Positions 1 through 64,000 of a stretch of 64,000 nucleotides of DNA are shown in pieces. Position 1 is the stretch's first letter. Every line of letters begins with the position of its first letter. The notes beneath the pieces were generated by a model, which worked only from the letters and a program-made list of their open reading frames with translations, ran no database searches and had not been told where the DNA came from. The stretch comes from an uncultured Thermoleophilia bacterium. GTDB taxonomy: Bacteria > Actinomycetota > Thermoleophilia > UBA2241. The position numbers and the translations under genes were made by a program. The stretch covers positions 544,001 through 608,000 of the forward strand of contig CAVQSP010000013.1 of NCBI GenBank assembly GCA_963715985.1, given 5' to 3'.

Positions 1-287
1 TCGTGGTGGGCAAGCACTCGGGCACGCGCACCATCTACCGCAAGTTCCAGGAGTTCGGCCTCGAGCTCTCGCAGGCCGACTGCGCGGGCGTCCTCGAGCT
101 GGTGCGCCAGACCGCCGTGGAGCTCAAGCGCGCCCTGTTCGACAAGGAGCTCATGTACATCTACCAGGACTACCTGGGGCGGCTCGGCGACGCCGTACCG
201 ATGGGCAACGGCGACAAGGCCGTCGAAGCCGCCGCGGCCGCCGCGGCGGAGCCGGCGCCGGCCGCGCCGGCCGGGGCGGCGCCGTGA
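1..287 (+). CDS. C-terminal part of homocitrate synthase / Re-citrate synthase (NifV/AksA-like), truncated by window edge
   Basis: GKHSG motif and LKRALFDKELMYIY tail; precedes aconitase-family and IDH genes. Confidence 0.7.
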   Translation, partial: VVGKHSGTRTIYRKFQEFGLELSQADCAGVLELVRQTAVELKRALFDKELMYIYQDYLGRLGDAVPMGNGDKAVEAAAAAAAEPAPAAPAGAAP

Positions 288-1540
288 CCGCGCTCACGCT
301 CGCCGAGAAGATCCTCGCGGCGCACGCCGGCCTCGAGTCCGTGGTGCCGGGCCAGATCGTGGTCGCCGATGTGGACGTGGCCATCGCCCAGGACGGCACC
401 GGCCCGCTGGCCATCCAGCAGATCGAGGAGCTGGGCGTGGCCTGCGTCAAGGCGCCCACGTGCGTGTTCTTCATCGACCACGCGGCGCCGGCTCCGCGCA
501 GCGAGCTGGCCAACGCGCAGAAGACCATCAGGGCGTTCTGCGCGAGCTCCGGCGCCACGCTCAGCGACGTGGAGATGGGCGTCTGCCACCAGCGCGTGGC
601 CGAGAGCTACGCGCGGCCCGGTGACCTCGTCATCGGCGCCGACTCGCACACCTGCACGGCCGGCGCCCTGGGCGCCTTCGCCACCGGCATGGGCAGCACA
701 GACGTGGCCGTGGGCATGGCCACGGGCAAGACCTGGCTGCGCGTGCCGGAGACGTTCCGTATCGCCGTCGAGGGCGCGCTGGCCGACGGCGTGGAGGCCA
801 AGGACCTGATGCTCACGCTCATCGGCACGCTGGGCGCCGACGGCGCCACGTACAAGGCGCTGGAGTTCGGGGGGCCGGGCATCGACGCCCTGCCCATGCC
901 CGGCCGCTTGACCCTGAGCAACATGTCGGTGGAGGCCGGCGCCAAGGCCGGCCTAATGCCCAGCGACGGCGTGACGCGCGGCTTTCTCGCCGAGCTGGGG
1001 CGCGAGGGCGACTGGCGCCCGCTCGCGCCCGACCCCGGCGCCGCCTACGAGCGCGTCGTCCCCGTGGACGCGGCCGCCGTGGTGCCCACGGTGGCCCGGC
1101 CGCACACCGTGGACAACGTGGCGCCGGCCGCGGAGCTCAAAGGAGTCAAAGTGGACCAGGTGCTCGTCGGCACCTGCACCAACGGTCGCCTCGCCGACCT
1201 GCGTTCGGCGGCGCGCCTGCTGCGCGGGCGCCGCCGCGCGCCGCACACGCGGCTCATCATCACGCCGGCCTCGCAGGCCGTTGCCCGCGACGCCGTGGCC
1301 GAGGGTCTCTACGATGTGTTCTGGGACGCCGGCGCCGTGATCACGAATCCCGGGTGCGGCGCCTGCGTGGGCGTGCACGAAGGCATCCTCGGTGACGGCG
1401 AGGTGTGCGTGAGCACCGCCAACCGCAACTTCCACGGGCGCATGGGCAATCCCGAGGCGTCCATCTACCTGGCCTCGCCGGCCACCGCGGCCGCCTCGGC
1501 CGTGGCCGGCGAGATCACAGACCCCAGAGAACTTCTTTAG
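284..1540 (+). CDS. leuC: Aconitase/isopropylmalate dehydratase/homoaconitase large subunit (LeuC/HacA family)
   Basis: [22 protein letters not shown] and STANRNF motifs. Confidence 0.9.
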
Positions 1541-1553
1541 AAAGGAGGACGCC

Positions 1554-2075
1554 GTGGCCAAGCAATACGACGCCCCGCCGCCCACTGTCATCGACACCGC
1601 CAAGCGCTACGTCGCCACGATCAGCACCGACAAGGGCGACATCGTCATCGAGCTGTTCGCCGACAAGGCGCCGAACACCGTGAACAACTTCGTCTACCTC
1701 GCTCGTGACGGCTATTACGACGGCGTCACGTTCCACCGCGTCATCAAGGGCTTCATGGCCCAGGGTGGCGACCCCACCGGCTCGGGTCGTGGCGGCCCCG
1801 GCTACAAGTTCAAGGACGAGTTCCACCCCTCGCTGCGGCACGACCAGCCGGGCATTCTCTCCATGGCCAACGCCGGTCCGGACACCAACGGGTCGCAGTT
1901 CTTCATCACCTACCGCGACACCCCCCATCTGGACGGCAAGCACGCCGTGTTCGGGCGTGTGGTGGAGGGCATGGACGTGCTCGAGTCGATCCCGGAGCGC
2001 GATCCCATGCGCGCCTCGGAGCCCGGTGTGACCATGAACACGGTGACCGTCGCCGAGGAGGAGTGGATCACGTGA
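1554..2075 (+). CDS. Cyclophilin-type peptidyl-prolyl isomerase
   Basis: [43 protein letters not shown]; RBS AAAGGAGG. Confidence 0.95.
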
Positions 2076-2587
2076 GCGACGGCCGGCTCCACGGGCGCGC
2101 CTGGCTCTTCGGGGACGACATCTCCACCGACCACATCGCCCCCGGCCGTCTCTTTCACCTGCGCACCGACCTGCCGGAGCTGGCCAAGCACGTGCTCGAG
2201 GACGCGCGCCCGGAGTTCGCCGGGCGGATGAGCCCGGGCGACTTCGTCGTGGGCGGCCGCAACTTCGGCCTCGGCTCGAGCCGCGAGCACGCGCCGCGCA
2301 TCGTCAAGATCGCCGGCGTGGGCGCCGTGCTCGCGCGGAGCTTCGCGCGCATCTTCTTCCGCAACGCCATCAATGTCGGACTGCCGGTGCTGCAGTGCGA
2401 CACCTCGGGCATCGGTGAGCAGGACGAGCTCGAGGTGGACCTTGCCGCCGGGGAGGTGCGTGACCTCACCACCGGGGCCGTGATCCCCTTCGTCCCACTG
2501 CCGCCGGTGATGGTCACCATCCTCGAGGACGGCGGGCTGGTGGCCCACGTCAAGAAGCACGACGGCTTCGCCCTCCCCGAGGGCTGA
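2072..2587 (+). CDS. leuD: Dehydratase small subunit (LeuD/HacB family)
   Basis: [36 protein letters not shown]; GTGA overlap with the PPIase stop. Confidence 0.9.
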
Positions 2588-2642
2588 CCGCGAAGGCCGG
2601 GAGGCCGGGCCGGACGCCCGCGCCGAGACTCTCAGGAGCGTC

Positions 2643-3647
2643 ATGACCTACACAGTCACCTTGATCCCGGGCGACGGCACCGGCCCTGAGCTGGCCGCCG
2701 CCCTCGAGACCGTCATCGCCGCCACCGGCGTGCCCATCCTCTGGGAGGTACACGACGCCGGTCTGGGCGTGATGGAGGAGTACGGTACGCCGCTGCCCGA
2801 GCACGTGCTCGACTCCATCCGCCGCACCAAGGTGGCCATCAAGGGACCTATCACCACGCCGGTCGGCACCGGCTTCCGCAGTGTCAACGTGGCCTTGCGC
2901 AAAGAGCTCGACCTGTACGCCTGCCTGCGTCCGGCCAAGACCATGAAGGGCGTGCGCACGCGCTTCGAGGACATCGACCTCGTGGTCGTGCGTGAGAACA
3001 CCGAGGACCTGTACGCGGGCATCGAGCACATGGTGGGCCCGGACGCCGCCGAGAGCATCAAGATCATCACCCGGCGCGGCAGCGAGCGCATCGTGCGCTT
3101 CGCCTTCGACTACGCGCGGCGCCACGAGCGCGGCAAGGTGACGGCGGTGCACAAGGCCAACATCATGAAGTGCACCGACGGCTTGTTCCTGAGTGTCGCC
3201 CGCGAGGTCGCCGCGCTGTACCCCGACATCGAGTTCGAGGACCGCATCGTCGACAACATGTGCATGCAGCTCGTGCAGAAGCCGGAGCTGTACGACGTCC
3301 TCGTGCTGCCCAACCTGTACGGCGACATCGTCAGCGACCTGTGCGCCGGCCTCATCGGCGGTCTCGGCGTGGCGCCGGGGGCCAACTTCGGCGACACCGC
3401 CGCCGTGTTCGAGCCCGTGCACGGCAGCGCCCCCAAGTACGCCGGCCAGGACAAGGTGAACCCCATGGCCCTGCTGCGCTCGGGCGTGCTGCTGCTGGAG
3501 CACCTCGGCGAGGCCGAGGCCGCGCGGCGCATGGAAGCCGCCATCGCGGCCGTTGTCGCCGAGGGCCGCCACGTCACCTACGACCTCGGGGGCACGGCCG
3601 GCACCAGCGGCATGGCCGCCGCCATCGCCGCCCGCATCGGCGCCTGA
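2643..3647 (+). CDS. NAD-dependent isocitrate (or homoisocitrate) dehydrogenase
   Basis: [52 protein letters not shown]. Confidence 0.88.
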
Positions 3648-3673
3648 CGGCGCCACTCCAGAAGGAGGCTCCC

Positions 3674-3964
3674 TTGGAGGAGCAAGAGAAGCGCATCAAC
3701 CTGCACGCCACGCCCAAGAAGATGGCCGGCGTGTACGCCAACTTCGCCAACGTCAGCCATTCCGAGTACGAGTTCTCCATCACGTTCGTGCGCCTGGACC
3801 ACGAGAGCGACGACCCGGGCGAGATGCAGGGCGTCGTGGTGAGCCGCGTGAACCTCTCGCCGCGGTTCATGAAGGAGCTGCTGGAGGCCATGACGGACAA
3901 CTACAGCAAGTGGCAGGCGGCCGAGAACATCAAGAACCTCCCCGAGGCGCCCGGAAGAGATTGA
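3674..3964 (+). CDS. DUF3467-like small protein
   Basis: GVYANFANVSHSEYEFSITF pattern; TTG start after AAGGAGG. Confidence 0.7.
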   Translation: MEEQEKRINLHATPKKMAGVYANFANVSHSEYEFSITFVRLDHESDDPGEMQGVVVSRVNLSPRFMKELLEAMTDNYSKWQAAENIKNLPEAPGRD

Positions 3965-4462
3965 CCGCCGCAGGCGGGTCAACGTCGGGTGGGCCGAAGG
4001 CACACCCGACACTGACCGGCGCGCAGCGCCGGCGCCCCCAGCCACCCGTCGCCACCCGCCCGGGAGCTCGACCCCCCGCCTGAGGTCATGCTCGCGATCG
4101 CGGATTCAAGCAATGGCACGTCCAGACGTACGTTTGCTCGAAACCCGCGCAGGGACCGTGACGCCGGCCAGCCGGCGCCGGCGATGCGGCAGTGCGGACC
4201 GGCGGCGCACGGACGGCGTGCCGGCGTCGGCACCGGCCGCGCGCCGCCGCCCGCTGCCGCGAGCGCGCGGGACATTATGGCCAACCCGGGCCGGTGTTCG
4301 GCTCCGTTTCTGCCTTGTTAGCAGGGGCTTTGTTGCCCGGTGGTCGCCCGTTGGCTAGAATGGCGAGGCCTGTGATCCCACCGTTCCCGCGTTCGTGAGG
4401 GGGGTACCTCGACGCGTCCCCGGAGCGGCGGAGAACCCGTCATTCGTTCTCAGGAGGACGCA

Positions 4463-6265
4463 TTGGACTTCTACAAGGGCAGAGTGCTCAGGATCGACCT
4501 GAGCGCGGGAACCTCCGCCGTGGAGCCACTCAACATGGAGTGGGCCGAGAAATACATCGGCGGCAAGGGCCTGCTTCTGCGGTACATGTGGGACGAGGTC
4601 CCCGCCAAGGTCGATCCGTGGGCGCCCGAGAACCCCGTCATCCTCATGACCGGGCCATTCGCCGGCACCAGCGTGAGCACGGCGTCGCGTCTGGTGGTGG
4701 GCTGCAAGAGCCCACAGACCGGGATCCTCAACGACAGCTACGTGGGCGGCTCGTTTGCCCCCGAGATGAAGTTCGCCGGCTACGACGCCATCATCATCCA
4801 GGGCGAGTCGCCCGAGCCGGTCGTCATCGCCATCAAGGACGACGTCGTGGAGTTCATCCCGGCCAAGCCCAAGTACTGGGGCCTCAAGACCTCTGAGATC
4901 GAAGAGGCGATGCGCCGGGACGTCGACCCCGACGCCAAGACCCTCTCCATCGGCCCGGCCGGCGAGAACGAGGTCCTCTGGGCCTGCCTCTCCACCGACC
5001 AGTACCACAAAGCCGGGAGGGGCGGTCACGGCGCCCTCTGGGGCCACAAGAAGCTCAAGGCCATCGCCATCCGCGGCACCGGGTCCGTGGAGGTCGGCGA
5101 CGCCAAGGCGTTCCTCGCCGACCTCTACCGCATCCACACCGACTACGTGCTCACCGAGGACAACCTGTGGGCCAACGAAGAGGGCACGCCGGTCCTGGGC
5201 CAGATCATGAGCGACGCGGGCGTCATCCCCACGCGCAACTGGTCCTCGGGCACGTTCGACCTGATGGAGAACATCAACTCGGACGCGTTCATCAAGATCC
5301 GCACCAAGAACCGCGCCTGCTACCAGTGCGCCATCGGCTGCCGGCAGTTCCACGAGGTGGACGGCATCGTCGGCGAGGGGCCGGAGTACGAGACCATCGC
5401 CCTGTGCGGCGCCAACTGCGGCATCGGTGACATCGCCGCCCTGTCCCGGTTCAACCACCTCTGCGACGAGCTGGGTCTGGACACCATCTCCAGCGGCAGC
5501 GTCGTCGGCCTGGCCATGGACCTCACCGAGAAGGGCATCAAGGACTTCGGCCTGCACTTCGGCGAGGCAGAGGGCTACCTGGCGGCGCCGGCGCTCATCG
5601 CCGCCAAGGAGGGCCTGGGCGCTGAGCTGGCACTCGGTTCGCGCGCCTTGGCCGCCAGGTACGGCCACCCCGAGATGGCGATGGAGGTCAAGAACATGGA
5701 GCTGCCGGGCTACGACCCGCGCGGCTCCTTCGGCATGAGCCTCGGCTACGCCACCTCGGACCGCGGCGGCTGCCACATGCGCACGTATCCCATCGCCGAC
5801 GAGATCGTCGGCGGCACCCTGCCGCCGGACTCGCTCGAGGGCAAGGCGATGAAGGTCGTCTGGGGCAACCCCGCCGAGGGCATGATCGGCGAGAACTTCA
5901 GCGCCGTGAAGTTCTGCGGCATCTGGTGCGACTTCTGGGCCGTGACGCCCGAGCAGATCGGGCAGATCTTCAAGCACGCCTGGAAGCGCGAGTTCAGCGA
6001 TGCAGAGGTGTTCCAGATCGGCGAGCGCGTGTGGAACCTCGGGCGGCTGTTCAACCTGCGCGAGGGCGTGGAGCCGGACACCATCCCGCACAAGCTCTAC
6101 GCGGAAGAGCACGCCCACACGGAGGGCGCCTCGGCCGGCCGGTCCATCGGCACCGAGACGTTCAAACAGGCGCTGCAGGACTTCTACCAGATCCGCGGGT
6201 GGGACGAGAGCGGCGTGCCAAGCGAAGCCAAGCTCGCTGAGCTCGGCGTCGACGTGCGACTCTGA
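4463..6265 (+). CDS. aor: Aldehyde:ferredoxin oxidoreductase (tungsten, AOR family)
   Basis: YIGGKG, KSPQTG, IGPAGEN, AGRGGHGA, CYQCAIGC, GPEYET, DELGLDTIS, DPRG, RGGCH; TTG start after AGGAGG. Confidence 0.93.
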   Translation: MDFYKGRVLRIDLSAGTSAVEPLNMEWAEKYIGGKGLLLRYMWDEVPAKVDPWAPENPVILMTGPFAGTSVSTASRLVVGCKSPQTGILNDSYVGGSFAPEMKFAGYDAIIIQGESPEPVVIAIKDDVVEFIPAKPKYWGLKTSEIEEAMRRDVDPDAKTLSIGPAGENEVLWACLSTDQYHKAGRGGHGALWGHKKLKAIAIRGTGSVEVGDAKAFLADLYRIHTDYVLTEDNLWANEEGTPVLGQIMSDAGVIPTRNWSSGTFDLMENINSDAFIKIRTKNRACYQCAIGCRQFHEVDGIVGEGPEYETIALCGANCGIGDIAALSRFNHLCDELGLDTISSGSVVGLAMDLTEKGIKDFGLHFGEAEGYLAAPALIAAKEGLGAELALGSRALAARYGHPEMAMEVKNMELPGYDPRGSFGMSLGYATSDRGGCHMRTYPIADEIVGGTLPPDSLEGKAMKVVWGNPAEGMIGENFSAVKFCGIWCDFWAVTPEQIGQIFKHAWKREFSDAEVFQIGERVWNLGRLFNLREGVEPDTIPHKLYAEEHAHTEGASAGRSIGTETFKQALQDFYQIRGWDESGVPSEAKLAELGVDVRL

Positions 6266-6294
6266 CGGCTGACGCCGGACGAAGGGAGTGACAC

Positions 6295-6795
6295 ATGCCT
6301 CACGTGATGATCTCGAGCAAGAAGTGCACCGGCTGCCACATGTGCGAGCTGGCCTGCTCCGCCTACCATGAGGGCGCCTACCGGCCGTCCGTGGCCCGCC
6401 TGTTCTCGGAGGTCAATCCGACCACCGGCGCCATCAAGGGCCACACCTGTCTGCAGACGGGGTGCTCCAAGTGCCAGAAGGCCTGCCCCAACGACGCCAT
6501 CGTGACCAAAGAGATCACGATGGCCGTCACGGGGGAGTTCGCCGCCAAAGCGAAGGTCGGCGAGAGCGTCAAGGGCTATGTGCTCGTCGTCGTCGACGAG
6601 CTCTGCACCAACTGCGGCGAGTGCTACGACGTCTGCCCCACCGGCGTCATCCACGAGCATCCCGACAAGGAGGTCGCGTACAAGTGCGACCTCTGCGACG
6701 GCTCTCCGCAGTGCATCGCCTTCTGCCAGAACCCGCACGTGCTCGCCGTGGACCTCAAGGTCGACCGGCAGGACAAGGAACTGGCGGCGGTCTGA
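6295..6795 (+). CDS. 4Fe-4S dicluster protein (AOR electron-transfer subunit)
   Basis: CTGCHMCELAC, CQKACP, CTNCGECYDVCP, KCDLC motifs. Confidence 0.9.
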   Translation: MPHVMISSKKCTGCHMCELACSAYHEGAYRPSVARLFSEVNPTTGAIKGHTCLQTGCSKCQKACPNDAIVTKEITMAVTGEFAAKAKVGESVKGYVLVVVDELCTNCGECYDVCPTGVIHEHPDKEVAYKCDLCDGSPQCIAFCQNPHVLAVDLKVDRQDKELAAV

Positions 6796-6799
6796 CGCC

Positions 6800-7069
6800 G
6801 TGGCCACCGCGTTCGTCAAACTGCCCGTGGGCATGACCACCACCGGCGGGCGCCGCGAAGTGGAGTGCGACGGCGCCACCGTGCGAGAGGTCATCGAGCA
6901 GGCCATCGCGGCCGAGCCGCGCATGCGCGCGCGCATCTTCCGCGAGGACGGGCGCATGTACGCCGGCGTGTTCATCAACGGGCGCAACATCAACGCCCTT
7001 GAGGGCATGGACACGCCCATCGCCGACGGCGACAAGCTCAGCGTGCTGCCCCCGCTCTCAGGCGGCTGA
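6800..7069 (+). CDS. MoaD/ThiS-family sulfur carrier
   Basis: ~90 aa, ends in PPLSGG; follows AOR. Confidence 0.88.
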   Translation: MATAFVKLPVGMTTTGGRREVECDGATVREVIEQAIAAEPRMRARIFREDGRMYAGVFINGRNINALEGMDTPIADGDKLSVLPPLSGG

Positions 7070-7091
7070 CGCCGCGGACGCGGTGAAGGGG

Positions 7092-7133
7092 GGCGGGGCC
7101 GGCGCTCGAAGGAGCACCGGCCCCGCTTTCGTT
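7092..7133 (+). terminator. Intrinsic terminator of the AOR operon
   Basis: GCGGGGCCGG-GCTC GAAG GAGC-CCGGCCCCGC stem followed by TTTCGTT. Confidence 0.7.
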
Positions 7134-7147
7134 GGTAGACTGTCCGC

Positions 7148-7810
7148 ATGGATGCAGCGGACACACGACGCCGCCTCGAGACTGCGGGCCTCGTCGAGGC
7201 GGTGGAGGGCCGGGCGAGCGTGCGCAAGTACCTGCCCGACCCCGTACCGCGCGATGACGTCACGGCGATGGTGGCCTTGGCGACCCGCGCCGCCAACGCC
7301 GGCAACGCGCAGATGTGGCGGTTCATCGCCGTGGACGACGCCGTCACGCAGATCGCCATGCGCCAGGCCGTGGACGAGGCCATCGACGAGATGGCGGCGT
7401 GGCCCGAGCTGGCCGGCAAGGCGAAGGAGATCAAGGCGCTGCGCGTGTACTCCACGTTCTTCGTCGACGCGCCGCTGGTGGTCGCCGTGTTCGGCTACCC
7501 GTATCTCGCGCGTGCCGACGAGATGCTGGACGCGCGCGGCGTGGGCGTGGAGGAGCGCGACAGGCTGCGCGCCCGGCCCGACCTGCAGAGCATCGGGGCG
7601 GCCGTCCAGCTCTTCTGCACGGCTGCCCACGCCCTCGGCTACGGCGCCTGCTGGATGACGGCGCCGGTGCTGGGTGCCCTCGCCATCGAGGAGCTCCTCG
7701 GGGTGGAGCCGCCGGCCAAGCTCGTGGCCGTCGTGCCCGTGGGCAGGCCGGCAGGCGCCGTGCGGCCGACGTCCAGGCGCCCTGTGGAGGACGTGCTCGA
7801 GTTCCGCTGA
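7148..7810 (+). CDS. Nitroreductase-family flavoprotein
   Basis: RASVRKY, AANAGNAQMWRF, AAHALGYGACWM; TAGACT -10 just upstream (leaderless). Confidence 0.85.
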   Translation: MDAADTRRRLETAGLVEAVEGRASVRKYLPDPVPRDDVTAMVALATRAANAGNAQMWRFIAVDDAVTQIAMRQAVDEAIDEMAAWPELAGKAKEIKALRVYSTFFVDAPLVVAVFGYPYLARADEMLDARGVGVEERDRLRARPDLQSIGAAVQLFCTAAHALGYGACWMTAPVLGALAIEELLGVEPPAKLVAVVPVGRPAGAVRPTSRRPVEDVLEFR

Positions 7811-7831
7811 ACCGGGGTGCGGCAGTCCGGC

Positions 7832-7861
7832 TTGCCACCTCTGCCCGTGCGTAGGTACACT
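7832..7861 (+). promoter_or_regulatory. Putative sigma-70-type promoter of pylBCD
   Basis: TTGCCA-18 nt-TACACT. Confidence 0.5.
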
Positions 7862-7927
7862 CGCCTGCGCGGCGACTGTGGCCGTTTCGCAGTCTCCCGG
7901 TCCACCTCTCGAAGGGGGGAACCTCCA

Positions 7928-9008
7928 GTGGCTCAGCCGACGCTCCTCATCGACGACCTCTGCGACAGGGCGCTGTCCGGAGAGAAGCTGGGGGTGCGCG
8001 AGCTGGAGGCGCTGCTCGCGGCCGACGAAGCCGGAGCGGAGACTGTCTTCGCGGCGGCGCGCGACGCCCGGCGCCGCGTCTTCGGGAGCACCGTGTTCCT
8101 CTATGGGTTCGTCTACTTCTCCACCTACTGCCGCAACGAGTGCGCGTTCTGCTTCTACCGCGCCGACAACACGGAGAGTCCGCGGTACCGCAAGACCCTG
8201 GACGAGGTCGTGGCCATCTGCCACGACCTGGCCGGGTCCGGTGTCGTGCTCCTTGACCTCACGATGGGAGAGGACCCCGTCATCCACGACGACCCGGGCT
8301 TTCGCGGGCTGCTGGAACTCGTGTCCTCCGTCCTGGAGGGCAGCGGCCTGCCCGTGATGGTGTCGCCGGGCGTGGTGCCGGGCCCCGTGCTCGCCGACCT
8401 CGCGGCGTGCGGGGCCGACTGGTACGCCCTGTATCAGGAGACCCACACTGCGGAGCTGTACGGGCGCCTGCGCGTCGGACAGCCGTACGCGGCGCGCGCC
8501 GAGGCGCGCAGCGCGGCCCGGCGCGCCGGCCTGCTCGTGGAGGACGGCCTGCTCACCGGCATCGGCGACACGGCCGCAGACCGCGCCCATTCGGTGGCCG
8601 TGATGCGCGAGGCCGCGTGGGAGCAGGTGCGCGTCATGACCTTCGTGCCCCAGGCGGGCACCCCGCTTGCAAGACACCACGCCGGCCGGCGACAACGCCG
8701 AGCTGCTCACGATCGCGGCCATGCGCCTGGCCATGCCGGAGGCGCTCATCCCCGCCTCGCTTGACGTGGACGGCATCGCCGGTCTGGAGCGCCGTCTGAA
8801 CGCCGGTGCCAATGTGGTGACGTCCATCGTCCCGCCCACCGTGGGCCTGGCCGGGGTGTCGCAGAGCGAACTGGACATCGAGGAGGGCCACCGTACCGTC
8901 GAGGGCGTGTTGCCCCACCTCGAGCGGCTCGGGATGCGCGCCGGCTCGGTGGACGAGTACCGCGCCTGGCTGACGGAGGCTCACACCCGCGCTCTGGGGC
9001 ACGCGTGA
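7928..9008 (+). CDS. pylB: Methylornithine synthase PylB (radical SAM); one frameshift near 8670
   Basis: FLYGFVYFSTYCRNECAFCFYR, DLTMGEDP, GADWYALYQET, QVRVMTFVPQAGTP; next frame IPASLDVDGIAGLERRLNAGANVVTSIVPP. Confidence 0.93.
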
Positions 9009-10252
9009 GGCTCCTCGTCGTCGGCGGCAAGCTGCAGGGTACGGAGGCCGCCTATCTGGGCGCCAAAGCGGGCTGGGAGGTCGTCCTCGTGGACCGCCGC
9101 GAGGCTCCCCCTGCGGCCGGCCTCGCCGCCCGTCACATCGTCGCGGACATCACCGCCGACGAGGACCGTGCACGCACGCTGGTGGCCTCCTGCGACGCGG
9201 TGCTGCCCGCCTGCGAGGATCTGGCCACGCTGGAGTGGCTGGCGGCCCGCGTGGAGGGCTGGGGCGTGCCGCTGCTGTTCGACCTCGCGGCCTACCGCGT
9301 CACGCAGTCAAAGGCGGCCTCGAGGGACCTTTTCGAGAGGCTCGGCGTGCCACGCCCCGCGTCGTGGCCGCACTGCGGATTCCCCGCCGTCGTCAAACCG
9401 GACGTGGCCAGCGGCAGCGATGGCGTCGCCGTGGTCGGCGATGAGGTGGAGCTCGAACAGGCCACGGCGGCGCTGCGCGCGGCCGGGCACGAGCCTCTGG
9501 TAGAGGAGTACGTCGCCGGGCCGTCTCTCTGGTACGAGGTCCTCGCCGCCGGCGGACGCTCAAGGGCGCTCCAGGTCACAGGCCTCGAGTTCGACGCCGT
9601 CTACGACTGTAAGCGCGTCGTGGCGCCGGTGGGCGAGGTGGGCGTCGGCGAAGAGCCGGCGCCGGTGGGCGCCGACGGCGGCACGGACTGGGAGCGCAGC
9701 GTGCCCGCCGGCACGCTGGCGGCGTTCGCCGGCGTCTCCGCCCGTCTCGCCGAGGGACTCGGCCTGTGCGGCCTCATGGACGTGGAGGTCATGGTGCGCG
9801 CCGGCGGGCCGCTCGTGCTCGAGATCGACGCCCGGCTGCCCAGCCAGACGCCTACCGCGGTGTACTGGTCCAGCGGTGTCAACATCCTGGAACTGCTGCA
9901 CGAGACGGTCGTGGCCGGCGCGCCCCCGGCGGTCGAGCCGGCCCCGCGCTACGCCTGCGTCTACCAGCACGTGAACGTGCGCGGGGGTTTGGCCGAGGTC
10001 GTGGGCGAGCATGTGATGGGAAGCGCGGCGCCGTTGCGCCTCGTGGAAGGGCTCTTCGGCGCGCACGAGGTGCTCACAGACTACCGCCCGGGCGCGGCCG
10101 AGTGGTGTGCGACGCTCATCACTACGGCGGACACCGCCTCCGGCGCCCGGGAGGCGGCCGACCAGGCGGTCCGGGACCTCGTCTCGCACGAGGGCCTTGA
10201 GCTCGTCCCGGAGAACGGCGCCGGGCGTGTCGACGAAGAGGTGTACAAGTGA
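9005..10252 (+). CDS. pylC: 3-methylornithine--L-lysine ligase PylC (ATP-grasp)
   Basis: VVGGKLQGTEAAYL, YDCKRV, GLMDVEV, LEIDARLPSQTPTAVYWSSGVN, GEHVM. Confidence 0.93.
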   Translation: MRLLVVGGKLQGTEAAYLGAKAGWEVVLVDRREAPPAAGLAARHIVADITADEDRARTLVASCDAVLPACEDLATLEWLAARVEGWGVPLLFDLAAYRVTQSKAASRDLFERLGVPRPASWPHCGFPAVVKPDVASGSDGVAVVGDEVELEQATAALRAAGHEPLVEEYVAGPSLWYEVLAAGGRSRALQVTGLEFDAVYDCKRVVAPVGEVGVGEEPAPVGADGGTDWERSVPAGTLAAFAGVSARLAEGLGLCGLMDVEVMVRAGGPLVLEIDARLPSQTPTAVYWSSGVNILELLHETVVAGAPPAVEPAPRYACVYQHVNVRGGLAEVVGEHVMGSAAPLRLVEGLFGAHEVLTDYRPGAAEWCATLITTADTASGAREAADQAVRDLVSHEGLELVPENGAGRVDEEVYK

Positions 10253-11055
10253 CGAGACTCACCGAACAGGACGTGCGCTCACTCACCGAGCGGCTCGCCG
10301 CCTTCGAGGACGGGCTGCGCGAAGTCGCGGGCATCGGCTTGCGCGAGCTCGCCATGGCCACGGTCGCGGACCCCCCGGTGTGCGTACCCCTCCACGGCAC
10401 GCGGATCGCGGCGGTGCCCATCACCTCGGGCCAGGGAGTGATCTCCGGGTTCACGGATTGCGTGGCCACGATACTGCGCCACATCGACTGTGACGCCTGG
10501 GTCACACAGCAGCCGGACGTGCGTGGCATCCAGGAGGCCATGACCAGCCGCGCCGAGGTCATCTTCCTCGCCGACGACTATCGCTTCGTGGCGCTCGACG
10601 TGCGCAAAGGCCGCTGCATCGACGACGATCCCGCTACGGCCGACGGCTACGTGACGGCGCTCGAGGCTGCGGCCGGCGGCTTGTTCGGCCGCAGGGTGCT
10701 GCTCCTCGGCCTGGGGCCTGTGGGCAGGGCCGCTGCGCGCCGCCTGGTGCGGTGCGGGGCGAAGGTCGAGGTCGTGGAGCCCGACGAGGCGCGATTGCAG
10801 GCCGCGCTGGACATCGGGCTCCGCATCAGGCCGGTCACGCTCGAGGAAGGCCTCTCCCGCTGCGACCTGATCTTCGATGCCACGCCGGCGCCGGACTTCA
10901 TCGACGCCGGCGACATCTCGGAGGCCACCATCGCCGCAGTGCCGGGCATCCCCTCGGCGTTCACACCCGCGGCGCAGGCGGCCCTCGGCGTGCGCCACAT
11001 CCACGAGCCGCTTGCCGTGGGCGTGGCCGTGATGGCCGCTCGCGCGCTCGTCTAG
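10249..11055 (+). CDS. pylD: Pyrrolysine synthase (3-methylornithyl-N6-lysine dehydrogenase) PylD
   Basis: MTRL start, VPITSGQGVISGF, PDVRG, FLADD, ATADGYV, GLGPVG, DATP, HEPLAVGV; ends in TAG. Confidence 0.92.
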   Translation: MTRLTEQDVRSLTERLAAFEDGLREVAGIGLRELAMATVADPPVCVPLHGTRIAAVPITSGQGVISGFTDCVATILRHIDCDAWVTQQPDVRGIQEAMTSRAEVIFLADDYRFVALDVRKGRCIDDDPATADGYVTALEAAAGGLFGRRVLLLGLGPVGRAAARRLVRCGAKVEVVEPDEARLQAALDIGLRIRPVTLEEGLSRCDLIFDATPAPDFIDAGDISEATIAAVPGIPSAFTPAAQAALGVRHIHEPLAVGVAVMAARALV

Positions 11056-11125
11056 GCGCGCCGGCGGCGAGACCGTCCTGCGCTCGCCGGACGCTTCGGC
11101 GACTCGTAGTACAATGGTCGCGCGC

Positions 11126-11198
11126 GGGGGGTCGATCGTAAGGATCAGCGCGGACTCTAAATCCACGTAGGCGGGTGTGACTCCCGCACTCCCCGCCA
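11126..11198 (+). tRNA. pylT: tRNA-Pyl (CUA anticodon, amber-decoding)
   Basis: GGGGGGT/ACTCCCC acceptor, G discriminator and encoded CCA; single linker base; GATC/GATC D-stem with 5-nt loop; long anticodon stem with CTCTAAA loop; short variable loop; T-loop without TTC; TACAAT at 11110-11115. Confidence 0.96.
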
Positions 11199-11245
11199 CT
11201 CTCTCTTCTTCCCGGCCCAGCCTGACGGCACCGGCGTGCCGCGTC

Positions 11246-12175
11246 TCAGGGCACGAACGTGACCGGGATGCGCACCTCGTCCTGGCGCGAGCCGTCCTCC
11301 ATCGACTGGTCGTAGACGATGAGGGTACCCGCCCCCGCGGACGTGCTGAAGGGGATCACCTTGCGGAAGTCGCCGCGCTCCGGGCCGCCGGCCGAGGCCT
11401 GCACCGGGACGTTGACGATGCGGCGGCCGCTGTCGTCGATGAGGCGAGTCATGAAGGCGCCCTCGAACACCAGGGCCGTCCCCGAGAGGACGAACGGGTT
11501 CGTGAGGACGGCGCCGACGCCGGGGCGCTCGACGAAGATGGCCGGCTCGAAGTCCGACCACTCGGCGCGCGTCTGCCCCGGATCGACGAGGAGGCCCTCG
11601 CCGCCGAGCGAGGCCAGCGGCTCGCCGTCCATGCGCAGGTCCACGGACTTCACCGAGTCGAACTGGGTGACCGTGTAGACGACCTGCGCCACGCGCGCCT
11701 GCATGGAGAGCGAACCGCCGCCCGAGGCGAACTCCCCCGACAGGTCCACGGTGGCGACGCCGTCCTTGACGGACACGCCGAGCAATCGCGTGCCGGGCGG
11801 GACGGCGCTGGAGAGGCCGGCGGCCTGCTCCGAGGTCGCCGGCCCGTCGCACAGCGCCGTCAGTGCAGCGGCGGCCACGGCTTGGGTGCGTGGCACCTGC
11901 CGCTCGGCCACGCCGAGCTTCTCGCCACGCAGGAAGTACGGACGAACGGTGGTCGTCGCGGCGGCGGGCGACGACGACGGCGCCTCCGACTCCTGTGGCG
12001 AGGCCGGCGTCGTGGTCCCGCTCGCGGCGCCGGTCGGAGTGGCGCCGCCCGTCGCGCCGCCGGCTGTGCCGCCGCAGGCGGCCGCCCCGGCGGCGCCGGC
12101 CAGTGCGAGGATGAGCGCGAGTGCGAGGAGTGTGGGCCGCAGGCGCGCAGTGCGCGGGCGCGGGATGTGGATCAT
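11246..12175 (-). CDS. Secreted/lipoprotein with GerMN and Gmad2-like Ig domains
   Basis: Signal peptide with AAAC, Thr/Ala linker, GVATVDLSGEF...AQVVYTVTQF, GTALVFEG. Confidence 0.8.
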   Translation of the reverse strand: MIHIPRPRTARLRPTLLALALILALAGAAGAAACGGTAGGATGGATPTGAASGTTTPASPQESEAPSSSPAAATTTVRPYFLRGEKLGVAERQVPRTQAVAAAALTALCDGPATSEQAAGLSSAVPPGTRLLGVSVKDGVATVDLSGEFASGGGSLSMQARVAQVVYTVTQFDSVKSVDLRMDGEPLASLGGEGLLVDPGQTRAEWSDFEPAIFVERPGVGAVLTNPFVLSGTALVFEGAFMTRLIDDSGRRIVNVPVQASAGGPERGDFRKVIPFSTSAGAGTLIVYDQSMEDGSRQDEVRIPVTFVP

Positions 12176-12261
12176 GGGCGGCCTCGTCTCGGCGATCGCA
12201 GGGGATTCACTTTCGCCGCCACGGGGGCCGCCTCCTGCCGGGGGTGGTAGACTGCAGCCCC

Positions 12262-12588
12262 ATGCCGACCGACCCCAACAAGGCGCGGTACTACCGCAAG
12301 CAGATCCCGCTCTTCCGGCTGCTGGAGAAGATCAAGCTGTGGCCCTCGCGCCGCGGCATCCTGCACGGCATCCGCGAGTTCGAGCCACGCGGCTCCTACG
12401 CCATCGTCGTCACGCACTGCGGCAAGCAGATGGTGGTGCACGACTCCAAGACCAGCCGCGCCGCCCGCTGGCTGCGCAACAAGTGGTACGCGGAGGCCTG
12501 CCCGAAGTGCCGCATCCCCGAGTGGAAGCTCCAGAAGTACGCCTCGACGCACTTCAATCGCGGGTACGGCTCTCACCTGCACGAATGA
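12262..12588 (+). CDS. pylSn: Pyrrolysyl-tRNA synthetase N-terminal subunit PylSn
   Basis: KIKLWPSRRGILHGI, THCG, SKTSRAARWLRNKW, ACPKCRIPEWKL; TAGACT 8 nt upstream. Confidence 0.95.
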   Translation: MPTDPNKARYYRKQIPLFRLLEKIKLWPSRRGILHGIREFEPRGSYAIVVTHCGKQMVVHDSKTSRAARWLRNKWYAEACPKCRIPEWKLQKYASTHFNRGYGSHLHE

Positions 12589-12600
12589 CCCGGCCGTGCG

Positions 12601-13239
12601 TCAGGGCGTCACGCCCTCGGCTGCGGGCGGGTCGTAGCTGATGCGCCCGCTGGCGAGGTCCAGGAACCGCCAGCCGCGGATCCCTGAGACCTTCCAGGCG
12701 CCATCCACCGGTGCCAGCGTGTACTCCATGATCACCGCCGTCGGTGAGGCCCTCGTGTGCATGTCCTCCGGCCCGCGCCGGGCGCTCCACCGGCACGAGG
12801 TGATGAAGTGCTCCACCGCGGCGCGCAGCACCACACGCCCGTCGGGGAAGCGGCCCAGGAAGTCGTAGTACACCACGCGTCCCCGGGCCGAGATGGGGAT
12901 CCGTCCGCCGGCCGTGCGCCGGCTGTCCAGCAAGCCTTGCGGCCGGTCTGTTTCCAGCCAGCGCTCCAGCACCCCGCCGGTCGCGTACCTTGCCATCTGG
13001 GCGTCCGCCATCGCCTGGAGCGCGTCCCTCTCCGCCGCCGAGAACGTGCTCAGGCCGCGGTACGCCACCGGCCACAGCGGGACCGGCGCGAGTTCGTAGC
13101 CGACGACGGTCGCCGTCATGGCCACCCTGTTGTGGCCCGAGGGGGGCGCGAGCGTCCACGCCTCGAGTGCCCAGAGGCCTGCGGCGGCGACGATGAGGAC
13201 GGTGAGGACGAGGCGCGCGTGCGGGAGCCTGCCGCGCAC
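12601..13239 (-). CDS. Hypothetical membrane-anchored protein
   Basis: N-terminal hydrophobic helix; directly follows the radical SAM gene. Confidence 0.5.
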   Translation of the reverse strand: MRGRLPHARLVLTVLIVAAAGLWALEAWTLAPPSGHNRVAMTATVVGYELAPVPLWPVAYRGLSTFSAAERDALQAMADAQMARYATGGVLERWLETDRPQGLLDSRRTAGGRIPISARGRVVYYDFLGRFPDGRVVLRAAVEHFITSCRWSARRGPEDMHTRASPTAVIMEYTLAPVDGAWKVSGIRGWRFLDLASGRISYDPPAAEGVTP

Positions 13240-13241
13240 GG

Positions 13242-14120
13242 TCAGAGCAGCCGCCAGCTCTCCGGGCGCAGCCGCACAGACTCCGGTGCCAGCAGGACCT
13301 TGTCCAGGGAGGCGAGTATGGCGGCCTTGTCCCGCGGCAGGCGGCCGCCCACGGGCAGGTAGTTGGAGGCGTGGTTGCTGCGGAAGAGGCAGTCCGACAC
13401 GTCGAGGTCGGCGACGATCTCGCGCAGCTCGCGCAGCATCCCCAGGGAGTCGGGGAGCACGAGCTCTCCGCTCGCGACCCTCCGCTCCATGGCGGTGCCG
13501 GGCGTGAGCATGAGCGTGAGCACGCCGATGTACTGGGGGTCGATGGCGGACAGAGCCCGGCCCGTGGCTGCGCCGTGTTCCAGCGACCGCTCCGCCCCGG
13601 CCAGCCCGAGGATGGCGGTCACCGAAAGGGCGATGCCGGCCTCCGTGGCGCGCCGGCAGCCGTCGATCTGCTCCGCCACCGTCATGCCCTTGTGGACGTC
13701 GGCCAGGGTCTGGTCGTCGCCGGACTCCAGGCCCAGGTAGAGAAGCGCCAGGCCGTGTTCGCGGAGCGACGCCAGATCCTCCACGCTCTTGGCCAGCAGG
13801 TTGCGCGCGTTGGCGTAGCTGCTCACGCGCTCCAGATTGGGGAGCGCACGGTGGAGCAGTTGGAGGATGTCGTGGAGCTTGCGCGGACTCAGGGCGAGCG
13901 CGTCGCCGTCCGCCAGAAAGACGCGGTCCACGCGGGTGCGCACGGTGGACGGCAGGTTGAGGACGTCGTCCACCACCTCGTCGAAGGGCCGCACCGCGAA
14001 CGGCTTGTCGAGGTAAGTGCCGCAGAAGTCGCAGGTGTTGTTGGAGCACCCGTACGTCACCTGGACGATCAGGCTGGAGGCTTCGCTCGGGGGGCGGATG
14101 ACGGCACCGTGGTATCTCAC
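13242..14120 (-). CDS. Radical SAM protein (RPPSEA subfamily)
   Basis: IRPPSEASSLIVQVTYGCSNNTCDFCGTY, VFLADGDAL, YLGLESG, FRSNHASNYL. Confidence 0.88.
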   Translation of the reverse strand: MRYHGAVIRPPSEASSLIVQVTYGCSNNTCDFCGTYLDKPFAVRPFDEVVDDVLNLPSTVRTRVDRVFLADGDALALSPRKLHDILQLLHRALPNLERVSSYANARNLLAKSVEDLASLREHGLALLYLGLESGDDQTLADVHKGMTVAEQIDGCRRATEAGIALSVTAILGLAGAERSLEHGAATGRALSAIDPQYIGVLTLMLTPGTAMERRVASGELVLPDSLGMLRELREIVADLDVSDCLFRSNHASNYLPVGGRLPRDKAAILASLDKVLLAPESVRLRPESWRLL

Positions 14121-14312
14121 GCCCCTGATGCTAGCACGGGTGCCCGTGGTCGCGCGGCCTTGTGCGCCGGGACACATGGTGGGCTCCGAGCGCGGCTGAT
14201 ATACTCCGGCGGTCGCAGGAAGGGGGAGCGACACGCCGTCTCCAGCCTTCCTCGAACCGCCACACCTCGCAGTGCGGTGTAGCCGTTGGAGACATTGGGA
14301 GGAGCCCCACGC

Positions 14313-14946
14313 ATGGCCACCATCTACGAAGAAGCAGCCCAGACCATCATCGACGCCGACCGCGCCGGGGCCGAAGCGGTCGCAGCTCGCGCCCTCGCCG
14401 AGGGCATCAGCCCCGCCGACATCATGCAGAACGGCTTCGTCATGGGCATCCAGGAGGTCGGCGAGCTCTTCGAGAGCGGCGAGGTCTTCCTCCCCGAGCT
14501 GATGATGAGCGCCGACGCCATGGCCGGCGCCACCGAGGTCACCAACGCCGCCCTCGAGGGCGAGGCCGCCGAGGCCAAGGGCGTGATCGTCATCGGCACC
14601 GTGCAGGGCGACGTGCACGACATCGGCAAGGCGATCGTGATCGCCTACCTGAAGGCCAACGGCTACGAGGTCCACGACCTCGGGCGCGACGTGCCCGCCG
14701 AGGCCTTCCTCACCCGTGCCGCCGAGACCGGCGCCGACGTGATCGGCATGAGCGCCCTGCTCACGACGACGATGGAGGAGCAGAAGAAGGTCATCAAGCG
14801 CGTGCAGCGAGGAGGGCCTGCCCTACAAGTGCGTCGTCGGCGGCGCCCCCGCCACGCAGCGCTGGGCCGACCAGATCGGCGCCGACGCCTACGCCGAGGA
14901 CGCCAACGACGGGGTCAAGAAGATCAACGAGCTGCTGGGGAAGTAA
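14313..14946 (+). CDS. Methyltransferase cognate corrinoid protein (MttC/MtbC-like); frameshift near 14808
   Basis: VGELFESGEVFLPELMMSA, GTVQGDVHDIGK, DLGRDVP, SALLTTTM; next frame VVGGAPATQRWADQIGADAYAEDA. Confidence 0.9.
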
Positions 14947-14970
14947 GAGCCCGGACAGCTGAGTGCGCCG

Positions 14971-15004
14971 TCGAGGGGGCGGGCCGTGAGGCCCGCCCCC
15001 TCGC
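14971..15004. terminator. GC hairpin terminator
   Basis: CGAGGGGGCGGGCC GTGA GGCCCGCCCCCTCG. Confidence 0.6.
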
Positions 15005-15160
15005 GCGTACGCCACTCGTGCGCTGCACCCTCGGCGTCTGAACGAGTGGGCCGACCGGTCCGACTGCTACCGCGACAGCCCGACGCATGCGCGGGGCGCC
15101 GACCTCGACCAGGTCGTGGCCTGGTGCGAGCCCGGACCCGGTGTGGCGGCGCTGGACTGC

Positions 15161-15295
15161 GTCAGATGCTGAGCGGCGCCCCTGCGGCGCAGCGCTCGAC
15201 ATCCCCGCTTGCGCCGTGCGACCGGCCCATGGGGCCGGCCTCATTGCGCTGCGTCAGATGAAGAGCGGTGACCCTGCGGCGCACCGCTCGACATC
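15161..15295. repeat. Two copies of a ~43-bp palindromic REP-like element
   Basis: GTCAGATG..GAGCGG..CCCTGCGGCGCA.CGCTCGACATC at 15161-15203 and 15253-15295. Confidence 0.65.
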
Positions 15296-15324
15296 TCCCC
15301 TCGCCGCGGCTTCGCTGCGGCTCG

Positions 15325-16155
15325 TCAGATGTTGAGCCGCACGCCGTTCACGTACGTGAGGCTGCGGCCGGCGCGCTCGATGTTGGGGTAGCCCTCGCGC
15401 ACCATGATCAGCCGTTCGAGGCCGAACCCGAGGCCCACCCACGGCTCCATGATGCCCCAGTTGCCGTCCAGCGGGTGAGGGCCCATCCCGGCCGAGCACA
15501 CCTCCGTGCCGCCGACCTCGACATCCACCATCTGGCCGTACACCTCGGACTCGGTGCGCACGAGCTCGTACTCGCTCACCCCGGCGGCCTGCATCACCAG
15601 CGCCGCGAGCTCGTTCATGCGCTCGCGGCAGGTGCCTGCCGGCGTGCCGAGCTCTACGAGGTTGAGCATCGTGAACTCGTTGAGGTGGCTGGCGCCCTTG
15701 CTGTCGCGGCGGAAGCAGGTGCCGATCTCGAAGATGCCGAAGGGGCGGCCCCACATGCGGCCCAGACGGCGCATCACGGTGTACAGGTTGGGTGCCAGCA
15801 TGGGCCGCAGGCAGCGCCCGTCCTCGAGCCAGAACACCTGCTCGCGCAGCGGGTGCCCGTGCTCGATACCCATCTTGACGAGCGAGTCGGCGGCGATGAT
15901 GAGCGGCGTCACCACGGGGACGAACCCGGCCCCGCAGAGGGCGGTGCGCAGCGCCGTCTCAAGCTCGATCAGCTCCGGCGCCCGGCCGCCGTCGCGAAGC
16001 TCCTGCAGGCGTCGCCGGCCGTCGCGGACCAGTTCGTCCTCGGCGGCGCGAAACGCGGCGTCGCGCGCCGCCGCGTCGGCGAAGGTCGCCGCGGTCAGCC
16101 CGGCGCCCCCGCCGAGCTCGCGCAGGCGCTGCAGTTGCGTGGCGGTGAGGTTCAC
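15325..16155 (-). CDS. pylSc: Pyrrolysyl-tRNA synthetase catalytic subunit PylSc
   Basis: CLRPMLAPNLY, FEIGTCFRRDSKGASHLNEFTMLNLVELG, VYG, GPHPLD..WGI..PWVGLGFGLERL; AAAGGAG before GTG at 16155 (alternative start 16185). Confidence 0.96.
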   Translation of the reverse strand: MNLTATQLQRLRELGGGAGLTAATFADAAARDAAFRAAEDELVRDGRRRLQELRDGGRAPELIELETALRTALCGAGFVPVVTPLIIAADSLVKMGIEHGHPLREQVFWLEDGRCLRPMLAPNLYTVMRRLGRMWGRPFGIFEIGTCFRRDSKGASHLNEFTMLNLVELGTPAGTCRERMNELAALVMQAAGVSEYELVRTESEVYGQMVDVEVGGTEVCSAGMGPHPLDGNWGIMEPWVGLGFGLERLIMVREGYPNIERAGRSLTYVNGVRLNI

Positions 16156-16181
16156 GCTGTCTCCTTTGTCCGGCGCCGGCG

Positions 16182-17267
16182 TCACGTCCCCGCCCCGGGG
16201 AGCCGAACGCGGGCCAGGTAGTCCGTGAGGCCGCCCACGAGGGCTCGGGCCACCGCCTCGATGTGGGATGGGCGTCGCGCCAGGCGCTCCTCGTCGGGGT
16301 TGCTCAGGAAGAGCGGCTCGACAAGAACGGCGATGGCGCGCGTCTCGCGCAGCACGCCGTAGTTGCGCCCGAACTCGCCCAGGCTGCAGCCGCCCGTGGC
16401 CTCGAGCCGGGCGGCCAGATGCCCGGCCAGCAGGCGCCCGTGCTCGGAGAAGTAGTGGCCGCGCTGGAAGTAGTAGCAGGCGGCGCCACGAGCGGCCGTG
16501 GAGCGGTCCTGGTTGCCGTGCAGCGAGATGAAGCAGTCGGCGCCCGCCGCACCGGCGGCCTCGGCGCGTGCGTACAGCGGCAGCGTGTCGTCACGCTCGC
16601 GTGTGAGCCGCACGCGACAGCCCTCGGCGCGGAGCAGCTCGGCGAAGCGCAGCCCGAGCGCCAGCGAGAAGTCCTTCTCCGCGAGGCCTGACGGCGAGAC
16701 GTACCCGGTGTCGGTGCCGCCGTGCCCGGGGTCGATCACCACCACCTGCCCGGTGAGGCTGCGCGCCGGCACGTAGCCGCCGTCACGTTCGGGGATCTTC
16801 TTGCCCTCGCGCCCCGACTCCGCCTTGCGCAGCGCCTCGAGCTTGCGGATCGTGCTCTCGCCGACGATGCCGTCGGGGATGAGCCCGGCGTTGCGCTGGA
16901 AGTCGAGCACGCCGCGCTCCACGTGGTCGTCGTGCACGCCGCGTTCGGCGCCGGCGTTGAAGCCCAGCAGGTTGAGCTTGACCTGCAGGGTGAGCACGTC
17001 GTCGCCGCGAAACGGCGGCTCCTTGAGGTAGAGCAGCCGGTCGCCGAGCGCGTAGCCCGCCTCCACGAGCTCCCGCCACGTGTTGGCGCCCACCACCCCG
17101 TCGGCCAGCATGTCGCGCTCCTGCTGGAAGGTGCGAACAGCCGCCTCGGTGCTGGGTCCGAAGAACCCGTCCGCGCCCTCGCGGCCGGGCTCGTGTCCCT
17201 GCCCGCGCAGGCGGGTCTGTACGTCGAGGACTTCTTTGCCGCGGTCGCCGCGGGAGAGGTTACGCAC
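16182..17267 (-). CDS. N-acetylmuramoyl-L-alanine amidase with two peptidoglycan-binding domains (CwlM-like)
   Basis: ADGFFGPSTEAAVRTFQ repeats; VVIDPGHGG, ISLH, VLVEPLFLSN. Confidence 0.88.
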   Translation of the reverse strand: MRNLSRGDRGKEVLDVQTRLRGQGHEPGREGADGFFGPSTEAAVRTFQQERDMLADGVVGANTWRELVEAGYALGDRLLYLKEPPFRGDDVLTLQVKLNLLGFNAGAERGVHDDHVERGVLDFQRNAGLIPDGIVGESTIRKLEALRKAESGREGKKIPERDGGYVPARSLTGQVVVIDPGHGGTDTGYVSPSGLAEKDFSLALGLRFAELLRAEGCRVRLTRERDDTLPLYARAEAAGAAGADCFISLHGNQDRSTAARGAACYYFQRGHYFSEHGRLLAGHLAARLEATGGCSLGEFGRNYGVLRETRAIAVLVEPLFLSNPDEERLARRPSHIEAVARALVGGLTDYLARVRLPGAGT

Positions 17268-17279
17268 GCCGGATCCCCG

Positions 17280-18129
17280 TCAGATGCCCATGCCCGAGCG
17301 CACGCCGGTCACGATGAGGATGAGGATGGCGACGCCCACGACGATGCGGTAGACGACGAAGATACTGAAGGTGTGCCGCTTGAGGTAGGCGAGCGTGAAC
17401 CAGATCGCGGCGAACCCGCTCACGGCCGCCGAGAGGATGCCGACCGCAAAGGGGGTGGCGGTACCGGCCGGCAGGCCGTCCTTGGCCACCTCGAGCGCCT
17501 TGTACGCGGCCGCCCCGCCGATCACGGGGATGCTCATGAGGAAGGAGTACTGCGCCGCCGACTCGCGGTCGAGGCGCATCAGGAGGCCGGTCATCATGGT
17601 GATGCCGGAGCGCGACACACCGGGGCACAGGGCGAACGCCTGGGCGATGCCGATGAGGACGGCGTCGAGCCAGCTGAGGCTCTCCAGGTCGCGGTCCAGC
17701 CTGGCGATGTGGTCGATGAGGTACATGACGCCGGCGAACACGATCATCATGACGGCGATGATCCAGGGTCTTGCCGAGGCGGTCCTCGATGAAGCTCTCC
17801 AGAGCGACTCCGATGATCGCCGCGGGGATGGTGCTGACGATCAGCAGCCAGGCGAGCTTGGCCTCGGGGTCGGCGAGACTCCGCCTGGACATGCTGCGGG
17901 CCCACGCCGCAAGCAGGCGCCCGATCTCGCGCCAGAAGTACACCACCACGGCCACGAACGTGCCCAGGTGCAGGGCCACGTCGAACGTCTTGTTGAGGCC
18001 GGGGTTCTCGAGGAGGAAGTGCCAGTTGAAGAGCCACGGGACGATGATCAGGTGACCGGAGCTGGAGATGGGCAGGAACTCGGTCAGACCCTGGACGATG
18101 CCGAGGATGAGGGCCTGCAGGATGGTCAC
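17280..18129 (-). CDS. uppP: Undecaprenyl-diphosphate phosphatase; frameshift near 17770
   Basis: GIVQGLTEFLPISSSGHL and PGVSRSGIT in consecutive frames. Confidence 0.9.
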
Positions 18130-18260
18130 GGATGATCCTCGCTTTGGTGGGCGGTGACGGGCGGGCGCGCGCCGCCCCCCGAGCCTGAGTTTAGCCCACG
18201 GTATACCTGTGGAGGCATCGGCGTCGACCGCGGGCGCGCCCGCGAAGGGAGAGAAGGGAA

Positions 18261-18677
18261 ATGGCGGCAAGCGACCCGGTCGTGGTGAGCTGGAAGCAGA
18301 AAGGCCTGCTGTTCGGGGGGGTCACCTCGCACGGGCGTGTCGACCTGGCTTCGTCCCTCGACGGGCCCGGGCAAGGAGCCACCCCGATGGAGTTGCTCGC
18401 GGTCTCCCTGGCCGGCTGCACCGCGATGGACGTGGTCTCGATCCTGCAGAAGATGAGGCAACCGCTGGAGGAGATCCGCGTCGAGGTGCGTGGCGAGATG
18501 GCTGAGGAGCACCCCAGGCGCTTCATCTCGCTGGAGGTCGTGTACTACCTCAAGGGCGCCCTCGACGAACGCAAGGTCCGGCGCGCCGTCGAGCTCTCGG
18601 AGACGCGCTACTGCTCGGTGGAGGCCACACTGCTGCCGACGGTCGCCATCACGTCGCGCGTCGTCATCGAGAGCTGA
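18261..18677 (+). CDS. OsmC-family protein
   Basis: PMELLAVSLAGCTAMDV...YCSV. Confidence 0.88.
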   Translation: MAASDPVVVSWKQKGLLFGGVTSHGRVDLASSLDGPGQGATPMELLAVSLAGCTAMDVVSILQKMRQPLEEIRVEVRGEMAEEHPRRFISLEVVYYLKGALDERKVRRAVELSETRYCSVEATLLPTVAITSRVVIES

Positions 18678-18769
18678 CGCATCAGACCGTTCGCACTACG
18701 AGCACCGTGTTTACAGGGAATGGCCGTGCTTGTACTATCGCGCAGATACCGACTCTTGAAGGGAGGTGC

Positions 18770-19498
18770 ATGGACCGCGACCACGAGCTTTCGGCGGTAC
18801 TTGCCGACGACACCCGCTACGGCATCTACCGCGCCATCGCCGAGCGTCCCGGCGAGGACGTCACCGTCGCCGACATCGCGGAGCGATTCGGGCTCCATCC
18901 CAACGTCGCGCGCATGCACCTCGCCAAGCTCGAACAGGCCGGATTCCTCTCCACCGGCTTTCGCCGCAGCAGCGGAGGCGGCCGGCCGGCCAAACTGTAC
19001 CGGCTGAGCGACATGGTGGTGACCTTCGGGTTCCCGCCGCGGCGCTACGAGCTTCTCTCCCGCCTTGCGCTCGACGCGCTGGCCGCGGGAGGGTCTCGCG
19101 ATGACGCCCTTCGCGTGTGCCTGGAGGCCGGCGCCGCAGAGGGCCGCCGCGTGCTGTCGCACGAGACGCGGCCCCCGACCGACCCGGCCGTGGCCGCCGA
19201 GCTCGTGAGCCAGGTCGCCGAGGAACAGGGCCTGCTGCCTCTCGTCGGCTGGAAGGGCGACGTGCTCGAGGTGATCGTCAACAACTGCACCTTCCGCGAG
19301 CTCTCCGGCGGCGATCCCGACCTGGTCTGCGCCATGCACCGCGCCTTCCTCGAAGGCGTGATCGAGGTGGTCACGTCCGGGCTCGGACGCCTGCGCATCG
19401 AGGCCGGCGACTGCCGCATCAGCTGCGGCGACGCACGCTGCGAGCTGCTCTGCACATTCTCCGAGAACGGCGAGGGCGGCCCCGGCTCAGCGCGGTGA
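18770..19498 (+). CDS. ArsR-like HTH regulator with Cys-rich C-terminal domain
   Basis: LHPNVARMHLAKLEQAG, GGRPAKLY, NNCTF, LVCAMH. Confidence 0.82.
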   Translation: MDRDHELSAVLADDTRYGIYRAIAERPGEDVTVADIAERFGLHPNVARMHLAKLEQAGFLSTGFRRSSGGGRPAKLYRLSDMVVTFGFPPRRYELLSRLALDALAAGGSRDDALRVCLEAGAAEGRRVLSHETRPPTDPAVAAELVSQVAEEQGLLPLVGWKGDVLEVIVNNCTFRELSGGDPDLVCAMHRAFLEGVIEVVTSGLGRLRIEAGDCRISCGDARCELLCTFSENGEGGPGSAR

Positions 19499-19535
19499 TA
19501 GAGTTGCGGGCGCACCGCACCGAGAGGAGGGGCCG

Positions 19536-19889
19536 ATGAGTGCAGAAGAGGCCGTCCACGATCTCTTGAGCTTCTCCACCGACACCCGCAGCGTGGCCGT
19601 TCTGGACGCTGCCGGTGAGGTGGTCGCGGCAGCCCCGGCGGCGGCTTCCGCTGCGCTCGCCGCCGCCGCCACAGGTCTCTGGGGCGCCGCGGAGGCGTGC
19701 GCCTCCGGGTCGAGCCAGTCGGCCCTGGACTACGTGGTGGTCCAGGACCCGGAGTACGGCGTGGCCATGCTGAGGGAGGGTGAGCGTTGCATCGTGGCGC
19801 TCACAGGGCCCAAGCCCGCCGTCGGGTTGTTGCTGTTCGACCTGCGCACCTGCCTGAGCGACGCCTATCCCCAGGAGGACGCCCGATGA
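19536..19889 (+). CDS. Roadblock/LC7-like protein
   Basis: Size and VGLLLFDLRTCL C-terminus. Confidence 0.55.
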   Translation: MSAEEAVHDLLSFSTDTRSVAVLDAAGEVVAAAPAAASAALAAAATGLWGAAEACASGSSQSALDYVVVQDPEYGVAMLREGERCIVALTGPKPAVGLLLFDLRTCLSDAYPQEDAR

Positions 19890-20101
19890 AGTTCCGCGTC
19901 CTCCTCATCGTCTTCGCGGTGCTCGCCCTGGCCGGCGCCGCAGTCTACGTGCAGCGCAAGCGCGCGGCCGACGCTCTCGCGCCTGTGCAGCTGGGCACTC
20001 AGGACGGCAGCTCCTTCGATCTGGCCGCCAAGGATCCGGGCGTGTCCGGCTTGCTGGCCGCGGCTGCCGACGTACGCCGCGCCTTCGAGGCGGGCGCTTG
20101 A
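19886..20101 (+). CDS. Small membrane-anchored hypothetical protein
   Basis: RBS, ATG overlapping upstream stop, hydrophobic N-terminus. Confidence 0.55.
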   Translation: MKFRVLLIVFAVLALAGAAVYVQRKRAADALAPVQLGTQDGSSFDLAAKDPGVSGLLAAAADVRRAFEAGA

Positions 20102-21501
20102 TGGACATCGCCGCCTTCGACACCGGCCTGCTGCAGGACACCCTCGCGCGCGCTCTTCACCGCGGCGGCGACTTCGCCGAGGTGTATGTGGAGGACCGCG
20201 ACACCCTCGGTCTGCGCCTCGAGGACGGCCGCATCGAGCAGACCAGCGGTGGCCGGGAGACCGGCGCCGCCGTGCGCCTGCTGGCCGGCGAGCGTACGTA
20301 CTACGCCTACAGCGACGCCCTGGACGAGGCCGGCCTTGCGGCCGCCGCCGATGCCGTTGCGGCCGCCGTGCGCGCCGGCGACGGCGGGGCCGACGTGGTG
20401 CACCTGGGCGCCGTGCGCAGCGCGCCCGGCGAGCACCCGGTGGTCATCCCACCGGACGGTGTGGCCATCGCGTGGAAGGCGGCCCTGGTGCGCGCCGGCG
20501 ACGAGGCCGCGCGCGAAGCCGGGGCGGAGATCGCCCAGGTCATCGTGGGCTACGGCGACACGCGCCAGAAGGTCCTCATCGCCAACTCGCTCGGCGAGCT
20601 CGTGTTCGACGACCGCACGCGTACACGGTACTCGGCCCAGGTCGTGGCCCGTCGCGGCGACGTCATCCAGACGGGCCACGAGACCGTGGGCGGCAGCGCC
20701 GGCTTCGAGCTCCTCGACGAGGCCGTCGCCGCGGCCACGGCCGCCGAGGCGGCCGCCAAGGCCATCACCATGCTCGACTCCCGGCCCGCCCCTGTGGGGG
20801 CCATGCCGGTGGTGCTCGGCAACGGGTTCGGCGGCACCCTCTTCCACGAGGCGTGCGGGCACGGGCTCGAGGCCGACGCCATCGCCAAGGGCGCCAGCAT
20901 CTACGCGGGCAAGCTCGGCGAGGTCGTGGCGGCGCCGCAGGTCAGCGCGTACGACGACGGGTCGCTGCGCAACGGCTGGGGCTCGCAGGCCTTCGACGAC
21001 GAGGGCGTGCCGACGCAGAAGACGCTGGTCATCGAGGACGGGCGTCTCACGGGCTACCTGTACGACCGTCTGCGTGCCCGTGAGGCGGGCGCGGCGCCCA
21101 CGGGCAACGGGCGCCGCCAGTCGTTCCGCCACGTGCCCATCCCGCGCATGACCACCACGTACATCGCGCCGGGCGACGCCACGGCCGAGGAGATCATCGC
21201 CGCGACGCCGCGCGGCTTCTACGCCAAGAGCCTCGCCGGAGGCCAGGTGGAGCCGGCGAGCGGCGCCTTCGTGTTCGGCGTCGCCGAGGGCTACCTCATC
21301 GAGGACGGCCGGCTCACCACGCCGCTGCGCGGCGCCACCCTGGTGGGCAACGGCATCGACATCCTCATGAAGATCGACATGATCGCCGGCGACTTCGAGG
21401 TGAAGACCGGCATCTGCGGCAAGGACGGCCAGGGTGTGCCAGTGGGCACGGGCCAGTCCACGCTGCGCATCGCCGAGATGACGGTGGGGGGGACGGGCTG
21501 A
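20101..21501 (+). CDS. tldD: TldD metalloprotease
   Basis: FHEACGHGLEAD, FDDEG, TGNGRRQS, PRMT, CGKDGQGVPV. Confidence 0.93.
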   Translation: MDIAAFDTGLLQDTLARALHRGGDFAEVYVEDRDTLGLRLEDGRIEQTSGGRETGAAVRLLAGERTYYAYSDALDEAGLAAAADAVAAAVRAGDGGADVVHLGAVRSAPGEHPVVIPPDGVAIAWKAALVRAGDEAAREAGAEIAQVIVGYGDTRQKVLIANSLGELVFDDRTRTRYSAQVVARRGDVIQTGHETVGGSAGFELLDEAVAAATAAEAAAKAITMLDSRPAPVGAMPVVLGNGFGGTLFHEACGHGLEADAIAKGASIYAGKLGEVVAAPQVSAYDDGSLRNGWGSQAFDDEGVPTQKTLVIEDGRLTGYLYDRLRAREAGAAPTGNGRRQSFRHVPIPRMTTTYIAPGDATAEEIIAATPRGFYAKSLAGGQVEPASGAFVFGVAEGYLIEDGRLTTPLRGATLVGNGIDILMKIDMIAGDFEVKTGICGKDGQGVPVGTGQSTLRIAEMTVGGTG

Positions 21502-22845
21502 TGTTCGACGTGCTCGACAGTGTGCTGGAGCGTGCCCGCGCGCAGGGCGTGAGCGACGTCGAGGTCTTCGCCGAGCGCTCCACGTCGCGCCGCATCAAGG
21601 TGTACAAGCAGGAGGTCGAACAGCTCACCGCGGCGCAGCGGCGCGGGGTGGGCGTGCGTGTGTTCGCGAGCGGAGCCGTCGGGCACGCCTACACCTCGGA
21701 TCTCAGCGCCGACGCGCTGGACGAGGTCGTGCGGCGTGCCGCCGCCAACGCGGCCGTCAGCGACCCGGACGAGTTCGCCGCCCTGCCGCAGCCCGGCGGC
21801 GAGCCTGCCGACGTCACGCCGTACGACGAGCGCCTGGCCGCGGCCACCGACGAGCAGCGCATCGAGCTCGCCCTCGCCGTGGAGGCGGCGGCCCTCGACG
21901 CCGACCCGCGCATCAAGACCGTGGAAGACACCATGTACGCCGACGGCGAGGGCGAGGTCTTCATCGCCAGCAGCGCCGGGGTGCGCGGCACGTACCGCGC
22001 CGACCAGTGCTACATCTTCGCCTACGCGCTCGCCGAGCAGGACGGCCAGGTGGAGACGGGCTACTCGTACTCCGTCGGGCGCGCCTTGGAGGACCTCGAC
22101 GCCGGCGCCTGCGGTCGCGAGGCCGCCGAGCGCGCCGTGCAGCTGCTCGGCGCCCGTACCTGCCCGTCCATGAAGGCGCCGGTGCTCCTGGACCCGTTCG
22201 TGGCGGCGGCGTTCTTCGGCGTGCTCAGCTCGGCGCTCACCGCCGACGCCGTGCAGAAGGGCCGCTCCCTGTTCGCCGGGCGCGAAGGCCAGAACGGTCG
22301 CCGGCGAGCTCCTCAGTCTGGTCGACGACGGCACGCTGGCCGACGGTCTGGACAGCGCTCCCTTCGACGGGGAGGGCACGCCCACGCGGCGCACGCCGCT
22401 CATCGGCGACGGCGGCGTGCTGCAGGGCTTCCTGTACGACACGTATACGGCGCGCAAGGCCGGCCGCGAGTCCACCGGCAACGGTGGTCGCGGCTCGTAC
22501 TCGAGCCTGCCCGGCGTCCACCCCACCAACCTCGTGGTCGGCGGGCCGGCCACGCCCGTGGCGGACATCCTCGCCGGCATCGAGCATGGCGTGCTGGTCA
22601 CCGATGCCGTGGGCGTGCACTCGGGCGCCAACCCCATCTCCGGCGAGTTCTCCGTGGGTATCGCCGGCGTGCTCATCGAGGGCGGCAAGCTCACGACGCC
22701 GGTGCACGAGGTCACGCTGGCCGGCGACATCATCGGCATGCTCACCAACATCAGGGCGCTCGGCGACGACGCGCGCTGGGTGCCCGGCGGCAGCATCCTC
22801 ACACCGTCGGTGCTCATGGACGGCATGGCCGTCAGCGGCACCTGA
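21501..22845 (+). CDS. pmbA: PmbA/TldE; frameshift near 22290
   Basis: VQKGRSLF, PFDGEG, STGNG, GANPISGEFS; follows tldD. Confidence 0.88.
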
Positions 22846-22905
22846 TACAGTCTCCCTGCGGGGCGCCGCGGTGCCCTGCTTCGGCACGACGGTGAAGGGA
22901 GCCGG

Positions 22906-23484
22906 GTGAGTAGCCACCATGGTCAAGCTGGCGAGCGGGGCGACGAAGACGCACCGCTCCGCGATCTCGGCGAGCGGCTGCTCGCGGCCAGCTACCTGGA
23001 GGGCGATTTCGTCCTCCGTTCAGGGCGCCGCAGCACGTTCTATCTGGACAAGTACCTCTTCTCCACGCAGCCGGACCTGCTGCGCGACATCGCCGCGGGG
23101 CTTGCGGCCAAGCTGCCGGCGCACGGGGAGTCCGACCTGCTCGCCGGCCCCGAGCTGGGTGCCGTGGCCATCGTCGCCGCGGTCTCGCTCGCCAGCGGCA
23201 AGCCGTTCGTCATCGTGCGCAAGGGCGCCAAGGGCTACGGCACCGACAAGGCCATGGAGGGCAGGGCCGAGCCCGGACAGCGTGTCATCATGATCGAGGA
23301 CGTGGTCACGTCGGGCGGCGCCGCTCTCATGGCCGTCGACAAGCTGCGCGAGGCCGGGCTCAGCATCGACACGCTGCTCTGCGTGGTGGATCGCGAAGAG
23401 GGCGGCCGCGAGCAGATCGAGGCCAAGGGGCTCACGTTCGACCCCCTGTTCACGGCCACCTCGCTGGGCATCAAGAAGCCCTGA
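22906..23484 (+). CDS. pyrE: Orotate phosphoribosyltransferase
   Basis: GDFVLRSGRRSTFYLD, VRKGAKGYG, IEDVVTSG. Confidence 0.92.
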   Translation: MSSHHGQAGERGDEDAPLRDLGERLLAASYLEGDFVLRSGRRSTFYLDKYLFSTQPDLLRDIAAGLAAKLPAHGESDLLAGPELGAVAIVAAVSLASGKPFVIVRKGAKGYGTDKAMEGRAEPGQRVIMIEDVVTSGGAALMAVDKLREAGLSIDTLLCVVDREEGGREQIEAKGLTFDPLFTATSLGIKKP

Positions 23485-23492
23485 GGTCTCAC

Positions 23493-23537
23493 GAGACGGG
23501 GCGGGGGCGGCGCGCAGCGCCGCCCCCGCCCCGTCTC
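23493..23537. terminator. Bidirectional hairpin between convergent genes
   Basis: GAGACGGGGCGGGGGCGGCG / CGCCGCCCCCGCCCCGTCTC inverted repeat. Confidence 0.75.
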
Positions 23538-24147
23538 ACTTCACCGTGAACGACTGGATCGCCGCGTCCAGCGCCGGGCTCAGCTCGTTCCACTTCTGTG
23601 TCCCCGCCTGACCGGTGAGCTCGTACTCGTCCTTGCCCGAGAACAGGAAGTACGTGGTGGCGGTGACCTCCGTGCCCTCCTGCGCGAACGTGTAGGAGAG
23701 CTTGAAGCCGGGGACCCCGTTCACCGTCGTGTCCGCCAGAGGGACGGTGACCGTGGCCGAATCCAGGCTGTCCATCATCTGCGTCACGACGCCGTCAACC
23801 TCCTCCCTCAAGCCCGGCACCTCGGACGCCTTCAGCTCTCTGGAGAGCTCGTAGACCGACACCAGGATGCCGTCCACGTACTTGCCGCCGATCTTGGTGC
23901 CGTTCGTGTCGACGAAGGCGATGTCGAAGACCGAACCGGCGCCGGTCTGGCTGCCTCCGCTCTGCGTGCCCTGGGTGAACATCGTGTCGTAGGTCAGGCT
24001 GAACCCGTAGTCGTCGTTGGTGTAGGTCTCGGTGCCCCCGCCCGGCGACGACCCGCCGGACGAGCCTCCGCTGCCGCTGCAGGCGGTGGCCGTCAGGGCG
24101 AGCGCCGCGAGCGCCAGGGCGACGGCCAGAGTCTTACGGATACTCAC
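23536..24147 (-). CDS. Lipoprotein (PsbP-like fold possible)
   Basis: Lipobox TATAC, Gly/Ser linker, YTNDDYGFSLTY. Confidence 0.7.
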   Translation of the reverse strand: MSIRKTLAVALALAALALTATACSGSGGSSGGSSPGGGTETYTNDDYGFSLTYDTMFTQGTQSGGSQTGAGSVFDIAFVDTNGTKIGGKYVDGILVSVYELSRELKASEVPGLREEVDGVVTQMMDSLDSATVTVPLADTTVNGVPGFKLSYTFAQEGTEVTATTYFLFSGKDEYELTGQAGTQKWNELSPALDAAIQSFTVK

Positions 24148-24175
24148 CGTGCCTCCTTGTCGGTTGCTTCCGGGG

Positions 24176-25648
24176 TCAGACGACCACGCGCAGGGAGCGC
24201 AGCGAGCGGTCTTCGGGGCCGTGGACTTTGAGGCTCGTCGCCGATCCCTCCTGCAGGTAGGCGACGATCTCCGCGGAGATCTCCTCGCCGGGACCCAGCA
24301 CGGGGATACCCGGCGGGTACGGGGTCACCATCTCGGCGCTCACGTGGCCGGTGCACTCGGCCAGGGGCAGGGCCCGCGACGGCGCGAAGAAGGCGTCGCG
24401 AGGCGACAGCACCTGGCGGGTGAAGGCCGGCGTGTGGGCGAGGAGGCCGGCGCAGGCGGCGCCGTCGCCGCCGGCCCCACCGGCGTAACGGGCCGCGTAG
24501 TCGCGCAGGGCGGCCACGAGGCGCTCGAGGTCGGCGTGCGAATCACCGTAGGTCACGTTGAGCACCACGTTCAGGGCGTCGGCGGCCTCCACGGCGATCC
24601 TGTAGTCGTCCCGCAGGATGGTCTCGAGCTCGTAGCCGCTGTGCCCGAGCTCGCAGGCGGAGATCGTCAGGCGCGTGGGGTCGAAGGAGGCCACCTGCCA
24701 GCGCTCCACGAAGTCCCGGCCCAGGCAACGCACGCCGGGCAGGGCGTCGATCCGGGCGCGGGCCCACTCTGCGAGCTCCACCGCGCCCCGCCACAGCTCC
24801 TCGCCACGCGTGGCCATCTGCTGGCGCGCCGCGTCGATGCTGGCGTACATCAGCACCTGCGGGCTGGTGCTCTGCGTCATGTGGACCATGCCGTCCAGGC
24901 GCGCCAGGTTGACACGCGCGGCGCGCGCCATGAGTACCGAGGACTGGGTGATGCCGCTGATGAGCTTGTGCGTGCTCACCACGGCGGCGTCCGCTCCGGC
25001 GGTCATGGCGTCCACCGGCAGCTCGCCGCAGAAGCGCAGATGCGGCCCCCAGGCCTGGTCCGTGACGAACGGGATGCCGGCCGCGTGCGCGGCCGCCGCG
25101 ACCGCGGCGAGGTCCGTGCCCAGCCCGTTGTACGTAGGCGATGTGACGAAGACGGCCTTGGCCTGCGGATGCGCGGCCAGGACCCGCTGCGCGTGGCCGG
25201 AGTCGACGCTCAGCGGGATGCCCCACCGGGGGTCCACCGCCGGCTCCACGTACACCGGCGTGGCGCCGGAGAAGATCAGCCCAGCGAGCATCGACTTGTG
25301 CGCGTTGCGCGGGATGACCACCGTGTCGCCCGGCCCGCAGAGCGTGAGGACCAGGGCGTGGATACCGCTCGTGGAGCCGTTGACGAGGAACCAGCAGCGG
25401 TCGGCGCCCCACGCCTCGGCCGCGTACTCCTCGGCGAGGCGGATGAGGTGCGTGGACTCCCGCGTGTCCTCCACGCCGCCCGCCATGGCGGTGTCCACGC
25501 GCAGGCAGGTGTCGCCGAGGAGTTCCCGCAGGCCGGCCGGCGCGCCTTTGCCGTCCTTGTGGCCGGGGGTATGGAACGACGTGGACGCGGTGTCGCGGTA
25601 GCGCAGCACCGCGTCCACGTACGGCGTGTCGCGCTGGTCGCGCTTCAT
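24176..25648 (-). CDS. Arginine/lysine/ornithine decarboxylase (PLP, fold type I)
   Basis: FHTPGHK, LVNGSTSG, PRNAHKS, STHK, STSP, PYPPGIP. Confidence 0.9.
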   Translation of the reverse strand: MKRDQRDTPYVDAVLRYRDTASTSFHTPGHKDGKGAPAGLRELLGDTCLRVDTAMAGGVEDTRESTHLIRLAEEYAAEAWGADRCWFLVNGSTSGIHALVLTLCGPGDTVVIPRNAHKSMLAGLIFSGATPVYVEPAVDPRWGIPLSVDSGHAQRVLAAHPQAKAVFVTSPTYNGLGTDLAAVAAAAHAAGIPFVTDQAWGPHLRFCGELPVDAMTAGADAAVVSTHKLISGITQSSVLMARAARVNLARLDGMVHMTQSTSPQVLMYASIDAARQQMATRGEELWRGAVELAEWARARIDALPGVRCLGRDFVERWQVASFDPTRLTISACELGHSGYELETILRDDYRIAVEAADALNVVLNVTYGDSHADLERLVAALRDYAARYAGGAGGDGAACAGLLAHTPAFTRQVLSPRDAFFAPSRALPLAECTGHVSAEMVTPYPPGIPVLGPGEEISAEIVAYLQEGSATSLKVHGPEDRSLRSLRVVV

Positions 25649-25824
25649 GCGCGTCCGCGTGCGCGCGCGCACGCGAGCGGCGGAAGGAGCGACGGGTCGG
25701 CGGGGCGCGGCGACATCGCCGCGACTCTACCGGACGGCCCGGAGAGGGACAAGCATGCTGATGATAGACTGAACCCGTTTTGCAGGGGATTCGAGGCCTT
25801 CGAGGAGCAAACATCAACCTTGAC

Positions 25825-27306
25825 TTGACAGTGAGAGTCAGGTTCGCGCCGAGTCCGACGGGCACGCTGCACATCGGCTCCGCGCGCACCGCGCTGTTCA
25901 ACTACCTGTACGCGCGGCACTGCGGCGGGGCGTTCGTGCTGCGCGTCGACGACACGGATGCCGGACGCTCCGAGGACCGTCACGAGGAGGCCATCCTCGA
26001 GGACCTCCGCTGGCTGGGGCTGGACTGGGACGAGGGGCCCGGCGCCGGCGGCGACTACGGGCCATACCGCCAGAGCGAGCGCCTCGAGGGCTACCGCGCG
26101 GCGGCGCGGGAGCTGCTCGCGGCCGGGCACGCCTATCGGTGCTTCTGCCCCGAGGAGCGCCTCAAGGAGCTGCGCGCGGCGGCGCTGGCCGAGGGCCGCA
26201 CGCCGCGCTACGACCGCCGCTGCCTGCGCCTCACGCAGGAGGAAGTGGAGGCGCGTGTGGCCGCCGGCGAGCCGGCGGCCCTGCGCTTCCTCGTGCCCGC
26301 CGGCGACATCACGGTCGAGGACCTCATCCGCGGACCCGTGGTGGTCGGCGACGGCGCCGTCGGCGACTTCATCATCGTGCGCTCCGACGGCGTGGCCGGC
26401 TACAACTTCGCCACCGTGGTGGACGACCGCGACATGCGCATCACGCACGTCATCCGCGGCGACGACCACCTCACCAACACGGCCCGGCAGGTGCTGCTGT
26501 TCCGCGCTCTCGGCGCGCCGCTGCCGGCGTTCGCCCACCACTCCATGGTGCTGGGCGCCGAGGGCGGCAAGCTCAGCAAGCGGCACGGCGCCGCCTCGGT
26601 CGGCGACTTCCGCGAGCTCGGCTACCTGCCGCAGGCGCTCGTCAACTACCTCGCCCTGCTGAGCTGGTCGCACGGGGAGGAGGAGGTCCTGGGTATGGAC
26701 CGCCTCGTCGAGGAGTTCGAGGTGGAGAAGCTCTCGCCGAGCGCGGTGGTCTTCGACCAGGCCAAGCTCGACTGGCTGGATCACGAGCACATCATGGGTC
26801 TCGCGCCGGAGGTGCACGAGGCCCTCTTCGCGGAGCGCCTGCCGGCCGGGACGCCGCCAGAAGCGGCGGCGGCGCTGGCGGCGGCGTTCCAGCCGTCGCT
26901 CGTCGCCTACGGCCAGGCGCCGGCCCTCGCCGCCGCCGTCCTCGACGAGCCGGTCGTGCCGCCGGAGCTGGCTCCTGCTCTGCCGGCGGCCGCCCGGCAG
27001 CTCTCGGTCTTCCGCGACCTGCGGGCCGCGACGGCGGGGTGGCTCACGCCGCCCGCCGCCCGCGAGCTCCTGGCCGCGTATCGCGCCTGGGGCAAGGAGG
27101 CGGGCATCGGCGCCCGCGACCTGCTCATGCCCCTGCGCATCGCCCTCACCGGCGCCGAGCACGGGCCTGAGCTGCCCTTCGTCCTCGCCGCTCTTCACCG
27201 CGACGAGACGCTCCGCCGTCTCGACCCCTACCTCACGGGAGCGACCGACACCAGCGCCGGGAACGTAGCCGGCGAGCCCACGACGACCCAGGGAGATTCA
27301 CCGTGA
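25825..27306 (+). CDS. gltX: Glutamate--tRNA ligase
   Basis: RVRFAPSPTGTLHIG, ITHVIRGDDH, KLSKR. Confidence 0.95.
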   Translation: MTVRVRFAPSPTGTLHIGSARTALFNYLYARHCGGAFVLRVDDTDAGRSEDRHEEAILEDLRWLGLDWDEGPGAGGDYGPYRQSERLEGYRAAARELLAAGHAYRCFCPEERLKELRAAALAEGRTPRYDRRCLRLTQEEVEARVAAGEPAALRFLVPAGDITVEDLIRGPVVVGDGAVGDFIIVRSDGVAGYNFATVVDDRDMRITHVIRGDDHLTNTARQVLLFRALGAPLPAFAHHSMVLGAEGGKLSKRHGAASVGDFRELGYLPQALVNYLALLSWSHGEEEVLGMDRLVEEFEVEKLSPSAVVFDQAKLDWLDHEHIMGLAPEVHEALFAERLPAGTPPEAAAALAAAFQPSLVAYGQAPALAAAVLDEPVVPPELAPALPAAARQLSVFRDLRAATAGWLTPPAARELLAAYRAWGKEAGIGARDLLMPLRIALTGAEHGPELPFVLAALHRDETLRRLDPYLTGATDTSAGNVAGEPTTTQGDSP

Positions 27307-28853
27307 TCCGCCTCTTCAACTCGCTCACCCAGCAGAAGGAGCCCTTCGAGCCCCGCGACCCCGGCAAGGCCGGCGTCTACTGCTGCGGCCCCACGGTCTA
27401 CAACCTGGTGCACGTGGGCAACGCCCGTCCCTACGTCACCTTTGCGGTGCTTCGCGCCTGGCTGGCCCACCGCGGTCTCGACGTCAAGCTCGTCACCAAC
27501 ATCACCGACGTGGACGACAAGATCATCGCCAAGGCCAACGCCGAAGGGCGCGACTCCGCCGACCTTGCCGCGGAGTACACGGCGGCCTACGTGGAGGACA
27601 CCGACCGCCTGGGCATCCCGCGCCCCGACCTCGAGCCTCTCGCGACCCAGACCATCCCCGAGATCATCGACCTCGTCTGCCAGCTGATCGGCTCCGACCA
27701 CGCCTACCCTGCGCACGGCAGCGTGTACTTCCGCGTGCGCAGCTTCGACGGCTACGGCAAGCTCAGCGGGCAGCGCATCGACGAGCTCGCCGAGGGTGTG
27801 CGCGTGGACAACGAGCCCGGCAAGGCCGACCCGCTGGACTTCGCGGTGTGGAAGGCGGCCAAACCGGGCGAGCCCGCCTGGGACAGCCCGTGGGGTATGG
27901 GGCGCCCGGGCTGGCACATCGAGTGCTCCGCCATGGGTCTGCGCTACCTGGGCGCCGGGTTCGACGTGCACGGCGGCGGCCGCGACCTCATCTTCCCGCA
28001 TCACGAGAACGAGATCGCCCAGGCCGAGGCCGCCGGGCTGCCGTTCGCGCGCGTGTGGATGCACAACGGCATGATCCGCAGCGAGGGCGAGAAGATGGCC
28101 AAGAGCGTGGGCAACATCTTCCTGTTGCGCGAGGTGCTCGACAGGTACGAGCCTGCGACCGTGCTCATGTACTTCCTCACCACGCACTACCGCAGCCCGC
28201 TGGAGTTCTCCACCGACAAGCTGGATGAGGCCAAAGCCGCGTACACGCGGCTCGTCGATGCGCTGGCGGACTTCGAGTTCCGCATCGAGAACGCCGCCCG
28301 GGCCGCGCGGCAGGGCGAGTGGCCGGATCTCTCGCTGCGCGCGGAGGCCGCGCGCCTGCGCTTCAGCGAGCACATGGACGACGATCTGAACACGGCCGGC
28401 GCCCTGGGCGAGCTGTTCGCCCTGGCGTCAGAGACGCGGCGCTATCTGGCCGGCGTGGACCGCGGCGAGGCGCCGCTGGACGCCGAGGCGCTGGCCCTGG
28501 TATGTGAGGTGATCCGCGAGTCGCTCGGCGTACTGCTCGTCCCGCTGCCCGCCTCGGCCGTGACCACCACGTCGGCCGGCAACGTGCCCGGAGAGGGCGC
28601 GGAGGCCTGCGCCACCGGTGTCGTGGCCCTGGCTCCGGCGGCTCGTCTGGCGGAGGAAGAGCGCTGGGACGACGTGGCGCTCGTGTACGAGGACCGGCTC
28701 GCGTGCGGCGACGCGTCGTACGCGTGCGTGCTGCGCGACCACCTGCGTACCGCCAAGGATTGGGCGGGCGCCGACCGTGTGCGCGACGAGCTGCAGGCGG
28801 CCGGCTTCGACGTCCGCGACACGCCGCAGGGCACGCAGGTGGTGCGCCGTTGA
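27303..28853 (+). CDS. cysS: Cysteine--tRNA ligase with C-terminal insertion
   Basis: CGPTVY..HVGN, GRPGWHIECS, HGGGRDLIFPHHENE, KMAKS. Confidence 0.95.
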   Translation: MIRLFNSLTQQKEPFEPRDPGKAGVYCCGPTVYNLVHVGNARPYVTFAVLRAWLAHRGLDVKLVTNITDVDDKIIAKANAEGRDSADLAAEYTAAYVEDTDRLGIPRPDLEPLATQTIPEIIDLVCQLIGSDHAYPAHGSVYFRVRSFDGYGKLSGQRIDELAEGVRVDNEPGKADPLDFAVWKAAKPGEPAWDSPWGMGRPGWHIECSAMGLRYLGAGFDVHGGGRDLIFPHHENEIAQAEAAGLPFARVWMHNGMIRSEGEKMAKSVGNIFLLREVLDRYEPATVLMYFLTTHYRSPLEFSTDKLDEAKAAYTRLVDALADFEFRIENAARAARQGEWPDLSLRAEAARLRFSEHMDDDLNTAGALGELFALASETRRYLAGVDRGEAPLDAEALALVCEVIRESLGVLLVPLPASAVTTTSAGNVPGEGAEACATGVVALAPAARLAEEERWDDVALVYEDRLACGDASYACVLRDHLRTAKDWAGADRVRDELQAAGFDVRDTPQGTQVVRR

Positions 28854-28866
28854 GCGGCGGTCGAGG

Positions 28867-29274
28867 CTAGGAGAAGACGAACGACGTGAGCAGCGCCACC
28901 GACCCGATCATGCCGCCTGCCACCGCGGCCACGGTGGAGGCTCCGCCCAGGCGGGCGGCCCGCCCGCCTGCGGCGGCCGCGCTCGTGCCGCGCAGCGCGA
29001 CGAGTGCGAGCACAGCCAGGACCGCGGCGGCGCCTTCTACTGCGGCGGCAACGGCCGAGAGCGCCCCGCCGCGGCCGCCGTGCATGACGGCGAGCGGCAA
29101 CAGCTCGAGCAGCGGACCGATGACGATGGCCAGGGTGAGCGCGTACCGCAGGCGCGGCCGCCGGCCGGCCAGCACGGCCGCCGCGAGCACGAGCAGCGGC
29201 GAGACGACCGTCCACCAGAACAGGACGGACACGCTCGTGGCGGCGAACCACTCCGCTGTTCCGGCGACGACCAT
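28867..29274 (-). CDS. Small integral membrane hypothetical protein
   Basis: About four hydrophobic segments; antisense insert between cysS and rlmB. Confidence 0.5.
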   Translation of the reverse strand: MVVAGTAEWFAATSVSVLFWWTVVSPLLVLAAAVLAGRRPRLRYALTLAIVIGPLLELLPLAVMHGGRGGALSAVAAAVEGAAAVLAVLALVALRGTSAAAAGGRAARLGGASTVAAVAGGMIGSVALLTSFVFS

Positions 29275-29336
29275 GCGGGCACCATACCCGCGGCCGCGTC
29301 CGGGCACCCTTTCACGCGTCGCCGGCCGGTGACGTA

Positions 29337-30065
29337 GTGGACTGGATCTACGGGCGCAACGTCGTCGAGCTCGCCCTGAGCCCCGGCGCCCGGCGCCGCG
29401 CCGGCCGGCTCGCCGTCACGGCGGCGGCGCTCAAGAAGCTTCAGCCTGTGCTCCCCTCCGGCCTGACGGTCGAGACCGTGGATGCGCACACCCTCGACGA
29501 GCTCACCGGCACGCGCGAGCACCAGGGCGCGGCGCTCCAGGTGGAGGCGTTCCCCTACGCATCGTCTGACGTGGTGCTCCAGGCCGAGCTCGTGGTCGTC
29601 CTCGACGAGGTCACGGACCCTCACAACCTCGGCGCCGTGGCCAGGAGCGCGCTGGCGGCGGGCGCCGGGGGGCTGGTGGTGCCCCGGCACCGGGCGGCGG
29701 CGGTCACGCCGGCCGCCGTCAAGGCCTCCGCCGGCACGCTCGAACACCTCCCCGTCGCTCAGGTCACGAACGTGGTGGCATTCCTCAAGGAGGCGCAGAA
29801 GGCCGGCTTCTGGGTGTACGGGGCCGCCGGCGAGGCGCGCGGCAGCTACCTCGATCTCGACCTCACGGGCCGCGTGGTGCTCGTCTTCGGCGCCGAAGGC
29901 CGCGGGCTGCGGCCGCTCGTGGCGCGCGGCTGCGACGTGCTCGCCGCCATCCCGCTCGCGGCACCGGTCGAGAGCCTCAACGTGAGCGTTGCGGCGGCGA
30001 TCTTCCTCTTCGAGGCTCGCCGCCAGCGTGCGGCCGCGGCCGGGGGGGCAGAGGGGGCGTCGTGA
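29337..30065 (+). CDS. rlmB: 23S rRNA Gm2251 2'-O-methyltransferase
   Basis: DEVTDPHNLGA, GAEGRG, ESLNVSVA. Confidence 0.92.
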   Translation: MDWIYGRNVVELALSPGARRRAGRLAVTAAALKKLQPVLPSGLTVETVDAHTLDELTGTREHQGAALQVEAFPYASSDVVLQAELVVVLDEVTDPHNLGAVARSALAAGAGGLVVPRHRAAAVTPAAVKASAGTLEHLPVAQVTNVVAFLKEAQKAGFWVYGAAGEARGSYLDLDLTGRVVLVFGAEGRGLRPLVARGCDVLAAIPLAAPVESLNVSVAAAIFLFEARRQRAAAAGGAEGAS

Positions 30066-30569
30066 GCCGCACCCTCTACATCGTGGACGGCTACAACGTG
30101 CTGCACGCGCTCTTCCGCGGCGTGGGCAGGGAGGAGCTCTTCGCGCGCCGCGACTGGCTGGCCGACAGGCTGGCCGACTTCGCGGCGCTCACAGGGCGCG
30201 AGGGCCGTGCTGGTCTTCGACGGGCACGGCCCCGAGAGCACGACCAGCGTGCCCGTGAAGGGCGGGCCCCTGGAGGTGCGGTTCGCGGGCGGTGCCTTCA
30301 CGGCCGACACCTTGATCGCCCGCCTCATCGCCTCCTGCGAGGCCGACGTGCACGCGGTGGTCGTGTCCGCCGACCAGGAGGTCCAGCGCACCGCCACACG
30401 CGCCGGTGTGAGCCGCATGACGCCGCAGGAGCTGGGCGCCGAACTGCGGGTCCGCGACGAAGTACTTGATTCTTCCAGCGAAGCAAGTACAATGCCCTCG
30501 CGGCTTGAGGATAAAGTAGACCCTGAGACTTTGCGCAAGCTGGAGGAGATGCGCAACAAGCCACAGTAG
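30062..30569 (+). CDS. NYN-domain ribonuclease (YacP/Rae1-like); frameshift near 30200
   Basis: YIVDGYN, LVFDG, TADTLI, VVSAD; rlmB-yacP-sigH synteny. Confidence 0.8.
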
Positions 30570-30632
30570 CCACCCGGAGCCTCCCAGGCCTCGGGTTTTG
30601 CAGGGGTTAATACTTGGAGGTGGGGGCAAGGA

Positions 30633-31310
30633 ATGGCGCGCCAGGCCGACCACAGTCGTACGGCGGGATCCTCTCACAACCCTCAACCATACAGCGAGAG
30701 TGCGGACTTCGCCCTGGTCCAGGCATACCGGCGGGGCAACCGGGCCGCACTCGAGGCACTCATGCTCCGCTACCACCAGTTCGTGCGTCTCAAGGCGAGC
30801 TCGTACTTCCTGGCCGGCGGCGACGCCGAGGACCTCATCCAGGAGGGCATGCTGGGCCTCTACAAGGCGGTTCGGGACTACCGTGACGACCGCCTGGCCT
30901 CCTTCCGCAGCTTCGCGGAACTGTGCATCACACGCCAGATCATCACGGCCATCAAGACGGCCACGCGCCAGAAGCACGTGCCCCTCAACGGCTACCTGTC
31001 GTTCAGCCAGTCGCCCGGCGACGCCTCAGACGACGGCGACTGCTCGCTGGGCGACGTCCTGCCCGGCCCCAGCACTCACGATCCGGTGAACCAGGTCATC
31101 AGCTCCGAAGAAGTGGACAGCCTCACCGGTTGCCTCACGCGCATGCTCTCGGACCTCGAGGGCCGGGTGCTGCGCCTCTACCTGCAGGGGCTCAGCTACG
31201 AGCGCATCGCCAACGAGCTGGAGTGCGACTGCAAGACCGTGGACAACGCCCTGCAGCGCATCAAGCGCAAGGTCGACCTGCACCTGGAGAGCCGCAAGGT
31301 CCTGGGCTGA
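30633..31310 (+). CDS. sigH: RNA polymerase sigma factor, SigH family
   Basis: YFLAGGDAEDLIQEGMLGLYKAVRDY, FAELCITRQIITAIKTATRQKH.PLN, KTVDNALQRIKRK. Confidence 0.92.
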   Translation: MARQADHSRTAGSSHNPQPYSESADFALVQAYRRGNRAALEALMLRYHQFVRLKASSYFLAGGDAEDLIQEGMLGLYKAVRDYRDDRLASFRSFAELCITRQIITAIKTATRQKHVPLNGYLSFSQSPGDASDDGDCSLGDVLPGPSTHDPVNQVISSEEVDSLTGCLTRMLSDLEGRVLRLYLQGLSYERIANELECDCKTVDNALQRIKRKVDLHLESRKVLG

Positions 31311-31381
31311 TCGGCGGATGAGCCGGGCCGGCCGGCCCGGAGCTGTGGGCGGGCCCGGCGCCAGAAGCGCCCGCCCTGCTT

Positions 31382-32473
31382 CTAGAACGTCATCAGGCTG
31401 ACGTCGTGTCCCTGCTGCTGCACGAGCAGCTTGAAGTCGTGCGGGTTGCTCGCCACCTGCGCCGCGTCGCTCAGCGTGATCAGACCGTCCTCGTACAGCT
31501 TGAGCAGCGCCTGGTCGAACGTCTGCATGCCGTAGAAGTCGCCTTCCTTGATGGCGTCGATGATGAGCATCGCCTGGTCCTGATCGAGGAGGAAGTCGCG
31601 GATACGGTTGGTCGTGATCATGATCTCGATGGCCGGCACGCGGCCGCTGCCGTCGGCCTTGGCCAGGAGCCTCTGGGAGACGATGCCTTTGAGCGTGCCC
31701 GCGAGCATGATGCGCACCTGCTTCTGCTGGTGCAGCGGGAAGAAGTCGATGATGCGGTTGATGGTCTCCGTCGCGTCGATGGTGTGCAGCGTGCTCATCA
31801 CGAAGTGGCCGGTCTGCGCGGCAGTGAGCGCCGCAGAGACCGTCTCGGTGTCGCGCATCTCGCCGATGAGGATGTCGTCCGGGTCCTGACGCAGCACGTA
31901 CTTGAGGGCCGAGATGTAGGAGTCGGTGTCGAGGCCGATCTCGCGCTGGTTGATGATCGACTTCTTGTCCTTGTGCAGCACCTCGATGGGGTCCTCGATG
32001 GTGACGATGTGGCGGCGCAGGGTGTTGTTGATGTGGTCGATCATGGCCGCCAGCGTCGTGGTCTTGCCCGAGCCGGTCGTCCCCGTGACGAGGACGAGGC
32101 CGCGGGGCTCGAGGGCGAGCCGCTTGAGGATCTCCGGCAGGTGCAGCTCCTCGAACGACGGGATCTTGGTGGTGACCTGGCGCATGGCGATGCTGATGCT
32201 GCCGCGCTGGCGGAACACGTTGACGCGGAAGCGCCCCAGGCTGACGGCGGAGTAGGCGAAGTCGATCTCGTTGTGCTCGCTGAACCGGCGGATCTGCTTG
32301 TCGGTCATGATGGACGCCGCCACGTCCTTGGTGTCTTCGGGCGTAAGGGGGGGATCGTCCATCAGGGAGAGCTCGCCGTCCACGCGCATCACGGGCGGGC
32401 TGCCCGCCTTGATATGAAGGTCCGACGCGTTGCGCGCCATCATGTCGCCGAGCAGTTCGTCGATGGGTCTCAC
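31382..32473 (-). CDS. pilT: Type IV pilus retraction ATPase
   Basis: ASDLHI, GTTGSGKTTT, TIEDPIE, LRQDPD..LIGEMRD, GMQTFDQ. Confidence 0.93.
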   Translation of the reverse strand: MRPIDELLGDMMARNASDLHIKAGSPPVMRVDGELSLMDDPPLTPEDTKDVAASIMTDKQIRRFSEHNEIDFAYSAVSLGRFRVNVFRQRGSISIAMRQVTTKIPSFEELHLPEILKRLALEPRGLVLVTGTTGSGKTTTLAAMIDHINNTLRRHIVTIEDPIEVLHKDKKSIINQREIGLDTDSYISALKYVLRQDPDDILIGEMRDTETVSAALTAAQTGHFVMSTLHTIDATETINRIIDFFPLHQQKQVRIMLAGTLKGIVSQRLLAKADGSGRVPAIEIMITTNRIRDFLLDQDQAMLIIDAIKEGDFYGMQTFDQALLKLYEDGLITLSDAAQVASNPHDFKLLVQQQGHDVSLMTF

Positions 32474-32573
32474 GTTGCAGCCCCAGAGTCGCTTGCGGTT
32501 CCACTCACCTTCTTCGGCAAGTGACGGGAAAACCATACACCTTCGCGCCCGCCCGAGGCGCGGCAGATGTTGC

Positions 32574-32699
32574 GACTAGCCAACGCAGCCCGGGCTGAGC
32601 GCCTCGCGGCCCGCCAGGGCCCCGCGCGAGGCGGACTAGCCAACGCAGCCCGGGCTGAGCGCCTCGCGGCCCGCCAGGGCCCCGCGCGAGGCGGACTAG
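32574..32699. repeat. Perfect 60-bp tandem duplication containing a hairpin
   Basis: GACTAGCCAACGCAGCCCGGGCTGAGCGCCTCGCGG...CGCGAGGCG twice plus a third GACTAG. Confidence 0.92.
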
Positions 32700-33730
32700 A
32701 AGCGTCCGCCGATCCAGGCGTCGCGGCCCGTGAACGTGCCGTAGCGCACCACGTCGCCGGTGTGCGGCGCCTCGATGCAGGTCGTCCCGCCCACGAAGAT
32801 CGCCACGTGGTGGCTGAAGCTGGCGTTGCCGAAGAAGATGAGGTCGCCCGGCCGTAGGTCACTGAGCGGCACGGGGACGCTCGCGCGCTGCTGGTCGGTG
32901 GCTCCGTGGGACAGTTGGATGCCGATCTGCGCGTAGCAATACATCGTCAGGCCGCTGCAATCGAAGCCGCCGGTGCCGGCGCCGCCCCACACGTACGGCA
33001 CGCCGAAGTAGCGCTGGGCGATGGCCACGATCTCGGGGTGACCCGGGCTGTTGGGGTCGACGTTGGGGATGGGGCCGTTGTAGCCCTGCAGGGCGAGCTT
33101 GGCACGCAGCGCGGCCTGCGCCTGCATCTTCTTGATCTGCTTCTTGAGGCCGCGGGTCATGCTCTCGAGGTCGGCCTCGAGACTCGCGATGCGGTCCTTC
33201 TCGGCGGCCCGCTCTACGACGAGTAGGGCTGCCTGCTTCTTGTCGGCCCTGAGTCTTACGCGCCGGTCCTTGATGTTGCGGCGGTACTTGGCGATGGCCT
33301 TGACGGTGTCCACGTCGCTGTTGCCGAGACGGTTCATCATGTCGAGCTGCGTGATCAGCTCGTCGAAGCTGTCCGCCGCGAAAAGGACGTCCACCACTCC
33401 GACGTCGCGCGCCTTGTAGATGTTGCGGGCGCGCGCCTTGAGCTGCTTGTTCGCGGTCCGCAGGTCGTGTTCTGCGGCGTCCAGGAGCCGCTGGTTCTGG
33501 TGGATCTTCTCGTTGACGGTGTCGAGTTGCGCGGACGCCTGGTTGTACTTCTCGGTGGCGATCTCAGCCTGCGTGTAGGCGGTCTGCAGGCGGGCCTGGA
33601 CGGCCTTGAGCCTGGCCTTCTTCTGGGCGATGGGCGACGCGGACGCACCGGCCGCGAAGAGGAGTGAGATGACGAAGACGCCGGCGAGCACCGCCAGAAT
33701 GAGTCGTCGCCGGGAGGACGTGCTTGTCAC
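32696..33730 (-). CDS. Secreted coiled-coil NlpC/P60 peptidoglycan endopeptidase
   Basis: Signal peptide, coiled coil, GVPYVWGG, FDCSG, HHVAIF. Confidence 0.9.
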   Translation of the reverse strand: MTSTSSRRRLILAVLAGVFVISLLFAAGASASPIAQKKARLKAVQARLQTAYTQAEIATEKYNQASAQLDTVNEKIHQNQRLLDAAEHDLRTANKQLKARARNIYKARDVGVVDVLFAADSFDELITQLDMMNRLGNSDVDTVKAIAKYRRNIKDRRVRLRADKKQAALLVVERAAEKDRIASLEADLESMTRGLKKQIKKMQAQAALRAKLALQGYNGPIPNVDPNSPGHPEIVAIAQRYFGVPYVWGGAGTGGFDCSGLTMYCYAQIGIQLSHGATDQQRASVPVPLSDLRPGDLIFFGNASFSHHVAIFVGGTTCIEAPHTGDVVRYGTFTGRDAWIGGRF

Positions 33731-33857
33731 TCTGTCGGGTCCTTTCGAGCGCGGCCGCAGGGGGACGCGCGATGTGCTCGGGAGGTGCGGGTGCTGACAG
33801 TATTCGAGCCCGGGCGGCGGCTCCCTGCGGGAGCCGCCGCCCGGGCTCGCTCAGCTT

Positions 33858-34922
33858 CTAGAAACGACCGCCGATCCAAGCGCCGCTGATGGAGCCGTAG
33901 CTCACCACGGCACCTGTATGTGGGGCGTGGATCATGCTGCCGCCGCCGACGTAGATGCCGACGTGGTAGCTGTAGCCTGCGCTGCCGAAGAAGACGAGGT
34001 CGCCGGGCTGCAGCGCGCTGATCGGCACCGGCGTGCTGGCGCGCTGCTGGTCGGTGGCCCCGTGGGAGAGGCCGATGCCGAGCTGCGCGTAGACGTACAT
34101 GGTGAAGCCTGAACAGTCGAAGCCGCTGGGGCTGGCGCCGGCCCACACGTAGGGCACGCCGAGGTAGCGCTGGGCGATGGCCACGGCCGAGGAGCGGCCG
34201 GAGCCGCCCGGATCGGGCACGGAACCGCCGCCGCCAGTGAAGCCGCCGGTGCTGCCGCCACTGCTGCTGGCCGCCTCGGCGGCCTGCGCTGCGGCCCTTG
34301 CGGCCGCGGCGGCCTGCTGCTGCAGCCGCTGGATGTCGTTCTTGAGGCCGGCCGTCATGCTCTCGAGCTGGTTCTGCAGGCTGAGGACCTCGTTCTTCTG
34401 GGTCTCGCGCTCGGCGACCAGCCTGGCGGCGGCCTTCTGGTCCGCCTCCAGCTTGACGCGGCGGTCCTTGATGTCGCGCTTGTACGCGGCGATGGACTTC
34501 ACGGTGTCGACGTCGCTGTTGCCCAGGCGCTCCATGAGGTCGAGCTGGGTGACCAGCTCGTCGAAGCTGCTGGAGGCGAAGAGGACGTCGACGATGCCCA
34601 CGTCACGCGACTTGTAGATGCTCTCCACACGAGACTGCAGCTGGGCGTTGGCGACGTCGAGGTTGTACTTGGCGACCTTGAGGAGGCGCTGGTTCTGGCC
34701 GATCTGCTGCTGCACGGTGTGCAGCTGGCTGCTGGCCTGATTGAACTTCTCCACGGCCATGTCGGCCTTGTGGTACACGTCCTGGAGCTTGGCCTGGACG
34801 GCAGCCAGCTTGGCCTTCTTTTGGGAGATCGGGGAGGCGGAAGCCTGAGACGCAAGAGCGAGGGTGAAGAGGAGGGCGGAGAGGATGACGAGGATGACTG
34901 CGTGTCGTCGTCTACCGTTCAC
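33858..34922 (-). CDS. Secreted coiled-coil NlpC/P60 endopeptidase (tandem paralog)
   Basis: LGVPYVWAG, GFDCSG, YHVGIY, IHAPHTG; strongly similar to neighbour. Confidence 0.9.
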   Translation of the reverse strand: MNGRRRHAVILVILSALLFTLALASQASASPISQKKAKLAAVQAKLQDVYHKADMAVEKFNQASSQLHTVQQQIGQNQRLLKVAKYNLDVANAQLQSRVESIYKSRDVGIVDVLFASSSFDELVTQLDLMERLGNSDVDTVKSIAAYKRDIKDRRVKLEADQKAAARLVAERETQKNEVLSLQNQLESMTAGLKNDIQRLQQQAAAAARAAAQAAEAASSSGGSTGGFTGGGGSVPDPGGSGRSSAVAIAQRYLGVPYVWAGASPSGFDCSGFTMYVYAQLGIGLSHGATDQQRASTPVPISALQPGDLVFFGSAGYSYHVGIYVGGGSMIHAPHTGAVVSYGSISGAWIGGRF

Positions 34923-34929
34923 TGCATCG

Positions 34930-35088
34930 CCTCCTTCGGGCGTGTCACGGGGGCGGACACGCTTGCTGAGGTGAGCCCTGAGTCACTGCTCCGGGTCTGA
35001 TCGAGCTTTCCGCCAGGGAAGAAGCTGCTCACCAAACTCAAGTACGAGACCCTATCATCAGACCTCCGGCCTGACAACCATCCCGGGC
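34930..35088 (-). promoter_or_regulatory. Promoter plus structured 5' leader of the NlpC/P60 genes
   Basis: TTGTCA-17 nt-TAGGGT; GGTGAGC/GCTCACC closing stem and a GCGTGTC/GACACGC hairpin next to AAGGAGG. Confidence 0.5.
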
Positions 35089-35103
35089 ACTCTCTTCGTC
35101 CGG

Positions 35104-36534
35104 TCACGACCGTCTGGACTCGCCGCCGGCGCTCACGCTGCGCACCGTCCCGGGCGGCGTGGGACGTGGCCACATGCGCTTGAGCGCCTTGATGAACGCC
35201 TTGTTGCGCTCGTCCTTGCGCCAGTTGCGGATGATGACCATGCCCCAGCCGTGGAAGAGCAGCTGCTTCGTGAAACGGAACGTGAAGATGTACTTGAGCC
35301 ACGTGCGCAACGAGTAGAAGCGCATGTAGCCGCGGAGCACCTCGATCTGCAGCTCGTACGGCGTCATGAGCTTGGGCTCGAAGACCACGTGGTGGGCATC
35401 GTAGAGCTCCCAGCGCTTGTCGAAGATGCGGCCCGCCGCGTCCAGCTCCTCGAACTGCGGCGTGCCCGGCAGCGGCGTGAGGATGTTGAGCATCACGGTG
35501 TCGATCTTGTTCTTGATGGCGAACGTCACCGTGTCGCGCACGGTCTGCACGGTGTCCGTGTCCGCGCCGAGCACGAACATGCCGTGGCTCTTGATGCCGA
35601 AGTCGTGAAGCACCTTGATGGCGCGCTCGATGTCCTCGACCGTCTGTGACTTCTCATAGCCGTCCAGGGTGGCCTGGTTGACCGACTCCAGGCCCAGGTA
35701 CACGAGCTCGCAGCCCGTGCGCCGCATGAGGTCGAGCAGCTCCGGGTCGCGGACCACGTCGGTGCGCACCTGAGCCGACCAGGGGATGACGAGGTTGCGC
35801 TCGACCATCATGGTGAGGAGCCGCTTGAGGCGCTTCTTGTCGGCCGCCATGTTGTCGTCGTAGAAGAAGATGCGCCTGGGGCGCTTGTCCTCCAGCTCGG
35901 CGATGACACTCTCGGCGCTGCGGAAGCGGTACTTGCGCCCGAACATCGCCGTCACCGAGCAGAAGTTGCAGGCGAACGGGCAGCCCCAGCTGGTCATGAT
36001 CGGCATCGTCTGCAGCCGCTCGTTGCCGACCAGCAGCGAGAGGTCGGGGAAGGGCAGCGTGTCCAGGTCGGTACAGCGCTCGCGCAGCGGATTATCCACC
36101 GTCTCGCCGTCGCGGCGGAACGAGAGCCCGCCCACGTCCTCCAACCGGCGCGAGCCGTCAAGCGCCTCGATGAGCTCGAGCATGAGCTCCTCGCCGCCCT
36201 CGCCGCGGGCCACGTAGTCGGCATGCCCCAGAGCCTCCTCCGCCATGAACGTGACGTGGGACCCGCCGATGATCACGGGGATGCCGCGGGCCCGAAGCTC
36301 GTCGGCGAACTGGAAGGCGGTGCTGGCCGTGGACGTGGTGCTCGAGAGGCCCACGAGGTCGGACGTGTACACGTCCTCCCAGTCGATGGGAGCCATGGTG
36401 GGGTTGTAGACGAGCACGTCGTGGCCGTGGCTCTTGAGGGTCGCCGCGATGATCGGCAGGCCGAGGCGCGGCAGGAGCACCTTGGCCCACACGTGCATGC
36501 CCGGGGGTTCAGGCTCGATGAGACGGATCTTCAT
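35104..36534 (-). CDS. B12-binding-domain radical SAM protein
   Basis: LPRLGLP, IGGSHVTF, ARGEGE, SWGCPFACNFCSV, FFYDDN, YLGLES. Confidence 0.88.
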   Translation of the reverse strand: MKIRLIEPEPPGMHVWAKVLLPRLGLPIIAATLKSHGHDVLVYNPTMAPIDWEDVYTSDLVGLSSTTSTASTAFQFADELRARGIPVIIGGSHVTFMAEEALGHADYVARGEGGEELMLELIEALDGSRRLEDVGGLSFRRDGETVDNPLRERCTDLDTLPFPDLSLLVGNERLQTMPIMTSWGCPFACNFCSVTAMFGRKYRFRSAESVIAELEDKRPRRIFFYDDNMAADKKRLKRLLTMMVERNLVIPWSAQVRTDVVRDPELLDLMRRTGCELVYLGLESVNQATLDGYEKSQTVEDIERAIKVLHDFGIKSHGMFVLGADTDTVQTVRDTVTFAIKNKIDTVMLNILTPLPGTPQFEELDAAGRIFDKRWELYDAHHVVFEPKLMTPYELQIEVLRGYMRFYSLRTWLKYIFTFRFTKQLLFHGWGMVIIRNWRKDERNKAFIKALKRMWPRPTPPGTVRSVSAGGESRRS

Positions 36535-36650
36535 GACGCTCCTTGAAACGGGGAGTGGGCCTTCGGGGATTTCGCGCGGGAGCGCTTCCACAACGAATAG
36601 CATACCGCACCGCACACGTGCGGCCGGCCGGCGTCCCGTGGGGCCGGCGA

Positions 36651-37643
36651 CTAGAAGAGCGACCTGATCGCCACGCCGGCGAGGTAGACGGCAGCGCCGA
36701 CGAGGCCGGCCGCCGGCAGCGTGAGGATCCACGCGGTGACGATGTTGCCGGCCACGCCCCAGCGGACGGCGGAGAGGCGCTGGGTGGAGCCCACGCCCAT
36801 GATCGAGGCCGTGATCGTGTGCGTGGTCGAGACGGGGACGCCGAAGTGCGTCGCGAGCTGGATGACGCTGGCGGCCGTCGTCTCGGCGGCGAACCCGTGG
36901 ATGGGGTCCAGCTTGATGACCTTGGATCCGAGGGTGTGGATGATGCGCCAGCCGCCGGAGTAGGTGCCCAGTGCCATGGCGATCGCGCAGACGATCTTGA
37001 CCCAGGCCGGGATGTAGAACGTGTCGATGGTGCCGCTCGCGAAGAGGGCGAGGGCGATGATGCCCATCGTCTTCTGGGCGTCGTTGGCGCCGTGGGAGAA
37101 GGCCATGAACCCCGCCGAGATGGGCTGGAGGCGGCGGAACCACGTGTTGACGGGCCCCTGCGCGCGCTTGCGCACCAGCCAGATCAGGCCCGTCATCAGC
37201 AGCCACGCGCCGACGAACCCGAAGAGCGGCGAGAAGACCATCGGCAGGATGATCTTGTCGAAGACTCCGCTCCAGATGACGCCGCTGACACCCGCACTGG
37301 CGATCATGGCCCCGATGAGGCCGCCGAAGAGCGCGTGGGAGGAGCTGGAGGGGATGCCGAAGCGCCACGTGATGAGGTTCCACGCGACGGCGCCGACGAG
37401 GGCGGCCGAGACGACCTGCAGGGTGACGAGGTCGGTGTTGACGATCCCTTCGCCCACGGTCTTGGCGACACTGGTGGACACCAGTGCGCCGAGCAGGTTC
37501 AGCCCGGCCGCCATCAGGATGGCGAAGCGCGGCGAGATGGCGCGCGTCGACACCGAGGTCGCGATCGCGTTGGCGGTGTCGTGGAAGCCGTTGGTGTAGT
37601 CGAAGACGAGCGCCAGGGCGACGATCGCGATGAGAAGGACCAC
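36651..37643 (-). CDS. pit: Inorganic phosphate transporter (PiT family)
   Basis: NGFHDTANAIAT, GIPSSSSHAL, HGANDAQK, PVSTTH. Confidence 0.93.
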   Translation of the reverse strand: MVLLIAIVALALVFDYTNGFHDTANAIATSVSTRAISPRFAILMAAGLNLLGALVSTSVAKTVGEGIVNTDLVTLQVVSAALVGAVAWNLITWRFGIPSSSSHALFGGLIGAMIASAGVSGVIWSGVFDKIILPMVFSPLFGFVGAWLLMTGLIWLVRKRAQGPVNTWFRRLQPISAGFMAFSHGANDAQKTMGIIALALFASGTIDTFYIPAWVKIVCAIAMALGTYSGGWRIIHTLGSKVIKLDPIHGFAAETTAASVIQLATHFGVPVSTTHTITASIMGVGSTQRLSAVRWGVAGNIVTAWILTLPAAGLVGAAVYLAGVAIRSLF

Positions 37644-37657
37644 GGCCCGGGCTCAGG

Positions 37658-38278
37658 TCAGTTGTGCTTGAGGACGATGCTCTCGATCACGTTGGCCACG
37701 TGCTCGCAGTCGTCGATAGCGCCTTCGAGGGTCTCGTAGATGTCCTTCCACTTGATGATGTCGGTGCACATGGTGTCGCCCTCGAACAGGCTCGCGATGG
37801 CCTCGCGCTCGATGCGGTCGCCGTCGTTCTCGAGGCTGTTGACGGCGATGATGCGCTCGTCGAGGCCCTTGGGCTTCTCCAGGTTGTCCATGCACTCGCG
37901 CAAGATGGGCGTCGCTTTGGCGATGACCTCGGCCTGGCGCTTGGCATACGTGGTGATCTCGTCGATGCGGTAGATGATCACGAGCCCCGCGGCCTCTTCG
38001 ATGCTGTCGAGGACCTCGTCGGCGGTGGCCACGAGGTCGTAGATGTCCTCGCGGTCGATGGGCGTGATGAACGACTTGTTGAGGCGGCGCACGATGTCGT
38101 GGACGATCTTGTCGCCCACGTGCTCGTGCTCGAGGATGGCCGCGGCGACCGACGAGCGACCGCTGCCGTCCTCGTTCATGAATCTCACGAGGAGCTGCGC
38201 CGCAGCATCGAGATTGGCGGCGAGCTCCGAGAACAGCCGGAAGTAGTCGTGTTCCTTCGGAACGAGGCTGAGTCTCAC
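37658..38278 (-). CDS. DUF47 phosphate transport regulator
   Basis: EHEHVGD, FITPIDREDI, LENDGD, IDDCEHVA. Confidence 0.9.
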   Translation of the reverse strand: MRLSLVPKEHDYFRLFSELAANLDAAAQLLVRFMNEDGSGRSSVAAAILEHEHVGDKIVHDIVRRLNKSFITPIDREDIYDLVATADEVLDSIEEAAGLVIIYRIDEITTYAKRQAEVIAKATPILRECMDNLEKPKGLDERIIAVNSLENDGDRIEREAIASLFEGDTMCTDIIKWKDIYETLEGAIDDCEHVANVIESIVLKHN

Positions 38279-38549
38279 ACGGGCTCCTTTCCCCTACCGT
38301 GCCCTGTGCCGCGGTAATGCTATCCGAATCGGGAGGCTGCGCAACCACGGCACGGGGCTCCGCGGGCGGCCGGAGGGGCCGGCCGCACGGTTGCGCGATT
38401 CTGTTCGATTCCGATAGCCTGCTGCGGCGCGCGCAGGGGCGGAGGGCTCCGGCGCGCCTGTGAACGGAGACCCGCCGCGCTGCGACGTCCGCGCCGCACA
38501 CGGCGGAGGTGAGCTTGAGGACCGGCGCGTGACCCGAGGAGGACCCCCC

Positions 38550-39202
38550 ATGTCCCAGCAGCTCTACGAGCAGATGAAGCAGAGCGTCATCGACGGCGAG
38601 GTCGAGGACGCCGAACGCCTCGCCCAGGAGGGCCTCGACGCCGGCCTGCCCGCCGGCGACATCCTCGACGCCGGTTTCGTGAAGGGCATCGAGGAGGTCG
38701 GCGAGCTCTTCGGGCGCGGCGAGTTCTTCCTCCCCGAGCTCGTGCAGGGGGCGGAGGCGATGAAGGCCGCGGTGCGCGTCCTGCAGCCCGCCCTCGACGC
38801 CTCCGGCGGCGGCCGCCAGGCGCTCGGCGTGGCCGTCGCCGGGACCGTGGCCGGCGACATCCACGAGATCGGCAAGACGATCGTCTGCAGCATGCTCTCC
38901 GCCGCCGGCTTCACCGTCACCGACGTGGGCTGCGACGTGCCCGTCGAGACCTTCATCGCGACCTGCAAGGAGACCAACGCCGACCTGCTCCTGCTCAGCG
39001 CCCTGCTGACCACGACGATGCCCAACCAGCAGAAGACGATCGCAGGCGCTGAAAGAGGCCGGTCTGCGCGACAAGCGTGAAGGTGATGATCGGCGGCGCC
39101 CCCACGACGCGGGCCTGGGCCGACGAGATCGGCGCCGACGGCTACGCCGAGGACGCCATCGAGGCGGTCGTCGCGGCGAAGGCGCTGCTGGGGGTGGAGT
39201 AG
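38550..39202 (+). CDS. Second methyltransferase corrinoid protein; two apparent insertions near 39040-39076
   Basis: GEFFLPELV, GTVAGDIHEIGK, SALLTTTM; shifted frames give ALKEAGLRDK and VKVMIGGAP..WADEIGADGYAEDA. Confidence 0.88.
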
Positions 39203-39341
39203 CAGCTCAGCGGGCAGCGGACCTGAAGCGACGTCCGAGGGGGCGGCGGCGCGGGAGCGCCGCCGCCCCCTCGGCCGTACGGGCTCCGGCGCCTCGCCGG
39301 TGATGTGTACCGGCGCCGCACTTTCGGTAGAGTGAGCGACG

Positions 39342-40532
39342 ATGGGGACCGACCACGCCGCATACTTCGAAGAGGTCGAAGCGCGCTTCGAGCGCGCCCT
39401 CGACTTCGACCTGGGGCTCGAGGAGGAGTTCCAGGTCCTCGAGCCCGAGACGCTCGCCCTCACGTCCGGCTTCGAGGCGTTGCGCGACGCTGCGCCGGAG
39501 CGCCTGCGCGGCCGTATCGCCGGTGAGCTCCTGCGCTCGGAGATCGAGGTCTCCACACCACGCACCCTGCACTTCGGGCAGGCGTCCATGCACCTGCTCC
39601 TCAACCGCTCGGAGTTGTTCGCTCTCGCCGACCGCGAGGGCTACGCCCTGGGCGCCACCGGCACGCATCCGTTCTCTGCCTGGAAGGACCAGGAGATCAT
39701 CGACACGCCGCACTACCGCCTGGTGGAGGACCGCCTCAAGTACGTGGCCTGGCGCAACAACACGTGGGCCGCGCACGTGCACATCGGGGTGCGCGGCTGC
39801 GACCGCGCCGTGGCCGTGTGCGACGCGCTGCGGACCTATCTGCCGCACATCCTCGCGCTGTCGGCCAACTCGCCGTTCATCGAGGGCGTGTGGACCCAGC
39901 TGCATTCGGCCCGCACGCAGACCTTCATGCGCATGTTCCCGCGCTGCGGCATCCCGGATGTGTTCGGCACCTGGGCGGAGCATCGCGGGTTCTACGAGGA
40001 GCTCGTGGACACCGACTGCATCCAGGAGTTCACGCAGATCTGGTGGGCCGTGCGCCCGCACCACCGCTTCGGCACCGTGGAGATCCGCATCTGCGACGCC
40101 CAGACCGAGGCGTGGCAGAGCCTCGCCATCTCGTCCCTCACGGTGGGTCTGGTGGCGCATCTCGCGCGCGTCTACGACGAAGGCATGCCGCTGCCCATCC
40201 TGCCGACGCGGTACGTGGAGGAGAACCTGTGGCGGGCCATCCGCTACGGGATGGACGGCAAGCTCGTCGACTGGGCCACGCGCAGCGAGATGACGGCCGG
40301 CGACGCCGTACGGCATCTGCTCGAGCTGTGCGCGCCGTACGCCGACGAGCTGGGCCTCACGCCGCACCTCGCCGACGTGGAGCGCATGCTGCGCGAGGGC
40401 AACGGTGCCCAGCAGCAGGTAAAGGCTCACCTTGAGGGTGAGAGTTTGGAGCAGGTGTTCGCCGGGACCGTGGCCCGGGCCCACGCGATCTCGCTGCCCG
40501 AGAAGGCGCCGGCGCAGGAGGACCAGGCATGA
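39342..40532 (+). CDS. YbdK-family carboxylate-amine ligase (glutamate--cysteine ligase 2)
   Basis: LGLEEEFQ, GTHPF, HVHIG, ALSANSPF, WWAVRPH..FGTVEIRICD. Confidence 0.9.
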   Translation: MGTDHAAYFEEVEARFERALDFDLGLEEEFQVLEPETLALTSGFEALRDAAPERLRGRIAGELLRSEIEVSTPRTLHFGQASMHLLLNRSELFALADREGYALGATGTHPFSAWKDQEIIDTPHYRLVEDRLKYVAWRNNTWAAHVHIGVRGCDRAVAVCDALRTYLPHILALSANSPFIEGVWTQLHSARTQTFMRMFPRCGIPDVFGTWAEHRGFYEELVDTDCIQEFTQIWWAVRPHHRFGTVEIRICDAQTEAWQSLAISSLTVGLVAHLARVYDEGMPLPILPTRYVEENLWRAIRYGMDGKLVDWATRSEMTAGDAVRHLLELCAPYADELGLTPHLADVERMLREGNGAQQQVKAHLEGESLEQVFAGTVARAHAISLPEKAPAQEDQA

Positions 40533-41202
40533 GTGACACCAACGACGCAGGCCGCGCGCCGACCGAAGAGGAACTCGCGCGCGCTTTTCAGGATCTCAAG
40601 AACGTCCACGCGATCGACGTGGTCAATGAGCTGCTGGTGAGCCTCTACAGCTTCGCCTCCACCAAGCTCGGTCTGAGTGACGCGACGGCCGAGCTCCGGG
40701 ACCTCGGCGACGCCCACTTCGCCATCGAGGCGTTTGGGGCGTTGCTCAAGGTCGTGGACCGGGAGTTCGGCGAGGTCCAGACGCAGGCACTGCGCGACAC
40801 GCTGGCGCAGCTGCAGCTCGGGTACGTCCAGGCGCTGGACCTGCCGGGCGAGCGGCCGACGGAGCCGGCGGAGGCGGAGCCGGCCGGTGAGCCGGCGGGC
40901 GCGGAGTCGGGCGGCGAGCGCAGCCCCCGGAGGCGCAGGCCGTGCCGGACGCCGAAGGGTCGATGCCGGCGGGCGAAGCGGCACCGGCGGAGGACGAGGA
41001 GCCGGCGGGCGAGGAGGCAGCGGCCGAGGTGGCGCCCGAGATGCCGGAGTCTGAGAGGTCCGCCGCCGGGAAACCGCCGGCCAAGAAGGCTGCGGCGAAG
41101 AAGCCTGCCGCCAAGAAGCCTGCCGCCAAGAAGCCTGCCGCCCGCAAGCCTGCGGCGAAGAAGCCGCCGGTCAAGAAGCCACCGGCGGACCCGGCCGGCT
41201 GA
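40529..41202 (+). CDS. DUF1844-like protein with acidic linker and histone H1-like KKPAA tail; frameshifted
   Basis: [22 protein letters not shown] domain; tail in another frame with 15-bp AAGAAGCCTGCCGCC repeats. Confidence 0.65.
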
Positions 41203-41250
41203 GCCGGCGCACGGGCCCCAGGGCTCGCCGGCGTCGCCGGGCGAGCCGCC

Positions 41251-42075
41251 TCACGCGGTGGGCGTGCCGTCCCCCGGGCCCGCCGACCCGCTGACATCTC
41301 CGTACAGTTCCGGGCGGCGGTCGACGAAGTAGGTGTGCCCGCCGCCGTCGCCGGCCCGGACCTCGTCCACCAGGGCCGCGTCGAGGTCCGCGTACAGGAT
41401 CTCGTCACCCGCAGACGCTTCGGCCACCACCGTACCGCGCGGGTCCACGATGCGACTCATGCCCAGGTAGTCGCCGCGCTGGCCCGGCCCCGCGGTGTTG
41501 GCGGCCGCCAGGTAGCAGCCGTTCTCGAGCGCGCGGGAGACCGTGACCGTGCGCCAGATGTGCTCGCGGCGCGCCGCGAAGGCGGACGGCGCGAGCAGGA
41601 GGCGCGCGCCGCGCAGGGCCAGTACGCGCGCGATCTCGGGGAAGCCCAGCTCATAGCAGACCAGCGTGCCGGCCGGCCAGCCGGCGAGCGCGCCGGTCCA
41701 GAAGCCGGAGCCGGGTGCGAACCACTCCTTCTCCACCTGGAAGAGGTGGGTCTTGGCCGCGACGAGCGACGCCTGTCGCGGTCGTAGCACCGCCACGGCG
41801 TTGAGCAGCGCCTCGCCCTGCATCACCGGCAGGCCGAGCACGGCGCTCACGCCGAGCTCGTCCACGGCGGCCTGCAGGCGCGGCAGCGAGCGCCCGGCCT
41901 GCGCGGCCTTGAAGGCCAGCTGCTGGTCGAGCACGTAGCCGCCCAGGTAGAGCTCGGGGAAGAGGACGAGGCCGGCGCCGGCCTCGGCGCACGCCTGTAG
42001 CGTGCTCAGGCAGTGGGCCGCGCGCGCCGGCACCTCGGCGGCCACGTCGCGGACCTGGACGACCGCGAGGCGCAC
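41251..42075 (-). CDS. Carbon-nitrogen hydrolase (nitrilase superfamily)
   Basis: LFPEL, KTHLF, LVCYELGFPE, RALEN. Confidence 0.88.
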   Translation of the reverse strand: MRLAVVQVRDVAAEVPARAAHCLSTLQACAEAGAGLVLFPELYLGGYVLDQQLAFKAAQAGRSLPRLQAAVDELGVSAVLGLPVMQGEALLNAVAVLRPRQASLVAAKTHLFQVEKEWFAPGSGFWTGALAGWPAGTLVCYELGFPEIARVLALRGARLLLAPSAFAARREHIWRTVTVSRALENGCYLAAANTAGPGQRGDYLGMSRIVDPRGTVVAEASAGDEILYADLDAALVDEVRAGDGGGHTYFVDRRPELYGDVSGSAGPGDGTPTA

Positions 42076-42079
42076 GCGC

Positions 42080-42748
42080 TCAGGCTCCCGGCAGGCCCCA
42101 GAAGCGGCGCTCGTCCAGCGAGTCGCCGGGCTCCACGACGATGAACTCGTCGTCGTACGGCCCGCCCATGAGCTTCTCGAAGAAGCGCAGCGAGCCGGTG
42201 AGCGGCTCCAGGGGGAGGTCGTAGAAGGCGCACACCTCGTCCAGGTACGCGCGCTTGTCTGCGACACCGGGCACGCCGGGTGTCTCGATCACGGCCACGC
42301 GCGTGTAGTGCTCCATGATCATGCGGGCGACCATGGCCGCCTTCTCCTCGCCGAACTTGGGCACGATCTTCAGGTACTCCTTGTAGGGGTCCTGGATGAA
42401 GTCGATCCACCCGCGCGTGTAGTAGTAGGTGCCGGGCTGGGCGCGGTGCTCGGTGAGGTAGTCCTCGCGCGAGCCCAGGACGAGGGAGATGCAGTCGTCC
42501 ACCGCCGGCAGCACGAGGCGGTGCGGGCCGGCGTCCAGGCCGGCGGCCCCGTTGCTGCAGCGCCCGCAGCACAGCAGGATCTCGCGCTCGCCCTCGGTGT
42601 CGTCGATGCGCTGCTGGATGGCGGCGCGCATCTTGTCCGGGTAGTCGTGCAGCGCGCCCTCGAAGAAGTCGACCTCGTAGCCCGGGTTCACGCACTCCAC
42701 TTCGTTGCGCAGCACTTCGCAGCTGATGATCTTGCGGTGACGGTCCAT
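42080..42748 (-). CDS. DUF1638 protein (often linked to corrinoid methyltransferase systems)
   Basis: ISCEVL, ALHDYP, GRCSNG, VDDCISLVLGS, GTYYYTRGW. Confidence 0.8.
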   Translation of the reverse strand: MDRHRKIISCEVLRNEVECVNPGYEVDFFEGALHDYPDKMRAAIQQRIDDTEGEREILLCCGRCSNGAAGLDAGPHRLVLPAVDDCISLVLGSREDYLTEHRAQPGTYYYTRGWIDFIQDPYKEYLKIVPKFGEEKAAMVARMIMEHYTRVAVIETPGVPGVADKRAYLDEVCAFYDLPLEPLTGSLRFFEKLMGGPYDDEFIVVEPGDSLDERRFWGLPGA

Positions 42749-42912
42749 GCGCTCATGGTAGCAGGCCCCGGAGGCCCGGTCGTCCCGCGGCAGACGTGTG
42801 CCCCGCCGTCTCGCCTGCGGTAGCATGGGCAGCGCTCTTTCGCGCAGGGCTACGATGTCGCGCGCGGGCGGCGGAGCGCCGCCCGCGCGCGTGAGCTACC
42901 CGGGAGGATCTC

Positions 42913-43767
42913 GTGAGTGTGGACAAGGTGCTTGTCGCAGGAGCCGGCCAGATGGGCGCCGGCATCGCCCAGGTGTCGGCCGTGGCCGGCCTGGACGTCG
43001 TCATGACCGACGTCGCCGAGGAGTTCGTGGAGCGCGGCCTGGCCGGCATCACGAAGGGGCTCGCACGGCTTGTGGAGAAGGGCCGGATGGAGGCTGCTGC
43101 CCGTGACGCCGCGCTCGCGCGCATCACGACGAGCACGGACATCGCCGCCGGCGCCGACGCGGACCTCTTCATCGAGGCGGCGCCGGAGTCCATGGAAATC
43201 AAGGAGGACCTGCTCGGCCGCGCCGCCGCCACGCTGCGCGAGGACGCGATCCTCGCCACCAACACCTCGAGTCTCCCGGTGAGCAAGCTGGCGGCCTTCG
43301 TGACCGTCCCCCAGCGCTTCGTGGGTATCCACTTCTTCAACCCACCGGCGGCGATGGCGCTGGTGGAAGTCATCCGCGGCGAGAAGACGAGCGACGCGAC
43401 GATGGCCGCGGCGCGCGCCTACGCCGAGGCTGTGGGCAAGACGCCGATCAGCGCTTCCGACTCACCCGGCTTCGTGGTGAACCGCATCCTCTTCCCGATG
43501 ATCAACGAAGCGGCGCGCGAGTACCAGGAGGGCGTCGCCAGCGCCGAGGACATCGACACCGGCATGAAGCTCGGCGCCAACTGGCCCATGGGCCCCCTGG
43601 CGCTCGCCGACCTCGTCGGGCTGGACACCACGAGCGCCATCCTCGCGAGCCTCGCCCGTGAGCTGGGCGAACCCAAGTTCGAGCCGGCCGCGATCATGGG
43701 CGAGCTCGTGGCGGAGGGCAAGCTCGGACGCAAGAGCGGCGCCGGCTTCTACGAGTACGGCAAGTGA
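42913..43767 (+). CDS. hbd: 3-hydroxybutyryl-CoA dehydrogenase
   Basis: GAGQMGAGIA, ATNTSS, GIHFFNP, PGFVVNR, PMGP..LAD.VGLD. Confidence 0.9.
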   Translation: MSVDKVLVAGAGQMGAGIAQVSAVAGLDVVMTDVAEEFVERGLAGITKGLARLVEKGRMEAAARDAALARITTSTDIAAGADADLFIEAAPESMEIKEDLLGRAAATLREDAILATNTSSLPVSKLAAFVTVPQRFVGIHFFNPPAAMALVEVIRGEKTSDATMAAARAYAEAVGKTPISASDSPGFVVNRILFPMINEAAREYQEGVASAEDIDTGMKLGANWPMGPLALADLVGLDTTSAILASLARELGEPKFEPAAIMGELVAEGKLGRKSGAGFYEYGK

Positions 43768-43774
43768 CGTCGTA

Positions 43775-44303
43775 GTGAGCCCCGTCGCATCAGGGATACG
43801 TCCAGGTCTATACCGGCGACGGCAAGGGCAAGACCACGGCCGCTCTCGGCCTCGTGCTGCGCGCCCTCGGCCAGGACCTGCGTCCGGCGGTGCTGCAGTT
43901 CATGAAGTCCGACCCCGACTGGGGCGAGATCGTCACGCTGCGGCGGCTCGAGGTGCCGGTGGTGCAGTGCGGCCTCGACCACTGGGTGCTCAAGGGCAAG
44001 GCCACCGACGACGACCGGGCCGCGGCCGCTGAGGGTCTGGCGCGGGCGCGGCGCCTCGTGGAGAGCGGCGACTACGACGTCGTCGTGCTGGACGAGCTCT
44101 GCACCGCGCTCTCGTTCGAGCTCGTCTCCCTCGACGACGTCCTCGCCCTGCTGGCCGCGCGGCCGCCGGGAGTGGAGCTGGTGCTCACCGGCCGCGGCGC
44201 GCCGGAGGCGCTCGTCGCGGCCGCCGACCTGGCCACGGAGATGCGGCCGCTCAAGCACTACTACGAGGCCGGCGTCAAGGCGCGCCCGGGCATCGAGTTC
44301 TAG
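43775..44303 (+). CDS. cobO: Cob(I)alamin adenosyltransferase CobO/BtuR; frameshift near start
   Basis: VQVYTGDGKGKTTAALG, QFMK, VVLDE, VLTGR, GIEF. Confidence 0.88.
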
Positions 44304-44313
44304 GAGTCGCGGC

Positions 44314-44499
44314 GTGACGCACACCCTCATCTATCCGCACACCACCGTCCACAACGCCGCCGGCCACCTGGAGATCGGCGGCTGCGACGTGGTGGACCTG
44401 GCGCACGAGTACGGCACGCCGCTCTTCATCTACGACGAGCAGACGGAAGGTGGCCACGCGAGCGACGAAGGTGAGACGGCGCCTGCGGAGAGCTTCTGA
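44314..44499 (+). pseudogene. Truncated 5' duplicate of lysA
   Basis: 44314-44445 equals 45309-45440 apart from 2 substitutions, then diverges to a stop. Confidence 0.85.
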
Positions 44500-44696
44500 G
44501 CGCGAGCAAGCGCGGTGGCCTGCGAGTGGCGAACGCCGCGCGGTCGTCACGGCACATGGTTTCGCCGATGAGGCGTGCGGGGGAAGACGTGACGGTGGCA
44601 CGGTCTGGCGGGCGAGTGCAGGGTCGCGTCACAGGTCGATGACGGGCGACGGTCGCGCACAGGCCGCCGCGTACGACTGGGACCAGGGAGGCCGCC

Positions 44697-45125
44697 ATGG
44701 CGTACACGATCATCGCGGGCTTCGACGACTCCGCAGCCTCTAGGGCGGCCATCGACATGGCGGTCGTGATGGCGAAGAGGTTCGAAGGCCGCATCGTCGT
44801 CGCCTGCGGACTGGCGCCCAACTACGCGCCCCGACGCGTCATCGAGCACGAGTTCCAGTGGGAAGAGACGCGTCAGGCCTGTGAGCTGGGCATGCGCGAG
44901 GTCATCGACGGCTGTGGCGATGCCTGCCAGCTCATGGAGGCAGTGGCGGTGCCGCTCTCTCCCGTGGACGCACTCGTGGCCTTGGCCAAGGAGCGCGAAG
45001 CGGACTTGATCGTGATCGGCACCAACGGCGAGAGCAGGGTGAAGGGTCTGCTCATGGGCTCAACGGCCTTCGGCGTCATCCAGCGCAGCCCGGTGCCGGT
45101 GCTCGTGGTGCCACCGTCCGCTTGA
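44697..45125 (+). CDS. Universal stress protein
   Basis: IIAGFDDS, ADLIVIG, LLMGSTA..V...SPVPVLVV. Confidence 0.9.
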   Translation: MAYTIIAGFDDSAASRAAIDMAVVMAKRFEGRIVVACGLAPNYAPRRVIEHEFQWEETRQACELGMREVIDGCGDACQLMEAVAVPLSPVDALVALAKEREADLIVIGTNGESRVKGLLMGSTAFGVIQRSPVPVLVVPPSA

Positions 45126-45308
45126 CGGCGTCGCCTCTGCGGCCCTGGGGCCGTGCGCCTTGCCGTGGCTTGAGGAACCGAGTGTAGTCGCGGATCGGCG
45201 CTCTCCGTTCGGCCGCACGGTCGGCGGGCGCCGTGTCCGCGAAGCCGGCGGGCCTCCACGGGCGGCCCCGCTCCGGGACGCCAGGTCCCGGATGGTAGGA
45301 TTGCCGCC

Positions 45309-46628
45309 GTGACGCACACCCTCATCTATCCGCACTCCACCGTCCACAACGCCGCCGGCCACCTGGAGATCGGCGGCTGCGACGTGGTGGACCTGGCGCA
45401 CGAGTTCGGCACGCCGCTCTTCATCTACGACGAGCAGACGCTGCGCGACCAGTGCCGCGCCTACCACACGGCGTTCGGGGCGCTCACCGACCTCTACGAG
45501 ATCGTCTACGCGAGCAAGGCCTTCAGCTGCCGCGCCATGTGCGAGCTCGTCGCCCAGGAGGACCTCTCCCTGGACGTGGCCACCGGCGGCGAGCTGGCCG
45601 CCGCCCGCGCCGCCGGCTTCCCGCTGGCGCGGGTCTACTTCCACGGCAACAACAAGTCGCCGGCCGAGATCGAGTTCGGCCTGGACCTGGGCATCGGGCA
45701 CTTCGTCGTCGACTCGTTCGAGGAGATCGACCGCCTGGAGAGCGCCGCCGCGGCGCGCGGACAGCGCCAGGACGTGCTCGTGCGTGTCACGCCCGGCGTG
45801 CGCCCCAACACGCACGACTTCATCCAGACCGGCCAGCAGGACAGCAAGTTCGGCTTCGGGCTGGCCGACGGTCGCGCCCACGAGGCGGTGCGGCGCCTGC
45901 ACGACGCGCCGCACCTCGAGCTCGTGGGCGTGCACGCCCACATCGGCTCGCAGATCTTCGAGATGGACTCGTACCGGCGCGAGGTGGAGGTGCTCTTCGT
46001 CGCCATCGACGAGTGGCGCCGCGACTTCGGCTTCGTGTGCTGCATCTTCAACATCGGCGGCGGCCTGGGCATCCGCTACACCGCCGCCGACCAGCCCAGC
46101 TCCATCGCCGAGTTCGCCGCCGTGAGCGTCGAGGCGGTGCGCGACGGCGCCGAGCGGCACGGCCTGCCCGTGCCCAAGCTCTTCGTGGAGCCCGGGCGCA
46201 GCATCGCCGGCAAGGCCTGCGTGACCGCCTACACGGTGGGCACCGTGAAGGAGATCCCCGGCGTGCGCACCTACGTGGCCGTGGACGGCGGCATGAGCGA
46301 CAACCTGCGGCCCATGCTCTACGACTCGCGCTACGAGGCGATGCTCGCCGACAAGGCGCTGGCGGAGGAGACCGAGGTCGTGACCATCGCCGGCAAGCAC
46401 TGCGAGTCGGGCGACGTGCTGGTACGCGACGTGCACATCGCGCCGCCGGAGGCGGGCGACATCCTCGTCACGCCGAGCACCGGCGCTTACGGGTACGCCA
46501 TGGCCAACAACTACAACGCGCAGCCGCGCCCGGCCGTGGTCATGGTGGCCGGGGGCGAGGCGCGCGTGATCATCGAACGAGAGACCTGGGACGACGTGCT
46601 GCGGCTGCAGCGCCCCTTGGGGCACTGA
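45309..46628 (+). CDS. lysA: Diaminopimelate decarboxylase
   Basis: YASKAF, SKFG, HIGSQI, GGGLG, EPGRSI, CESGD, GAYG. Confidence 0.95.
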   Translation: MTHTLIYPHSTVHNAAGHLEIGGCDVVDLAHEFGTPLFIYDEQTLRDQCRAYHTAFGALTDLYEIVYASKAFSCRAMCELVAQEDLSLDVATGGELAAARAAGFPLARVYFHGNNKSPAEIEFGLDLGIGHFVVDSFEEIDRLESAAAARGQRQDVLVRVTPGVRPNTHDFIQTGQQDSKFGFGLADGRAHEAVRRLHDAPHLELVGVHAHIGSQIFEMDSYRREVEVLFVAIDEWRRDFGFVCCIFNIGGGLGIRYTAADQPSSIAEFAAVSVEAVRDGAERHGLPVPKLFVEPGRSIAGKACVTAYTVGTVKEIPGVRTYVAVDGGMSDNLRPMLYDSRYEAMLADKALAEETEVVTIAGKHCESGDVLVRDVHIAPPEAGDILVTPSTGAYGYAMANNYNAQPRPAVVMVAGGEARVIIERETWDDVLRLQRPLGH

Positions 46629-46656
46629 CCGTCCTGCGATTCCGGAGGGCATCACT

Positions 46657-47934
46657 GTGGAGAAGGTAGGGATCGGGCTGCTGGGGTACGGCACGGTGGG
46701 CTCCGGCGTGGGCAAGCTGCTGGCCAGGAACGCCGACGACATCACGCTGGCCACGGGCAGACAGGTCTACCTCAGGCGCGTCCTCGAGAAGGACCCCGGC
46801 TTCAGCGCTCCCGGGCTGGACCCGGCGCTGCTCACCACGCGCTTCGAGGACATCATCGAGGACCCCGAGATCGACGTCGTGGTCGAGCTCATCGGCGGGG
46901 TGGGCGCGGCCCTCGACTTCCAGCGCCGCGCCCTCCAGGCCGGCAAGAACGTGGTGACGGCCAACAAGCAGCTCCTGGCGCAGCACGGCGCCGAGCTGTT
47001 CGAGGCGGCCGAGGAGACCGGCGTGCACCTGCGCTTCGAGGCCAGCGCCGTCGGCGCCGTGCCGGTGATCAAGGTCCTGCGCGAGTCGCTGGTGGCGGCC
47101 GAGGTCAAGACGATCTTCGGCATCGTCAACGGCACCACCAACTACATGCTGAGCGCGATGGCCGAGACGGGGGCCGACTACGACGACGTGCTCAAGGAGG
47201 CCCAGCGCCTGGGCTACGCCGAGGCCGACCCGACCGAAGACGTGGGCGGCAAGGACGCGGCCGCCAAGATGGCGATCCTCGCCTCCATCGGCTTCCACAG
47301 CCGCACGCGCCTCGGCGACGTGGACTACGAGGGCATCACCGGCGTCACCGCCGTGGACATCGCCCACGGCAAGCGGCTCGGCCTCGTGGCCAAGCTGCTC
47401 GGCGTGGCCAAGCTCATCGACGGCAGCATGAACGTGCGCGTGTACCCGGCCTTCATCCCCAGGACGCACCCGCTGGCCGGCGTGGTGGGCGCCTACAACG
47501 CCGTGTTCCTGGAGAGCGACGCCTTCGACAAGATCATGCTGTTCGGCCCGGGGGCCGGCAGCGTGCCCACGGCCTCGGCCGTGATCGGCGACATCATCTC
47601 CGTGGTGAACACGGTGAAGGGCAGCTTCGTGCAGAACTGCCTGTGCTACAAGGAGCGGCCGTTCTTCCCCGCCGCCGACATGGTGTCGAGCTTCTACCTG
47701 CGCATGCAGGTGAGCGACCAGCCGGGCGTGCTGGCCAAGATCGCCGCCCTGTTCGGGGACCACGGCGTGAGCATCGCCTCCATGGTCCAGGAGGGCGGCG
47801 GCGAGGCGGCCGAGCTGGTCCTGCTGCTCCACCCGGTACGCGAGGCGCAGTTCTTCACCGCCCTGGAGAAGATGAAGACGTTGCCGGAGGTGCTCGGCGC
47901 CCCGGCCTACATCCGTGTCGAGGGCGAGGGATGA
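46657..47934 (+). CDS. hom: Homoserine dehydrogenase with ACT domain
   Basis: GYGTVG, VVTANK, GIVNGTTNY, GYAEADPT.DV.G.DAA.K. Confidence 0.93.
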   Translation: MEKVGIGLLGYGTVGSGVGKLLARNADDITLATGRQVYLRRVLEKDPGFSAPGLDPALLTTRFEDIIEDPEIDVVVELIGGVGAALDFQRRALQAGKNVVTANKQLLAQHGAELFEAAEETGVHLRFEASAVGAVPVIKVLRESLVAAEVKTIFGIVNGTTNYMLSAMAETGADYDDVLKEAQRLGYAEADPTEDVGGKDAAAKMAILASIGFHSRTRLGDVDYEGITGVTAVDIAHGKRLGLVAKLLGVAKLIDGSMNVRVYPAFIPRTHPLAGVVGAYNAVFLESDAFDKIMLFGPGAGSVPTASAVIGDIISVVNTVKGSFVQNCLCYKERPFFPAADMVSSFYLRMQVSDQPGVLAKIAALFGDHGVSIASMVQEGGGEAAELVLLLHPVREAQFFTALEKMKTLPEVLGAPAYIRVEGEG

Positions 47935-47948
47935 AAACCCGCCGCAGG

Positions 47949-48084
47949 CAAGCTTTCGAGCGGGGCGCCGCAGGTGCACAGCTCCGTACCCCCGTAGAAA
48001 GGCCGCCGAAGGCGCGCCTTCGTGCGGGGCGGCGCAGCAGCACCGCACTCAAGCTATCGAGCAGGGCGCCGCAGGCGACCGCTC
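47949..48084. repeat. Two more copies of the REP-like element
   Basis: CAAGCT.TCGAGC.GGGCGCCGCAGG...GCTC at 47949-47984 and 48050-48084. Confidence 0.6.
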
Positions 48085-48102
48085 TCCAACCAGGAGGCAG
48101 CC

Positions 48103-49302
48103 ATGAACAAGGGTCCCAAAGGCCGCATCGGCATCCTGACGGGCGGCGGCGACATCCCGGGTCTCAACCCGGCCATCCGCGGCGTGACCATGCGCGCGCT
48201 GCGCGAGGGCTTCGACGTGGTCGGCATCCGCCGCGGTTGGGCGGGACTCGTAGAGCTCGTGCGCGACGAGAGCGCCGACCTCAGCCCGTACTGCATCCCG
48301 CTCACCGAGGACATGGTGGAGGCCAACGCCTACAAGGGCGGCACCTTCCTCCACTCCTCGCGCACCAAGCCCAGCGCCGTGCCCGCCAAGGACGTGCCGG
48401 CGCACATCAAGGACAAGTACACGGCGGAGAAGAACGACCTCACCGACGAGGTCATCGCCAACCTGCAGTTCCTGGGCGTCGACTATCTGGTCCCGATGGG
48501 CGGCGACGACACCCTGAGCTACGGAGTGGAGCTGGGACGGCGCGGATTCCCCGTGGTCGCCGTCCCCAAGACGATGGACAACGACGTGCCCGGCACCGAC
48601 TACTGCATGGGCTTCAGCACCTGCGTGTCGCGGACCATCGAGATGGCGCGCCAGGTGACGAGCTCGGCGGCGTCCCACGAGCGCATCGTGGTGCTGGAGG
48701 TGTTCGGTCGCTACGCCGGCTTCACGGCCTTGCTGCCCACGCTCGCCGGCGCCGCCGACCGCTGCCTCATCCCCGAGTACAAGTTCGACATGGAGCGCCT
48801 CACCGAGCTGCTGGTGGCCGACCGCAACGCGCACCCGGACAAGTACTCGGTGTGCCTCGTCAGCGAGGGCGCCATGCCGGAGGGCGGCGACATGGTGTTC
48901 GAGTCCGGCGAGAAGGACCAGTTCGGGCACGCCAAGCTGGGCGGCATCGGGCCGCGCGTGAGCGCCAAGATCAAGGAGCTCTCGCCCAGGTACAACGGCG
49001 GCCAGAAGATCGACATGATCAGCATGAACCTCGGCTACCTGGTGCGCAGCGGCGCCCCGGACGCCGTGGATGCCATCGTGCCGACCGTGTACGGCAACCT
49101 CGCCGTGGACTGCATCCTCAGGGGTGAGACCGGGCGCATGGTGGGCCTGCGCGACGGCAAGTACGGGTCGGTGCCGATCGAAGAGGTCGTCTCGACCAAG
49201 AAGGTCGTGGACGTGGAGCGCTGCTACGACACCGAGCGGTATCGTCCCCGCTACGACGGGCTCGCCGGGCTGCCGATGCTGGTGCTCGGCGGTTCGGTCT
49301 GA
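48103..49302 (+). CDS. pfkA: 6-phosphofructokinase (likely PPi-dependent, GGDD motif)
   Basis: GGGDIPGLN, GGDDT, PKTMDND, EVFGRYAG, LGYLVRSG. Confidence 0.88.
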   Translation: MNKGPKGRIGILTGGGDIPGLNPAIRGVTMRALREGFDVVGIRRGWAGLVELVRDESADLSPYCIPLTEDMVEANAYKGGTFLHSSRTKPSAVPAKDVPAHIKDKYTAEKNDLTDEVIANLQFLGVDYLVPMGGDDTLSYGVELGRRGFPVVAVPKTMDNDVPGTDYCMGFSTCVSRTIEMARQVTSSAASHERIVVLEVFGRYAGFTALLPTLAGAADRCLIPEYKFDMERLTELLVADRNAHPDKYSVCLVSEGAMPEGGDMVFESGEKDQFGHAKLGGIGPRVSAKIKELSPRYNGGQKIDMISMNLGYLVRSGAPDAVDAIVPTVYGNLAVDCILRGETGRMVGLRDGKYGSVPIEEVVSTKKVVDVERCYDTERYRPRYDGLAGLPMLVLGGSV

Positions 49303-49313
49303 CGGGGGGACGC

Positions 49314-50520
49314 GTGGACGGGAGCGACCTGCTGCGGCGGCGCCTGCTGCTGGTGCCCGACGGCATGGCCGACGAGCCCCAGGCGGCGCTCGGCGGTCGC
49401 ACGCCGCTGGAGGCGGCGCACACGCCGTTCATGGACGGGCTGGCGCGCGGCGGCGTGGTGGGCCGCGCGCGTACCGTGCCGGAGGGCATGCCGGCCGGCA
49501 GCGACGTGGCCAACCTGGCCGTGCTGGGCTACGACCCGGCGGCCGTGTTCACCGGGCGCAGCCCGCTGGAGGCCGCCAGCATCGGCGTGACGCTCGGCCC
49601 GCACGACGTCGCCTACCGTCTGAACTTCGTCACCGTCAGCGGCGGGGTGATGAAGGACAACACCGCCGGGCACATCCCCGACGACGAGAGCCGCCGCCTC
49701 GTCGCGGCGCTGGCCGATGCGCTGGGCGGCGGCCCCTTCGAGTTCCACCCCGGCGTCAGCTACCGCAACCTCATGGTGTGGCGGGGCGGCGAGCTGGTGC
49801 CGTGCACGCCGCCGCACGACATCCTCGACCGGCCCGTGGCCGGTTGCCTGCCGGGCGAGGCCGCCGGCTGCGGCGGCGCGGACGGCGCCCGCGCGCTCGG
49901 CGACCTGCTGGCGCGCGCCGACGAGGTGCTCGCCGGCCTCCGCCCGGGCACCAGCGCCTGGTTCTGGGGCGAGGGCACGGCGCCGCGCATGCCCGCGTTC
50001 AAGGACCTGTACGGCCTGCGCGGCGCCGTGGTGGCAGCCGTGGACCTGGTGCGCGGCATCGGCCGCCTGGCCGGGATGGACGTGCTCGACGTGCCCGGCG
50101 CCACCGGCGGTCTGGACACCGACTACGGCGCCAAGGCGCGCGCCGCCATCGGCGCCCTCGAGGACCACGACCTCGTGTGGGTGCACGTGGAGGCGCCCGA
50201 CGAGGCCGGTCACATGGGCGACCTGCGCGAGAAGGTGCGCGCCATCGAGCGCGTCGACGCCGAGGTGCTCGGGCCGATCATGCAGTCGGACATGCACCCG
50301 GCGGCGCATGGTGCTGCCCGACCACTACACGCCGCTGGCCACGCGCACGCACTCGGACCCGCCGGTGCCGTTCGTGGTCAGCGAGCCGGCGCCGGGCCTC
50401 GGCGGCGGCGGCGCCATGACGTTCGGCGAGTCGGACGCGGCCGCGACCGGTCTCCTCGTGGACAGCGGACCCGAACTCATGCGGCTCTTTCTGGAGACGA
50501 CGGGGCAGACTTTCGGGTAG
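49314..50520 (+). CDS. apgM: Cofactor-independent phosphoglycerate mutase, ApgM type; frameshift near 50305
   Basis: PDGMADEP, GSDVANL, GRSPLEA, HVEAPDEAGH, then PDHYTP..RTH..PVPF. Confidence 0.87.
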
Positions 50521-50539
50521 GGGGCCCGGCTCCGAGACC

Positions 50540-52831
50540 ATGACCACGCCACGAGAACAGCCCGAGCGCGCCACAGGCGCGGAGCCCGCACCCGCCCGCG
50601 ACGGGCGCGCCGGCGCGCGCCGCGACATCGTCGCCCCCATGGCGGGGGCTGAACGCCCCGCAGGGCCTGCCGGCGAGCCCGTGGTCACGACGTCGGCCGA
50701 ACGCTACGTGATGAGCGGCGGGCAGGCCGCACGCCTGGTGGTCAAGGAAGGCGACATCTTCCTGTACAGCGACTCCCTCGGCCAGGCGTCGGGGGGCGAG
50801 AACTCGGTGCTCGGCCTGTACTACCAGGACACGCGGTATCTGAGCCGCCTCGAGCTGACCATCGCCGGCCGCAAGCCGGTGCTGCTTTCCTCGACCGCGG
50901 AGCGGGGGTACGCCGCCACCATCGAGCTGACCAACCTCGAGTCGCACACCCCGGACGGCCGCACGCTGCCCCAGGCGACCGTGCACGTGCGGCGTACGCG
51001 CTTCCTCATCCGACTGCGTGCACGAGCACCTGCGCGTGCGCAACTATCAACGCCGTGGACGTGGAGCTGGTGCTGGACCTTCACTTCGACGCCGACTTCG
51101 CCGACCTGTTCGAGGTGCGCGGCCAACGTCGCCGCAGGCGCGGGTCGCGGCTGCCGGACAGGGTCGAGCGCGGACTCACTGGCGCTGCCCTATCTGGGTC
51201 TCGACGAGGTGCCGCGCGAGACGCTGGTGACGTTCACCGACCCGCCGGAGTCGATCAAGCAGGGGCGCGCCCGCTACCGGCTGCGCCTGGCGCCCGGGGA
51301 GCGGGTGACCCTGGCCTTCGACGTGCGCGTGGTGACGCCCGGACGCGCCGGAGTGCCCGAGGACGACGACGCCGGCGTGCGCCTTGCCGCCCTGCGCCGC
51401 GAGCACGAGCGCTGGGACTCGGGCGCCACCGACATCCTCACCGACAACGAGCAGGTCAACAGGGTGCTGCGCCGCGGCCAGGACGACCTGCGCATGCTCT
51501 CCGCGGTGGTCTCCGGGCAGCGGATCCCGCTCTCGGGGCTGCCGTGGTTCGCGGCGCCCATCGGCCGCGAGCTGCTGCTCGTGGGACTGGAGACCCTGCT
51601 GCTGGACCTGCGCTGGGGGCGGGCCGCGGTGGACTTCCTGGGCGGCTTGCAGGGCGCGCAGGAGCGGCCGTACCGCGAGGAACAGCCGGGCAAGATCATG
51701 CACGAGCTGCGGCGCGGAGAGCTGGCCGGCATCAAGGCCATCCCGCACACGCCGTACTACGGCTCCATCGACGCCACGCCGCTCTGGCTGCTGCTGGTCG
51801 CCGAGCTCACCATGTGGACCGGCGATCTGGACGGCTTCGACTACCGCCGCGACGCGGTGGACGCCGCGCTCGCCTGGCTGGACACGTACGGCGACGCGGA
51901 CGGCGACGGCTTCATGGAGTACGGCAAGCGCTCGCGCGCCGGCCTGCGCAACCAGGGCTGGCGCGACGCCGGCGACGCCGTGCTGCACGCTGACGGCACG
52001 CGGGCCGAGGGCCCTATCGCCCTCGCCGAGACGCAGGGCTACGTGTACTACGCCAAGCGGCGCCTCGCGGCCATCTACGGCGAGCTCGGCGACGTGCAGC
52101 GGGCCGAGCGTCTGAGCCTGGAGGCGGCCGAGCTCAAGCGCCGCTTCAACGAGCGCTTCTGGATGGAGGACGAGGAGTTCTTCGCCATGGCTCTGGACGG
52201 CGAGAAGAAGCAGGTCAGGTCCGTGTGCTCGACCATCGGCCACGCCCTGTGGTCGCGCATCGTGGCCGACGAGCACGTGGAGGCCGTCGTGAGGCGGCTC
52301 ATGGCGCAGGACATGTACACCGGCTGGGGCGTGCGCACGTTCAGCAAGGACATGCAGGGGTTCAACCCCATCAGCTTCTACAACGGCAGCGTGTGGCCCT
52401 ACGACACGGCCATCATCGCCAACGGCATGAAGAAGCACGGCTACGTGCAGGAGGCCAACCGCCTCGCCTGGGGGCTCGTGGAAGCTGCGGCCGCGCACGA
52501 GTACGAGCGCCTCCCGGAGATGTTCTGCGGGTTCACGCGGCGCGCCATCAACAAGCCTGTGGCCTTCCCCATGGCGTGCTCGCCGGACGCCGGCGCCGCC
52601 GGCGCGCTCTTCCTCATCCTGCAGAGCATGGTGGGCATCTACGCGCAGGCCGAGGAGAACATCGTGTACGTGCACAACCCGGACCTGCCCAAGTGGCTCG
52701 GCGAGGTCACCCTGAGCAACCTCAAGGTGGGGCGCACCACCATGCGCCTGCGCTTCCGCCGCGAGGGCAGCCAGACCACCTTCGCCGTGCTCGACAAGCA
52801 GGGTCCCGGACGGATCGTGGTGGTGGAGTGA
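50540..52831 (+). CDS. Amylo-alpha-1,6-glucosidase / glycogen-debranching-like glycosidase; local compensating frameshifts ~51010-51180
   Basis: DTRYLS, DFADLFEVRG (shifted frame), GLPWF, EEQPGKIMHE, YYGSIDATPL, NQGWRD, YNGSVWP. Confidence 0.85.
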   Translation: MTTPREQPERATGAEPAPARDGRAGARRDIVAPMAGAERPAGPAGEPVVTTSAERYVMSGGQAARLVVKEGDIFLYSDSLGQASGGENSVLGLYYQDTRYLSRLELTIAGRKPVLLSSTAERGYAATIELTNLESHTPDGRTLPQATVHVRRTRFLIRLRARAPARAQLSTPWTWSWCWTFTSTPTSPTCSRCAANVAAGAGRGCRTGSSADSLALPYLGLDEVPRETLVTFTDPPESIKQGRARYRLRLAPGERVTLAFDVRVVTPGRAGVPEDDDAGVRLAALRREHERWDSGATDILTDNEQVNRVLRRGQDDLRMLSAVVSGQRIPLSGLPWFAAPIGRELLLVGLETLLLDLRWGRAAVDFLGGLQGAQERPYREEQPGKIMHELRRGELAGIKAIPHTPYYGSIDATPLWLLLVAELTMWTGDLDGFDYRRDAVDAALAWLDTYGDADGDGFMEYGKRSRAGLRNQGWRDAGDAVLHADGTRAEGPIALAETQGYVYYAKRRLAAIYGELGDVQRAERLSLEAAELKRRFNERFWMEDEEFFAMALDGEKKQVRSVCSTIGHALWSRIVADEHVEAVVRRLMAQDMYTGWGVRTFSKDMQGFNPISFYNGSVWPYDTAIIANGMKKHGYVQEANRLAWGLVEAAAAHEYERLPEMFCGFTRRAINKPVAFPMACSPDAGAAGALFLILQSMVGIYAQAEENIVYVHNPDLPKWLGEVTLSNLKVGRTTMRLRFRREGSQTTFAVLDKQGPGRIVVVE

Positions 52832-53622
52832 TGAGCGGCGAGCGCCTCACCATCGCCCACATCTCCGACCTGCATGCGGGCTCGCCCTACTTCGTCCCCA
52901 GCCTCATGGACCGCGTGGTGGTGGAGCTCAACGAGCTCGCCCCGGACGTGGTGGTGTGCACCGGCGACCTCACCGAGATGGGCTTCCGCCAGGACTACGT
53001 GCAGGCGCGCGAGTACCTGGAGCGCATCGAATGTCCGCAGCTGGTCGTCATCCCCGGCAACCACGACGCACGCAACGTGGGGTACGTGCACTTCGAGGAG
53101 CTCATCGGGCCGCGCTGGCAGACGCTGCACCTCGACCAGGTGACCATCGTCGCGGAGGACTCCACCGAGCCCGACCTGGATCACGGGCAGATCGGGCGGG
53201 CGCGCTACACGTGGCTGCGCGAGCAGTTCTCGCGCCCGGCCGCGTTCCGCGTGTTCATGCTGCACCACCACCTCCTGCCGGTGCCCGGCACGGGGCGGGA
53301 GCGCAACATCGTCTACGACGCGGGGGACCTGCTCGAAGAGCTGCAGGCCTGCCGCGTGAACCTCGTGCTCTCGGGCCACAAGCACGTGCCCTACGCCTGG
53401 CGGCTGGAGAGCCTCTTCGTGGTCAACGCCGGGACGTGCAGCTCTCTGCGCCTTCGGGGGAACACAAAGGCGTGCTACAACATCGTCCGTCTGGACGGCG
53501 ATACCGTGAACGTAGTGCGCAAGTTCCCGTTCCACGGCACGGAGACGCTCATCGACTTCGTGCCGTCCACGGCGTCGTTCGAGAAGTACGTCTGTCCGGT
53601 GCCCGGGGAGGAGCCGAGATAG
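52831..53622 (+). CDS. Calcineurin-like metallophosphoesterase
   Basis: HISDLH, TGDLT, PGNHD, LHHH, LSGHKH. Confidence 0.9.
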   Translation: MSGERLTIAHISDLHAGSPYFVPSLMDRVVVELNELAPDVVVCTGDLTEMGFRQDYVQAREYLERIECPQLVVIPGNHDARNVGYVHFEELIGPRWQTLHLDQVTIVAEDSTEPDLDHGQIGRARYTWLREQFSRPAAFRVFMLHHHLLPVPGTGRERNIVYDAGDLLEELQACRVNLVLSGHKHVPYAWRLESLFVVNAGTCSSLRLRGNTKACYNIVRLDGDTVNVVRKFPFHGTETLIDFVPSTASFEKYVCPVPGEEPR

Positions 53623-55116
53623 AAGCAGAAGCTCCCGCGCGCCGTGGTCCTCGTGGACGGCGAGCACTACCCGCCGGTGGTGGCCGCCGCCCTCGAAGGG
53701 CTGCGGCGGCGGTACCAGTCGTGGTCGCCGGGCTGTTCGCCGGCGGGCGCGAGAAGCTGCGCGGCGGCGAGGGCGAGGCGCTCGGCGGCCTCGCCGCCGA
53801 GCTCGGGCTGTCCGCGCCTCGACGCCGTCGACCCCGTGCGGGGCGACTCCGGCCGAGACCTTGGACGCCACGCGGGCGGCCTGCGCGCGGCGCGCGCCGC
53901 GGTGCTCGTGGACCTCTCGGACGAGCCGGTGGTGGGGTACCGCGAGCGCTTCCTCCTGATGAGCGCCGCGCTCGCCGAGGGCGCGCGCTACGAGGCCGCC
54001 GACACGGAGGTGCGGCCGCAGGAGTTCGCGCGCCTCGGGCGCCATGCCGGCGCTCGTGCGTGCTCGGCACCGGCAAGCGCGTCGGCAAGACCGCCGTGAG
54101 CGGCTGGCTGGCGCGGCGTCTGGACGCCGCCCTGCGGGAGCAGCGGCGGCGTGATCGTCGTGGCCATGGGCCGCGGCGGGCCGCCGGAGCCGGAGCTCGT
54201 GCCGGGCCGCGACGGGCTCGGCGTGGCCGAGCTGCTCGCGGCCTCGCGCCGCGGCCGGCACGCCGCCAGCGACTGCTACGAGGACGCGGTGCTCGCCGGC
54301 GTGCCTGCCGTCGGCTGTCGCCGCTGCGGCGGCGGCCTGGCCGGGGCGCCGTTCGACGACACCGTGCGCGCCGCCCTGCCGCTGGTGGAGGCGAGCGGCG
54401 CCGCGCTCGCCGTCGTGGAGGGCAGCGGCGCCGTGGTGCCGCCGGTGGCCTGCGACGCGACCCTGTGCGTGTCCGGCGCCGCCCAGCCGCCCGAGTACGT
54501 GGTCGGCCTGCTCGGCACGTACCGGCTGCTGCTCAGCGACGCGCTCGTGCTCACGCAGTGCGAGCCGCCCTTCGCCGACGAGGCGGGCGTGGCCGCGCTG
54601 GCCGCGGCGGCCCGCGCCGTGCGACCCGGCCTGCGCGTGGTGCCCACCGTGTTCCGGCCACGGCCGGCGCAGCCCGTGCGCGGGCGTCGGGTGGCCTTCT
54701 TCACCACCGCGCCGGAGGCCGCCGTGCCGCGGCTCGCGCAGGCGCTCGCCGAGGACCACGGCGCCGAGGTCGTGCTCGTCTCCACCGACCTCGCCGACCG
54801 CGCCCGGCTCGCGCCCGCCGTGGCGCGCGCCGCCCGCGAGGCCGACGTCTTCCTCTGCGAGATCAAGGCCGCGGCCGTGGACGTGGTCGCCGAAGGCGCC
54901 GAGGCGGCCGGCCGCGAGCTCGTGTTCTGCGACAACGAGCCGGTCTCGCTCGGCCCGGACCTCGGCGGGGTCGTGGACGAGCTGGCCGCGCTGGCCGCGG
55001 AGCGCTTCGCCGCCCGCGGCCCCACCCGCGGCCCCGCCGGCGGCACCTCCGCGCGGCCCCGCCGGCGAGCGCCACACGCCCGGCCACCTACGGGGGAGGT
55101 GCGCGATGGACGGTGA
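53623..55116 (+). CDS. cpgS: Cyclic 2,3-diphosphoglycerate synthetase; several frameshifts, start uncertain
   Basis: LVDGEHYPPV, DLSDEPV, GTGKRVGKTAVS, VAMGRGGPPEP, HAASDCYEDA, GCRRCGGGLAG, EGSG, EIKAAAVDVV. Confidence 0.85.
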
Positions 55117-56040
55117 CGCAGACGTGCGCCTCATCGACCCGGACGACCCGGCCCCGTTCAGCAAAGGCCTGATGGCGCAGACGCTGATGGCCACCGGCCT
55201 CGCGCCCGAGCACGCGTATCTGGTGGCGGCCGCCGTGGAGCGGCGCCTGCGGCGCCAGGGTGCGGCGGCCCTCACCCTCGCCGACCTTCACGAGATCGCC
55301 TGCGAGGAGCTCGGGCAGCTCGAGGGCGACACGCTCATCCAGCGCTTCCGCCAGTGGCAGAAGCTGCGCCGTCTCGAGACGCCGCTCATCGTGCTCATCG
55401 GCGGCGCCACCGGCGTCGGCAAGAGCACGCTCGCCACCGAGCTCGCGCACCGTCTCGGCATCACCCGCGTGATCAGCACCGACATGGTCCGCCAGACCAT
55501 GCGCGCCTTCTTCGCCGCCCGAGCTGATGCCGGCCATCCACACGTCCTCGTTCGACGCCTCCGCGGCCGTGCGCGTGCCCATGCCGCGCGACACCGACCT
55601 CACCAGGGTCGGGTTCATCGAGCAGACCAAAGCCATCAGCGTGGGCATCGAGGCGATCGTGCAGCGCGGCATCGACGAGGGGCAGCAGATGGTGGTGGAG
55701 GGTGTGCACCTGGTGCCGGGGTTCCTCGACCGCGCGCGCTGGGGCGAGGCCATCGTGCTCGAGTTCGTGCTGGCCGTGGGCGACAGGACCAGACACCGCG
55801 GCAACTTCACCGTGCGCGACTGGGAGACGGGCGGCCTGCGCCCGCTGCAGCGCTACGTGGAGCACTTCGCCGAGATCCGCCGCATCCAGAAGTACATCGT
55901 GGGAAGGGCGGAGGCCCAGGGCGTACCCGTGGTGGACGCGCCGAGCCTCGACGAGAGCCTCAGTGAGGTGCTCGGCACCATCCTGCACCGCGTGGAGGAG
56001 TGGCAGACCCGCCGGCTGAACCGTCTGCGGTCGCGGTCCA
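55106..56040 (+). CDS. pgk2: 2-phosphoglycerate kinase; frameshift near 55520, 3' end uncertain
   Basis: PFSKGLMA, PLIVLIGGATGVGKST, ISTDMVRQ.MR, IHTSSF, VVEGVHLVPG. Confidence 0.83.
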
Positions 56041-56274
56041 CGCAATCGGGTATACTCAAGTCACTCCCCTTCCGGTCGCTCATCCGCGCGACGTCCCGTG
56101 ACGTGAGGCCCGGAGAAATCTGCAGTAGGAATCTCTTGCACGGTGTGACATACTCTGCTCCGGAGTCCGCACGGACCCCGCCCTTCATCACAGCATCCAC
56201 CTCTACTCGTTCGACATCTCCCGCACGTACTGGCTGCGAGCCGCGTGGGGCGATGTCAGAGGTCTCGGGAGCCC

Positions 56275-57970
56275 ATGGACACTGACGAACAGACAGATCA
56301 GACGACCGTACCCACCACGCCCGCCGTGCCGTCCATGGAGACGGCACCCGCAGGCGCCCGTAGCGACCAAGCCGGCCCGCAAGCCGTCCGCGCGCAAGAC
56401 CGCGGCGGCGGCCGCCGCCAACGGCGACGGCGCCGACACGGCCTCCGCCGACCGAGCCGGCCGCCGGCCGCCGCGCCGGAGCCCCGCCGTCGAGCCCCGG
56501 CCACGCCGCCTGCCGGCGACTCGCTCCGGCCACCGCCCCCGAGGCGCTGCCGGTCAGCGCGGCCCCGCGCGCAGCTTGCCGCGCGCCGACGCCCCTGCGT
56601 TTGCAGGCGCGCCCGCCGAGACGGCCACGTCCACCATCGAGGCGCCGTCGGCTCCACCGGCCGAGGGCGGCGCGTCTGACGCCCCGCCCACCTCCGCCGA
56701 CGGCGACGGCGACCGCTACGGCGGCCAGCAACGTCCGGGCCAACAGGGTCAGCAGGGCCAGCAGCGCCAGCAGGGCAAAGGCAAGAACCGCCGCGGCCGC
56801 GACAAGCAGCGCCAGGGCGGCGGTGGCGGCGGTGGCGAGCAGGTGCGCGACGACCGCCCGTCCATCCCGTGTACCGGCATCCTCGACGTGCTCCCGGACG
56901 GTTTCGGGTTCCTGCGCACCAACGGGTTCACGCAGGGCGACCGCGACGTCTACGTGTCGCTCAGCCAGATCCGCCGCTTCGGCCTGCGCCGCGGCGACGA
57001 GATCCTCGGCCAGGTGCGCGAGCCCAAGGACAACGAGAAGTACAACGCGCTGCTCAAGATCGACATGGTCAACGGGGTCGACCCGGACACGGCGCGCAAG
57101 CGCCCGCTGTTCGAGCAGCTCACGCCGCTGTACCCCGAGGAGCGTCTGCGTCTGGAGACCGAGGAGCACGACACCGCGGCGCGCATCATGGACCTGCTGT
57201 GCCCCGTCGGCAAGGGCCAGCGCGGGCTCATCGTCTCGCCGCCCAAGGCGGGCAAGACCACCATCCTCAAGAAGCTGGCCAACTCCATCGCCGTCAACAA
57301 CCCCGACGTGGACCTCTTCGTGCTGCTCGTGGACGAGCGCCCGGAGGAAGTCACCGACATGGAGCGCTCGGTGGTCGGCACCGTGGTGTCCAGCACCTTC
57401 GACCAGCCCAGCGAGAACCACGTCCAGGTCACCGAGCTGGTGCTGGACCGCGTCAAGCGCCTCGTCGAGATGGGCCGCGACGTCGTCGTGCTGCTCGACT
57501 CCATCACGCGCATGGCGCGCGCCTTCAACCTCAACACGCCGGCCAGCGGCCGCATCCTCTCGGGCGGCGTGGACAGCACGGCGCTGTACCCGCCCAAGAA
57601 GTTCTTCGGGGCCGCCCGCAACATCGAGGAGGGCGGCTCGCTCACCATCCTCGCCACGGCGCTGGTGGACACCGGCTCCCGCATGGACGAGGTCATCTTC
57701 GAGGAGTTCAAGGGCACCGGCAACCTCGAGATCCGCCTGGACAGGCGGCTCGCCGACAAGCGCATCTTCCCGGCCATCGACATCGAGATGACCGGCACGC
57801 GCAAGGAGGAGCTGCTCATGGAGCCCGCCGAGGCGGCCGCCGTGTGGAAGCTCCGCGGCGTGCTGCACAGCCTCGAGCCGTCGGCGGCCATCGAGCTGCT
57901 CATCAAGAAGGTCCGCGAGACCAAGAGCAACGCCGAGTTCCTCAGCGCGCTGCAGAAGAACTCGCGCTAG
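56275..57970 (+). CDS. rho: Transcription termination factor Rho with long low-complexity N-terminal extension (frameshifted)
   Basis: [55 protein letters not shown]. Confidence 0.95.
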
Positions 57971-58034
57971 TCGGACCGCTCGGCCGCGGACGCTGCGCAC
58001 GGGCGAGGTCTCATGCTGAGCGGGGGATCGCATC

Positions 58035-58838
58035 GTGACGGGTGAGTCCGGCGGCGTCTGGCGGGTGCCGTTCGTCAAGGCGTCCGCCTGTGGCAACGAT
58101 TTCCTGCTCATCGAGGAGCGGTTCGCTCCCGTGGACCTCGCCGTGATCACGCGTCGCGCCTGCGACCGCCACGAGGGCGTGGGTGCCGACGGTGTGGAGT
58201 GGCTGTCGGCCGACGACGAGGCCGACATCGCCGCCAGGCTCATCAACGCCGACGGCTCCTCCGCCGAGATCTCCGGCAACGGTACGCGCTGCGTCGCCGC
58301 CCTGCTCGCGTCGGCCCACGACCACGAGACCTTCACCGTGCGCACAGGCTACGGCATCCGTATCTGCCAGCTTGTCTCGCGCAAGGATCCCGACTTCGAG
58401 TTCGACATCGACATGTGGGCGCCGCACATCGGCGAGCCGGAGACCCTCGAGCTCTCCTGCGGGCCCGTGACGGGCACGCCGGTGTCGACCGGCAACCCGC
58501 ACTTCGTCGTCCTCGTGGACGCATTTGCGCCCGGGTGGCAGGGGATGGCCGCGGAGCTCGAAGCGCATCCGCGGTTCCCCGAGCGCACCAACGTGGAGCT
58601 CGTGCGCGTCGTCGCGCCCGACGAAGTGGAGGCGCGCGTCTTCGAGCGCGGCGCGGGAGAGACGCGCTCGTCCGGCACCGGCTCGGTCGCCGCGGCCGTG
58701 GCCGCCATCGCCGCCGGCCTTGTGCGCTCGCCGGTGCGCGTCGTCACGCCCGGCGGCGCGCAGACGGTGGTCTGGGACGGCGCCCTGACGCTGCGGGGCA
58801 CGGCGCGGCTGGTCTGCGCCGGGTCGTTCTACCTCTGA
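58035..58838 (+). CDS. dapF: Diaminopimelate epimerase-like protein with Ser at both catalytic Cys positions
   Basis: K..ACGNDF, GVGADG, NADGS.AEISGNG.RC, GNPH, FPERTNVE, ERGAGETRSSGTG. Confidence 0.8.
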   Translation: MTGESGGVWRVPFVKASACGNDFLLIEERFAPVDLAVITRRACDRHEGVGADGVEWLSADDEADIAARLINADGSSAEISGNGTRCVAALLASAHDHETFTVRTGYGIRICQLVSRKDPDFEFDIDMWAPHIGEPETLELSCGPVTGTPVSTGNPHFVVLVDAFAPGWQGMAAELEAHPRFPERTNVELVRVVAPDEVEARVFERGAGETRSSGTGSVAAAVAAIAAGLVRSPVRVVTPGGAQTVVWDGALTLRGTARLVCAGSFYL

Positions 58839-59063
58839 GCCGGTGCGCCGTGGCGGCTTCGCCGCCACGGTCGGCCGGGGTAGCATGAGAATCCAGCGGT
58901 AGATGAAGGATCTTCATGGTGCGCAGGAACGCGTGGCTGTGATCCACCCGGGGATCGCCGGCATCCTCGGGTGGAGAGAGTCGAGGCAGTGCCCGCGAGC
59001 GAGCTCGTCGAGGCCGGGACGCTTTTCTCGCGGGATGACCGAACGGGGCCGGCGCTGCGCCCG

Positions 59064-60380
59064 TCAGAGCGCCCGGCCGCCGATGCCGTTCACGCCGAGC
59101 GCGACGAGACGCTCGACCAGGGCCGGCCGGCCGATGTGCTGCACCTCGCAGCCCGCGGCCAGCGCCATGGCGGCACCCACGCCGGCGGCCTGACCCATGA
59201 TCATGCACTGGGGCATGCCGCGCCCGGTGGCGTAGGTCTCGAGGTCGACCGAGCGTGCCCTGCCGGCGAACAGCAGGTTCTTCACCGACCGCGGCACCAG
59301 CGTCCTGAACGGGACGGTGTAGTACTCGCCGGGCGGCAGGGCGGCCTCGTGCGAGTAGAAGCTCGAGGTCTCGTCGCGGAACACCTCGTCGAGCGGGCTG
59401 TCCGCGGCCACGATACCGTCTTCGAACTTCGTGGCCGCGGCCACGTCCTCGCGCGTCAGCGTGTAGAGGCCCTCAAGCCGCCTGCCCTCACGCACGCCCA
59501 CCACCGGGCCGATGCGCGAGACGTAGGCGTGCTCGAACCCGGGCATCTCGTCGCGGCAGAACGAGGCCAGCGCCATCACCTGGCGCCGTGCCTTCAGGGT
59601 CGCGCCGGCGACGCTTCTCATGTCGCTGCCGTCCACCCCGGTGACCGTGACCGTGTTGAAGTAGACGGAACCCTGCCGCAGGCCCTTGAGCATGTAGATC
59701 TGCGGCAGCGTCTCGGGGAGCCTGCCCTGGGCGATGCCCTTCTGCGCATACCGCGTGTGGTAGGGGTCGGATGCGTCGGCGAACGCCAGGGACCAGTCCA
59801 CGTTCTCCATGAAGAACGTGAGCGTGGCGCCCATCGTGCGGCCGTGGCTGTCGCCGGTGGCGCTCGGCACGCCCGCCAGGGCGGCGACGTCTCCGTTGCC
59901 GGTGCAGTCGACGAAGATGCCGGCGGTGAGGCGCTCGCTGCCCTGAGGGGAGACGACGTCGACGGAGCGCACGGCGCGGTCGTCGACAACCACGTTCACC
60001 GGCAGGTGGTTCAGCAGCAGCTCGACGCCGGCGCCCGCCAGCAGCTCGTACAGCTCCGACAGCATCACATCGTAGTCGTACACGACCTCGTCGCCGAAGT
60101 TCTCGAGGTCGCACGGGCGGCGCTCGGCGGCTGGCGGGTCGTGCGTTTGCAGCCGGTTCACGAGCTCTTCGAAGAAGCCGCCCACGCTGGTGCCGCACGG
60201 GTAGCCGGAGCCCAGCATCATGCCGGGACAGGACGAGATGACACCGCCGATGACGTTCTGGAGCTCGACGAGGCGCACGGAACAGCCCTCGCGCGCCGCC
60301 ACCACGGCGGCGGCGATGCCGGCCGGGCCGGCGCCGAAGACGAGAACGTCGGTGTGTGAAGGAAGCACGGGCGATGGCAT
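59064..60380 (-). CDS. FAD-dependent oxidoreductase
   Basis: DVLVFGAGPAG, FVDCTGNGD, GVREGRRL.G, YTVPFRTLVP, MGQAAG. Confidence 0.85.
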   Translation of the reverse strand: MPSPVLPSHTDVLVFGAGPAGIAAAVVAAREGCSVRLVELQNVIGGVISSCPGMMLGSGYPCGTSVGGFFEELVNRLQTHDPPAAERRPCDLENFGDEVVYDYDVMLSELYELLAGAGVELLLNHLPVNVVVDDRAVRSVDVVSPQGSERLTAGIFVDCTGNGDVAALAGVPSATGDSHGRTMGATLTFFMENVDWSLAFADASDPYHTRYAQKGIAQGRLPETLPQIYMLKGLRQGSVYFNTVTVTGVDGSDMRSVAGATLKARRQVMALASFCRDEMPGFEHAYVSRIGPVVGVREGRRLEGLYTLTREDVAAATKFEDGIVAADSPLDEVFRDETSSFYSHEAALPPGEYYTVPFRTLVPRSVKNLLFAGRARSVDLETYATGRGMPQCMIMGQAAGVGAAMALAAGCEVQHIGRPALVERLVALGVNGIGGRAL

Positions 60381-60386
60381 GACTAT

Positions 60387-60755
60387 CTACGCCTGCGAAG
60401 GGCGGGCGGGCCGTGGCCGGCGTCGACGAGCGTCTTGCCTCCCGATCTGGAGCTCGACGGTCCGCTCCGGGAACGCGGCCCGGACCTCCAGTCGCCCGCC
60501 GAGCGCCTCGACATACCGCTGCAGCGTCGACAGCCTGACGTCCGCCTCGCCGCGCTCGATCTGTGAGACGTTCTCCTGCGTCACGTCGAGGCGCTCGGCG
60601 ATGGCCGCCTGTGTGAGGTCGAGCTCCCTGCGCAGTTCGGCGAGCATGGCTGGCTTGTGCTCGTCCACGCGCGCACGCCGACCGGGATCGGTATCGATGT
60701 GCGTGCGCAGCCCGTCGAAACTCCGGGACCGCTGCGGTGTTTCACGACTCGTCAT
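60387..60755 (-). CDS. XRE-family HTH antitoxin
   Basis: LRRELDLTQAAIAERLDVTQENVSQIERG..DVRLSTLQRYVEALGG. Confidence 0.85.
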   Translation of the reverse strand: MTSRETPQRSRSFDGLRTHIDTDPGRRARVDEHKPAMLAELRRELDLTQAAIAERLDVTQENVSQIERGEADVRLSTLQRYVEALGGRLEVRAAFPERTVELQIGRQDARRRRPRPARPSQA

Positions 60756-60909
60756 CGGTCAGCCCTTCATCGGCGATCGCGTCCATGTGCCGCTCATGAA
60801 GATGTTCGGCGAGCGGGACGGCCGTCTCGTACCAGGTGTTCCATCTGCCGCTCTTGTCGCCGCCGAGCAGCGGTATCGCGTGTTCGCCTGCGAGCGGATC
60901 CGTGATCCA
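60742..60909 (-). pseudogene. 3' remnant of a RelE/Gp49-like toxin
   Basis: Minus frame AIPLLGGDKSGRWNTWYETAVPLAEHL overlapping antitoxin start; in-frame TGA upstream, no start codon. Confidence 0.6.
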
Positions 60910-61032
60910 TCACGCCTCGAACCGGTCTGTGTACTCGACTCGCCACACCGGTCCGACATAAGCAGTATCTTCTGCGACTCAAGCCACGTCCACCCCGTCT
61001 GCGGCGGGCGAAACGGCGACGATCCCGGGGAG

Positions 61033-62040
61033 CTACCCCAGCCCCCACGCCTGCTCCAGACCGGTTGCGAACGCGACCGGCGGCCGCGGGTCCTCGCAGG
61101 GCAACCCCGTGAGCATGTTGCGGTCGCCGATGGCGGCGACGGCCGCGTCCACGTCGCCGCCGTCGAACAGCGCCGTCTGGATGGCCTCGAGGCAGCCGAG
61201 GGTCTGCGCGGCGGCCGCCTCGGCGATCTCCGCGAACGTCTCGGTCCGCTGCTCGCCGGGCACGGCCGGGTAGTACCACGTCCGCCGCCCGGCCAGAAGC
61301 CCGGCGGCGACCGGGTGCGGCTCGCGCGGGTAGATCTGCGTCCTGATGGTGCCCTCGGCGTCGGCGAAGGGCGTGGCGGCGACGCGGGCCAGTGCTCTCG
61401 AGAACGCGGACCGGGGGTCGCTCATCGCGCCGTACGCGAACACCATGTCGCGGAAGGCGCGGCGCCCCGCCGCCGCGGAGAACATCACGCCGTGCACGTC
61501 GCGCATGACCCGCTCCCAGAGACCCGTGACGACGGTGAGCTGAACCGGCGTCATGACGAGCAGCCTCTGCGCCCTGATCCAGCCCGTGTCGCGCGAGTGG
61601 CGGCGTGCCAAGGTCACGTCGAGGGAGCCCTCCAGCACCCCGTGCCGCCGCCGGGCCGCGGGCTCGACAGGCGCAGCGTTCCCGGTGATGTCCCCGGTCC
61701 AGTACTGGATCCAAGGGTGCGCGCTCGCGTCCAGGCAGAGGTGGGCCGCGTAGCCGCAGGTGAACGCGGTGATGACGCTCGCCTCGGCGGCCGTCGCAGA
61801 GGTCGCCGCCGTCAGCATGCTGTGGAAGACCTCACTCGTCTCGTGCTGGTGGACGAGTCCCGCGAGGTCGGCGCGGCTGCGCTGCCCCGGCCAGACGCCC
61901 GCGTAGAAGAAGAAGTCCGGACCTTGGGCGCCGACCTTGAAGGCGTCGTGCTCGGCGCCCAGGAGGCGCGCCAGCGGCCCTTCGGGCAGGCGCGCCCGCG
62001 CCGCCTCGGCAACCTCGTAGTGTGCCAGCATGTCGGGCAT
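61033..62040 (-). CDS. Zinc-dependent phospholipase C family protein
   Basis: MPDMLAH, GAQGPDFFFY, GYAAHLCLD..AHP, H..LE. Confidence 0.8.
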   Translation of the reverse strand: MPDMLAHYEVAEAARARLPEGPLARLLGAEHDAFKVGAQGPDFFFYAGVWPGQRSRADLAGLVHQHETSEVFHSMLTAATSATAAEASVITAFTCGYAAHLCLDASAHPWIQYWTGDITGNAAPVEPAARRRHGVLEGSLDVTLARRHSRDTGWIRAQRLLVMTPVQLTVVTGLWERVMRDVHGVMFSAAAGRRAFRDMVFAYGAMSDPRSAFSRALARVAATPFADAEGTIRTQIYPREPHPVAAGLLAGRRTWYYPAVPGEQRTETFAEIAEAAAAQTLGCLEAIQTALFDGGDVDAAVAAIGDRNMLTGLPCEDPRPPVAFATGLEQAWGLG

Positions 62041-62113
62041 GGTCCGCGGCATCATACCTCCGCGGGCGCGACGCTCCGACCGGCCGGGAGCGCGCCGACG
62101 ACGCGCCTTCTCC

Positions 62114-62425
62114 TCAGGGGCCGATGGTGTAGGAGACGCGCTTGAGGACCTTGTAGGTCCGTCCGTCCCCTCGCAGCACGGTGTAGACGGACTTCGCGGC
62201 GCCCGCGTACCCGACGTGGAACGCGGCGGTCACCTTCGCTCCGCCGGACTTGCGCAGTGTGAACGTCACGCGGCTCGTCTGCCCGTTAGGGAGTGTGACC
62301 GCGCTGCTCAGCTCTTTCGCCCCGGCGGCGCGTCCCTTCACGCTGACGCTGCTCTTGGCCACGGCCGCAGGTGCGGCCAGCAGCAGCACCAACAGGACCA
62401 GGAAGAGGATCTTCCACATGCGCAT
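62114..62425 (-). CDS. Small secreted basic hypothetical protein
   Basis: Signal peptide MWKILFLVLLVLLLAAPAAVA; upstream AAGGA. Confidence 0.5.
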   Translation of the reverse strand: MRMWKILFLVLLVLLLAAPAAVAKSSVSVKGRAAGAKELSSAVTLPNGQTSRVTFTLRKSGGAKVTAAFHVGYAGAAKSVYTVLRGDGRTYKVLKRVSYTIGP

Positions 62426-62827
62426 GGCGGACATCCTTGTCGGCGAGCCGGCGTCGCCTTCCGGCCGCGGACCTCTCACGACCTCGATCGTACGTTCGCG
62501 GAGCTGATGAACCAGCGAATCGGCGTTGGCGCGGAGCGTGCGATCGCTGCTCTCGTAGGCCACCGACCGCGCAAGACCGCTACGCTCTCACGTCCGGCGG
62601 GGCAGCAGCGCATGTCAGGTGATCCAGGAATCGAGCCTCACGGGCGAGCGGATCGGACGAGACCGCCGGGCCTTCGGTTCCTGATCTGAGCATCAGGCTC
62701 CCTGACCGCGGGTTTGCCGCCGGGAACGATTTCAGGCGGCGTACACGTTCGTGGTATCATGCCGATTCGGCCCGCTCGCGGGTCGTTCGCGTCAGCCCGG
62801 GTTTGCTCCCAGAAGGGATCCGTTCAG

Positions 62828-63076
62828 ATGAAGAAGGATATCCATCCGCAGTACGAAGAGGCGACCGTGCACTGCTCGTGCGGCAACACGTTCACCACGC
62901 GCAGCACCAAGAAGGAGCTGCGCGTCGAGCTTTGCTCACAGTGCCACCCGTTCTACACCGGCAAGCAGAAGCTGGTGGACTCGGGCGGCCGCGTGGACCG
63001 CTTCAAGAAGCGCCTCGAGAAGAAGTCCGAGCCTGTCAAGGCAGAGCCCGCCAAGGCAGAAGCGGCCAAGGCCTGA
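62828..63076 (+). CDS. rpmE: 50S ribosomal protein L31 (Zn-binding type)
   Basis: [25 protein letters not shown]. Confidence 0.95.
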
Positions 63077-63089
63077 GCGGAGCCGTGCC

Positions 63090-63854
63090 GTGAGCGCCGA
63101 GCTCCGCGTCTCGCTCCTCCAGCACACCCCCGACCCGGACCGCGCCGTCGCGGTGGCGGGTCGGCTGTGCTATGCGCCCGTCTCGGCCGCCGACCTCAAG
63201 CAGGGCATGAGCGACGAGGACGTGGCCAAGCTCGTGCGCGTCCTCGTGCGCAGCGGCCACCACTCGGCCCTGGAGCACGCCGCCTTCAGCTTCGCCGTGG
63301 ACGGCGTGTCGCGGGCCCTCACGCATCAGCTGGTGCGGCACCGCGTGGCCAGCTACAACCAGCAGTCGCAGCGGTACGTCACCTTCGGGGCGGGCGACAG
63401 TTTCATCGTCCCGCCCTCCGTGGCCGCCAACGCTGAGGCGGAGGCCGTCTTCCTCGAGGCCATGGAGCACGCGCGCGTGGCCTACGACAGGCTCGTCGAG
63501 CTGGGGCTGGCCGAGGGCCGCACGCGCGAGAGCGTGCAGGAGGACGCGCGCTTCGTGCTGCCCAACGCCGCCGAGACCAAGATCGTCGTCACCATGAACG
63601 CGCGCGAGCTGCGCCACTTCTTCCACGTGCGCTGCTGCAACCGCGCCCAGTGGGAGATCCGCGCGCTCTCCTGGGAGATGCGGCGCATGGTCAAGGACCT
63701 CGCGCCCAACCTCTTCGAGGGCAGCGGCCCCGGCTGTCTGTACGGCGACTGCCCCGAGGGCAAGATGACCTGCGGCAAGCCGTACAAGGCCGCCGACGTG
63801 GACGGGCCGGCGGCCGGGAGCGGCGCCGGCGCCTCAGGCGCCGCGCGCGGCTGA
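63090..63854 (+). CDS. thyX: FAD-dependent thymidylate synthase
   Basis: GHHSALEH, SRALTHQLVRHRVASYNQQSQRY, EDARFVLP, AQWEIR. Confidence 0.95.
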   Translation: MSAELRVSLLQHTPDPDRAVAVAGRLCYAPVSAADLKQGMSDEDVAKLVRVLVRSGHHSALEHAAFSFAVDGVSRALTHQLVRHRVASYNQQSQRYVTFGAGDSFIVPPSVAANAEAEAVFLEAMEHARVAYDRLVELGLAEGRTRESVQEDARFVLPNAAETKIVVTMNARELRHFFHVRCCNRAQWEIRALSWEMRRMVKDLAPNLFEGSGPGCLYGDCPEGKMTCGKPYKAADVDGPAAGSGAGASGAARG

Positions 63855-63885
63855 GTCGGGCCGCGCGGCTTCAGCACCCTCCTCC

Positions 63886-64000
63886 ATGACACGCCTTCTC
63901 CATACCGCGCTCGCGCTGGTCGCTCTGGCCGCCCTGTGGGCGCGCCGCGCCCAGGTCGGCGGCCAGGCCGTGATCGAGGGCGTCATGATGCGCGGCGTGG
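63886..64000 (+). CDS. DUF1385 protein, N-terminal part (runs off window)
   Basis: VGGQAVIEGVMMRG. Confidence 0.75.
   Translation, partial: MTRLLHTALALVALAALWARRAQVGGQAVIEGVMMRGV

What the first reader, a model, noticed from the sequence alone, without database searches (positions are those of the whole stretch)
7928..16155. Complete pyrrolysine genetic-code-expansion system in a probable high-GC actinobacterium
Seen: pylB, pylC, pylD, a CUA tRNA, pylSn and pylSc, each with its diagnostic motifs. Established: bacterial Pyl systems use a split PylSn/PylSc and are known mainly from anaerobic Firmicutes and Deltaproteobacteria. Inference: the host looks like an anaerobic Thermoleophilia-type Actinomycetota, and the pyl genes share its GC-rich codon style and promoter type with no mobility genes nearby. 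That suggests a long-resident 22nd amino acid in an unexpected lineage.
Basis: partly seen in the sequence, partly recalled or inferred. Interest (0 to 1): 0.95.

Follow-up and report, generated by a model that had tools for sequence, protein, structure and literature searches.

The report
Pyrrolysine gene set in wetland Thermoleophilia
This is a real, complete gene set for making and inserting pyrrolysine, the 22nd amino acid, in an uncultured wetland actinobacterium (class Thermoleophilia); the trait is old and widespread in that family, but it is already listed in surveys and databases.

Summary
They are pylB, pylC, pylD, a CUA tRNA with the odd tRNA-Pyl cloverleaf, pylSn and pylSc.

- **pylB frameshift.** As assembled, pylB is split by a one-base insertion at 8670. 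Contigs from 3 of 3 independent wetland or soil runs that cover the site lack that base. Two other genes in the window are split the same way, so this is most likely an assembly error.
- **Use of Pyl.** The genome holds 8 MttB, 8 MtbB and 2 MtmB genes, each near full length with one in-frame TAG. TAG still ends 637 of 3604 crude gene calls, and RF1 is present, so decoding is ambiguous rather than reassigned.
- **Host.** The host is a Thermoleophilia-type actinobacterium.
- **Spread.** PylSc occurs in 73 of 79 sampled species of its family. The locus has a conserved scattered layout set among housekeeping genes, and its PylSc forms one clade.
- **Prior knowledge.** A Thermoleophilia PylSc is listed in Guo et al. 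2022. Expression of Pyl-type mttB and mtbB in Actinobacteriota was reported in 2023. NCBI already names these proteins. This scan reported the same system before in at least 18 other genomes.

Verdict: a new member of a known kind, of moderate interest.

The parts
7832..7861 (+). promoter-like site upstream of pylB (TTGCCA, 18 nt, TACACT)
   Evidence: 1 site found in 6500-18000, against 0.3 expected from shuffles. This is a consensus match only, so the evidence is weak.
7928..9008 (+). pylB (methylornithine synthase, radical SAM), split as assembled by a one-base insertion at about 8670
   Evidence: TIGR03910 profile positions 5-252 and 247-347 lie in two frames; contigs of 3 of 3 runs covering 8670 lack one base there; without that base it reads as one 359-aa frame, aligning over 341-348 residues with 0-1 gap openings to the intact PylB of three relatives.
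9005..10252 (+). pylC (3-methylornithine--lysine ligase)
   Evidence: TIGR03909, 317.9 bits, above the 248.3 cut-off. Its start overlaps the pylB stop.
10249..11055 (+). pylD (dehydrogenase); ends in TAG, with a second in-frame TAG at 11107
   Evidence: TIGR03911, 199.5 bits, above the 150.05 cut-off. Searches show the stop codons.
11126..11198 (+). pylT, tRNA-Pyl (anticodon CUA, 73 nt, CCA encoded)
   Evidence: ARAGORN. (fold); 30 homologues, 23 pairs, 12 of them with compensatory changes.
11246..12175 (-). GerM/Gmad2-domain lipoprotein, interleaved in the locus; no known Pyl role
   Evidence: Germane 2.5e-25, Gmad2 1.1e-17; conserved at this place in relatives.
12262..12588 (+). pylSn (tRNA-binding small subunit of PylRS)
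   Evidence: TIGR03912, 123.5 bits, above the 51.15 cut-off; matches the PylRS N-terminal domain 5UD5, E 6.9e-13.
12601..13239 (-). ORF of 212 aa with no family match; poorly conserved and possibly not a gene
   Evidence: no Pfam hit; 28-30% identity, in 4 loci only.
13242..14120 (-). radical SAM protein of 292 aa, conserved inside the locus; role unknown
   Evidence: PF04055, 4.5e-15; 54-87% identical in relatives.
14313..15041 (+). methyltransferase-cognate corrinoid protein (MttC/MtbC-like)
   Evidence: TIGR02370, 173.2 bits, below the 215.3 cut-off. B12-binding and B12-binding_2 domains.
15325..16185 (-). pylSc (catalytic subunit of PylRS)
   Evidence: TIGR02367, 316.2 bits, above the 178.15 cut-off. 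D. hafniense PylSc 3DSQ, E 7.3e-93, over residues 14-286.
16182..17267 (-). cell-wall amidase (CwlD/AmiA-like, with a peptidoglycan-binding domain); its stop overlaps the pylSc start by 4 nt
   Evidence: lies upstream of pylSc in 42 of 42 actinobacterial loci and in 0 of 38 others.

Best explanation
The window carries a working bacterial-type pyrrolysine system in a wetland Thermoleophilia bacterium.

How it works, step by step:
- PylB, PylC and PylD make pyrrolysine from two lysines. This step is known from the families, not tested here.
- The split synthetase charges pyrrolysine onto a CUA-anticodon tRNA. PylSn binds the tRNA and PylSc catalyses the charging.
- That tRNA reads single in-frame UAG codons in the genome's trimethylamine, dimethylamine and monomethylamine methyltransferase genes.
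- The methyl groups pass by corrinoid proteins towards tetrahydrofolate and the acetyl-CoA pathway, for which genes are present. This step is inferred.

UAG also remains an ordinary stop codon read by RF1. Decoding is therefore ambiguous, as in other Pyl bacteria, and not reassigned.

The system was inherited vertically within the family. It has been rearranged into a scattered, two-strand locus interleaved with housekeeping genes. The pylB frameshift in this assembly is most likely an indel error.
For: - **Gene identities.**
- **tRNA.**. In one search, 12 of 23 pairs show compensatory changes across 30 homologues.
- **Targets.**
  - 8 of 8 near-full-length PF09505 (MtbB) matches carry exactly one TAG.
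  - 2 of 6 full-length PF05369 (MtmB) matches carry one TAG.
  - 11 of 89 PF06253 (MttB) matches carry one TAG, and 8 of these span 400 or more profile positions.
  - In one MttB the TAG aligns with position 334 of the solved M. barkeri MttB chain 7XCM.
- **Stop usage.** TAG ends 637 of 3604 crude gene calls, or 17.7%. RF1 scores 479.7 bits against a 423.25 cut-off.
- **pylB.** One base at 8670 is missing in the contigs of 3 of 3 runs that cover it. Without it the gene reads as one 359-aa frame. pylB is intact in 3 of 4 relatives checked. bacA, pmbA and the ACS gene are split in the same way.
- **Vertical descent.**
  - PylSc is in 73 of 79 sampled species of the family, in 9 of 61 of a second family, and in 0 of 260 in ten other families of the class.
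  - It is in 0 of 369 sampled genomes of other classes of the phylum.
  - The amidase-pylSc junction is present in 42 of 42 actinobacterial loci.
  - A 42-row PylSc clade has SH-aLRT 99.
- **Downstream path.** RamA-like activases, ACS and a pterin-binding methyltransferase are present.
Against: - No RNA or protein evidence was obtained here. Amber suppression and Pyl residues are untested.
- As deposited, pylB is broken. The contigs that lack the extra base come from strains 1-3% different from this one, so a strain-specific lesion is not excluded.
- The genome is a MAG, 88.8% complete with 7.29% contamination.
- TAG-terminated genes show no nearer backup stop than TGA-terminated ones (median 61 against 56 codons). 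How read-through of ordinary TAG stops is limited is therefore unexplained.
- My gene calls are crude, covering 76% of the genome as coding.
- The tree is a quick search over the 80 loci most like the query, so the sister relation to other bacteria is not settled.
Confidence: 0.85

Rival explanations
1. The system is decaying in this strain. The pylB frameshift is real, pyrrolysine is no longer made, and the TAG-containing methyltransferase genes are on their way to becoming pseudogenes.
For: - pylB is in two frames as assembled.
- Several MttB, MtbB and MtmB paralogues lie in 2-7 pieces.
- 4 of 49 sampled species of the genus have no PylSc, and three of those are 93-98% complete, so loss does happen.
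Against: - Contigs of 3 of 3 runs covering the site lack the base.
- Housekeeping genes (bacA, pmbA, ACS) are split too, which points to assembly error.
- pylC, pylD, pylSn, pylSc and pylT are intact.
- 18 near-full-length methyltransferase genes each keep exactly one TAG and no other stop.
Confidence: 0.08
2. The pyl genes are a recent horizontal acquisition, or a binning or assembly chimera, and do not belong to the actinobacterial host.
For: - The MAG has 7.29% contamination.
- Pyl genes are patchy across bacterial phyla.
- One locus in the clade is titled Zixibacteria.
Against: - The contig is 675,794 bases with even G+C.
- The pyl genes are interleaved with housekeeping genes whose closest relatives are the same MAGs.
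- The same layout lies on contigs of up to 1,999,427 bases in relatives.
- Presence is family-wide and PylSc forms one clade.
- The 'Zixibacteria' locus has the actinobacterial layout, so its title is probably wrong.
Confidence: 0.03
3. UAG is reassigned genome-wide to pyrrolysine, as reported for some archaea (Kivenson et al. 2025; seen only as cited in PMC13695967).
For: - There are about 20 TAG-containing genes.
- pylD itself ends in TAG.
- 84 of 637 TAG-ended calls have a coding-like extension, against 178 of 2844 TGA-ended calls.
Against: - TAG ends 17.7% of gene calls and RF1 is present.
- Of the 38 read-through translations printed and the 7 scanned, nearly all are two neighbouring genes in one frame, such as rpsB-tsf, secY-adk and hisA-hisF.
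- The one domain-spanning TAG outside the methyltransferases that I followed up (AcnX) is not shared. None of the 18 other matches in the 80 other genomes of the family sample has a stop.
Confidence: 0.02

Closest known systems
Desulfitobacterium hafniense-type bacterial Pyl system (pylT, pylSc, pylBCD, separate pylSn)
   Same: It has the same split synthetase. PylSc aligns end to end with the solved D. hafniense enzyme (3DSQ and 2ZNI, E about 1e-92). It has the same three biosynthesis genes and the same kind of tRNA. UAG is kept as a stop as well.
   Different: - The genes here are scattered over 8.3 kb on both strands and interleaved with a GerM lipoprotein, a radical SAM gene and a corrinoid protein. 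pylSc is joined to a cell-wall amidase gene. The 38 non-actinobacterial loci keep their pyl genes on one strand.
- PylSc is about 51-58% identical to these and forms its own clade.
- The tRNA has 73 nt, with an extra base between the D and anticodon stems. The Desulfosporosinus-type copies have 72 nt.
Thermoleophilia and Actinobacteria PylSc entries in Guo et al. 2022 (PMC9630628, supplement) and NCBI-annotated Thermoleophilia MAG proteins
   Same: The protein clade is the same. The best 120 database hits are 73-99% identical, and three of them (73-76% identical in the alignment, P0119 at 75%) carry the NCBI name 'pyrrolysine--tRNA(Pyl) ligase large subunit [Thermoleophilia bacterium]'. By eye, the sequence printed in the supplement resembles the window's PylSc along its whole length. 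I did not align them.
   Different: The species is different. Those sources list the synthetase only. I found no description in print of the locus layout, the family-wide spread or the set of target genes.
Pyl-encoding mttB and mtbB of Actinobacteriota MAGs in Stordalen Mire (Ellenbogen et al. 2023, PMC10805028; passages read)
   Same: The habitat type is the same (wetland and peat), the phylum is the same, and so are the amber-interrupted methyltransferase genes, which are reported there as expressed.
   Different: That paper does not mention pylS or pylB (0 occurrences). I cannot tell whether its MAGs belong to the same genus.
Methanosarcina pylTSBCD with mttB, mtbB and mtmB
   Same: The pathway and targets are the same. 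In the one MttB I aligned to a solved chain, the TAG falls at position 334 of the M. barkeri chain.
   Different: The archaeal PylS is one fused protein in a compact operon. Here the synthetase is split and the locus is dispersed.

Membership tests
Bacterial split-PylRS pyrrolysine system | A catalytic subunit PylSc that matches the curated equivalog model above its cut-off | tested here: met
   TIGR02367, 316.2 bits against 178.15. 3DSQ, E 7.3e-93, full length.
Bacterial split-PylRS pyrrolysine system | A separate pylSn gene for the tRNA-binding domain | tested here: met
   TIGR03912, 123.5 bits against 51.15. 5UD5, E 6.9e-13. It lies on the opposite strand, 2.7 kb from pylSc.
Bacterial split-PylRS pyrrolysine system | A tRNA with a CUA anticodon and the atypical tRNA-Pyl cloverleaf: one base between the acceptor and D stems, a 5-nt D loop without GG, a long anticodon stem and a very short variable region (this list of hallmarks is recalled) | tested here: met
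   ARAGORN. The fold shows each of these features. 12 of 23 pairs show compensatory changes in 30 homologues. No Rfam family reached its gathering score.
Bacterial split-PylRS pyrrolysine system | pylB, pylC and pylD for pyrrolysine synthesis | tested here: inconclusive
   pylC and pylD are above their cut-offs. pylB is in two frames as assembled, at 304.8 and 126.4 bits against a 348.2 cut-off. It reads as one frame if the base at 8670 is left out, as in the contigs of 3 of 3 runs.
Bacterial split-PylRS pyrrolysine system | In-frame UAG at the known Pyl site of methylamine methyltransferase genes in the same genome | tested here: met
   8 MtbB, 2 MtmB and 8 near-full-length MttB genes each carry one TAG. 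In one MttB the TAG aligns with position 334 of 7XCM.
Bacterial split-PylRS pyrrolysine system | Actual insertion of pyrrolysine at UAG | not testable with these tools
   This needs amber suppression assays or mass spectrometry.
Genome-wide UAG-to-Pyl code (archaeal 'Pyl code') | UAG no longer used as a stop codon | tested here: not met
   TAG ends 637 of 3604 crude gene calls. RF1 is present at 479.7 bits.

The most novel reading that the evidence does not exclude
In this family the Pyl machinery is wired differently from all described bacterial systems. pylSc is translationally coupled to constitutive cell-wall genes. The tRNA and pylBCD form a separate unit on the other strand. One in six genes still ends in UAG, with no sign of backup stops.

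If so, the cell would limit read-through by controlling pyrrolysine synthesis or the tRNA, not the synthetase. The PylRS/tRNA-Pyl pair would be a separate, old bacterial lineage that might be orthogonal to the pairs now used in synthetic biology.
Probability: 0.25. Interest if true: 0.55.

Novelty: new member of a known kind. Interest (0 to 1): 0.35.

Why it matters
Thermoleophilia of this family are common in wetlands. 20 wetland or soil runs from 19 named studies (one names none) hold near-identical DNA. They carry about 20 pyrrolysine-dependent methylamine methyltransferase genes per genome. They may therefore compete with methylotrophic methanogens for methylamines, and so bear on methane budgets.

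For genetic-code work, the family offers a large, uncultured, high-GC set of PylRS/tRNA-Pyl pairs. It is also a case of ambiguous UAG decoding in a genome that still uses UAG often as a stop. None of this changes what is known about how pyrrolysine works.

Tried and rejected
1. **MtmB-like reading of ORF 12757-13362.** The ORF is followed by a TAG, but its translation is low-complexity antisense sequence with no family hit. Rejected.
2. **High-GC Bacillota host.** I considered this because of the GerM, CwlD and SleB-like genes. Rejected: named relatives of PylSc, of Rho and of the flanking genes are Thermoleophilia or Actinomycetota MAGs.
3. **Search for Pyl proteins beyond the methyltransferases.**
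   - 84 TAG-ended calls have coding-like extensions, and 64 of these lie outside the methyltransferase loci.
I read by eye the 38 translations it printed and scanned 7 others.
   - Nearly all are neighbouring genes in one frame.
   - A 25-codon coding score after the stop did not separate true read-through from neighbours: 16 of 64 TAG cases against 37 of 178 TGA cases passed.
   - The remaining 19 candidates were not examined.
4. **AcnX with an in-frame TAG inside its domain.** The TAG is not conserved. None of the 18 other matches has a stop, and five orthologues have GAG or GAC at that place. Rejected as a Pyl site.
5. **Rfam scan of the window.** No family reached its gathering score.
6. 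**Terminator scan.** 1 site found against 2.2 expected, so it says nothing.


Full report
**What is in the sequence**

The window is G000:C13:544001-608000, part of a 675,794-base contig. The assembly has 4.35 Mb in 22 contigs with G+C of 0.69-0.71. It is rated 88.8% complete with 7.29% contamination.

Curated NCBIfam models identify these genes, each score given against its cut-off:

| Gene | Position | Model | Bits | Cut-off |
|---|---|---|---|---|
| pylC | 9005-10252 (+) | TIGR03909 | 317.9 | 248.3 |
| pylD | 10249-11055 (+) | TIGR03911 | 199.5 | 150.05 |
| pylSc | 15325-16185 (-) | TIGR02367 | 316.2 | 178.15 |
| pylSn | within 12121-12588 (+), likely start 12262 | TIGR03912 | 123.5 | 51.15 |

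ARAGORN finds tRNA-Pyl with anticodon CTA at 11126-11198 (+).

PylSc aligns over residues 14-286 with the solved Desulfitobacterium hafniense PylSc (3DSQ, E 7.3e-93). PylSn aligns with the solved N-terminal domain of PylRS (5UD5, E 6.9e-13).

The tRNA folds as follows:
- a 7-bp acceptor stem;
- one base before a 4-bp D stem;
- a 5-nt D loop without GG;
- a long anticodon stem, which in this copy has one C-A mismatch;
- the anticodon loop CUCUAAA;
- two bases before a 5-bp T stem;
- a discriminator G and an encoded CCA.

These are the hallmarks of tRNA-Pyl as I recall them from the literature. In an alignment of 30 homologues from the related loci, 12 of 23 predicted pairs keep pairing through changes on both sides.

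**The pylB frameshift**

pylB is not one frame as assembled. ORF 7817/7928-8764 covers profile positions 5-252 of 347. ORF 8667-9008, one frame over, covers positions 247-347. The shift lies at about 8670.

I laid Logan contigs of four public runs on the region. In X1, X2 and X12, every contig covering 8670 lacks one base there. X3 has no cover at that place. These contigs differ from the window by a few percent, so they come from related strains.

With that base left out, the gene reads as one 359-aa frame without stops. It aligns over 341-348 residues, with 0-1 gap openings, to the intact PylB of three relatives.

pylB is one frame in G015, G002 and G007. It is split at a different place in G013, another assembly with few contigs and low completeness.

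Other genes are split in the same way:
- In the same window, bacA/uppP is split near 17750 and pmbA near 22300-22420.
- The acetyl-CoA synthase gene elsewhere in the genome lies in two frames.

Many close relatives in the public collection are long-read MAGs on very long contigs. I read the frameshift as an indel error of the assembly. A real lesion in this strain is not excluded.

**Is the system used?**

The genome holds many matches to the three methylamine methyltransferase families:
- **MttB (PF06253).** 89 matches, many of them paralogues without any stop. 11 have exactly one TAG, and 8 of those span 400 or more of the 500 profile positions.
- **MtbB (PF09505).** All 8 near-full-length matches carry exactly one TAG.
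- **MtmB (PF05369).** 2 of 6 full-length matches carry one TAG.

In the MttB at C13:306672-308141, the TAG aligns with position 334 of the solved M. barkeri MttB chain 7XCM. I recall that position as the pyrrolysine site.

Genes for the later steps are present: two RamA-like corrinoid activases, acetyl-CoA synthase and a pterin-binding methyltransferase. A tRNA-Sec is present too.

**Is UAG reassigned?**

No.
- In a crude gene call of my own (3604 genes, 76% of the genome), stops are TGA 2844, TAG 637 and TAA 123.
- RF1 is encoded just past the window's end (479.7 bits against a 423.25 cut-off).
- The distance from a TAG stop to the next in-frame stop is no shorter than for TGA (medians 61 and 56 codons).
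- TAG-ended calls have coding-like extensions about twice as often as TGA-ended ones (84 of 637 against 178 of 2844). Twenty of the 84 are the methyltransferases.
- Of the other 64, I saw 38 as translations and scanned 7 more. Nearly all are neighbouring genes in one frame.
- An AcnX gene has a TAG inside its domain. None of the 18 other matches in the 80 other genomes of the family sample has a stop. Five orthologues have GAG or GAC at that place. I take it for a mutation or a base error.
- I did not examine 19 of the 64.

**Who is the host?**

The best 120 PylSc homologues are 73-99% identical. Three of them carry the NCBI name 'pyrrolysine--tRNA(Pyl) ligase large subunit [Thermoleophilia bacterium]'.

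The window's Rho has named relatives at 90-96% identity, titled Thermoleophilia bacterium or Actinobacteria bacterium.

Of the 80 best genomic loci, 42 have the actinobacterial layout. By record title, 30 are Thermoleophilia (one of them UBA2241), 4 Actinomycetota, 7 Actinomycetes and 1 Zixibacteria.

McDaniel et al. 2020 (PMC7438021, passages read) describe the order UBA2241 as uncultured Thermoleophilia from permafrost and lake hypolimnia, outside the recognised aerobic orders. I cannot match the coded GTDB groups to names, so the order of this genome is not established.

Near-identical DNA lies in 20 runs, 19 from wetland metagenomes and 1 from a soil metagenome. These belong to 19 named studies; one run names no study.

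**How old is the trait?**

Presence of PylSc in the genome samples:

| Group sampled | With PylSc |
|---|---|
| The window's own family | 73 of 79 species, in all 10 sampled genera |
| A second family of the class | 9 of 61 |
| Ten other families of the class | 0 of 260 |
| Other classes of the phylum | 0 of 369 |

- The six species of the family without a match are 65-98% complete.
- The amidase gene lies directly upstream of pylSc in 42 of 42 actinobacterial loci and in 0 of 38 others.
- pylSn lies on the opposite strand in 30 of the 42. Most of the rest are short loci.
- tRNA-Pyl with pylD and pylC lies on the opposite strand in 24 of the 42.
- The 38 loci from Bacillota, Chloroflexota, Desulfobacterota, Aminicenantes and others keep their pyl genes on one strand. 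Often the order is pylSc, corrinoid protein, pylBCD, tRNA, pylSn.
- In a quick maximum-likelihood tree of 86 rows, 40 rows titled Actinomycetota, the window and the 'Zixibacteria' row form one clade (SH-aLRT 99). It is sister to the other bacterial rows.
- Two loci were dropped before the tree: L056, whose match is split, and L088, which has a stop in the match. The tree holds only the loci most like the query, and its outgroups are unnamed, so the deeper placement is open.

**What is already known**

- Guo et al. 2022 (PMC9630628; passages and supplement read) found PylRS in 81 bacterial genomes, including 'two Actinobacteria'. Their supplement lists 'Thermoleophilia_bacterium' and 'Actinobacteria_bacterium_ADurb.BinA094'.
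- A 2025 review repeats the count (PMC11764691).
- Ellenbogen et al. 2023 (PMC10805028; passages read) report that some Actinobacteriota MAGs of a thawing permafrost mire express Pyl-encoding mttB and mtbB. The words pylS and pylB do not occur in that paper.
- Searches for pyrrolysine with Thermoleophilia, Actinomycetota or Actinobacteriota, for UBA2241, for RBG-16-64-13, and for Thermoleophilia with MttB gave nothing further on the pyl genes of this class.
- Supplements on external sites (figshare, Zenodo) could not be seen, and they may name the MAGs.
- This scan has reported the same system before: 22 findings in at least 18 genomes. One of them describes the same scattered layout.

**Verdict**

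The claim of an unexpected lineage is not supported, because the lineage is already on record.

What seems undescribed in print:
- the family-wide spread;
- the dispersed, housekeeping-embedded locus, with pylSc coupled to a cell-wall amidase gene;
- the size of the methyltransferase complement, beside frequent use of TAG as a stop.

Noticed in passing
window 17260-18270 (-) and 21501-22895 (+): bacA/uppP and pmbA are each split by one frameshift, like pylB. BacA profile positions 1-111 and 119-256 lie in two frames. PmbA domains 1, 2 and the start of domain 3 lie in one frame, and positions 85-220 of domain 3 in another. This points to indel errors in the assembly.
   Followed up: partly
G000:C3:97349-98563 (-) (L170:1501-2715): An Aconitase X gene has a single in-frame TAG at residue 256 inside its Pfam domain. 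None of the 18 other matches in the family sample has a stop. Five orthologues have GAG or GAC there. It is a one-base change, a young nonsense mutation or a base error.
   Followed up: yes
window 36076-36155 (-): ARAGORN calls an 80-nt tRNA-Glu (ctc) inside the B12-binding radical SAM gene 35104-36534 (-). The Rfam scan found no tRNA anywhere in the window at gathering score. This is probably a false call.
   Followed up: partly
window 38550-39080, 42080-42748, 43854-44303: The window holds a second corrinoid protein (its B12-binding domain appears cut short), a DUF1638 protein and a corrinoid adenosyltransferase. These are more cobalamin-related genes 22-28 kb from the pyl locus.
   Followed up: no
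G000:C13:139538-139635: A tRNA-Sec (anticodon tca) is present. The genome may therefore use both the 21st and the 22nd amino acid.
   Followed up: no
G000, many contigs (for example C3, C9, C12, C14): The MttB superfamily is greatly expanded, with 89 matches, most of them without TAG. Several lie in runs of 5-7 frame-broken pieces. An earlier finding on this genome links MttB genes to histidine catabolism.
   Followed up: no
window 10249-11160: pylD itself ends in TAG, and a second in-frame TAG lies 17 codons on. The next other stop falls inside the tRNA-Pyl gene. Whether Pyl-tRNA extends PylD is unknown.
   Followed up: no
L054 (record titled candidate division Zixibacteria): This locus has the actinobacterial layout (amidase, pylSc, pylSn, GerM, tRNA, pylDCB) and sits inside the actinobacterial PylSc clade. 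Its record title is probably a misclassification.
   Followed up: partly

Follow-up and report, generated by a model that had tools for sequence, protein, structure and literature searches.

Positions 11126-11198 on the forward strand of the window, by which we mean the whole 64,000-nucleotide stretch of Thermoleophilia DNA analyzed here, almost certainly hold a genuine pylT gene, and one predicted from its sequence and surroundings to work. In our view this is very probably a functional, single amber-suppressor tRNA-Pyl of class S in a 73-nt form, with a C-A mismatch that its anticodon helix tolerates. In essence, the mismatch would represent an ordinary evolutionary intermediate, and the gene a lineage-typical length variant rather than a new kind of tRNA.

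Identity and cloverleaf of the gene

ARAGORN calls a tRNA-Pyl at 11126-11198 (+), with cta as its anticodon (position 32). A covariance model built from only 22 distinct 72-nt bacterial pylT sequences, including those of cultured Desulfosporosinus and Paradesulfitobacterium, matches the same interval from model position 1 to 72 at 84 bits (E 1.3e-17). This is its sole match in the 64-kb window, and the model marks C11151/A11165 as a non-standard pair. A single pylT was found in the genome. The first-pass annotation, made from the letters alone, had placed a tRNA-Pyl here and proposed a covariance-model alignment as the check; ARAGORN, the full-model match, and the neighboring pyl genes bear it out. 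Its readings of the anticodon-arm strands (GCGCGGA/TCCACGT), D loop (GTAAG), and T loop (TGTGACT) also agree with the sequence. The parts of the gene are as follows.

11126-11198 (+): pylT, tRNA-Pyl(CUA), 70 nt plus encoded CCA (ARAGORN; pylT covariance model; match in 32 of 36 congeneric genomes)
11126-11132 / 11188-11194 (+): acceptor stem, 7 bp, one G-U
C11133 (+): connector at position 8, one base, standing alone
11138-11142 (+): D loop GTAAG, closed by the D stem GATC/GATC
11147 (+): unpaired purine, A11147, between D stem and anticodon helix (segment parsing)
11148-11168 (+): anticodon arm, seven opposed positions; strands GCGCGGA (11148-11154) and TCCACGT (11162-11168)
11157-11159 (+): anticodon CTA (CUA), within the 7-nt anticodon loop CTCTAAA (CUCUAAA)
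11169-11170 (+): AG, the rest of the variable region, invariant in the 73-nt and 72-nt alignments
11176-11182 (+): T loop TGTGACT, closed by the 5-bp T stem GCGGG/CCCGC
11195 and 11196-11198 (+): discriminator G11195 and encoded CCA

Both the minimum free energy and the centroid structures from RNAfold are the cloverleaf, at -30.9 kcal/mol. Such an energy is not significant by itself (z = -1.68; 12 of 200 shuffles fold equally well), and the case for the gene therefore draws on ARAGORN, the covariance model, and conservation among congeners. Every identity element described for the tRNA-Pyl of D. hafniense—G73, G1:C72, G10:C25, and A11:U24 (PMC1851642)—is present, G1:C72 being G11126 paired with C11194 and G73 being G11195. 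The T loop, UGUGACU, is without T54-psi55-C56 and keeps U54 and A58, which are reported to be conserved in tRNA-Pyl (PMC1851642).

Genomic neighborhood, clients, and a working scheme

The gene lies among genes for pyrrolysine synthesis and charging.

7817-9008 (+): pylB, split over two frames near 8665-8670 (TIGR03910)
9005-10252 (+): pylC (TIGR03909, 317.9 bits against a cut-off of 248.3)
10249-11055 (+): pylD (TIGR03911, 199.5 bits against a cut-off of 150.05; Pfam PylD_N)
11110-11115 (+): TACAAT, a -10-like hexamer, 10 nt before the mature pylT 5' end
12121-12588 (+): pylSn, small tRNA-binding subunit (TIGR03912, 123.5 bits against a cut-off of 51.15; domain at ORF residues 61-146)
14286-15041 (+): methyltransferase-cognate corrinoid protein (TIGR02370, E 4.1e-51, 173.2 bits, below the cut-off of 215.3; Pfam B12-binding domains)
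15325-16185 (-): pylSc, catalytic subunit (TIGR02367, 316 bits against a cut-off of 178.15, positions 1-242 of 242)

PylC, PylD, PylSn, and PylSc are intact, and all score above their NCBIfam cut-offs. PylSc homologues, like the related loci, bear the labels of Thermoleophilia or Actinomycetota MAGs. In pylB, the ORF at 7817-8764 corresponds to TIGR03910 positions 5-252 of 347 and the frame at 8667-9008 to positions 247-347. Were this frameshift real, the cell could not make pyrrolysine, which would count against a working tRNA. Related contigs are without one base at 8670 in all three Logan runs that cover the site, and many other MttB genes in the assembly likewise appear as adjacent frame fragments; for these reasons we read the break as probably an assembly indel error, not gene decay. 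As a separate matter, a radical-SAM ORF at 13242-14675 (-) overlaps the corrinoid-protein ORF at 14286-15041 (+) by about 390 nt, so that at least one of the two must start further in.

There are 89 MttB-family matches, part of a very large expansion of the MttB superfamily across many contigs (for example C3, C9, C12, and C14). When the nine longest matches with one TAG were aligned with four TAG-free homologues, the TAG fell in the same column in all nine genes, each full or near-full in length, and the TAG-free homologues had I, C, L, or A there. Nine genes with a TAG in one aligned column indicate that the tRNA-Pyl has clients. The pylT gene is linked to pylS and pylBCD, with TAG-bearing methyltransferase genes in the same genome. 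More broadly, pyrrolysine decoding together with a large MttB family appears to be widespread among the uncultured Thermoleophilia of one wetland and soil family.

Rfam PYLIS_2 (mtbB) and PYLIS_3 (mttB) elements score above gathering by the pyl clusters of relatives, including one Thermoleophilia MAG (L040:938-1037 (-), L102:19061-19160 (-), L079:12895-12994 (+), and L102:8633-8732 (+)); Rfam found neither element in the Thermoleophilia window.

Upstream of the gene, a scan of 10950-11350 for consensus promoters and terminators found none, including no full sigma-70 promoter. The TACAAT box was recognized only through comparison of relatives: it is present at 23 of 30 congeneric loci, at the 10-nt distance in 21 of them, within sequence that is otherwise unconserved. 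It is likely to be pylT's own -10 element, which would give a very short leader.

A search for RNA runs that contain the stretch listed none, which weighs neither for nor against expression. We infer expression and charging along the following lines. Transcription is probably driven by the gene's own TACAAT element, right after pylBCD, and the tRNA would be charged with pyrrolysine by the split enzyme of PylSc and PylSn, encoded 1-5 kb away. The charged tRNA would in turn decode the lone in-frame UAG in genes for MttB-family methyltransferases. Within the tRNA, the extra 5' base probably lets the "position 26" base of the 72-nt form always pair with the first base of the variable loop, giving rise to a seven-pair helix, an unpaired purine, and an AG remainder.

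Distribution of the 73-nt form

The first-pass annotation had also counted one base more than usual, and the extra base is real. From the D stem to the anticodon loop the gene has 8 nt, compared with 7 in the 72-nt bacterial form; segment parsing assigns two bases, A11147 and G11148, where the 72-nt class has one. The 3' side, from anticodon loop to T stem, is 9 nt in all 52 parsed pylT. Infernal puts the inserted base at 11147/11148, just after the D-stem connector, with a PP of about 0.6.

Close relatives share this layout. Thirty-two of 36 congeneric genomes have a pylT match, and all 30 extracted copies are 73 nt long with the same arrangement. When the class was sampled evenly at 151 genomes, a pylT match came from 27, and the 73-nt form accounts for 23 of these, namely all 23 of family f1 (22 of the 25 sampled genomes plus this one, from seven genera). 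Two genomes of another family of the same class, f4, have a 72-nt pylT, and two weak 75-nt matches lie in other families. Around 80 PylSc loci, ARAGORN found a pylT near 53, the other 27 being without one within the available DNA, which is not evidence of absence; 28 of the 53 are 73 nt long, 24 are 72 nt, and the last, with an unusual D arm, is 75 nt, in what is a sample and not a census. The congener, class, and PylSc-locus sets overlap (one genome per species), and their counts are not additive.

The 73-nt form is present in every Actinomycetota pylT found and in four others: L089 and L102 from Thermodesulfobacteriota/Syntrophobacterales, L092 labelled Deltaproteobacteria, and L090 from Dehalococcoidales. 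The named, cultured organisms in the sample all have the 72-nt form. In a PylSc tree of 79 rows, made from tblastn matches taken without filters and with L067 and L096 dropped as fragments, the Actinomycetota sequences form a clade of 42 rows (SH-aLRT 100), and all 24 pylT found there are 73 nt long. At least three changes between 72 and 73 are needed over the whole tree.

The 73-nt architecture is therefore the norm of family f1 and also belongs to a few other bacterial lineages. The first-pass annotation had suggested that it may be a new subtype, a view to be given up if an identical architecture proved common in known bacterial pylT. Common it is, in 28 of 53 pylT near PylSc loci and 23 of 27 class genomes, yet the carriers are all uncultured MAGs and not characterized species.

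Some individual loci from these surveys depart from both patterns. At L034:10001-10072 (-), the same as G044:C12:50949-51020, a different family of the class has a 72-nt pylT with the D stem GGUC/GACC; its discriminator is T (U73) instead of G, resembling the rare "pylTU" type reported by Guo et al. 2022. An unclassified bacterium has a 75-nt pylT at L074:9953-10027 (+), with a D arm off the GAUC/5-nt/GAUC pattern that ARAGORN draws as a 3-bp stem and a 10-nt loop. The locus L064 is labelled candidate division Zixibacteria, and its PylSc and pylT fall inside the Thermoleophilia clade, likely through a binning or labelling error.

A seventh pair in the anticodon helix

Descriptions of tRNA-Pyl, bacterial included, give the anticodon stem 6 bp and the variable loop 3 nt (PMC1851642, PMC7609411, PMC3941956, PMC11764691). 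ARAGORN draws the 73-nt bases in the same way, with the 6-bp stem preceded by two spacers and the variable loop at 3 nt. For the gene considered here, the variable region is 3 nt if U11168 is counted into it, leaving a 6-bp stem, and 2 nt (AG) if a seventh pair forms. The pairs run G11148-U11168, C-G, G-C, the C11151/A11165 mismatch, G-C, G-C, A-U. The arm thus departs from the usual 6-bp stem in having seven opposed positions, six standard and one C-A, a deviation in length in which the elongated stem is not lost.

Comparison among the 73-nt sequences gives the seventh pair its weight. At columns 23/43 the pair is standard in all 18 distinct sequences (GU in 7, GC in 6, AU in 5), whereas the corresponding bases of the 72-nt class, "26" and "44," pair in only 9 of 22 distinct sequences. 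This difference indicates that the seventh anticodon-stem pair is under constraint in the longer class. The unpaired purine connector (11147) is A in 16 and G in 2 of the 18. As predicted by comparative sequence analysis, then, the 73-nt class has a seven-pair anticodon helix supported by covariation, one unpaired purine connector, and an invariant AG.

We also considered whether position 8 might pair with the extra purine (11133/11147) to extend the D stem to five pairs. The pair was rejected, being standard in only 3 of the 18 sequences (C/A in 14, A/A in 1); the three are L066, L089, and L092, with C:G, U:A, and U:G.

The sections of the literature covered by our search describe neither a seven-pair stem nor two length classes of pylT; published supplementary tables may already list such sequences. 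Bacterial pylT falls into two length classes, the longer with a covarying seventh pair, a division of which the reviews, in the portions covered, make no mention.

The C11151/A11165 mismatch

The first-pass annotation read the mismatch correctly, and C11151/A11165 is the only non-standard pair in the pylT stems. Its description of the stem as "broken" does not hold in the M. alvus sense: the irregularity is a symmetric 1x1 C-A mismatch, without a bulge, at a site that is C:G or U:A in relatives. Of the 30 congeners, 25 carry U at position 26 (forming U:A), and the remaining 5, this genome and L005-L008, carry C. The wider set shows C-A in L042, L045, L046, and L064 as well, and C:G occupies the position in L052 and L093.

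The same pair varies throughout both length classes. It is UA in 9, CG in 6, and otherwise in 3 of the 18 distinct 73-nt sequences, and the homologous pair in the 72-nt class is UA in 10, CG in 8, UG in 3, and GC in 1. The position 26 pair thus appears to flip between C:G and U:A, by way of U-G in one length class and C-A in the other. The Thermoleophilia pylT is unique among the 41 distinct sequences collected, and its anticodon arm is one base from the arm of L093 (C:G) and one base from that of L070 (U:A). The predicted cost of the mismatch is about 8 kcal/mol (-30.9 compared with -38.6 to -38.9 for congeners), with the cloverleaf still the best fold.

The base itself is well attested. A 52-nt Logan contig from run X3 covers 11141-11192 with 0 differences at a depth of 13.6, other contigs there carrying relatives' variants, though run X3 may be the assembly's source sample, which leaves the independence of this support uncertain. 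The exact contig and the same C opposite A in four other congeners dispose of an assembly slip, one of the outcomes that the first-pass annotation had set out as its own refutation. Taken together, the C-A mismatch is probably a tolerated minority variant, a near-neutral intermediate of the C:G to U:A exchange. The tolerance would follow from the way PylRS recognizes its tRNA, in which the anticodon stem is not read.

Comparison with known tRNA-Pyl classes

Class S is the bacterial pylT grouping of Beattie et al. 2023 (PMC7615293), with PylSn and PylSc as partner and D. hafniense as type; we made the comparison through the Desulfosporosinus and Paradesulfitobacterium genes L079, L094, L106, and L107. 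The Thermoleophilia gene has in common with them the CUA anticodon in CUCUAAA, a 7-bp acceptor stem with G5-U, a GAUC/GAUC D stem, and a 5-nt D loop. It further shares the 5-bp T stem, the 7-nt T loop without T-psi-C, the G discriminator, the encoded CCA, the 9 nt from anticodon loop to T stem, and the separate pylSn and pylSc genes. Its identity to the 72-nt class is 74-84%, at or above 75% to 20 of the 22 distinct sequences. With separate pylSn and pylSc genes and this level of identity, it falls, as judged from sequence, within class S as defined.

There are differences, too. Unlike the 72-nt class S genes, the Thermoleophilia pylT has 8 rather than 7 nt before the anticodon loop, and in its class the top, seventh pair is always formed. 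Position 8 is C, compared with the G8 reported for D. hafniense. Gene order also differs, with pylBCD-pylT followed by other genes, pylSn, and then pylSc on the opposite strand, where the reported bacterial order is pylTScBCDSn (PMC3941956). The discriminator of the Desulfosporosinus I2 tRNA is given at position 69 (PMC7615293), which corresponds to the 72-nt form. In their account of Pyl-encoding bacteria, Guo et al. 2022 (PMC9630628) report two Actinobacteria and fourteen Deltaproteobacteria, and divide the bacterial pylT genes between two clades, pylT1 and pylT2.

The tRNA-Pyl of M. alvus and other Methanomassiliicoccales (classes A and B) likewise has an elongated anticodon stem with an irregularity in it. 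Those archaeal tRNAs are reported to have a bulged unpaired base or small internal loop and a D loop of 3-4 nt, and the M. alvus type to lack the position-8 base or vary in the number of connectors, with no PylSn partner (PMC7609411, PMC3941956). The Thermoleophilia pylT, in contrast, has a 1x1 C-A mismatch, one connector base, a 5-nt D loop, and PylSn, and on these features an M. alvus-like broken stem is ruled out.

Closer in architecture are the four 73-nt genes from outside Actinomycetota, L089, L102, L092, and L090. They share the 8/9 spacing and the seven-pair helix, with A:U as their top pair, and L090 also has one C-A mismatch, at another position. Identity to them is 80-86%; position 8 and the T stem carry other bases, and their PylSc belong to the other main clade of the tree.

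Orthogonality and competing explanations

The first-pass annotation had suggested a distinct subtype that might serve as an orthogonal pair. In its strongest version, the 73-nt form, with or without the C-A mismatch, would be functionally distinct: an altered core, made up of the seven-pair helix and the two-base variable remainder, would be read differently by PylSn or PylSc and so be naturally orthogonal to classes N, A, B, C, and S. Several observations lend this some appeal. Constraint on the seventh pair is confined to the 73-nt class (18/18 compared with 9/22), PylSn reportedly makes contact with both the T and variable loops (PMC9630628, PMC11467909), and the reviews, in the portions covered, describe only a 6-bp stem with a 3-nt variable loop. 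On the enzyme side, the Actinomycetota PylSc form a separate, well-supported clade, and PylSc is 50-58% identical to the Bacillota, Dehalococcoidales, and delta-type enzymes, straddling a reported 55% threshold (PMC7615293). Even so, we think the proposal improbable. The 3' side with its variable region keeps its usual length, being 9 nt here as in all 52 parsed genes, and every D. hafniense identity element is kept. PylRS reportedly does not use the anticodon stem (PMC11467909, PMC1851642), and deletion of the unpaired base from M. alvus tRNA-Pyl is reported to have left translation unchanged (PMC7609411). Beattie et al. (PMC7615293) look for orthogonal pairs below 75% tRNA identity, a level that 20 of the 22 comparisons reach or exceed within the range of 74-84%, and cross-charging is reported in about 90% of cases (PMC11467909). 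Moreover, at least three switches between 72 and 73 nt occur across the PylSc tree, so that length tracks the enzyme poorly. Natural orthogonality of the Thermoleophilia tRNA-Pyl looks unlikely, and cross-reaction with class S enzymes is what we would expect, given the retained identity elements, the unread anticodon stem, the variable side of ordinary length, and the high identity to the class. Any lead toward a new orthogonal pair would lie with the 73-nt class as a whole, not with the C-A mismatch.

Two further explanations question the gene or the base. One holds that the Pyl system is decaying, the pylT mismatch and the pylB frameshift together marking the loss of pyrrolysine decoding; the split pylB, the lower predicted stability, and a pylT sequence found once among 41 distinct ones would fit. 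Decay is nonetheless very hard to reconcile with nine MttB homologues that keep a single TAG in the same aligned column, with PylC, PylD, PylSn, and PylSc intact above their cut-offs, or with the retained TACAAT box. The C-A state is shared by four other congeners and L064, and the absence of one base at 8670 from relatives' contigs in three of three covering runs, along with the fragmentation of other MttB genes, speaks for assembly indels more than decay. We hold this account to be most improbable. Another would make C11151 itself an assembly or sequencing error that conceals a true U:A pair, as might be suspected from frame breaks elsewhere in the assembly and from the T at this position in 25 of 30 congeners. 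It is scarcely credible: the X3 contig is exact over 11141-11192 at depth 13.6, beside contigs with relatives' variants, C stands opposite A in four other species-level genomes, and the suspected errors of the assembly are insertions and deletions, not substitutions.

A bolder reading of the same material is worth stating, although we consider it rather unlikely. The 73-nt bacterial pylT might constitute a structurally distinct, undescribed subclass of tRNA-Pyl, with a true seven-bp anticodon helix, two remaining variable bases, and a core that holds one more unpaired purine, fixed in a Thermoleophilia family and recurring in Thermodesulfobacteriota and Dehalococcoidia. Under this reading, the seven-bp helix would be the longest that we found described in any elongator tRNA family. 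If it holds, and if PylSn docks differently on the altered core, these genes could supply one more naturally occurring, mutually orthogonal PylRS/tRNA pair. Tolerance of C-A would then also imply that the 73-nt anticodon helix is unusually permissive.

Detection by standard scanners

The first-pass annotation expected that standard tRNA scanners might miss the gene. For ARAGORN, which finds it, this was mistaken. Rfam gave no match at gathering score over the whole window, and no tRNA match up to E 10 around pylT. The Rfam tRNA model also recovered none of four control loci at which ARAGORN calls a pylT; two of the four belong to named, cultured organisms whose pylT is 72 nt long. Because the model misses every pylT tried, canonical ones included, its silence says nothing about the Thermoleophilia gene. 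Elsewhere in the window, ARAGORN calls an 80-nt tRNA-Glu(CTC) at 36076-36155 (-), which has no Rfam tRNA match up to E 1 and is probably a false call. For those annotating such genomes, the practical point is that the Rfam tRNA model does not call pylT, whereas ARAGORN does.
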